A DNA stretch of 29,095 nucleotides from an uncultured virus (IMG/VR IMGVR_UViG_3300014004_000001) (lineage: Duplodnaviria; Heunggongvirae; Uroviricota; Caudoviricetes), in the IMG/VR virus record IMGVR_UViG_3300014004_000001, positions 124,001-153,095 of that record. One strand, 5' to 3'. A program made the translations under genes and the position numbers. Below the pieces are notes generated by a model that had not been told where the DNA came from, searched no databases, and worked only from the letters and a program-made list of their open reading frames with translations. Shown here piece by piece: positions 1-29,095 of this stretch (positions are counted from its first letter, which is position 1; every line of letters begins with the position of its first letter).

Positions 1-19
1 AACTTGCGGAGTAATATAA

Positions 20-169
20 ATGAAAAGTAAACAGAAACGTAAGATCTTTTCTCGTGCTTTAGCAAACGAGCTTAAGTCCAACACAAAGAAGACGAAACCG
101 AAACGTGAGACTTCTCCTGAACATTTACTGTTTGACGAACTGGATCACGGAGTAGAAGACGACGAATAA
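20..169 (+). CDS. small hypothetical protein (49 aa, basic N-terminus, acidic C-terminus)
   Basis: ATG at 20 after GGAG; MKSKQKRK...EDDE; TAA at 167-169; below ORF-track cutoff. Confidence 0.6.
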   Translation: MKSKQKRKIFSRALANELKSNTKKTKPKRETSPEHLLFDELDHGVEDDE

Positions 170-177
170 AGGAAAAC

Positions 178-681
178 ATGGCTAAAAAAGTAGTAGATGA
201 GTTTGACATGTTGGCTCTTGATGAAGGACTGAAGCTGACTGTTTACCCAGACACCTTGGGATACTGGACAGTCGGCATCGGACACCTTTTGACTAAAAAG
301 AAAGATAAGGCGGAAGCTATTCGTATTCTGGATGCTCTGGTTGGTCGCAAGACTAACGGAGTTATCACAGAGAAAGAAGCCCGTGCTATTTTTGCTGACG
401 ATGTTGAAAAGGCGAAAAAACAGATTAAAAATAGTTCCATTCTTGCCCCAATCTATGATAAGGTAAGTGAAACTCGTAAACTGGCAATCATCAATATGGT
501 GTTCCAGTTAGGGTTAACCGGAACGGAAGGCTTTAAAAATAGCTTGACTTTAATCAGTAATTCGTACTATACTCAAGCTGGTAAAAACATGAGAGCCAGT
601 AAATGGTACTCTCAAACGCCAAACCGTGCAGAACGAGTAATCAAGGTTCTAACATCTGGAACTCTTGATTCTTACAACTAA
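178..681 (+). CDS. endolysin, T4-type lysozyme (GH24)
   Basis: DEGLKLTVYPDTLGYWTVGIGH (E-x8-D-x5-T catalytic triad), NMVFQLG and SKWYSQTPNRAERVI match T4 lysozyme. Confidence 0.97.
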   Translation: MAKKVVDEFDMLALDEGLKLTVYPDTLGYWTVGIGHLLTKKKDKAEAIRILDALVGRKTNGVITEKEARAIFADDVEKAKKQIKNSSILAPIYDKVSETRKLAIINMVFQLGLTGTEGFKNSLTLISNSYYTQAGKNMRASKWYSQTPNRAERVIKVLTSGTLDSYN

Positions 682-683
682 CA

Positions 684-701
684 AAGGGGCGCAAGCCCCT
701 T
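684..701 (+). terminator. hairpin / possible intrinsic terminator
   Basis: AAGGGGC-GCAA-GCCCCTT after the lysozyme stop; short U-tract. Confidence 0.55.
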
Positions 702-718
702 CTATAAGGAGTGCTACT

Positions 719-1474
719 ATGGGAAAAACAGCTACCGCTAAATCACCGCGCCAGAAGTTAGCTTCTAATGCGAAAGTAGAAAGTCGTTATGCTGCAAAAG
801 CAGTTGGAAATGATGACTATCGTTTAGATGGGTTTTCACCAGAAGGAGATCAGCAGCAAATCGTTCAAAGTATGATCTGGAATGATCTTACAGTCGTAAA
901 TGCTCCAGCAGGTACAGGCAAGACTTCCGTGACTTTATGGAAAGCTTTGCAGATGCTTCGAGCAGGAGATTTCCGTAAGCTTCTTTTTATTAAAAACCCG
1001 ACCGAAGTGGGTGATGATCAGATTGGTTTCCTTTCTGGGGACAAGACTGATAAGCTGGCAGCGCACTACGAGTCCACCAAACGAATCTTCCAGCAGTTCA
1101 TGACTGCAAACAAACTGGAAAACGATATTGGTGCAGGGAAGATCGAACTCAACATCCCGAACTATTTGCTGGGTGCCACCCTGGACAATACGATCGTGAT
1201 TATTGATGAAGCACAGCTTATGTCTCCAGAAACATTAAAACTTCTGGTAGAGCGTGCAGGGATCAACACTCATGTTGTTGTTCTTGGAGATGTTCGTCAA
1301 ACCTACGCTATAAAAAAGCGTGCAAACGGTTTGAAAGATCTTCTTGACAAAGTTGCTCCTGAAGGTGAAGATGGTATTCGTGTCCCTCTGGTAGACTTTA
1401 TCGGTTATGTGCAGTTAACCACAGATGACAACAAACGCTCTCGTTTGTCTAAATTCATCACAGAAATTTATTAA
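719..1474 (+). CDS. phoH: PhoH-family ATPase
   Basis: Walker A APAGTGKT, IGFLSGD, LGATLDN, IIDEAQ, VVLGD..Q; start moved to ATG 719 after AAGGAG. Confidence 0.93.
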   Translation: MGKTATAKSPRQKLASNAKVESRYAAKAVGNDDYRLDGFSPEGDQQQIVQSMIWNDLTVVNAPAGTGKTSVTLWKALQMLRAGDFRKLLFIKNPTEVGDDQIGFLSGDKTDKLAAHYESTKRIFQQFMTANKLENDIGAGKIELNIPNYLLGATLDNTIVIIDEAQLMSPETLKLLVERAGINTHVVVLGDVRQTYAIKKRANGLKDLLDKVAPEGEDGIRVPLVDFIGYVQLTTDDNKRSRLSKFITEIY

Positions 1475-1512
1475 TAACAAAAAGCAAGGATGCTTTCTTA
1501 AAGGGAGGGTCG

Positions 1513-2010
1513 ATGGTACAGACAATTATAGATCGGACTGGTATTGATGAGTGTTACCAAACTGGGCTTGTGAAGCCTAATGAGTTCCGACAGATTTGCG
1601 TTAATCATATTGAGAAAGAAATTGCACTAACTTTAGAGAACCTTACCCTCCGAGACAAGCTGTCAATGTTTGTGGCTTGGTGTAAAGGTGAAGATTGGTT
1701 ATTGACCTATTTTCAAGAACTTTCTGATAGTCAAGAAGGCTTGTATGAATGTATAATAGGAATAGCTGGCTCCAATCCTGAACTTCTCCATTTGGAAGAA
1801 GAAGAAGCGAAGTTACTGTTCTTAAGCAATATGTTCAACCGTAAAGCGTTGCTTGTTCGCGAGTGTAGTGATCTTTTGAATCACCCACTGGCAATCACAA
1901 ACGAAATACTGGTTGACAAAGAGACACTACGTGCGATAGACTATCTGCGCAAGTATGTCAACGGCGGGAAAGCAGTTCTTAAAACATTAACAGAGGAGGA
2001 AGCAGAATGA
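1513..2010 (+). CDS. hypothetical protein
   Basis: 165 aa ORF, GGGAGG RBS, coupled to next gene. Confidence 0.8.
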   Translation: MVQTIIDRTGIDECYQTGLVKPNEFRQICVNHIEKEIALTLENLTLRDKLSMFVAWCKGEDWLLTYFQELSDSQEGLYECIIGIAGSNPELLHLEEEEAKLLFLSNMFNRKALLVRECSDLLNHPLAITNEILVDKETLRAIDYLRKYVNGGKAVLKTLTEEEAE

Positions 2011-2696
2011 CTACAATTATCGCAACCAAAAACAAGATCCTTAGTGACGGCAAAGTAACTTTCGGTGGTCGTGTAGACTCAACCAGTTTCAAGAAAGTTC
2101 GTAAGATCGGGGATTATCTCGTAGGTGGTGCAGGGCGTTTGACTTCGGTTTTAGCTTTCTTCCAATGGTTCGAACAGAATCTACAATGTGAAGCGGCTCG
2201 TGAAGCAGTACCTGGTTTGATGATTAGCTCCAACCCTGATCGTGAAGATGAAGAGTTCATTGCTCTCGTTGTTCACCCTGACGGACGTATTTTCCTGCAT
2301 GAAGGTAATGATCCTACTCGTGCATATCCAATCGATGAAGAATACTATGCAGTTGGTAGTGGTTCCGATTTCGCTCTGGCAGCGTTGGATGGTGGTGCTT
2401 CTCCAGAAGCCGCTATGGAAGTTGCCAAGAAGCGTGACGCATACTCTGGTGGCGAAACCTTCATTGAAGAATTAGATGAGATCATTGAACTGACTGACGA
2501 AGATCTCGAAAACTTCACCAAAGAAGAACTGATCAACTTACTGAAGTTTGGTGATCCTGCTGGTGAAGAAACTCCTCGTGACGTGGCAGGTGACGAGACG
2601 GAAGAAGAAAAGGTTGCTGTAGAAAAAGACTTGACTTCTAAACCGGAAAATATTAATCTCGTAGACGTAGCGGATTTCGAAAATCCCGCTTCTTAA
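2007..2696 (+). CDS. HslV/proteasome-beta-like Ntn hydrolase with acidic C-terminal tail
   Basis: N-terminal M-T-T-I-I-A, SDG, KKV, GGAG, AVGSGSDFALAAL, DAYSGG. Confidence 0.85.
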   Translation: MTTIIATKNKILSDGKVTFGGRVDSTSFKKVRKIGDYLVGGAGRLTSVLAFFQWFEQNLQCEAAREAVPGLMISSNPDREDEEFIALVVHPDGRIFLHEGNDPTRAYPIDEEYYAVGSGSDFALAALDGGASPEAAMEVAKKRDAYSGGETFIEELDEIIELTDEDLENFTKEELINLLKFGDPAGEETPRDVAGDETEEEKVAVEKDLTSKPENINLVDVADFENPAS

Positions 2697-2702
2697 TAAA
2701 AC

Positions 2703-2722
2703 TGCCCCTTCGGGGGCATTTC
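2703..2722 (+). terminator. intrinsic terminator
   Basis: TGCCCC-TTCG-GGGGCA followed by TTTCTT. Confidence 0.75.
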
Positions 2723-2741
2723 TTACGCAGAGGAGATTATT

Positions 2742-3179
2742 ATGTTGAACGTTCCTGTTAAATTCGTCGATAGCTGTGTTAATGCTTACCAACAAACTTG
2801 TAAACGTGCCTCAAACTGTTTGCAGTCTTTGATTCAAACGCGGTACGTGATCCAAAAGAAAAGAAAGTGGTTTGGTAAGGATTCTTATAGTGTTAATGCG
2901 TTCGGGGAGTATCAACTCCAGTATGACGATAACATGCAACACATCTTAGAGTTTTTACTGATAAAAGATAAAATCTCCCCTGCGGATTACCAGTTACTTA
3001 AATTCTACGATCAGAGTTTGTCTATTGAGGAAGTTATTCAAGATATCCTTTCTCGTAAGACAGATAAGAACACTGTTGGTATTACAAACTTAGAGATGCA
3101 ATTGCTCAATGAGATCTTTTTGTTTGTGGAAGATGAGTCTGTAACTAAGGAGGAGCTTTTAAATGGCTTTAAGCTATGA
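2742..3179 (+). CDS. hypothetical protein
   Basis: 145 aa, GAGGAG RBS. Confidence 0.8.
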   Translation: MLNVPVKFVDSCVNAYQQTCKRASNCLQSLIQTRYVIQKKRKWFGKDSYSVNAFGEYQLQYDDNMQHILEFLLIKDKISPADYQLLKFYDQSLSIEEVIQDILSRKTDKNTVGITNLEMQLLNEIFLFVEDESVTKEELLNGFKL

Positions 3180-3672
3180 TCGTCCAGAGTCCGATTACTA
3201 TCCGACTCCGCAAAAAGCGATTAACTCGTTATTTAGCATTATTGATTTTAAAAATTTGAAAGAGGAAGGATTTACATTTGCAGAACCGTGTAAAGGACAA
3301 GCAGCGGCTATTTACCGTCACTTTCCTGAAGGTTCTCAGTATTGTGAGCTTGAAGAAGGTAAAGATTATTTTAGTCACGTATGGGAAAATCGTCCCGACA
3401 TTATAATCACGAACCCTCCATTCAAGCTGGCATTAGAGTTCTTGGAAAAGAGCTTGAAAGAAGCAGACGTGTCAGTCTACCTGCTTCGCCTGGGATTCCT
3501 TGAGTCAAAGAAACGTCGAGCGTTTCATCAAGAAAACCCACCTACGAATTTGATTGTACTCTCCGAACGTCCTTCGTTCGTAGCAGGTGGAACAGATAAG
3601 ACAGCGTATGCTTGGTACGTATACGATCCAAAACAAATTTTGGGTCTAACTCAACCATTTTATTTCGTTTAA
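3163..3672 (+). CDS. small amino-(N6A/N4C) DNA methyltransferase
   Basis: DYYPTP, EPCKG (motif I variant), IITNPPF (motif IV), LLRLGFLES, YAWYV. Confidence 0.8.
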   Translation: MALSYDRPESDYYPTPQKAINSLFSIIDFKNLKEEGFTFAEPCKGQAAAIYRHFPEGSQYCELEEGKDYFSHVWENRPDIIITNPPFKLALEFLEKSLKEADVSVYLLRLGFLESKKRRAFHQENPPTNLIVLSERPSFVAGGTDKTAYAWYVYDPKQILGLTQPFYFV

Positions 3673-3682
3673 GGAGCACACT

Positions 3683-3919
3683 ATGGCTAAATTTACTATG
3701 ACCGTTTCTATTGATTTTGATGATGAGGACGGAGGCATTAACTTAGGTATTGCTCAGAGCCTGGAAGGTGATTTGAACCCTACAGAAGCAGCTATGGCGG
3801 TATTCTTTAAAGATGCCATAACAGCTACAGCAACGCATTCTGCAAATCAAACTGTAGATTACGGTAGCATGGTTCAAGCCTTGGTTGATGCTCAAAACGG
3901 TGAAGATTGGGATGATTAA
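3683..3919 (+). CDS. hypothetical acidic protein
   Basis: AAGGAG RBS, 78 aa. Confidence 0.75.
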   Translation: MAKFTMTVSIDFDDEDGGINLGIAQSLEGDLNPTEAAMAVFFKDAITATATHSANQTVDYGSMVQALVDAQNGEDWDD

Positions 3920-4122
3920 TGGCTTATAATTATTATTGCGTTTACGCAAACGAAGCAAAGAAAGGCGATACTGGCACTAATGTCTATGCAGAATCAGAAA
4001 CACATGCAAAAGAAATTGGTGCGATCCTTTTGTCACGTTGGACAGGTGGTAACTATTCTGCTGCGGATCTGTTCGCAGAGATGGATGATACGATCCAAGA
4101 AGACACTATCACCACAACCTGA
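3919..4122 (+). CDS. hypothetical protein
   Basis: TAATG coupling, 67 aa. Confidence 0.7.
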   Translation: MAYNYYCVYANEAKKGDTGTNVYAESETHAKEIGAILLSRWTGGNYSAADLFAEMDDTIQEDTITTT

Positions 4123-4141
4123 TATTGCTTGAAGTAGTTCG

Positions 4142-4174
4142 TACTCTCCTTGTTTCGGCAAGGAGGGTATTTTT
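4142..4174 (+). terminator. intrinsic terminator
   Basis: TACTCTCCTTG-TTTCGG-CAAGGAGGGTA-TTTTT. Confidence 0.75.
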
Positions 4175-4186
4175 AAGGAGGAAGCT

Positions 4187-4378
4187 ATGCAAGAGAATGA
4201 AGAGATAGTTGTTAAAAAGTTCCCGACACGTACACAGGCAGTCAATTTTGCTTCTGATTTGCTTTTGGATGTGGAAGGAGTTCTCATTAGGCATGAAGGG
4301 GATTCCTGGAATGTCTCTTATAATGTAAACAGATCAATTATCTATTTAGGAGAAGAGAACTTCTCTCGTATAGAGTGA
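4187..4378 (+). CDS. hypothetical protein
   Basis: AAGGAGG RBS, 63 aa. Confidence 0.75.
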   Translation: MQENEEIVVKKFPTRTQAVNFASDLLLDVEGVLIRHEGDSWNVSYNVNRSIIYLGEENFSRIE

Positions 4379-4392
4379 TCGAAGGAGTAGTT

Positions 4393-4965
4393 ATGCGTTC
4401 TACTTACACAGGTAAGATTAATTCTGGTATCATTTTAGCAGTAGCAGGAATCATCAGCAAAACTTTCAAAGTGGCAAACCTACCAGAGTGTGTAGATTTT
4501 GACCATGTATTCAATCCAGTAAATCCTTCTCGTTGTGTTGTTCGTAGCAACGTTGAGAATCCAAACGAGAACTTGTTTTATGTAACAGCACCTTCACAAA
4601 GTATTCTAAACCAAGTGGAGGCTAAAATTATTACCGAAGGTAGTTATTTCTCATTGCTACCTTGTAAATCGGTGGAGATTGAAGACAGTATCACCTTCGC
4701 AAATAACTTGGTCTTGACCATGTTCATGGTTTCTGATAAAGACTGTGGAGACGATATGGTTTTAGCTGTAAGGAATGTTTACGACACATTGGGTATTGCT
4801 TATAGCTGTAAGTTGTGCGATGATTATAAATCTTGTTCAGACTTTTACATAAATGGTGTTCGGGTATGCCGTGTTGAATCCTACTGGGTGCAAGACACAT
4901 ACGTAACAGTAGCGAACGTGATCAATGAACCTATGTTCAGCCACGCTTTAGCGTTAATCATTTGA
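4393..4965 (+). CDS. hypothetical protein, possibly a degenerate class II aaRS-like fold
   Basis: ATG 4393 after AAGGAG; SQSIL..GSYFSLLPC and DFYING..EPMFSHA resemble phage aaRS-like proteins (weak). Confidence 0.6.
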   Translation: MRSTYTGKINSGIILAVAGIISKTFKVANLPECVDFDHVFNPVNPSRCVVRSNVENPNENLFYVTAPSQSILNQVEAKIITEGSYFSLLPCKSVEIEDSITFANNLVLTMFMVSDKDCGDDMVLAVRNVYDTLGIAYSCKLCDDYKSCSDFYINGVRVCRVESYWVQDTYVTVANVINEPMFSHALALII

Positions 4966-4975
4966 GGAGGAAGGA

Positions 4976-5305
4976 ATGGAAATTACTACAGAACAGGCTC
5001 TTATCGACGAAGGGCGTAAAATCTTAGAGAAGCATTTGGGAGATATACATCAAACCCCTGGCTACTTAGGGTGGCGCATGGTTGAAGCTGTAGATTTCCT
5101 TCCTCGTACAAAACAAGACGTTGAAATGCGTTCTCTGTTCTTGCTTGTCAAAGTAGACGGGGATACGCCTTTCAAACTCGCAGCTTCACACATTGAGAAG
5201 GTGGAGGAGAAAGCTTATTCAGAGTTTGCCGAACTCGTATTACAGGAGGATCTCGAAGGGAAGGTAAACATTTTTATTTTTCTGGATTTTGAGGAGGAGA
5301 TATGA
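4976..5305 (+). CDS. hypothetical protein
   Basis: GAGGAGG RBS, 109 aa. Confidence 0.8.
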   Translation: MEITTEQALIDEGRKILEKHLGDIHQTPGYLGWRMVEAVDFLPRTKQDVEMRSLFLLVKVDGDTPFKLAASHIEKVEEKAYSEFAELVLQEDLEGKVNIFIFLDFEEEI

Positions 5306-6039
5306 TTTTATATAAAGAGATTACCGTGGAGCAGGATCAAGACCTCTTCATCATCGGGGACTTACATGGTTGCTACGATCTTTACTTGAAAGGTAAGAAT
5401 TATCTTGGTATCCGAGATACAGATGTGGTTGTGTCTCTCGGAGATTTGACAGATCGGGGTAAACAAAACTTCAAATGTGTTGTGGAATTTACACGCAAAG
5501 AGAATCGTTATGCGCTTTGTGGTAATCACGAAGATATGATGATTAAAGGCTTACTGGAAGGAGATCGTCGTTACTACGAATGTTGGTATCAGAACGGTGG
5601 TCATACAGTGTTAGCAGAATGTGATGAAGAAGGCTCTACTCTGCTTGCTACGATGGTTGAGGACAACCCTGTGATTTTGGTTGTGAACTATCGAGGTATG
5701 AAGTTAGGGTTTATTCATGGTGGATATCCTTCCTCTTTTGAATATCTTCCCCTGACAGACATACCACACCTACGTATGAGCAAAGCAAAAGAAGCTACTT
5801 TCGCTGAAGCTTTGATGTGGGATCGTGATATGGTGGAGTGTGCCAAAGAAGGCATGAAACTTCCGGTTGTTATGGGTGTTGATTATGTGTTTCACGGGCA
5901 CTCTTATGTGAAAGAACCTTTGATCAATGCTAATCGTGTTTATATGGACACTGGGTCTGTTTTCAATAACAACTTAACGTTTGCCTATTTTGATGCAGAC
6001 GGTGGACTTCAGTTTTATTCAACTTTACAGGAGGATTAA
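5302..6039 (+). CDS. Ser/Thr protein phosphatase (lambda NinI/PrpA-like metallophosphoesterase)
   Basis: GDLHG, GDLTDRG, GNHE, W..NGG, HGG, LMWDR, HGH, DTG motifs. Confidence 0.93.
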   Translation: MILYKEITVEQDQDLFIIGDLHGCYDLYLKGKNYLGIRDTDVVVSLGDLTDRGKQNFKCVVEFTRKENRYALCGNHEDMMIKGLLEGDRRYYECWYQNGGHTVLAECDEEGSTLLATMVEDNPVILVVNYRGMKLGFIHGGYPSSFEYLPLTDIPHLRMSKAKEATFAEALMWDRDMVECAKEGMKLPVVMGVDYVFHGHSYVKEPLINANRVYMDTGSVFNNNLTFAYFDADGGLQFYSTLQED

Positions 6040-6332
6040 TGTATAAAATTACAATCGTAGAATCGGTGGGTGAGATTCGTAAAGAAATTATTCTGGAGAC
6101 GGAAGATCTGGAACTGGTACGTGAAATCATAATTGGTAAGGATGTAGACAAAGTGGAGTCGGACGCACCCAACCTGATGATCGATGACCAATATGCAGAA
6201 TTTCGTCGTATTTTTGAGGAGGAAAGGAAGAAGTGGGGCAAAGAACCAAACGTTTTTCGTCCTTATGATCCATATCCTTCTGGTGATCCGTGGATCATGA
6301 CTAACAGAAACCCGTTTGAAATAACCTGTTGA
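6039..6332 (+). CDS. hypothetical protein
   Basis: TAATG coupling with GGAGG, 97 aa. Confidence 0.75.
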   Translation: MYKITIVESVGEIRKEIILETEDLELVREIIIGKDVDKVESDAPNLMIDDQYAEFRRIFEEERKKWGKEPNVFRPYDPYPSGDPWIMTNRNPFEITC

Positions 6333-6340
6333 GGTGGCCT

Positions 6341-6919
6341 ATGAGCAACCTATTTTACACAGGTGTGGGAAGTCGAGAGATAACCCACGAAGAATGGGAT
6401 TTAATGGTCGCTGTAGCAAAGTGGTTGGCTAACTGTGGTTTTACTTTACGTTCAGGTAATGCAAACGGTAGTGACTCTGCTTTCGAAACTGGTGTAGAAG
6501 AATCTAAAAACAAAACTCTCAAGGAGATTTATATCCCTTGGGAGAAGTTTAAAGGCAATGATATCCCAGGTGAGAAAATAGTGCTTGCTAATCCTGACAG
6601 TATGAACTATGCTATCAGTCTCCAGTGGATAAAGGAAATCCATCCAGCATTTGATAAACTTAAACAAGGTGCACGTAAATTGCATCAACGTAACGTTCAT
6701 CAGGTGTTGGGACAAGATCTGGAACATCCTGTGCCTTCCTTATTCTTATTGGCATGTTCCAAAGAGGATAAGAAGGGAGATGTTATGGGTGGAACACGGA
6801 CGGCGTGGCTCATCGCTAAAGCTAATAACGTTCCATGTTTTAACTTACGTGGTAAAACAAAGGAAGAACTTTATGCTTTTCTTAAACCGTTGGTCAAGGG
6901 GGCAATCAGTGGCAATTAA
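6341..6919 (+). CDS. SLOG-superfamily (DprA/Smf-like) nucleotide-binding protein
   Basis: YTGVGSRE, LRSGNANGSDSAFE, GGTRTAWLIA, VPCFNL; ATG 6341 after GAGGT. Confidence 0.8.
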   Translation: MSNLFYTGVGSREITHEEWDLMVAVAKWLANCGFTLRSGNANGSDSAFETGVEESKNKTLKEIYIPWEKFKGNDIPGEKIVLANPDSMNYAISLQWIKEIHPAFDKLKQGARKLHQRNVHQVLGQDLEHPVPSLFLLACSKEDKKGDVMGGTRTAWLIAKANNVPCFNLRGKTKEELYAFLKPLVKGAISGN

Positions 6920-7433
6920 GTTAGATCGTGCAAACGTAGGTAATCGCTTTAACCTTAGCCGTATAAACGAGGACACAGATGTTACAGCAGATATTGAAAA
7001 AATCATGCAGGGTATTGTCCATCACGGTTTGCGTTTTGCCAGAGATTTGGTAATCTTTCGTTATGACGGAGAAGATGATCGTTCAAAGAATGATGGGATT
7101 ATCTTCGTAGATAAAGATTTAACCCAAGCAGATATTGAGCAGATCAACCGTTATTTTATTGGTGTAGGGGATCTTCAAGACACGCAGCTTGCACGTCTGG
7201 CAGAAATTCTGGCGAATAAATTGTTGCAAGATATTGGAAAAGTTCTTGACAAAAATCCAAAACATGTTATAGTGACTGTCCACAAAATGAGTTTTATTAA
7301 GTATCTTAACAAACCTGGTAAACTGGGTTATGGGTGGATACGCACAAGTGGACCACAAACCACTCTCGAAACCGAGATGTGCTATACAATTGAAGAAGTA
7401 AAACGTGAGGAGGGAGAGAATGGCGGAATTTAA
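6909..7433 (+). CDS. hypothetical protein
   Basis: GTG 6909 after AAGGGGG, in frame with track ORF 6651..7433. Confidence 0.7.
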   Translation: MAIKLDRANVGNRFNLSRINEDTDVTADIEKIMQGIVHHGLRFARDLVIFRYDGEDDRSKNDGIIFVDKDLTQADIEQINRYFIGVGDLQDTQLARLAEILANKLLQDIGKVLDKNPKHVIVTVHKMSFIKYLNKPGKLGYGWIRTSGPQTTLETEMCYTIEEVKREEGENGGI

Positions 7434-7710
7434 TGAAGTGAAAAGTTACGAAAGCAACTTCGTAAGCAATTGGGAAGCATGGGATGAGATGGGTGTTGGT
7501 GAACTCTATTTCTACAATGTAACCCTTCGTCCAGAATATCAACATCTCATTCCAGAAGGCACTGTGCAGATCGGTATGTTCATGTCTTCTCAAGACGGTG
7601 TTGTGCAGTTTGAGTTTTACTCTGACACAGAACAGAACGAATTCACTTATCGTGCATTCAATATCGTATTAGCTTTAGGAGAGGAGAAATTTTATGACGA
7701 CGAAGTATAA
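7420..7710 (+). CDS. hypothetical acidic protein
   Basis: ATG 7420 after GAGGGAGAG. Confidence 0.75.
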   Translation: MAEFNEVKSYESNFVSNWEAWDEMGVGELYFYNVTLRPEYQHLIPEGTVQIGMFMSSQDGVVQFEFYSDTEQNEFTYRAFNIVLALGEEKFYDDEV

Positions 7711-7891
7711 AACAGTAGCAGAAGCACTGAAAGCAGCACACGAAGCCATTGCAGAAGCTGAACAATTGGCTGATGAAACTGGCACAAGTTTTCACTTCTC
7801 AGTTGAATATGGGATGGGTGGTACTTATGACCCAGAAGATGAGAACGAATACACTGGGACCAACTGGCACCCATCTTCCCTCGGTTGTTAA
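7694..7891 (+). CDS. acidic mini-protein 1, C-terminus WHPSSLGC
   Basis: GAGGAG RBS; shares YGxG and terminal W..SS..C with next two ORFs. Confidence 0.8.
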   Translation: MTTKYKTVAEALKAAHEAIAEAEQLADETGTSFHFSVEYGMGGTYDPEDENEYTGTNWHPSSLGC

Positions 7892-7905
7892 TAAGGAGAA
7901 ATAAA

Positions 7906-8124
7906 ATGAGTGATCGTAATGCACAAGAATTAGCAGACAAAGCAAAAGAAATCATGAAGCTGGTGGATGCACTGGCAGCAGAAGCTGAACAGTTTGGTTT
8001 CGGAGTAAGCTTAGAAAATGATGCAATCTCTTTTGAAGACTGGCAGTCTTCCGCTTGTTATGGCGAAGGAGATGACGGTTTCACCGTTAATTCTGACGGT
8101 GTTTGGTATAGCAGCAGTTGTTAA
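7906..8124 (+). CDS. acidic mini-protein 2, C-terminus WYSSSC plus internal WQSSAC
   Basis: ATG 7906 after AAGGAG. Confidence 0.8.
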   Translation: MSDRNAQELADKAKEIMKLVDALAAEAEQFGFGVSLENDAISFEDWQSSACYGEGDDGFTVNSDGVWYSSSC

Positions 8125-8133
8125 GGAGGGATC

Positions 8134-8403
8134 ATGTCAGAAGGTATCGCCTTAATCAAGGCAAAAGTTAAAGAGATGGAAGAATCACAACAGAAGTTCC
8201 GCAACGAGATTGAAGAACTTTGTGAGCAGTTCCAAGAACAAGCGTGGATCGGTGATTACGGGAATGGGGAAACTTATTACCCAACAGGAACAAACGCAGA
8301 AGAACATTACCTCACCTATATCTGCGGAGACTATGATGTTGAGATTGACGAAAACGGTCTGATGACCCAAGGTCTTTGGGTGTCTTCCTCGGAAATGTGC
8401 TAA
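8134..8403 (+). CDS. acidic mini-protein 3, C-terminus WVSSSEMC
   Basis: AAGGAGG RBS; YGNGETY. Confidence 0.8.
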   Translation: MSEGIALIKAKVKEMEESQQKFRNEIEELCEQFQEQAWIGDYGNGETYYPTGTNAEEHYLTYICGDYDVEIDENGLMTQGLWVSSSEMC

Positions 8404-8411
8404 TAAATAAT

Positions 8412-8433
8412 AACCCGCTTCGGCGGGTTTTTT
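8412..8433 (+). terminator. intrinsic terminator
   Basis: AACCCGC-TTCG-GCGGGTT-TTTT. Confidence 0.9.
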
Positions 8434-8445
8434 ATTGTGTGAGTG

Positions 8446-8474
8446 TTGACAAGACCCGAAGAACCTGGTAGACT
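8446..8474 (+). promoter_or_regulatory. sigma70-type promoter
   Basis: TTGACA-N17-TAGACT, then N5-CATC and GAGGAGG RBS. Confidence 0.8.
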
Positions 8475-8502
8475 TGTCTCATCAACTAAGAGAGGAGGAT
8501 AT

Positions 8503-9447
8503 ATGAAAGTATTAATCGGTAGTCGTGCGTTGGAAATTATTTGTCGTTCTCGTGGTGTAGAACTGTATCGTGCTTGCGTAGATCTGGATTACCTCTGCAC
8601 TGAAGAAGAGTGGCAAGCAGAAGCCCAGAAATTCTCGAAAGATCGTTTCGTAGAAATTGTTGAACGCAAAGGCAACAAAGGGCATATCAAAATGATCGCG
8701 GGTGCTCATCTGGAATATGATATTGCACAACCAGGTGACTCTACAGACGCTTTGATTCAACACATCAAAGAGAATGCAGATCATCTGCCACGTATTGGTT
8801 ATGATGTGGTCGCTCCTTTGGATGTTTTGTACCTTCTGAAGATGAGTCACCGTTTTAAGAAGGACAGTCCTCACTTCCTGAAAACAATGAAGGATATCCA
8901 CTTCATGCGTAACCTTGGAGCGAAGATCCCTGAAGATTTGGAAGATACATACAAACTGCGTCAGAAGGAGTCGTATAATTACGGACACCCTAATCTGAAC
9001 GTGAAAAGTAAAGATTTCTTCAAAGGAGATGAAGTGCCTTATGTATATGATCACGATACCATCCATGAAGCTGTTGCCGTGTTGGGTGATCCCGCTTATA
9101 AATCGTACATGAAAGATGATAGCGAAGTGATGACCAGTAAAGAGAAGTTCTTTGCACAACCTAAACATATCCGTTTGCTGGGTGTTTACGAAGAAGCTTG
9201 CGTCCTGGCGTTAGAGCGTTCACAGATCCCATTTGGAGAAGATGTAGATGGTCCAACTCCTAAACAAAGTTTTATGATGGCTTTATCCAAAGTTTGTACC
9301 TCGATTACCAGTGGATGGTTCAGGGAATATGCTTGGGAAAACTTCCAAGTTGTGGTAAAACTGTATGAGCAAATGGGCCAAGATGATTACGTGGCACGTT
9401 TTAAAGCAAATCTTCACATGGTGAAACCTTACGAAGGAGGTTATTGA
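8503..9447 (+). CDS. putative Pol-beta-superfamily nucleotidyltransferase-like protein
   Basis: N-terminal VLIGSRA...DLD (hGS..DxD); LYLLKMSHRF; C-terminal YDHDTIHEAVA; ATG 8503 after GAGGAGG. Confidence 0.65.
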   Translation: MKVLIGSRALEIICRSRGVELYRACVDLDYLCTEEEWQAEAQKFSKDRFVEIVERKGNKGHIKMIAGAHLEYDIAQPGDSTDALIQHIKENADHLPRIGYDVVAPLDVLYLLKMSHRFKKDSPHFLKTMKDIHFMRNLGAKIPEDLEDTYKLRQKESYNYGHPNLNVKSKDFFKGDEVPYVYDHDTIHEAVAVLGDPAYKSYMKDDSEVMTSKEKFFAQPKHIRLLGVYEEACVLALERSQIPFGEDVDGPTPKQSFMMALSKVCTSITSGWFREYAWENFQVVVKLYEQMGQDDYVARFKANLHMVKPYEGGY

Positions 9448-9448
9448 T

Positions 9449-9847
9449 ATGGGTTGGTGTGATCAGTCACAAAGTTACTTCAAAGTGACACATGCGGATC
9501 TCAACAAGGCAAGAGTGAAGCTGTTGAGTATTGAAAAAGAAACAGCAGCTATTGACAAACGCCTCCGAGAGAGTAAAGTGGTAATCACTTCTTGGTTCGG
9601 ACTGAAACGTAAAGTCCTCACGCAGCGAGAGCATGTAATTAAAAATATGCATGGTTGGGCTTGGTTCCACGACATGGCAAAACACCTGGGGTACATTTCT
9701 ACTGAAGAACACGACCTCTTGGAGCTACGTTATCGCCTTCCAGATGTAGAAGATTTAGACTTGTGGATCAGTTCCGAACAAATCTTCTTAACCGAGAGCG
9801 ATTGGAAGAAAGTCAATATTTGTCTTAAATGGAGGGAGAATGAGTAA
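9449..9847 (+). CDS. hypothetical protein
   Basis: GGAGG RBS, 132 aa. Confidence 0.75.
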   Translation: MGWCDQSQSYFKVTHADLNKARVKLLSIEKETAAIDKRLRESKVVITSWFGLKRKVLTQREHVIKNMHGWAWFHDMAKHLGYISTEEHDLLELRYRLPDVEDLDLWISSEQIFLTESDWKKVNICLKWRENE

Positions 9848-10523
9848 AGTAGTTTTATCAACATTTGATGGATCTGGGATCATGGTACTTCGTTACGCAG
9901 AAGCAGGGCATAAATGCTACTGTGTAAATGCTGACGAAGGTGATCACGGGGCTTATGAAGTTCGCATGGAACATCCTAACATCACTTACGTGAACGCATG
10001 GATTGATTCCAACTTCAACCCTGAAGATTACGGTATCCCTAAGCCAGATATTATCTTTGGCTTCCCTCCGTGTACCATGCTGGCTGGTTGCGGTAGCAAA
10101 CATGAACGCAGCGCAGAAGAGTTGGAAGAAGCTTTGGCGAACATTCGTATCGTGGAAGCTTTAGGAAATAAATACAACGTTCCGTGGATGATTGAGAATC
10201 CAGTGGGTAAACTGTCAACATTGTGGCGTAAACCGGATTTCTATTTCGATCCTTACGAATATGGCGGATATCTGTTTGATGAAGAAGGCAGCTTCCACCC
10301 TAAAATGCCTACCCGTGACGGTTACACAAAGAAAACCTGTATTTGGCATGGCAATGGTTTTGTTAAGCCTGTGAAGAAGCCTGTGGAACATATTGGTTGC
10401 TTCTGGGGCTGGAAAAGTTTAGGTGGAGCAAGTGCGAAAACAAAGCAACTCCGATCGTTAACTGCTCGCGGTTTTGCTCGTGCTGTGTTTTTATCTAACA
10501 ACCTTTTAGATAAGGAGGAATGA
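9840..10523 (+). CDS. compact C5-cytosine DNA methyltransferase
   Basis: VLSTFDGSG (motif I), GFPPCT (catalytic PC), IENPVG (motif VI), YTKKTCIW. Confidence 0.85.
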   Translation: MSKVVLSTFDGSGIMVLRYAEAGHKCYCVNADEGDHGAYEVRMEHPNITYVNAWIDSNFNPEDYGIPKPDIIFGFPPCTMLAGCGSKHERSAEELEEALANIRIVEALGNKYNVPWMIENPVGKLSTLWRKPDFYFDPYEYGGYLFDEEGSFHPKMPTRDGYTKKTCIWHGNGFVKPVKKPVEHIGCFWGWKSLGGASAKTKQLRSLTARGFARAVFLSNNLLDKEE

Positions 10524-11188
10524 TGACCCATTTAAAACCTTTTGGTGGAAAACCTATTGTGGCGTATCAAGTAGATCGTGATGATTGGGAAGGCAGTGTA
10601 GTTGTCTTTGGTAATCATTTCTTTGCTGTGCGTCGTAAAGGCGCAAGCATGTTGGATTGTGAGGAGGAGTATTGTCATGTCTCACGCGCCAAAGAATTCG
10701 ACCAGTATGCAGAAAAAGGTTTTGTGCCTGTCAAAGCTTTACTGGAGGCAGGATGGTGGATACACTCTGCTCATGATGGTGTTAGACTCGACGAGTCTGT
10801 AGATAGTCTTGAGGCAGATTTTGACGAATGTGAAGATGGCATGTATATTGAGGGGGATCTTGTATTTTCCCTTGACGAGAAAAGTGTGTGGAAGAACTGG
10901 GAAGAAATGGAACGTCACGCGCATTTTATCAATGATGCTTTGATTCGTAAAGCTTGGTTCACGGAGGCGGTGAAGGTAGCGTATCCGCAATTCACCTTTA
11001 CAGAGGTTTGGGGCGGTCCACACCACATCACCCATACAGCATTTTTCGACTTCCCTGGTTCACGTTACAAAGGTAATGTAATGTGGGACTGGGATGAGAA
11101 TGAAGTACCATCTGTTCAAGACTTTCGTTGTTATGTTTGCCAAGGCGATCAAGAAGCCCTTGACAAATACCTGCAAAGTCTGGTATAG
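10520..11188 (+). CDS. hypothetical protein
   Basis: AAGGAGG RBS; FDQYA..G.VP...LLEAGWW segment. Confidence 0.8.
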   Translation: MMTHLKPFGGKPIVAYQVDRDDWEGSVVVFGNHFFAVRRKGASMLDCEEEYCHVSRAKEFDQYAEKGFVPVKALLEAGWWIHSAHDGVRLDESVDSLEADFDECEDGMYIEGDLVFSLDEKSVWKNWEEMERHAHFINDALIRKAWFTEAVKVAYPQFTFTEVWGGPHHITHTAFFDFPGSRYKGNVMWDWDENEVPSVQDFRCYVCQGDQEALDKYLQSLV

Positions 11189-11189
11189 T
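11160..11189 (+). promoter_or_regulatory. sigma70-type promoter overlapping the ORF 3' end
   Basis: TTGACA-N18-TATAGT (TG extended -10), then N5-CATC. Confidence 0.7.
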
Positions 11190-11203
11190 GCCAGCATCTG
11201 AAC

Positions 11204-11234
11204 AAAGCCTCCTGCTTCAGGGGGCTTTTCTTTT
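11204..11234 (+). terminator. intrinsic terminator
   Basis: AAAGCCTCCTG-CTT-CAGGGGGCTTT-TCTTTT. Confidence 0.8.
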
Positions 11235-11246
11235 ATGGGAGGAAAT

Positions 11247-11741
11247 ATGTTTCAAGTAGAAATTCATGTGCACAACAGTTGTTCAAATTGCGAAACTTGT
11301 GGTTACAATAGTTCAACCATGATCACTATTAGCGGAGACTTAGGACATGCCAAGTTTGGCGAAGTCGCAAGCTGCTTCAGCGGAGAGGATGCAGATTGGC
11401 ATGATATTGCTTTGTGGCTATGCGGAAGACTGAATGTAAATTGTAAAGACTTCCCTGAACTGTTGAGCCGAAGTCTCGTCGATAGTCGGGAACAAGCCTA
11501 CAATATTTATGCCGCTTCTGTTTATGTTGATCATAAATGGGTAGAAGATGAAGAAGCTGAACGTTTGCTGCGCCTCTACTACGAAGCAGAGGAAGCTTAT
11601 GATAACTATTATAGCATGTCCAACATCCTGCGTTTGTTTGCAGAGTTCGATATTTACTTTGAAGTGAGTTATTCTGAAGATGAAGTGTATGATTTTGATG
11701 ACGATGATTACGAGGAGGATGAAGAATGCCAAGACGATTAA
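11247..11741 (+). CDS. hypothetical acidic protein with CxxCxxCG cluster
   Basis: ATG 11247 after GGAGG; CSNCETCG; D/E-rich tail. Confidence 0.75.
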   Translation: MFQVEIHVHNSCSNCETCGYNSSTMITISGDLGHAKFGEVASCFSGEDADWHDIALWLCGRLNVNCKDFPELLSRSLVDSREQAYNIYAASVYVDHKWVEDEEAERLLRLYYEAEEAYDNYYSMSNILRLFAEFDIYFEVSYSEDEVYDFDDDDYEEDEECQDD

Positions 11742-12529
11742 TAGTGATCAGCGGCGCTGGTCTAAGCGCCGATAGCGGTGTACAAACATTCCGTACAGAG
11801 ACAGAGGGTGGAAAAGCCTTATGGGACGAGTACGATTTAGAGGAGGTTTGTAATATTGGGGCATTCCAGGCAGGTTATCGTAGACGTACATGTCCCGATT
11901 TACCTGTCATCGGAGGTGAGGATGAGGAAGGATACAACCTCTACAACAAGACCCATGATTTCTATAACAAGCGTCGTATAGAGTTGGATAGTATAGATCC
12001 AAACGCTGCACATCGTCTGATTGCTCGTTTATACTCAGAGTATGGTGCTGATCGTATTTTAAACATCACCACTAACGTAGACGATCTTTTGGAACGTGCT
12101 GGTGTTGTTCACGAAGATGTTCTGCATGTGCATGGCTACCTACCAGAAATTATAGTGGACCGGAAGTTTATTAAAGAAATCGGTTATGCAAGTGTGGATG
12201 TGGATAAGTACGATTACGTGAAACCTAATGTTGTCTTCTTCGGGGAATCTGCTCCGCTGTACACAGAGATGTACCATATGCTTGATAATCTCACATCTCA
12301 GGATATGGTTATCGTTGTTGGTTGCTCTAACCAAGTGATCAACTTCAACTGGGAACTCTTCCCTGCCCTGAATATCGGGACAAAAATGGTTGTAGTTAAC
12401 CCAAGTTTGAATTACGTAGAACAAACCCTCTACGAAGAACGTGGAGTTTTTGTTTACCGAGAAAAAGCTGCAACAGCCTTCAGTAATGAAGGTTTCATTA
12501 AAATGATCGAAGACCACTTAAACAAATAA
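11726..12529 (+). CDS. Sir2-family NAD-dependent deacylase
   Basis: SGAGLSADSG..TFR, PNAAH, TTNVDDLLERAG, HVHG, KPNVVFFGE, VVGCS. Confidence 0.93.
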   Translation: MPRRLIVISGAGLSADSGVQTFRTETEGGKALWDEYDLEEVCNIGAFQAGYRRRTCPDLPVIGGEDEEGYNLYNKTHDFYNKRRIELDSIDPNAAHRLIARLYSEYGADRILNITTNVDDLLERAGVVHEDVLHVHGYLPEIIVDRKFIKEIGYASVDVDKYDYVKPNVVFFGESAPLYTEMYHMLDNLTSQDMVIVVGCSNQVINFNWELFPALNIGTKMVVVNPSLNYVEQTLYEERGVFVYREKAATAFSNEGFIKMIEDHLNK

Positions 12530-12536
12530 ACCAACC

Positions 12537-12558
12537 AAGGGGCTACGGCCCCTTTCTT
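12537..12558 (+). terminator. intrinsic terminator
   Basis: AAGGGGC-TACG-GCCCCTT-TCTT. Confidence 0.7.
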
Positions 12559-12572
12559 ATTAGGAGATTACT

Positions 12573-12845
12573 ATGCAACAAGAAACTTTCGATTTTTATC
12601 TCGCCAATTACGTCTACTACTTCTCTAATGGTACACAGAAAGGGGAAGGCAACCTTTACCTGGCTACCAACACTGGAGCAGGTGTTCGTAAAGCCAATAT
12701 TGATTTAGCAAGAGAAACAGTTCGTTCTGGACTGGAAGAGACGCTTGAAACTCCAGTTGTTGTGGTTATACAAACTATCAGTTACCTTGCAACCTGTACT
12801 AAAGAGGATTTTGAGGCTCCTCAAACGCAATCTAACGAAGCATAA
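12573..12845 (+). CDS. hypothetical protein
   Basis: AGGAG RBS, 90 aa; last + strand gene. Confidence 0.75.
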   Translation: MQQETFDFYLANYVYYFSNGTQKGEGNLYLATNTGAGVRKANIDLARETVRSGLEETLETPVVVVIQTISYLATCTKEDFEAPQTQSNEA

Positions 12846-12880
12846 AAGAAAGGCACCCAAGTGGGTGCCTTTTCTATTTT
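12846..12880. terminator. bidirectional terminator at the convergent strand switch
   Basis: AAAGGCACCC-AAGT-GGGTGCCTTT, A-rich left flank and T-rich right flank. Confidence 0.85.
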
Positions 12881-12914
12881 AGAGCGTCTCTGTGTGATTT
12901 AAGGAGGTTCTCGG

Positions 12915-13145
12915 CTATTTGTGAAGTGCTCTCTCGTACAACTCGATAATCAACTCGTCTTCGGCAGTAATACGGGCCATTTGATCTGTCTTCAGGATTG
13001 CTGGTTGGTAATGATGCATTTCACTGCTCAAGATACACTCCCACTCATCTTCCCCTACTCTCTCACCTACGTGAATCTTCACAGGATACCAGAAAGGATT
13101 GTCCACCAGGAATGCCATACAACCTTCTTCGATTTTGCTCAACAT
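12915..13145 (-). CDS. hypothetical protein
   Basis: AAGGAG RBS, 76 aa. Confidence 0.75.
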   Translation of the reverse strand: MLSKIEEGCMAFLVDNPFWYPVKIHVGERVGEDEWECILSSEMHHYQPAILKTDQMARITAEDELIIELYERALHK

Positions 13146-13169
13146 AGTAATCTCCTTTGTTCAGATATG

Positions 13170-13191
13170 AAAAAACCCGCCGAAGCGGGTT
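13170..13191 (-). terminator. intrinsic terminator (identical to 8412-8433)
   Basis: minus strand AACCCGC-TTCG-GCGGGTT-TTTT. Confidence 0.9.
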
Positions 13192-13210
13192 CATGTGCTG
13201 CGGTAGGATC

Positions 13211-13239
13211 AGTATCCTACAACACGAATTGTTTGTCAA
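13211..13239 (-). promoter_or_regulatory. sigma70-type promoter
   Basis: TTGACA-N17-GATACT; -35 contains the upstream TGA stop. Confidence 0.6.
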
Positions 13240-13520
13240 CGTTTGGAGTAGAAAAACTCCTCATATTCTGATCGTGTGACTATTGCTGGGCGACCTTTAG
13301 TGCCGAAGAAGTTTGCGCTTGGGCCTTGTGCCATACCTTTATTGAACAAGCAGTAATCCCCACGCATATAAATCCCAGAGAATGTTTCAACAACATCGTA
13401 TTTGCCAACGCTGGAGAACTTAATTTCTCCATCTGCATCTCGAACTGCGATCACAGCTTGTTCAGGCCATTCTTCGTTGAGAGCTTTAAGACCGTTGTAA
13501 ACTTCTTGTACGAGTTCCAT
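13236..13520 (-). CDS. hypothetical protein
   Basis: AAGGAGG RBS; WPEQAVIAVRDADG. Confidence 0.8.
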   Translation of the reverse strand: MELVQEVYNGLKALNEEWPEQAVIAVRDADGEIKFSSVGKYDVVETFSGIYMRGDYCLFNKGMAQGPSANFFGTKGRPAIVTRSEYEEFFYSKR

Positions 13521-13529
13521 ATTACCTCC

Positions 13530-13703
13530 TTAAAGTACGATTTTTTCTTCGTCTGGTTTGTCATAATTTGGAGAGTAGACATGTGAAGGGTTGAAACCCT
13601 TGAAGCTACCACGTCCTTTACGAGGACAGTTGAAAGTACGAGCCTGATGATCACCGAAAGACTTACCACAATGCACACATTTGAAGTTGGTAACTTTATT
13701 CAT
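13530..13703 (-). CDS. small putative Zn-binding protein
   Basis: ATG 13703 after AAGGAG; CVHCG...H...CP. Confidence 0.7.
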   Translation of the reverse strand: MNKVTNFKCVHCGKSFGDHQARTFNCPRKGRGSFKGFNPSHVYSPNYDKPDEEKIVL

Positions 13704-13758
13704 GTTCTTCTCCTTTAGGTTAATAGGCTGCACCTATTAAGATGCAGCTTTTGATAGA

Positions 13759-13860
13759 TTACTTAGATGAGTCCAGAATATCTTTTACTTTGGCGATGAT
13801 AACATCTTGATACTTATGGATGTGATATCCTACTACTAAACCTACGATAAATGCAATCAT
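13759..13860 (-). CDS. 33-aa putative membrane peptide
   Basis: AGGAG RBS, TAATG coupling; MIAFIVGLVVGYHIHKYQDVIIAKVKDILDSSK; not in ORF track. Confidence 0.6.
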   Translation of the reverse strand: MIAFIVGLVVGYHIHKYQDVIIAKVKDILDSSK

Positions 13861-14459
13861 TATTTTCTCCTATTTTGCTCGAATGTAGCTTGTGTCGGTA
13901 TGTCAAACCAGTGGAAGTAACCTTTTTGTTGGGGTGCGATGCTGGTGCCAGTTGCCACAGCCAACACATCCACACTGATACCTATCTGATCATCTTCTAC
14001 CGTATAATCCGAGGACCATAATTTAACAGTCAACGGTGTCTTTCCGACGAGGAAGTGAAGTCCTGCGTTTCCCCAGATGTTCACTTCAATCCCTTCGTCT
14101 TGAAATACATCTTGCTCTACTTCCTGTAGTTTGTCAAACACTTTCTGCACATCTTTTGGATTAAGACGAATACTATGTAGATCGTCAAACATGTTCACAA
14201 AATCTTGTGCTCGTTTTGTGTTTTGGGATACAGGGTGAATACAGTGTGGCACTAACGGGGACACACGAATGTACCCATGATCATCATACCAACGCACAAT
14301 AAACACCTCTCGACTTGGCTGACGATCTTTTGCCAAGATTGTAACTTCTTGACCCTCTTCAATAGATGGGTAGTCTGGGTCATACGCTGATGCACCATAC
14401 ACCAAAGCTACGTGTCCAACATCCAAAGGTGTTTTTCCGTCCCAATAAGTTGTTTCCAT
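13860..14459 (-). CDS. hypothetical protein
   Basis: GGAGGG RBS, 199 aa. Confidence 0.8.
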   Translation of the reverse strand: METTYWDGKTPLDVGHVALVYGASAYDPDYPSIEEGQEVTILAKDRQPSREVFIVRWYDDHGYIRVSPLVPHCIHPVSQNTKRAQDFVNMFDDLHSIRLNPKDVQKVFDKLQEVEQDVFQDEGIEVNIWGNAGLHFLVGKTPLTVKLWSSDYTVEDDQIGISVDVLAVATGTSIAPQQKGYFHWFDIPTQATFEQNRRK

Positions 14460-14467
14460 TTTCCCTC

Positions 14468-14731
14468 CTAAATAAGATCTGTGAAGTAGTGAATAACTTC
14501 GATATTATGGAAAAGCGTTTTACGCTCTTTTGTGTACTCTGTTGTCGTGACAGTCACCTTAGCCACCCCAAAATCTTTCATAGGGAACGTGGGTGCCTCT
14601 TTCAGGATATTATGTACTGTTTGGATGGCTTCAAATTCTGTCTCCCAGTAACTGAAGTAACCTTCGTCATCCGTGACGAGATTCTTGCCTTCCAAGTTCA
14701 CGAAACAATAAAACTCTCGCGGTGTTGTCAT
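14468..14731 (-). CDS. hypothetical protein
   Basis: 87 aa, ATGA-coupled. Confidence 0.75.
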   Translation of the reverse strand: MTTPREFYCFVNLEGKNLVTDDEGYFSYWETEFEAIQTVHNILKEAPTFPMKDFGVAKVTVTTTEYTKERKTLFHNIEVIHYFTDLI

Positions 14732-14886
14732 TCCACCTTCTCCAAAGCTTTCTTGAAGAATGTAGCATGTAACAGATGGCCCTCTGTATCAAACCATGTC
14801 ACTTTACAGGAGTCCCCGTAGTCCTCTGTGACGGTCATGATAACAGCTTCCCCACGTAAGGTTACAACATCGCCTACTGTAATCAT
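14728..14886 (-). CDS. YodC/DUF2158-like small protein (52 aa)
   Basis: MITVGDVVTLRGEAVIMTVTE...VTWFD; GGAGG RBS; not in ORF track. Confidence 0.65.
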   Translation of the reverse strand: MITVGDVVTLRGEAVIMTVTEDYGDSCKVTWFDTEGHLLHATFFKKALEKVE

Positions 14887-15329
14887 AAATCCTCCGGTGT
14901 GCCAGCACGTAAAGCAGCTAAAGGTTCAGCCACAGCTTCCAGAGCGGCTTCAATCTGATCTTCAATCACATCACGAACCATTGCAATACGTTCATCGATA
15001 TGCACAACGAAAGCATCGTTATAAGCACCAACTAACGTATTGTAAAATGTTTCTTGTGCGCTTAACGCGCCGCTAAGAATGAAATTACGTTGATCTTCAG
15101 GTAGTTGTTGGTGCTCTTCATATTTGGCAAACGTTTCACGGTTGATTTCCAACAGAGTCCCCATCATAAGGTCAAACTGCAAATCTTTGTCCGAGGGATT
15201 TCCCATTACAATGGTATTGTAAATGTTCAGCAAGCTGGTGCTAACACGAGCATTGTTTTCTACACCTTCCATCTGACGGAAAATAGTTAACACATCAATA
15301 GTTTCTTCAATCTTTTCGTTTTGGTTCAT
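14883..15329 (-). CDS. hypothetical helical protein
   Basis: GAGGAG RBS, 148 aa. Confidence 0.8.
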   Translation of the reverse strand: MNQNEKIEETIDVLTIFRQMEGVENNARVSTSLLNIYNTIVMGNPSDKDLQFDLMMGTLLEINRETFAKYEEHQQLPEDQRNFILSGALSAQETFYNTLVGAYNDAFVVHIDERIAMVRDVIEDQIEAALEAVAEPLAALRAGTPEDL

Positions 15330-15507
15330 ATACGTTCTCCTCTATCATTGGAAGATATCCTGTGGTTTTACAGGGATTGCACTCATAAAGCTGGCCTACA
15401 TCAACCATAACGTAACCTAAACCTCCACAATATGGACACTCCATAGGGGTACAAGGTACAGGTGTTGTTACGGTTACATCCACAACACGGGCAATTCTCA
15501 TTCCCAT
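15307..15507 (-). CDS. small Zn-finger protein (CxxCxxxG repeats)
   Basis: CPYCGGLG and CNPCKTTG. Confidence 0.7.
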   Translation of the reverse strand: MGMRIARVVDVTVTTPVPCTPMECPYCGGLGYVMVDVGQLYECNPCKTTGYLPMIEENVYEPKRKD

Positions 15508-15725
15508 TCTCCTATAAGCTGGGGATTCAAGGCGAATTGTGACATACGTTCAGTGGGAGAGTATAAGTACGGAGGTGTAATTTGCTCCAGCACCTTAGCT
15601 GCACGTACTTCATCTTCCACATCAATATGGAAACCACGTTCCATAGTTAATACGCCATGATCATTAAGAAGGAATAGAGATTCTACTCCATCTACCTTAT
15701 CAATTGCAACATAAAGTTTAGTCAT
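15498..15725 (-). CDS. hypothetical protein, paralogue of 15736..15951
   Basis: LYVAIDKVDG...FALNPQLIGEW; ATG 15725 after GGAG. Confidence 0.75.
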   Translation of the reverse strand: MTKLYVAIDKVDGVESLFLLNDHGVLTMERGFHIDVEDEVRAAKVLEQITPPYLYSPTERMSQFALNPQLIGEWE

Positions 15726-15735
15726 TTTATCTCCA

Positions 15736-15951
15736 TCACCATTCAGCAATCAGTTGAGGTTTGACAGCAAAAGCCTGGAAGGTTGTAATATCATAAAGAA
15801 AGACATTAGTCGCCTCTTTCAGCTTAGTTGTCATGCCAGCCTTAGTTTCTCCGTTCCACGGGAAGATAGCAACACCTTGCTCTCCAACTAACCACCAGTG
15901 GTAATTGCCGTCACGAAGATCTTTTGCTTTATAAAGATAATTAGTAATCAT
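15736..15951 (-). CDS. hypothetical protein, paralogue of 15498..15725
   Basis: LYKAKDLRDG...FAVKPQLIAEW; ATG 15951 after GGGAG. Confidence 0.7.
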   Translation of the reverse strand: MITNYLYKAKDLRDGNYHWWLVGEQGVAIFPWNGETKAGMTTKLKEATNVFLYDITTFQAFAVKPQLIAEW

Positions 15952-16114
15952 TGCCACGTTTCTCCCATCTTTGCATCGCCTGTAACCAGCCCTCGGCTCT
16001 TTCCCTGGTTTCGAAGTAGACAGGAATACCCGTCCCTGCAAATGTGACCCACCAAGTGAAGATCCACCAACCTGTTTTTATGCGATATCCTGTTTCATAT
16101 TCGACCACTTTCAT
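15941..16114 (-). CDS. Trp-rich 57-aa hypothetical protein
   Basis: MKVVEYETGYRIKTGWWIFTWW...; AAAGGT RBS directly downstream of a promoter; not in ORF track. Confidence 0.65.
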   Translation of the reverse strand: MKVVEYETGYRIKTGWWIFTWWVTFAGTGIPVYFETRERAEGWLQAMQRWEKRGNDY

Positions 16115-16136
16115 GAGTCACCTTTAAAATCGTCTC

Positions 16137-16166
16137 ACTATATCATTTACTATGTACGTCTGTCAA
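16137..16166 (-). promoter_or_regulatory. sigma70-type promoter
   Basis: TTGACA-N18-TATAGT with TG extended -10. Confidence 0.75.
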
Positions 16167-16304
16167 GTTTTTCTTAGGGAAGAAGAGATCACAATAATGA
16201 ATGCAGAAAAGTTCCACCAAAGCCTCCTCCTTGTACGACAAACACTGCTCATCTTGTTATTTTACATTAAAACCTGGATAACAACCATCAGACAAATCTT
16301 AGTA

Positions 16305-16469
16305 TCATCTTATGGCTACAAGGTAGAAACATAGAACACACCCAACCACACTTACTAAGAAACTGACATAAACAACAAGCTTGTTATCATCCACAATAAC
16401 CACAGCGAATGCGGCAGATGTTATCACGAAAAGAACCATCAACAGAATATCCCTGTTTACTGCATCCAT
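16305..16469 (-). CDS. 54-aa two-TM membrane protein
   Basis: GAGGAGGT RBS; MDAVNRDILLMVLFVITSAAFAVVIVDDNKLVVYVSFLVSVVGCVLCFYLVAIR; not in ORF track. Confidence 0.7.
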   Translation of the reverse strand: MDAVNRDILLMVLFVITSAAFAVVIVDDNKLVVYVSFLVSVVGCVLCFYLVAIR

Positions 16470-16496
16470 AGACACCTCCTCTTGTTAGTTACAGAA

Positions 16497-16525
16497 AGTA
16501 TAATACCGGAACGTTACGATTACAA
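16497..16525 (-). promoter_or_regulatory. sigma70-type promoter (leftward)
   Basis: TTGTAA-N17-TATACT upstream of the 16469 RBS. Confidence 0.6.
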
Positions 16526-16597
16526 CTACGAAGAACGGGTGATTTTGATTGATAGGTAGGACTTATCTGAAAGGAATAATTGATAGGGAACGCTGTA

Positions 16598-16626
16598 TTG
16601 ACTTTTGCGAAAAAACATGCTACCCT
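16598..16626 (+). promoter_or_regulatory. sigma70-type promoter (rightward, antisense to surrounding genes)
   Basis: TTGACT-N17-TACCCT with TG extended -10; no + strand ORF follows. Confidence 0.55.
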
Positions 16627-16632
16627 AAACAT

Positions 16633-16761
16633 ATGTTTACGAGCGATAGCGAGTAGTGATTTGTATAGTATTATTGCATGTTACTCACGATAGGGAGTAA
16701 GCAATGTTAGTGAGGTAGACAGACTATGATCAACCATCTACCTACTAACTATCTATTACTC
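16633..16761 (+). ncRNA. candidate structured non-coding RNA
   Basis: two bulged hairpins (16673-16705, 16706-16749) and a possible closing stem GAGTAGT/ATTACTC downstream of an ORF-less promoter. Confidence 0.45.
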
Positions 16762-16959
16762 AGAGAAGGTACATTCAAATACAGTCCAGACTAATATTAC
16801 AGTCCAAGATGCTAACAGTATTCTGAAGATAGTCCACCAACTAAACACATCTACTGTAATCCAGTGTCCAGCTACCAGTGATCCTGCTAACCAACCTCCT
16901 ACAACACTAATAATCCAAATAATAAAAGCTATTACGGAATACGTAGCAAATTTCTTCAT
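16756..16959 (-). CDS. two-TM membrane protein
   Basis: GAGGAGGT RBS; two hydrophobic stretches, 67 aa. Confidence 0.75.
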   Translation of the reverse strand: MKKFATYSVIAFIIWIISVVGGWLAGSLVAGHWITVDVFSWWTIFRILLASWTVILVWTVFECTFSE

Positions 16960-17237
16960 ACACCTCCTCTGTAAAGTTTGTCTTCTCGTTTAACTTCAAT
17001 ATTACCGTCCTTGTCTACAAGAATCAACACTGAACATGAGTAATATCCTTCTGCAACAGTCTCGATCTGTTCTTCCAGATCCTTCGTCAATTCTTCTCCC
17101 ATAAGATAGAAGGCAAACTTAGTACAGTGCAATAACTCCTCCTTGAAGTTAACCATCTTATAGATATTCATCCCTGCCTTGTGTTCGTCTACTGTCCAAC
17201 CACTTGATCGAAGTCTGACTGCGGCGTTATGTCTCAT
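16956..17237 (-). CDS. hypothetical protein
   Basis: ATGA-coupled at both ends; start uncertain. Confidence 0.7.
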   Translation of the reverse strand: MRHNAAVRLRSSGWTVDEHKAGMNIYKMVNFKEELLHCTKFAFYLMGEELTKDLEEQIETVAEGYYSCSVLILVDKDGNIEVKREDKLYRGGV

Positions 17238-17377
17238 CGTCCGTTACCGTTCAACTGATCACGTAACTTCTCTGCATCTCGTTTTTGTGGGAACGTGGCA
17301 ACAGAGACATTGAACTCATTAACAACAGAAAAAGACTTGTCCAGGTTTTCACGGATAGTAAAAGGTTTCTTGCTCAT
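17234..17377 (-). CDS. 47-aa hypothetical protein
   Basis: MSKKPFTIRENLDKSFSVVNEF...; GGAGG RBS; ATGA-coupled; not in ORF track. Confidence 0.65.
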   Translation of the reverse strand: MSKKPFTIRENLDKSFSVVNEFNVSVATFPQKRDAEKLRDQLNGNGR

Positions 17378-17727
17378 AATCTCCCTCCATCTTTAAGACG
17401 ATTTTTAACCCAGCGTAGACGATCTGGATCTGTGTGTTGTGAAGCATTTTCTGAATCAAGTAAGTAAGACTTTCTTCCGAACGGGTAGGTTTCACATAGT
17501 CCTGCTTCAATAAACTGATTATTCAACTCTGTAATAGTGTCATCAACTAAATACCAACTCTCTTCTGGAAGGTCTAAATCATACAACCAATACTCAAGAT
17601 TGCCACATAACCCTACACAAGAGCTAAACACTCCTTCCATAATAAGGCCCGTTTCATCCCCGTTTTCAGCCCAAGATAACCAAGCTTCATAAAAATCCAA
17701 AAGCCTTGCGGTTGATTCGATCTTCAT
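17374..17727 (-). CDS. GLC/PF/HxxxxRxxWV family member 1
   Basis: FYEAWLSW, VGLCGNL, QFIEAGL..YPF, QHTDPDRLRWV. Confidence 0.8.
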   Translation of the reverse strand: MKIESTARLLDFYEAWLSWAENGDETGLIMEGVFSSCVGLCGNLEYWLYDLDLPEESWYLVDDTITELNNQFIEAGLCETYPFGRKSYLLDSENASQHTDPDRLRWVKNRLKDGGRL

Positions 17728-17729
17728 AA

Positions 17730-17915
17730 TCACTCTCCTACACTTTCTGGTGTGCCGTCCCACGCGCCCAATACTTCTTTCAGGTGTGCACGGGGTTCTT
17801 TAAAATACTCTTCCATTTTATCCAGAAGATCGTCTGTGTTTGGACTGTATCCCAACATCCCACGTAGAACTCTTTCTTCTTGCAAGACCAACCATCTATG
17901 ATAGCTTCGAATCAT
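17730..17915 (-). CDS. hypothetical protein
   Basis: ATG 17915 after GGAGG. Confidence 0.65.
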   Translation of the reverse strand: MIRSYHRWLVLQEERVLRGMLGYSPNTDDLLDKMEEYFKEPRAHLKEVLGAWDGTPESVGE

Positions 17916-18330
17916 AATATTCCTCCAGGAGTTTCTCAATTCTCTGAACGGTCTTAGTATCCCAATAAACCTTCTTAAAGTCAAGTGTTCCGTGTGCATT
18001 TCTTTTTGTTTCGAAGTAATAGCCACCTTCGCGCTCCAAGCGATCACGGATCACTTCTATAAGATGATTTTTAGAGTTTTTTGTCAAGCAGTAGTCATAT
18101 TCCCCTTTTAAGAGATCTACGGAAGGTTGACGGTTATCTCCAACCTGGGAAATCTTCCAGCTAACCAGCGATCCTTGGATACCAACATCTGTCTGCTTCA
18201 CAGAGAAGCCTTTTGAACCCCAGCCTCCCAATGTGACCATTGTTAGTGGTTCTCCTGTTAGAGAGCGGCTAAGGGTGTCATTACGTGGTCCACCTAAAGT
18301 GGAAAACCATTTGAAAATCTTCTTAAACAT
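17896..18330 (-). CDS. hypothetical protein
   Basis: ATG 18330 after GAGGAG. Confidence 0.75.
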   Translation of the reverse strand: MFKKIFKWFSTLGGPRNDTLSRSLTGEPLTMVTLGGWGSKGFSVKQTDVGIQGSLVSWKISQVGDNRQPSVDLLKGEYDYCLTKNSKNHLIEVIRDRLEREGGYYFETKRNAHGTLDFKKVYWDTKTVQRIEKLLEEYYDSKLS

Positions 18331-18359
18331 TGTCTGCTCCTCTCGTTCAACATGCACAA

Positions 18360-18388
18360 ACAATAACACCCTCCGAAGAGGGTGTCAA
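18360..18388 (-). promoter_or_regulatory. sigma70-type promoter whose spacer is a UUCG hairpin
   Basis: TTGACA-CCCTCTTCGGAGGGTGT-TATTGT. Confidence 0.6.
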
Positions 18389-18391
18389 TGA

Positions 18392-18601
18392 TTAATCGAT
18401 CACAAAAAATGTAGCGTTCAAACGTCTGAATGTCGCAGGGCTATATCCGTGATCACACTCTTCAATAAACTGGTCTGTAGTCTGATCGTAACTATAATAC
18501 TGATCATTTTGGAAATGGAAGGACGCACAGAACAAATCATCTCCTACAGTCCACACTGCCACAAAGTTCTTACCGAACGGATAACCTTCAACTGCTTTCA
18601 T
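18392..18601 (-). CDS. hypothetical protein
   Basis: GAGGAGGG RBS, 69 aa. Confidence 0.75.
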   Translation of the reverse strand: MKAVEGYPFGKNFVAVWTVGDDLFCASFHFQNDQYYSYDQTTDQFIEECDHGYSPATFRRLNATFFVID

Positions 18602-18613
18602 TTTTCCCTCCTC

Positions 18614-18883
18614 TTACCAAGAAACATACATAGAGTAAACAAGATCATTACAGTCTGTCGAGAACGTAGCACTGCAACCTTGAGATCTTAATTTGTCACA
18701 AATCCCGCGTACAATCGAAGCTTGTAGTTCTTTACCTTGCGGTAGACCTAAAGCTTTCACTGGGTGTTGGATCTGTATGTTGTAGTAGCCCTCTTCTGCT
18801 GCTGTTGTAATCAAGGTTTCTGCTCGTTTGATATATTCAAAATTCACAGAGTCTGCCAAAGCGTGTAAAGATTGTGCATCCAT
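18614..18883 (-). CDS. hypothetical protein, similar to the C-terminal domain of 22584..23138
   Basis: AAEEGYY...DKLRSQG...YVSW. Confidence 0.75.
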   Translation of the reverse strand: MDAQSLHALADSVNFEYIKRAETLITTAAEEGYYNIQIQHPVKALGLPQGKELQASIVRGICDKLRSQGCSATFSTDCNDLVYSMYVSW

Positions 18884-18893
18884 ATTACCCCCC

Positions 18894-19229
18894 TTAAGAA
18901 CGATCAAGTTTCATTAAAAATACAATCATAGCAGCACGTAGTGGTTTATCATCTCCGCGCGACGGTACGCCTTCTATCTTAGCGAGCCACCCGCGAGGGA
19001 TGCCATCGTCTCCTGTCACAGGACTAATACAAATTCTGTGTTTTACTATGATAGCCCAAGCATCTGCTGGATCATTGCAGTAATCATACCAAGTGTAATT
19101 ACCGTTGCAGTCATTCCCCACTGATCGTCCATCTGCATTGTGCGGATAACCTAAAGGCTTGACACCGTGGACTGCTGCAAACACACGCTTGTTGATTTCA
19201 AAATCACTCATTACTCCATATTCTGTCAT
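18894..19229 (-). CDS. NinX-family (DUF2591) protein
   Basis: SDFEINKRV, DYCNDPADAWAII, PLRAAMIVFLM. Confidence 0.85.
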   Translation of the reverse strand: MTEYGVMSDFEINKRVFAAVHGVKPLGYPHNADGRSVGNDCNGNYTWYDYCNDPADAWAIIVKHRICISPVTGDDGIPRGWLAKIEGVPSRGDDKPLRAAMIVFLMKLDRS

Positions 19230-19555
19230 GCTTTCTCCTTATCTTTGGATACTGGAAGGATATTGATCATAACAACCCCATCATATCCGTAGGTATCGTT
19301 GATTGTAGTTTCAACTTCACGTATGTCGGCTAAAGACGGAGGCCAATCTGTGAATTGCACATCAATATTACCTGTCCCGATAAAATTACCTTCTTCTGGT
19401 CTGTAGTTGTATACAAACACAGCATCGTAAAGAAACTCCTTCTGTTTGTTACGCTTCTTAAAAGTGCGGTCTAAGGCATAGATGCTTCCTATGACACATA
19501 CCGCTACAGCAACAACAACAATGTTAAAATAGAGTTCTTGTAAAATTGCGCTCAT
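19226..19555 (-). CDS. N-terminally membrane-anchored hypothetical protein
   Basis: IVVVAVAVCVIGSIYAL followed by a basic stop-transfer segment. Confidence 0.75.
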   Translation of the reverse strand: MSAILQELYFNIVVVAVAVCVIGSIYALDRTFKKRNKQKEFLYDAVFVYNYRPEEGNFIGTGNIDVQFTDWPPSLADIREVETTINDTYGYDGVVMINILPVSKDKEKA

Positions 19556-19557
19556 TG

Positions 19558-19887
19558 TTATTTACCCCCTTCCAGTTTTGATTTAACCCATGCCAACCGT
19601 TCTTTGTTCATATGTTGCGTGCCGTGCTCATAATCCTGCATATAAGCTAAGTCACCAAATGGGTACAAGGTGTCTTGGAAATCTTTGAAAAGCATTTCTG
19701 CAAATGCTTCGGTAACTTCGTCAATTTCTTTTAATGAAAACCCTTGTTCCAGTAACCAGTAAGACAAAGAGTCGCAAAGCCCAACAAGTGTGCTGAAGGG
19801 TTTGACATTCTCTCTTTTCGGAGCCACTTTAGCCCAGGCTAACCACGCCTTAAGAAATTGTTGGATAATCACTTCGTTCTTTGTCAT
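19558..19887 (-). CDS. GLC/PF/HxxxxRxxWV family member 2
   Basis: FLKAWLAW, VGLCDSL, YPF, QHMNKERLAWV. Confidence 0.8.
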   Translation of the reverse strand: MTKNEVIIQQFLKAWLAWAKVAPKRENVKPFSTLVGLCDSLSYWLLEQGFSLKEIDEVTEAFAEMLFKDFQDTLYPFGDLAYMQDYEHGTQHMNKERLAWVKSKLEGGK

Positions 19888-19895
19888 TTTAGCTC

Positions 19896-20570
19896 CTATT
19901 TAATGTTCAGTTTGTTGAGCAGACGTTGAACCGTATAAGGGTGCCATGTGGTACTGCCACGAACGGTTTCAATTTTCTCTTCAGTAAAGATCTCTGCAAT
20001 TCGAGTCAGAGATGCTCCTGCTTTCCTCATTAACGTCACTTTATCACGAAGCTTCTCTGCATACAAGACACTTTTATCATTTTTTCGAGGTTGTTTGTAG
20101 TCTTGACGTGATTCTTTATACTTAGGGGAAGCAGATCCTAAAAGAACTCCTTTGCTCTTAGCTACTGCCAAACCTTTCTTAATACGATCTGCCATACCGC
20201 GAACTTCCTGTTCAGCAAGAACAGATAAAAGCTGGATAACCATCTTGTCTGCATCCGGCATGATCGCAATCTTAACGTCAATCATTTCCAAGAGGATTGC
20301 TACCGAGGCGTTGTTACGACCTAAACGGTCCACTTTAGCTACCAAAAGCGTTGCTCCGGTAGCTTTACACATCTCAACAGCTTTGACCAGTTCTTTACGT
20401 TGTTTCCAATCCCCTTTACCTGAATAGAATTCGGAAAACTCCCCGATCACTTCAGCCTCCGGCACAGACTCTAAGAAGTAACGGATATCGTTTTCCTGGC
20501 TCTGCATACCATACTGGGCTTCGCCTTTCTTCTGTTTGGACAAACGGCTGTAAACAACAAACTTTTTCAT
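19896..20570 (-). CDS. serine recombinase (resolvase/invertase family) with C-terminal DNA-binding domain
   Basis: YSRLS catalytic Ser, EFYSG, LLVAKVDRLGRN, AEQE, RIKKGLAVAKSKG, C-terminal SLTRIA...WHPYTVQRLL. Confidence 0.92.
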   Translation of the reverse strand: MKKFVVYSRLSKQKKGEAQYGMQSQENDIRYFLESVPEAEVIGEFSEFYSGKGDWKQRKELVKAVEMCKATGATLLVAKVDRLGRNNASVAILLEMIDVKIAIMPDADKMVIQLLSVLAEQEVRGMADRIKKGLAVAKSKGVLLGSASPKYKESRQDYKQPRKNDKSVLYAEKLRDKVTLMRKAGASLTRIAEIFTEEKIETVRGSTTWHPYTVQRLLNKLNIK

Positions 20571-20580
20571 GATCAACTCC

Positions 20581-20787
20581 TCAATCGTTATCAGGCTTCC
20601 ATTTTACAAACTTGAAGCAGTTATTGTCAAGGAATTTATTGGCATCTTTTTCCTGTTTCCAAACGATGCATTGTTCTTTAAGGGCTATCTGCTCATTCTG
20701 CACGTCTGATACCACATCAGCAAGGAGGATCAGAAATCCCAAAAAGACCAACGTCAATAACAGATTAAAGAAAGTTTGAAAACTCAT
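20581..20787 (-). CDS. small membrane-anchored protein
   Basis: N-terminal TM helix; ATG 20787 after GGAGG. Confidence 0.7.
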   Translation of the reverse strand: MSFQTFFNLLLTLVFLGFLILLADVVSDVQNEQIALKEQCIVWKQEKDANKFLDNNCFKFVKWKPDND

Positions 20788-21038
20788 GCGTCCTCCCATT
20801 TAATCCACAGAATCATTTCTTCAACGTAAACCTCTTTACCTTTGTTATTGATGAAAGTGTATTCTATGAACTCCGCTGTATACTTTTTGTTGTATTGCTC
20901 CGCTGCTGGGATCGGACACTTTGTCATACGTGTCTCAACCCATTGACGATGAATCGTTGCCTTGTTTTTGGGGTCAAACGGGTGTAAATAGTGCGGTTCC
21001 CCACCCTGACTTTGCCCCATCTTATTTTTCTTTGCCAT
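20784..21038 (-). CDS. hypothetical protein
   Basis: ATG 21038 after GGAGGT (MAKKNKMG...). Confidence 0.7.
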   Translation of the reverse strand: MAKKNKMGQSQGGEPHYLHPFDPKNKATIHRQWVETRMTKCPIPAAEQYNKKYTAEFIEYTFINNKGKEVYVEEMILWIKWEDA

Positions 21039-21366
21039 GCTGCACCTCCTCCAGACGGTCATACACCCAAGCAAGACGGTCGAAGTTTTTGTGTTGGGTG
21101 CCGGACTTCTTCTCAATCCAATAACAAGGAATCCAACCTGACAGATCCCACTCGCCATCGAACGGGTAGTTCCATTCTAAACCTTCCGCTTCAAACTGTT
21201 CTGTCATTTCATCAGAAAGGGAAAGATACAAGTCTTGGTCTTCCCCGCAATACACTTCCACTGCATGACACAAACCGCAAGCTTTGATGTTTTCGTGCGG
21301 ATCTTGGCCCATAGCCTGATCCAACCACCACTCATAAAACTCCAGTAAAGCTTCACTTGATCTCAT
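21022..21366 (-). CDS. GLC/PF/HxxxxRxxWV family member 3
   Basis: FYEWWL, CGLCHAV, EMTEQFEAEGL..YPF, QHKNFDRLAWV. Confidence 0.8.
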   Translation of the reverse strand: MRSSEALLEFYEWWLDQAMGQDPHENIKACGLCHAVEVYCGEDQDLYLSLSDEMTEQFEAEGLEWNYPFDGEWDLSGWIPCYWIEKKSGTQHKNFDRLAWVYDRLEEVQHGKEK

Positions 21367-21739
21367 TTTCTTCCCCTCCCCCTTTTCCAATAAGCGGCGA
21401 AGCCGCGATCATCGACTTATAGACAACTTCGGCTGTTCGGGTTAGCCCCGTCCAGTCCTTCGCTGCCTCCAACATTTCTGGGGTAGGCTCTTTCGGGACC
21501 AAGACATACCCTTCTGGGACACACATCCCACTCTCTTTCTTTTCGGCTTCTTCCGACATAACTTGCCACACTCCATAGCTGCAATTCTCGAACAAACAAT
21601 AGAGTTCAGATCCTTCATCATCCACGACAATGAAACAGTTCTCATCTGCTACTTTGGCGTTGTAGATCCGACCTATGGTTAAATAGTCTCGGACATTAAT
21701 AAACTTAGAGGCAAGAAACTTCACACGAATGTTTTTCAT
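21353..21739 (-). CDS. TxGRxY module fused to an Eaa-type VPKEPTPEM module
   Basis: YLTIGRIY..VDDEG; VPEGYVLVPKEPTPEMLEAA...YKSMIAASP. Confidence 0.75.
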   Translation of the reverse strand: MKNIRVKFLASKFINVRDYLTIGRIYNAKVADENCFIVVDDEGSELYCLFENCSYGVWQVMSEEAEKKESGMCVPEGYVLVPKEPTPEMLEAAKDWTGLTRTAEVVYKSMIAASPLIGKGGGEENEIK

Positions 21740-21975
21740 TTCTTAAACTCCGAAAAGCAACCCAAAGAGATGACCCCGCCATTATAGACGATAGCAAACT
21801 GGCACCCTGTCTTCGTATCGGTAATGATGTAATCTAAAGCCCCAGTCATGCCAGTTTGGACAAAGCGGTTATCGGTTATAACTTTTGAGTCCGAGAAGCC
21901 GTTAACTTTCGGCACAGTGTCTGCCATAACAGCCGGAGCCACCAGAAACAACGCGATCAGTAATGCCTTTTTCAT
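21736..21975 (-). CDS. secreted/periplasmic small protein
   Basis: Sec signal MKKALLIALFLVAPAVMA-D; ITDTKTGCQF. Confidence 0.75.
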   Translation of the reverse strand: MKKALLIALFLVAPAVMADTVPKVNGFSDSKVITDNRFVQTGMTGALDYIITDTKTGCQFAIVYNGGVISLGCFSEFKK

Positions 21976-21986
21976 AAATCCTCCGA

Positions 21987-22301
21987 TTACTCTTTGAATG
22001 AATTGCGACGACCAATACGAGCACAGCGATCACCTTCATAAGAGGTGAAATCCAGACTTACGCGGAAGCCAGGGTGGGTATCAGAGATCCCCACATTCTT
22101 CACCCACATCTCGAAACTGCCGATATGTAAGGTCATAATGTTTACATACCATTCCAGCGTCACTTCTGTGCCGTCTACGCCTGTGATGTAGAAATCACGA
22201 GCGAAATGGGTGTCGTGCTTCTGTTTCTGACGCTCATACTTAGCGATTGCACCTTTCTCAACAGCCGCTTTCAGGATCACTTCTAACTCTTCTATTTGCA
22301 T
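21987..22301 (-). CDS. hypothetical protein
   Basis: AAGGAG RBS after promoter, 104 aa. Confidence 0.8.
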   Translation of the reverse strand: MQIEELEVILKAAVEKGAIAKYERQKQKHDTHFARDFYITGVDGTEVTLEWYVNIMTLHIGSFEMWVKNVGISDTHPGFRVSLDFTSYEGDRCARIGRRNSFKE

Positions 22302-22330
22302 GTTCTCTCTCCTTTATTGTTGATGCAACC

Positions 22331-22359
22331 ACTATAATATGTCTGACACTCTCTGTCAA
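22331..22359 (-). promoter_or_regulatory. sigma70-type promoter
   Basis: TTGACA-N17-TATAGT-N5-CATC. Confidence 0.85.
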
Positions 22360-22571
22360 ATGTTTTCTGCTTCCAACACTACTCTTTGGATCTGCACGTC
22401 ATCAATGTTTGCGAGACAATTCCCTAAAATAAGCCCTGCTCGGAAAGGGGCTTGGAACTTGGAGGAAGCCCCCACTCGAATAGAATACTCCACACCGCAC
22501 ATAACATAATCTACACGGTACATATTCAAGCCCATGAACATGAGTTCTTCTTCCGACTCTTCGATTTGCAT
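22356..22571 (-). CDS. hypothetical protein, similar to the C-terminal domain of 24518..24862
   Basis: GAGGAG RBS; GASSKFQAPFRAGLILG..DDVQIQRVV. Confidence 0.75.
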   Translation of the reverse strand: MQIEESEEELMFMGLNMYRVDYVMCGVEYSIRVGASSKFQAPFRAGLILGNCLANIDDVQIQRVVLEAENI

Positions 22572-22583
22572 TTTTATCTCCTC

Positions 22584-23138
22584 TTAGTTCCAACTAATAA
22601 TGATGTGTTTGATAACCCCAAAAACGCTATATTCCGCTGTTGTCAACGTTACATCTAAACCTTTTGCACGCAACATTGTGGCTACTACATTCACCCCTTC
22701 TTTTTGTTTATCCATCTCTTCGTAAGAAGAAGGGCTGTTACACAAACCAAAACTCGAAGGTTCAAAATATTTTTGGAATTTCCCCTGTTCTGCATAATCT
22801 TCAATCTCCGGCAGAACAGAGTCTACCATTTCACTAAAATGGGAATTTGCTTGCAGTGCTTTACTACGTAGTTTATCACGTAAACTTCCCACATACGCTT
22901 CCTGATCTTCTGTCTGCTCTTCTTCACAGAAAGGATGAAGTTCAGCCCACTCCCAAACGTCTCCCTCTAAAGCAAACGTTGTGTTGTAATTGAAGAAGGT
23001 GCAACGTGGAAGTTCCCCGTTGAAAGAGTCCTTCAGCAAAATGTATTTCTTACCATTTGCATGGAAGAGTTCCCCTTTGATAACCTTGCCTTTCTGGATA
23101 TCGCTGTTGGTGGAACGGGTGCAGATAAACTGTTTCAT
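22584..23138 (-). CDS. two-domain hypothetical protein
   Basis: GAGGAG RBS; C-terminal half resembles 18614..18883. Confidence 0.8.
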   Translation of the reverse strand: MKQFICTRSTNSDIQKGKVIKGELFHANGKKYILLKDSFNGELPRCTFFNYNTTFALEGDVWEWAELHPFCEEEQTEDQEAYVGSLRDKLRSKALQANSHFSEMVDSVLPEIEDYAEQGKFQKYFEPSSFGLCNSPSSYEEMDKQKEGVNVVATMLRAKGLDVTLTTAEYSVFGVIKHIIISWN

Positions 23139-23167
23139 GATTTTCTCCTCTCTGTTTTGATGAGATG

Positions 23168-23196
23168 ATTATGACAAAGACAGATCCCGCTGTCAA
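23168..23196 (-). promoter_or_regulatory. sigma70-type promoter
   Basis: TTGACA-N17-CATAAT-N5-CATC. Confidence 0.8.
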
Positions 23197-23513
23197 CCAA
23201 TTATTTCTTCTGCTACACGTTCTTTTACCCAGTTCACACGATCCACATTCAAATGACAACGGCTTTTTTCCGCTTCTAAGGTGTACTTTCCAAAATTACT
23301 ATTGAAAGGCAACACCATAACCAAATCTTTGTGGTAGAACTGCTCATGCATTTCATCCAGTACAGGTTCGTATCGTTCGCTTTCCCCCATATCGTAAAAA
23401 TCATAGAGGTTCGTGCACAAACCTGTGCAACGGGTGAACGGCTTACCTTCAGGAGCACCAGCTTCCAACCATGCCAAATACGTGCGGTAAAATGTTAATA
23501 GTTCTTCGCTCAT
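23193..23513 (-). CDS. GLC/PF/HxxxxRxxWV family member 4
   Basis: FYRTYLAWLEAGAP, TGLCTNL, EMHEQF, LPFN, CHLNVDRVNWV. Confidence 0.8.
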   Translation of the reverse strand: MSEELLTFYRTYLAWLEAGAPEGKPFTRCTGLCTNLYDFYDMGESERYEPVLDEMHEQFYHKDLVMVLPFNSNFGKYTLEAEKSRCHLNVDRVNWVKERVAEEIIG

Positions 23514-23722
23514 TTCCACTCTCCTTCATGATAGTAAACCTCAAAAGAATAGTAAGTGAACATGCTCATTGTAACACCTGCCATTTCTGGATCAAAGGGG
23601 GTGTTGTTATACATGTCAACTACTGCCTGACCCGCTGCTTTGGCATGTGCTGCCGAATCACAGGCACAAACATCTTTCTCCCACGGAAACTTGCCATCAT
23701 ACTTAAGACGGACAATCCACAT
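23510..23722 (-). CDS. hypothetical protein
   Basis: GGAGG RBS, 70 aa. Confidence 0.7.
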   Translation of the reverse strand: MWIVRLKYDGKFPWEKDVCACDSAAHAKAAGQAVVDMYNNTPFDPEMAGVTMSMFTYYSFEVYYHEGEWK

Positions 23723-23724
23723 GG

Positions 23725-23952
23725 TTATTCCTCCATCTCAAACCATTGAGGGAATACTTTACGGAAGACACGGGTTGTTTCCAAAAGGAATTCCAATTCT
23801 TTTTCCTGATCTGCGTCCCAACCATTTATTTTAACACGGTTTGCTAATGCACTTGCACGATGACTCAACTCTTGACAAATTGGATCACGCAAGAATATTC
23901 CGTCATAAAACTGACAAACAGCTTCAAGTTCATACCAATTATAAGCAGCCAT
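23725..23952 (-). CDS. hypothetical protein
   Basis: TAATG coupling, 75 aa. Confidence 0.7.
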   Translation of the reverse strand: MAAYNWYELEAVCQFYDGIFLRDPICQELSHRASALANRVKINGWDADQEKELEFLLETTRVFRKVFPQWFEMEE

Positions 23953-24278
23953 TATTCATTCTCCTCTGCAATACGATCTCTCACCCAATTAATCCTGTCC
24001 ACGTTCAGGTGACAGGCATCTGCATCTGACTCTAAAACATATGCATCGTAGTTCTCATTGAAAGGGAGTTCTTGACTCAACCCTTTATAGTGGAACTGTG
24101 CGTGCATCTCATCTGACAAGGTTGTTATAATGGGATTGAAGCCATCCCTGTGCACATAATCGAACAAGTTGGCACACAAACCCACACTTGGCAGAAACGG
24201 TCTGCCATAAGGAGCACCATTTTCAATCCATGCCAGATACTTTTTGTAAAACTTCATCAAGTCTTCACTTGTTTTCAT
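23952..24278 (-). CDS. GLC/PF/HxxxxRxxWV family member 5
   Basis: FYKKYLAWIENGAP, VGLCANL, EMHAQF, LPFN, CHLNVDRINWV. Confidence 0.8.
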   Translation of the reverse strand: MKTSEDLMKFYKKYLAWIENGAPYGRPFLPSVGLCANLFDYVHRDGFNPIITTLSDEMHAQFHYKGLSQELPFNENYDAYVLESDADACHLNVDRINWVRDRIAEENE

Positions 24279-24516
24279 TTAGCCACCTCGTCAGTTTTTC
24301 TTGCTCTTTGTTTGCGCGTTCTAAGCTTCTAAACTTTAAACAAAGGGAAAGAGTATCCATACCCATGCACAAGCTTTCATCTGAACTGTGCTCCCCGACC
24401 AACCAAAGAGAATATGTTTGAACATCTAACCCGTAGTTTCTGTCTTTCCATAATCTGACCCCAACAACATCAAAAGGCGCTTCCGCGACTAAAGAAAGAA
24501 ACCGATCTTTATTCAT
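24265..24516 (-). CDS. hypothetical protein
   Basis: GAGGT RBS, 83 aa. Confidence 0.7.
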   Translation of the reverse strand: MNKDRFLSLVAEAPFDVVGVRLWKDRNYGLDVQTYSLWLVGEHSSDESLCMGMDTLSLCLKFRSLERANKEQEKLTRWLNENK

Positions 24517-24517
24517 G

Positions 24518-24862
24518 TTACACCACCTCTACCACATGAATGGACACATCGTCACGGTAGTATTTATCATCCCCGTAAATCTGACCCAAACGTACACATG
24601 CGTCGTAGATAGAAAGGGCTGGGATCTGATAAGTTTTAATACTGCCGTTATCTTTTGTATATCGGATTTCGAAAAGACGCATCACGTTTTCAGTTACCAC
24701 CTGAAAAGTGGCGCAGCCCATTCTCAACTCAATAACACAGTCTGTTCCGTCATCACTATTGATCCAGTAGTAATCTACATCCTCGTCCGTATTTGTCACA
24801 GGGTATTGCTTACCAACAGTGAAATATGGAACGGAAGATGCTACGCACAAAAGTTTAGTCAT
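24518..24862 (-). CDS. TxGKxY module fused to a 22356-like domain
   Basis: ATG 24862 after AAGGAG; YFTVGKQY..SDDG. Confidence 0.75.
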   Translation of the reverse strand: MTKLLCVASSVPYFTVGKQYPVTNTDEDVDYYWINSDDGTDCVIELRMGCATFQVVTENVMRLFEIRYTKDNGSIKTYQIPALSIYDACVRLGQIYGDDKYYRDDVSIHVVEVV

Positions 24863-24891
24863 TTTTCTCTCCTTATTGTCTTGATGTGGTA

Positions 24892-24919
24892 AGCATACCA
24901 TACAGAAATCAGGTGTCAA
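24892..24919 (-). promoter_or_regulatory. sigma70-type promoter
   Basis: TTGACA-N16-TATGCT (TG extended)-N5-CATC. Confidence 0.7.
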
Positions 24920-24922
24920 GCT

Positions 24923-25123
24923 TTATCGACACAGATAGTTGTAACGATCTGCTTTATCCTCTGCTTCAGCAAAGTCAGCAATCAAGGAAGTTTTGAGTTC
25001 TTCCAACTCTTTCACCCAAGAGTCGTAATCGCTCTGTGTTTCCCCGATGGTTTGGAGAAAACAATCGTCGTAGCCGATAGACATGGCTAACTCGATAATA
25101 CGTTCCAGTTTTTCTTCCATCAT
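24923..25123 (-). CDS. hypothetical acidic protein
   Basis: AAGGAG RBS, 66 aa. Confidence 0.7.
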   Translation of the reverse strand: MMEEKLERIIELAMSIGYDDCFLQTIGETQSDYDSWVKELEELKTSLIADFAEAEDKADRYNYLCR

Positions 25124-25644
25124 TTCTCTCCTTCTACAGATTCTTGTTTAATATGATAATAGGCACCCCGTGCCAGATACACTTCGTGTTCTACATCGCT
25201 GATCGGGAACCCATCAGGATTGGAAAGTCCTTGCTCAATAGTGAGAATAAGGCTTCGCAAACTAAGAGCCAGCAATTCTATACGTGCTTCAAGCACACGG
25301 TTGTGTTTACGAGAAATATCGTAGTTGCACTGTGCTTCCTTCCATTGTTCGGTGGCATGTTCCGCTACACGCAGAAGAACAGCTTTCTCCTGTTCAGCTT
25401 TAGATACTTCCCAGTTCACAGAAGTGTCAGCAGGAACAAGAATGAAAGGTTCTTCTTTCTCTCCCACAACAGACCAACGCCCCAGCTTACTATCTTTCAA
25501 TGTATCCCACGCATAGTCCCCATCGTCACAAGTAAATCGGAATACCTCTCCTTCCTTGGCCTCCCATTCAGCCTCGTAAGTTTTACCAGTGGTAACAAAG
25601 GAATGTTTAGAGAGACTACAGTAAACAGCGAATACCTTGCTCAT
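25120..25644 (-). CDS. TxGKxY module fused to a helical/coiled-coil domain
   Basis: FVTTGKTY..CDDG..GRWSVV; GAGGAGG RBS. Confidence 0.8.
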   Translation of the reverse strand: MSKVFAVYCSLSKHSFVTTGKTYEAEWEAKEGEVFRFTCDDGDYAWDTLKDSKLGRWSVVGEKEEPFILVPADTSVNWEVSKAEQEKAVLLRVAEHATEQWKEAQCNYDISRKHNRVLEARIELLALSLRSLILTIEQGLSNPDGFPISDVEHEVYLARGAYYHIKQESVEGEK

Positions 25645-25886
25645 TCTACCTCCTCATTAGAAATTACAGACAAAGAGAGCGTAGCCAAACCTACAGAGAT
25701 TGCTCGCCCCTCATCAATAGCCTCGTTAAGCATATAACTTACCAAACTGGTAGTGGCAAAATCACCATCTTCAGTAAGGCGAAACACTTCTTGATCTGGT
25801 TCAGTGATGAAAGGCAGAAGGTATTCGTTCTTTGTGTTCAGGAAACGCACTACATGGAATAAACGGGTTTTATTTGCGTAAGGCAT
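25641..25886 (-). CDS. hypothetical protein
   Basis: ATG 25886 after AAGGAG (MPYANKTRL...). Confidence 0.7.
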   Translation of the reverse strand: MPYANKTRLFHVVRFLNTKNEYLLPFITEPDQEVFRLTEDGDFATTSLVSYMLNEAIDEGRAISVGLATLSLSVISNEEVE

Positions 25887-26151
25887 TCTTTCTCTCCTTT
25901 GCTTTTGGATACTCCCAGCCTTCTGGGAGATCTTCGTTAAGCATCCACTCAAAAGGCCAGCGACAATAGCTATGCCACTTTCCATCGAGATACAAGCAAT
26001 CTTCATCTACTGGTCCACAAGGGTTGATAACTACAACACACCCTTTTGCTCGCCAATATTGAACTATTTCGGGGTAAAAGCAAGAAACGTCGGTCCACTC
26101 CCAAATACGTTCATCATTCAGACGGTAGGCTGCTGGCAATATCTCTTTCAT
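25870..26151 (-). CDS. Trp-rich hypothetical protein
   Basis: GGAGG RBS, 93 aa. Confidence 0.7.
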   Translation of the reverse strand: MKEILPAAYRLNDERIWEWTDVSCFYPEIVQYWRAKGCVVVINPCGPVDEDCLYLDGKWHSYCRWPFEWMLNEDLPEGWEYPKAKERKNALRK

Positions 26152-26155
26152 CCGA

Positions 26156-26614
26156 TCAAACCTCCGTTAAAGAGAAGCGCCAATCTCGTCTATCCCCTTC
26201 CCCTAAATACCAGTAATCTCCAATCTCGGTAAGTTCAGCAGGAATTCGCCAAGAACGGGCACATTCAAGGACTTTTGGTTTGTGGTTGTAACCATAACGA
26301 TCACCGCTTGCATCTGTCGCAATATAATTCACAAATTCAGGAACATCAAAGGTTTCACCTTGATATTCTACACGCTTGAAGCCGTCTTCTACTTCTTTTG
26401 GTAAACCTTCCACCAGTAGAGCAAGAAGCTGAATGTGCGGACAAGTGAAATCTTGCCCTGGATAACGTGAACGGATATCTGTAAGCAGAGCGATCACCGC
26501 GTCTGCCAGATTTTGGTAATCTTCATACTTCACGAACGTCCCTTTTGTAGGATCATCCGAACACAGAAGCCAAGCGTCGTTCGGATTCACTCCATAGTGT
26601 TTAACTTTAGACAT
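26156..26614 (-). CDS. modular hypothetical protein
   Basis: GGAGGG RBS; GTFVKYEDY; VPEFVNYIATDASG. Confidence 0.8.
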   Translation of the reverse strand: MSKVKHYGVNPNDAWLLCSDDPTKGTFVKYEDYQNLADAVIALLTDIRSRYPGQDFTCPHIQLLALLVEGLPKEVEDGFKRVEYQGETFDVPEFVNYIATDASGDRYGYNHKPKVLECARSWRIPAELTEIGDYWYLGEGDRRDWRFSLTEV

Positions 26615-26694
26615 ACACCCTCCTATTCGTACATTAAGAAGCCCAAAATAATAATCAGGGCAGCGAAAATAATAATCTCTATCATATCACATTC

Positions 26695-26907
26695 TCACTT
26701 ATTCATGGAAGCAGGAAGAATCGAATGACACTTCCTACACACTTTCACTTTAACAAGATTATCACTACCTTCTGCGTAAATCAAAGCTTCTTTCAACTTA
26801 TTCCCACACGAACAATACTGTGTTAAGTCCAGAGGAACATCAAAAAGCCCATAATCACTCTCATATTGCTGTTCACACAACGAAATAACTCTTGTAAAGT
26901 AAGACAT
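26695..26907 (-). CDS. small Cys-containing protein
   Basis: CSCG...CRKC. Confidence 0.65.
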   Translation of the reverse strand: MSYFTRVISLCEQQYESDYGLFDVPLDLTQYCSCGNKLKEALIYAEGSDNLVKVKVCRKCHSILPASMNK

Positions 26908-26910
26908 TTC

Positions 26911-27066
26911 TTATCCTTCTGCTTGCTTAATTAATTCTTTACACCGTAAGGCAAACTCTTGTGTAGATTGGAAGTGGACGTAGGCTGCTGACCACTTCTG
27001 GAGTTCCTCTCTACCCAGGGCTATCAACTCTTCATCTGTAAGTTTCATAGCTTCTTGTATTGTCAT
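26911..27066 (-). CDS. hypothetical protein (51 aa)
   Basis: ATG 27066 after GAGGA; the longer track ORF overlaps 27071..27292. Confidence 0.65.
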   Translation of the reverse strand: MTIQEAMKLTDEELIALGREELQKWSAAYVHFQSTQEFALRCKELIKQAEG

Positions 27067-27070
27067 TGGG

Positions 27071-27292
27071 TTATTCCTCAACCACTTCCACATCCCAAGA
27101 GAAGAATACATAGTCACAACCTTCCCAAACATCATCTTCCAGGATCTCACAACCTTCCACTTTAGCCATCTCCTCTTGGGAAACGAAGAATGTTTGCAAA
27201 TCATCGCTGAAAAGGTGTGCTTCAACAACAAAAGGAAGTTGAACATTTTCAAAACCTACGTAGCCTGTAACATCGATAACTTTAATCTTCAT
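27071..27292 (-). CDS. hypothetical acidic protein
   Basis: AAGGAG RBS, 73 aa. Confidence 0.75.
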   Translation of the reverse strand: MKIKVIDVTGYVGFENVQLPFVVEAHLFSDDLQTFFVSQEEMAKVEGCEILEDDVWEGCDYVFFSWDVEVVEE

Positions 27293-27483
27293 GAGGGTTC
27301 TCCTTTATAAAGTAAACCTCTTAGTTCACATTCCGCAACCAATAGACGGTTGGCTTGATTGTCCATAGACACGTCTATCTCCACACTCCAAGCATTAATA
27401 TACACTTCGTTGATCTTTGCGTCAAGCATTTGTGCAACTAAAGCTACCGCTCCGGCGTACTCCAGTTTAATTTCTATAATCAT
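27289..27483 (-). CDS. hypothetical protein
   Basis: ATGA-coupled at 27480-27483. Confidence 0.7.
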   Translation of the reverse strand: MIIEIKLEYAGAVALVAQMLDAKINEVYINAWSVEIDVSMDNQANRLLVAECELRGLLYKGEPS

Positions 27484-27767
27484 TTGAGATGATCCCTTAC
27501 CCATTGGATACGGACAGCATTGAGATGAGAACCATCTTCCTTATACTCTCTCGCGTAATCATCCCAATCTTTATTGAACGGGAGTTCTGGGTCCAACCCC
27601 GCAGCTTCAAACTGTTTTGACATTTCATACAGCAAATCATCATCACAATAACCAAAGAAATAGAGATTAGTGCATAAACCCCATTCACGGCGGAAAGGAT
27701 TGCCGTCTGGCGCTCCCGCGTCCACCCAATCTGCGTAAGCTTGATAGAACTCTCGTAATGTTTTCAT
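27480..27767 (-). CDS. GLC/PF/HxxxxRxxWV family member 6
   Basis: FYQAYADWVDAGAP, WGLCTNL, EMSKQFEAAGL..LPFN, SHLNAVRIQWV. Confidence 0.8.
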   Translation of the reverse strand: MKTLREFYQAYADWVDAGAPDGNPFRREWGLCTNLYFFGYCDDDLLYEMSKQFEAAGLDPELPFNKDWDDYAREYKEDGSHLNAVRIQWVRDHLK

Positions 27768-28120
27768 CGTTTAATGTTCTCCATCAAAAATTTGATAGCC
27801 TCTGCCTGGTCTTGACGATGATCCAGATATTCTTTATCCCAATTTATATTGTAACCGCCCTGAATACAAGGGTGAATGACCCCACGAATCAGATCATAGT
27901 TATCAATTAGACGGATAACCTTAATATCATCGATCAGAATCCTCCAACCTGGCGGCAAATCTACAGGAACACCGAGAAACAGTGGCAGATCCTTAGCAGG
28001 TTCTTGATAAACAGCGATCAGGTCTTCCAGGGTTTCAATCAAAAGCTGTGCAGTAACAGACGGATTCGAGAGACTCGTGTAAGCGTTGCGCAGGTTTTCG
28101 TAGTAAGCTAATGTTTTCAT
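27764..28120 (-). CDS. hypothetical protein
   Basis: ATG 28120 after GAGGAG. Confidence 0.75.
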   Translation of the reverse strand: MKTLAYYENLRNAYTSLSNPSVTAQLLIETLEDLIAVYQEPAKDLPLFLGVPVDLPPGWRILIDDIKVIRLIDNYDLIRGVIHPCIQGGYNINWDKEYLDHRQDQAEAIKFLMENIKR

Positions 28121-28133
28121 TGGTTTTCTCCTC

Positions 28134-28406
28134 TTATTCAACGTTCCAAAAAACACCACGTTTATCTGTAATGTCTATACGATACTCCTCCCACATCTTA
28201 GTTACAAGAGGTCTTTTCACATAACCGTGAAAATAAACTTCAGAATGCACCCCGTAAGCTGTGTAATTGTCAACAGTCCCTTCTACCTTGAAGATCACCA
28301 TGTCTCCACCTAAAAATCTTTCAAAAACCAAGGTGAAACAGTCAAACTTAACAACGTCTCCCTCGAAGAGGGAGATATCTTTCACCTTACAGAAATGTCC
28401 GATCAT
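28134..28406 (-). CDS. hypothetical protein
   Basis: GAGGAGGG RBS, 90 aa. Confidence 0.75.
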   Translation of the reverse strand: MIGHFCKVKDISLFEGDVVKFDCFTLVFERFLGGDMVIFKVEGTVDNYTAYGVHSEVYFHGYVKRPLVTKMWEEYRIDITDKRGVFWNVE

Positions 28407-28415
28407 TTTCCCTCC

Positions 28416-28607
28416 TCAATACACATCACCTACAAACCAGATTTCTGGATCGCCATACTGATCCTTTTCGTAAGATTTGTAGACACTACAGCAATATTTC
28501 AAAACACCATCCACAAGGATTGTTGATCTTTCTTCTGGAATCTCTGTGATCTCCCCTTTACGGGTTTCGAAGATGGTATCACCGTTTTCAATTAGTCGGA
28601 TTCTCAT
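28416..28607 (-). CDS. hypothetical protein
   Basis: 63 aa in a tightly packed operon. Confidence 0.7.
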   Translation of the reverse strand: MRIRLIENGDTIFETRKGEITEIPEERSTILVDGVLKYCCSVYKSYEKDQYGDPEIWFVGDVY

Positions 28608-28608
28608 A

Positions 28609-28806
28609 TCATGCTTCCTTCAGTGCGATTAATGCGTTCACCAGATTATCAACACCTTGACCATCCAGTGCAATAACATCAAAGTTAAACCCTGTATCAG
28701 TTGGAACTTTACGTGTTATGGTGTAATAGTCCCCTTCATGACGTTGAACATACGCGTATGGGTAACTGGTGTTCGGATCATGTTTTACGCGAATAGATGT
28801 TTTCAT
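28609..28806 (-). CDS. hypothetical protein
   Basis: GAGGAG RBS, 65 aa. Confidence 0.75.
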   Translation of the reverse strand: MKTSIRVKHDPNTSYPYAYVQRHEGDYYTITRKVPTDTGFNFDVIALDGQGVDNLVNALIALKEA

Positions 28807-29095
28807 GTTTTGTTCTCCTCTTTAGTTGCAACACGGAACTTATTAGCTTCTCTCACCTGGAACATGAAGTCTTTCTTCTTCATAATCCCGATGGACATTT
28901 CATCCAGTTCTTCTGGATGGATCTGGAGATTACGGCGATCGGACAGGAACCAAGATTTCTCCCACCAGAAGCGTTGATCCTCCTCCTTGTGGTGCTTGTA
29001 TTCCTCTTTTTCTTTTTCTGTGAGGATCTTGAAGCGATTCTTTCCTTCCCAACGCATTGCTGTGTTAAAAGGAATACCGTTATCCCCATTATACA
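28803..29095 (-). CDS. hypothetical protein, probably 5'-truncated by the window edge
   Basis: frame of 28803..29057 stays open to the window end; no RBS before ATG 29057. Confidence 0.65.
   Translation of the reverse strand, partial: YNGDNGIPFNTAMRWEGKNRFKILTEKEKEEYKHHKEEDQRFWWEKSWFLSDRRNLQIHPEELDEMSIGIMKKKDFMFQVREANKFRVATKEENKT

Follow-up and report, generated by a model that had tools for sequence, protein, structure and literature searches.

Small acidic proteins that end in a conserved Trp, Ser-Ser and terminal Cys, together with the nucleotidyltransferase encoded beside them, very probably constitute a real functional module of large lytic phages. We detected it in the window (the whole 29,095-nucleotide stretch of viral DNA analysed here), where three mini-protein genes precede one enzyme gene, and found the linkage to be near-obligate and oriented in about 34 enzyme lineages. 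That large phages of many unrelated kinds almost always keep the two together suggests a two-part phage system that has yet to be described, and we found no paper on the pair in the literature. As to its function, we tentatively favor the view, to which we assign a probability of roughly 0.35 to 0.4, that the enzyme's targets are Ser hydroxyls in the mini-protein tails. The features of the locus are the following:

7246 to 7273, + strand: sigma-70-like promoter (TTGACA, 16 nt, TATAGT, with TG; 11/12)
7405 to 7710, + strand: ORF of 101 aa matching phrog_4991, sharing 17 nt with the 5' end of gene A
7694 to 7891, + strand: small acidic protein A, 65 aa (phrog_899, E 6.7e-14), tail WHPSSLGC-stop
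7906 to 8124, + strand: small acidic protein B, 72 aa (phrog_899, E 2.8e-5), tail WYSSSC-stop
8134 to 8403, + strand: small acidic protein C, 89 aa (phrog_899, E 8e-13), tail WVSSSEMC-stop
8412 to 8429, + strand: intrinsic-terminator-like hairpin after gene C (GC-rich 7-bp stem, TTCG loop, T-run)
8446 to 8474, + strand: sigma-70-like promoter before the enzyme gene (TTGACA, 17 nt, TAGACT, with TG; 10/12, a consensus match only)
8503 to 9447, + strand: nucleotidyltransferase, 314 aa (PF23942, E 9.7e-9; PF23940, E 4.5e-76; phrog_2141, E 6.5e-122)

The three mini-protein ORFs, each with a Shine-Dalgarno-like GGAG or AGGAG read from the sequence 6-9 nt 5' of it, lie where the first-pass annotation had placed them, with the YGMGGTY, YGEGDDG and YGNGETY turns and the tails that it had described. 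Because all three match PHROG 899 and show an invariant W, SS and terminal C when aligned, A, B and C are, on sequence grounds, homologous paralogues, and chance resemblance is ruled out. Protein A has the canonical layout of the family, with an N-terminal helix, YGMGG hairpin, acidic linker and tail. Its AF2 model, built on a 114-sequence alignment (pLDDT 91.7), predicts a helix at residues 8-29, strands at 33-38, 41-45 and 58-60, and a tail (61-65) of lower confidence. Protein B, which starts at ATG 7906, is a divergent paralogue in which an internal WQSSAC runs straight into YGEGD; both of its motifs are retained in orthologues (P0001, P0005, P0007 and others). Protein C, also a paralogue, carries YGNGETYYP and has a longer linker; its subtype is present in further phages (P0049, P0130, P0163).

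These proteins belong to a large, uncharacterised family of 269 representative clusters, annotated in PHROG 899 as of unknown function. Its members are 65-150 aa long, have a median net charge of -8, and are built from an N-terminal helix, then a beta-hairpin carrying YGMGG, an acidic linker of hypervariable sequence and a last strand that starts at an invariant Trp and leads into a C-terminus of the form Ser-Ser-x(0-3)-Cys-COOH. Among 169 database relatives, 168 carry W-x(1-2)-S-[SNT]-x(0-3)-C and 165 have Cys as exactly the last residue, with a Ser at position -3 in 161 of these 165. Enzyme-adjacent family ORFs from other phages end in Cys in 261 of 271 cases; S[SNTG] falls inside the seven residues before that Cys in 253 of the 261. 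The first-pass annotation had seen the tail kept on diverged bodies, and the tail is indeed the most conserved element: upstream proteins in three enzyme lineages have lost the YGxG body and keep the W-x-S-S-x-C end. Extra copies of W-x-S-S, without Cys, occur in the linkers (23 of 162, against 0.99 expected and a maximum of 6 in 1000 shuffles), an excess that identifies W-x-S-S as a functional unit that can be repeated. Anywhere from 0 to 3 residues separate the Ser pair from the Cys in different family members, and hence the family keeps no one Ser-Cys geometry; the fixed S-x-x-C ring geometry that we considered, present in 209 of the 271 family ORFs, is weakened by this range.

Pfam, NCBIfam and PADLOC contained no match to the mini-protein. 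Searched as a profile against PDB sequences, the family alignment returned designed helical proteins only, scores against the ESM Atlas were 0.77 or lower, and at the level of fold Foldseek found nothing in the PDB (E above 2) and a wide VIA-align search gave a best Z of 3.8. Compared with acidic DNA-mimic anti-restriction proteins of the Ocr/ArdA type, the mini-proteins are likewise acidic, but the same two fold searches gave no match.

The gene at 8503-9447 encodes an N-terminal Pol-beta-type nucleotidyltransferase core (DUF7277) followed by the helical DUF7275 of ~190 aa; PHROG 2141 and this domain pair are annotated as of unknown function, and we found the enzyme in 705 of 50,697 phage records. 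The suggestion that its GS..DxD motif denotes a nucleotidyltransferase was well founded. G6, S7, D27, D29 and E71 are invariant among 44 homologues, as are further residues including K113, H116, D131, H184 and D185, and the AF2 model (pLDDT 91.4) matches eight nucleotidyltransferases at Z 8.5-10.9, among them MenT1 (10.9), TglT (9.6), ANT(2'') (9.3), JHP933 (9.0), LnuA (8.8) and MenT4 (8.5). Foldseek also pairs the model with MenT1 (E 5.9e-4, probability 1.00). With its catalytic motif intact and this fold predicted, the enzyme is, as judged from sequence and model, a Pol-beta-type nucleotidyltransferase. PDB sequence and profile searches with it returned nothing, MenT included, and neither PF08843 (MenT/AbiEii, DUF1814; even at E 10) nor PF10127 (RlaP) matched. 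The DUF7275 part is rich in invariant His, Lys, Arg and Glu, and its residues 181-304 have no fold match (Z at most 4.2). We considered that Cys265 of the enzyme might track the terminal Cys of the partner and rejected this, since partner-less enzymes also keep Cys265; the locus search used a CTSITSG pattern, and the sample is therefore biased for this question.

The case for a module is carried by genetic linkage. Family members are present at 70 of 80 loci seeded with the enzyme, without exception on the enzyme's strand and, but for 3 downstream copies, upstream of it. Loci seeded with the mini-protein, sought with tblastn and back-translated motif patterns, contain the enzyme in 40 of 42 cases, the two exceptions being cut by contig ends, and control loci selected on the pattern only contain it in 0 of 30. 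Counted by lineage, 31 of 34 have an HMM match to the mini-protein; a 32nd, L080, has its match in the 80-locus survey only, having been missed by the lineage-level filter, and the remaining two (3 loci) have the tail only. The first-pass annotation had suggested that the trio and the nucleotidyltransferase form a phage module and had named a lack of co-occurrence in unrelated phages as the finding that would count against it; the counts support the module and decisively contradict that outcome, and the pairing is also present in 3 of 3 unrelated annotated phages. The arrays comprise one to six tandem mini-protein genes and then one enzyme gene on the same strand. All 10 mini-protein copies in five whole genomes adjoin the enzyme, as do all three in the window's own genome. 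The linkage spans Phapecoctavirus, T4-like, jumbo, Otagovirus, Ralstonia and Myxococcus phages, and besides the pair itself we found no neighbour conserved across lineages. Helicase-like (6 lineages) and RecA-like (4 lineages) neighbours were considered as further members and set aside as ordinary T4-type synteny. The pair is essentially absent from bacterial genomes, with five matches in 185,579 species genomes, all of them metagenome bins.

The enzyme stands without a partner at 7 of the 80 loci (L011-13, L019, L047, L070 and L084), and a mini-protein without the enzyme was never found, loci cut by contig ends aside. There is also a distant, shorter enzyme clade that lacks the mini-protein partner, and three of the four members examined have a different small neighbour.

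The promoter-like site at 7246-7273 could drive the ORF at 7405-7710 and genes A-C. This ORF is probably co-transcribed with gene A; it is absent from the set of neighbours that recur in different lineages and lies outside the conserved module. It had been noted beforehand that a terminator and a new promoter separate the trio from the enzyme gene. This stands for the present phage and fails as a general feature, the median gap between mini-protein and enzyme being 70 nt elsewhere; the separation is specific to this phage's lineage, and within the window it speaks against reading the genes as one module. In our scan, terminator-like sites were enriched (11 found against 3.9 expected) and promoter-like sites as a class were not (9 found against 10.3 expected). 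A look-up in sequencing runs returned only metagenome or metatranscriptome contig sets, with at most 0.33 of the sequence words present in RNA-labelled runs; contigs of this kind cannot show expression.

The first-pass annotation had offered Ser nucleotidylation or phosphorylation, RiPP-like processing and a decoy role as candidate mechanisms. In the mechanism that we favor, the folded body of the mini-protein would dock on the enzyme and its flexible, Ser-rich tail would enter the active site, as would the extra W-x-S-S copies of the linker. The enzyme would then attach a nucleotide, as NMP, to a Ser hydroxyl, the same chemistry as that of its structural relatives (MenT on the RNA 3'-OH, ANT(2'') and LnuA on sugar hydroxyls). 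Once modified, the mini-proteins, whose acidic loops have diversified, may act on host targets early in infection. Modification of a partner protein has a precedent in MntA, a Pol-beta nucleotidyltransferase that polyadenylylates HepT (PMC7641770). An enzyme that is sometimes alone and a partner that never is fit an enzyme-dependent substrate better than an antitoxin required by the enzyme. Several observations count against serine nucleotidylation: it does not by itself explain the invariance of the terminal Cys, the Ser-Cys spacing varies by 0-3 residues, and the different small neighbour in the distant clade recalls the exchange of unrelated small partners typical of toxin-antitoxin pairs. 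Against a protein substrate, MenT1 and MenT4, the nearest relatives by structure whose macromolecular substrate is known, act on tRNA (PMC10435456). RNA ligase genes within 2 kb of the enzyme in RSP15, Annadreamy and DSS3_VP1 also hint at an RNA substrate. We regard as unlikely a dedicated protein-modification scheme in which a MenT/ANT-like enzyme builds nucleotides, perhaps short chains, on the Ser hydroxyls of an array of acidic carrier mini-proteins, or in which a nucleotidyl ester gives a dehydroalanine captured by the terminal Cys, yielding host-aimed effectors that are nucleotide-decorated or closed by a thioether.

The main rival to serine nucleotidylation, which we consider somewhat unlikely, holds that the enzyme is a MenT-like nucleotidyltransferase directed at RNA or tRNA (in host tRNA modification or RNA-end repair) and that the acidic mini-proteins are nucleic-acid-mimicking regulators or inhibitors. 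They would fill an electropositive RNA cleft while the tail plugs the active site in place of the 3' end, much as the short antitoxin MenA1 blocks MenT1. The best fold matches of the enzyme (MenT1, TglT and MenT4) agree with this, as do the strong acidity of the mini-proteins and their upstream position, where antitoxins are usually encoded; the different small protein paired with the distant clade and the ligase genes in three distant phages point the same way, and MenT1 has an electropositive cavity and is blocked by a short protein antitoxin (PMC10435456). However, the lone enzymes and never-lone partners are the opposite of what an essential antitoxin would lead one to expect, and arrays of up to six diverged paralogues with hypervariable loops are unlike antitoxins. 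The near absence of the module from bacteria also argues against this rival, as do the absence of an RNA ligase (PF09414) from the window's own phage genome and of any RNA ligase from the conserved enzyme neighbours, and the lack of similarity between the mini-protein and any solved fold.

The mini-proteins might instead act alone, for instance by serving as acidic decoys for a host protein or as peptides that dock on it, with the enzyme adjacent through shared regulation or inherited synteny. Their acidic composition, hypervariable loops and early-type promoters, and the separate transcription unit in this phage, are consistent with independent action. We nevertheless think it quite improbable, as inherited synteny is insufficient where oriented adjacency persists across distant phage groups while every other neighbour changes, and the six whole genomes hold no stray mini-protein copy elsewhere. 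A RiPP-like chemistry on a folded protein appears more doubtful still: the tail Ser would become an O-nucleotidyl ester, DUF7275 would eliminate it to dehydroalanine, and the terminal Cys would add, closing the C-terminus into a lanthionine-like thioether ring or tying the protein covalently to a target. Class III/IV lanthipeptide synthetases similarly activate Ser by phosphorylation before elimination. Tandem diverged "precursor" genes beside one enzyme, the invariant Ser-Ser and terminal Cys with Ser at -3, and a DUF7275 with many invariant His, Lys, Arg and Glu and no fold match would all suit this chemistry, but no gene of the LanB, LanM, LanKC, cyclase or decarboxylase type is kept in the neighbourhood, the Ser-Cys spacing is variable, and the extra W-x-S-S copies have no Cys. 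Protein A is, moreover, predicted to be a folded mini-domain and not a leader plus core.

Hundreds of phages with sequenced genomes have the pair, both genes being annotated "hypothetical"; carriers of the enzyme include RB69-like and other T4-like phages, phAPEC8-like coliphages of therapy cocktails, jumbo phages and phages of plant pathogens. The strict link between enzyme and partner and the invariant C-terminal motif make it an unusually clean experimental starting point. If phages nucleotidylate their own small proteins, MenT/ANT-type chemistry would extend to protein serines and a new kind of matured early effector would be at hand. Carrier or effector mini-proteins, if real, would likewise represent a new enzyme-matured class of phage effectors and put the MenT fold to a new use. 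Should the mini-proteins instead regulate an RNA-directed enzyme, no MenT-like system would have been seen in the service of lytic phages before this one.

Among known systems, RlaP (PF10127) comprises RNA-ligase-associated phage Pol-beta nucleotidyltransferases (PMC7824862; bioRxiv 10.64898/2025.12.29.696909). A few distant relatives of our enzyme also lie near RNA ligase genes, but it differs from RlaP in having no PF10127 match, no ligase among its conserved neighbours and no PF09414 in this genome. Lanthipeptide-type RiPP precursors consist of an unstructured leader plus core and come with a dedicated dehydratase/cyclase; the mini-proteins, by contrast, are predicted to fold, and only the nucleotidyltransferase is conserved beside them. 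The N-terminal core resembles that of ANT(2'')-Ia and LnuA (PDB 4XJE and 4WH5; Z 9.3 and 8.8), which transfer NMP onto a hydroxyl; these enzymes have small-molecule substrates and no partner protein, whereas the phage enzyme has the additional, highly conserved helical DUF7275 of about 190 aa. In CitX/MdcG with acyl-carrier subunits and in GlnD with PII, the enzyme is of nucleotidyltransferase type and modifies a Ser or Tyr of a small, dedicated partner protein with a group derived from a nucleotide. These are analogies only, and we found no sequence or fold link to the phage enzyme.

The closest folds are those of MenT1/MenA1 and MenT3 (TglT)/MenA3 of Mycobacterium tuberculosis (PDB 8AN4, 8AN5 and 6J7N), the match to MenT1 extending over 152 residues (Z 10.9, rmsd 3.6). 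MenT and the phage enzyme both combine a bi-lobed nucleotidyltransferase core with a helical domain, and in MenAT1 a short partner protein controls the enzyme (PMC10435456). By sequence order alone, the invariant K113 and D131 of the phage enzyme come in the same order and at similar spacing as MenT1 K137 and D152. The phage enzyme has no sequence-profile relationship to MenT (no PF08843 match at E 10), and the pair is a phage-only module and not a bacterial toxin-antitoxin locus. In contrast to MenA, its partner family is unrelated, occurs in arrays and carries an invariant C-terminal motif, and the enzyme can occur without it. In the MntA-HepT system (MNT/HEPN, type VII toxin-antitoxin), a Pol-beta nucleotidyltransferase covalently nucleotidylates the partner protein encoded next to it (PMC7641770). 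MntA is a minimal nucleotidyltransferase whose target is a HEPN RNase, whereas the phage partner is an acidic mini-protein without HEPN features; MntA-HepT nonetheless provides a mechanistic precedent for nucleotidylation of the tail.

Three consecutive small genes and the nucleotidyltransferase gene behind them very probably (about 0.9) constitute a real functional module. The elements involved are:

7246-7273: promoter-like site, a second one near the array
7694-7891, plus strand: protein A, 65 aa, C-terminal end WHPSSLGC
7906-8124, plus strand: protein B, 72 aa, C-terminal end WYSSSC
8134-8403, plus strand: protein C, 89 aa, C-terminal end WVSSSEMC
8412-8429: terminator-like hairpin between C and the enzyme gene
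8446-8474: promoter-like site between C and the enzyme gene
8503-9447: enzyme gene, 314 aa, DUF7277 (residues 3-85) and DUF7275 (108-297), PHROG 2141

The first-pass annotation had described three consecutive ORFs with these tails, and we confirmed them: each has a Shine-Dalgarno-like sequence in front and matches PHROG 899, of "unknown function" (E 6.7e-14, 2.8e-5 and 8e-13 for A, B and C); none has a match in Pfam, NCBIfam or PADLOC. Their alignment, with W, S-S and the terminal C invariant, identifies them as paralogues, and they are the only family copies in this genome. Within B, YGEGD comes immediately after an internal WQSSAC.

A profile built from 25 close relatives and scored against 1.84 billion representative proteins retrieved, at E 0.001 or better, 269 clusters that define a small-protein family without known relative; nearly all are 65-150 aa long and align to the very last residue. 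In 169 sequences (22 close relatives and the listed profile matches, minus the TPR false positive P0056), the terminal residue is exactly Cys in 165 and W-x(1-2)-S-[SNT]-x(0-3)-C is present in 168, with a W-to-C spacing of 6 in 154 and of 4 in 11; 128 have a single YGMG, and the median net charge is -8. The consensus begins with an amphipathic helix ending ...EAE..ADE.G, followed by F-x-F-x-x-x-YGMGG-x-Y-x-P, an acidic Gly/Glu/Asp/Tyr/Ser-rich linker of 10-68 residues and G-W-x-S-S-S-x-x-C-COOH. Extra W-x-S-S copies stand just ahead of the terminal one in 23 of 162 linkers (e.g. ...RWESSSEGWESSSEGWVSSSSQC), whereas shuffled linkers have 0.99 on average and never more than 6 in 1000 rounds, so W-x-S-S acts as a functional unit that can be duplicated. 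Some longer members (P0028, P0037, P0038, P0105 and similar, 100-150 aa) carry an additional Lys/Glu-rich helical segment N-terminal to the conserved mini-domain, whose coiled-coil-like look hints at oligomerisation in some lineages.

The AlphaFold2 model of protein A (pLDDT 91.7, 114-sequence alignment) contains a helix (8-29), a hairpin (33-38 and 41-45) and a third strand (58-60) starting at the invariant Trp, and the final five residues are less confident (block mean 70). The Trp is thus predicted to be part of the fold and Ser-Ser...Cys to be an exposed tail. Compared with solved structures, the model resembles none (Foldseek E above 2, best VIA-align Z 3.8).

The pairing with the enzyme emerged from whichever side it was approached. 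With a small-family member as query, three unrelated annotated phages were found to carry PHROG 899 genes immediately upstream of, and co-oriented with, a DUF7277+DUF7275 gene: Pseudomonas phage phiPsa374, Ralstonia phage RSP15 (two copies) and Myxococcus phage Mx1. Among the best 80 of 190 IMG/VR enzyme relatives, 70 loci have at least one family match (HMM E 0.001 or better within 4 kb), always on the enzyme's strand and in upstream arrays of one to six, with one extra copy just downstream in three loci only; in seven the enzyme lacks a partner (L011-13, L019, L047, L070, L084). A DNA pattern for YGMGGTY, independent of the enzyme, found 72 stretches. Of these, 42 hold a family member, and in 40 of the 42 the enzyme lies downstream on the same strand, the two exceptions (L090, L121) being contig ends where it would sit; the 30 chance matches have the enzyme in none. 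Five whole phage genomes (98-371 kb) have all ten of their family copies upstream of the enzyme, at a distance of no more than about 2.4 kb.

Since the 132 enzyme-bearing loci are not independent, they were grouped by single linkage at 60% identity into 34 lineages, counts that depend on this clustering; the locus sets, capped at 80, lean toward the search patterns used. The HMM places a partner upstream in 31, and in a 32nd (L080) the partner was present in the enzyme-seeded search and dropped by the ORF filter. The remaining two (L030, L039, L061) have longer upstream proteins without the YGMGG body that keep the tail, ending ...NWSSSSAHC, ...DWASSRC, ...GWDSSSC or ...NWDSSTC. Tail conservation, W-x-S-S duplication and these tail-only lineages all favour the suggestion of the first-pass annotation that the tail would be the functional element, just as the locus and lineage counts bear out its proposed module and the co-occurrence expected in unrelated phages. 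When neighbouring ORFs were clustered, conservation was limited to the enzyme, in 34 lineages, and the small family, in 31; the largest genuine clusters after these, helicase-like (six lineages) and RecA-like (four), are ordinary T4-type synteny. We thus have a two-gene unit of fixed order and orientation. The terminator and promoter between its parts, noted earlier as a possible sign of separateness, are present here, but the distance separating the last small gene from the enzyme is 70 nt at the median across the 31 lineages (100 nt or less in 18), which makes them a trait of this lineage rather than evidence of independence.

Outside phages the pair is all but absent: the enzyme occurs in 705 of 50,697 phage records, including RB69-type (RB69ORF134c, with ORF135c-139c upstream), other T4-like, Acinetobacter, Aeromonas, Pseudomonas and jumbo phages, whereas a scan of 185,579 prokaryote species, one genome per species, gave only five relatives of it, all in metagenome bins. 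The window is the final 29 kb (124001-153095) of a 153,095-bp record bearing direct terminal repeats. Over segment 7400-9600 it shares 96% identity with Escherichia phages phiWec188 and phiWec190, of genus Phapecoctavirus, and about 75-77% with 65 more phAPEC8-like phages; in the records of these phages the matching genes are all labelled "hypothetical protein". The top match (96.5%) is Pseudomonas phage PsgM04F, whose stated host, P. coronafaciens, looks odd as the other close relatives are all coliphages. In the close relatives phiWec179/181/186 the segment aligns as two pieces over 2790 bases rather than 2201, implying an insertion of about 590 bp, and phage nepoznato has an HNH endonuclease gene annotated under the match, which points to a mobile nuclease gene having entered the region. 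Other genes of the window are:

178-681, plus strand: lysozyme
665-1474, plus strand: PhoH-like
2007-2696, plus strand: proteasome/HslV-like
5302-6039, plus strand: metallophosphatase
6329-6919, plus strand: DprA-like
9840-10523, plus strand: DNA methyltransferase-like
11726-12529, plus strand: Sir2
18894-19229, minus-strand block of small ORFs: NinX-like gene
19896-20576, minus strand, same block: serine recombinase (resolvase N-terminal domain)
20784-21158, same block: DUF7202 gene

By neighbour ORF clustering, none of the listed genes in the plus-strand block (178-13600) accompanies the module in other lineages.

The enzyme is well conserved: it has 2332 database relatives, and its coliphage and Pseudomonas-phage versions share about 50% identity. 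Residues invariant in 44 homologues include G6, S7, D27, D29, E71, K113, H116, H124, D131, H162, H184, D185, H188, E230, E231, E238, R239 and C265-T-S-I-T-S-G271. Its AlphaFold2 model (pLDDT 91.4) matches MenT1 (Foldseek E 5.9e-4; VIA-align Z 10.9), followed by TglT/MenT3 (9.6), ANT(2'') (9.3), JHP933 (9.0), LnuA (8.8) and MenT4 (8.5); for the C-terminal part (residues 181-304) no VIA-align match exceeds Z 4.2. Both motif and fold place it in the Pol-beta nucleotidyltransferase superfamily, and the original nucleotidyltransferase-like call, on the domains, the GS/DxD/E invariance and the fold matches, was correct; it is a Pol-beta-type nucleotidyltransferase, apparently active, with an additional novel helical domain. 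An antisense 218-aa ORF inside the gene (8512-9168, minus strand), with equivalents in 21 enzyme lineages, is most likely a shadow ORF from conserved codon usage and not a gene.

These results put the protein in the structural neighbourhood of enzymes that place NMP on a hydroxyl group. ANT and Lnu transfer NMP onto sugar hydroxyls. MenT places it on the RNA 3'-OH (PMC10435456), and a Pol-beta nucleotidyltransferase modifying a neighbouring protein has a precedent in MntA-HepT (PMC7641770). As the exposed tail is the small protein's most conserved feature, its serines would be the simplest acceptor. We tentatively propose, at somewhat less than even odds, that the enzyme, with the folded body docked on it, O-nucleotidylates serines of the tail; the repeated W-x-S-S units would likewise receive the modification. 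That the enzyme occurs without partner in 7 of 80 loci, and the partner never without enzyme, favours a substrate over an antitoxin. Hypervariable acidic loops and paralogue arrays suggest that matured small proteins bind diverse, fast-evolving host targets, and the sigma-70-like promoters suggest early expression.

Alternatively, the enzyme may act on RNA or tRNA like MenT, with the acidic small proteins mimicking nucleic acid and regulating it. The top fold matches, the acidity and the upstream position of the small genes agree with this, as do RNA ligase genes within about 2 kb of the enzyme in RSP15 (L006 6803-7825), Streptomyces phage Annadreamy (L174 1534-2193) and DSS3_VP1 (L177 1330-2310, where a metallophosphoesterase also occurs). 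A distant, shorter enzyme clade (Annadreamy gp196, Gordonia phage Bachita gp17, Vibrio phage KVP40.0037) points the same way, having no W..SS..C partners and often a different small neighbour of about 100 aa, with the motif YF.KTGYY...VEV.P...T, which may be a second partner family:

L174 4100-4438, beside enzyme 3348-4103
L175 4103-4393, beside enzyme 3312-4103
L176 2860-3156, beside enzyme 3156-3917

However, presence/absence asymmetry, paralogue arrays and restriction to phages argue against this reading; no ligase is among the conserved neighbours, and no PF09414 ligase was detected in the window's own genome, the PF09511 search being uninformative. An attractive RiPP-like route, in which nucleotidyl-Ser is eliminated to dehydroalanine and captured by the terminal Cys, is the only reading that would account for that invariant residue, yet Ser and Cys are separated by anything from 0 to 3 residues, the neighbourhood holds no further conserved maturation gene and the small protein is predicted to be folded. 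Independent decoys merely syntenic with the enzyme are hard to reconcile with linkage in unrelated phages, both locus sets, 34 lineages, neighbour clustering and five whole genomes.

PHROGs and Pfam list both families under "unknown function", and a search of the openly accessible, less recent literature turned up nothing published on them or on their pairing. The enzyme is not a member of the AbiEii/MenT (PF08843) profile, nor of RlaP (PF10127), with no link to either even at E 10. The pair would work like MenAT or MNT-HEPN only by analogy; the general type, a nucleotidyltransferase with a dedicated partner protein, is that of known systems.
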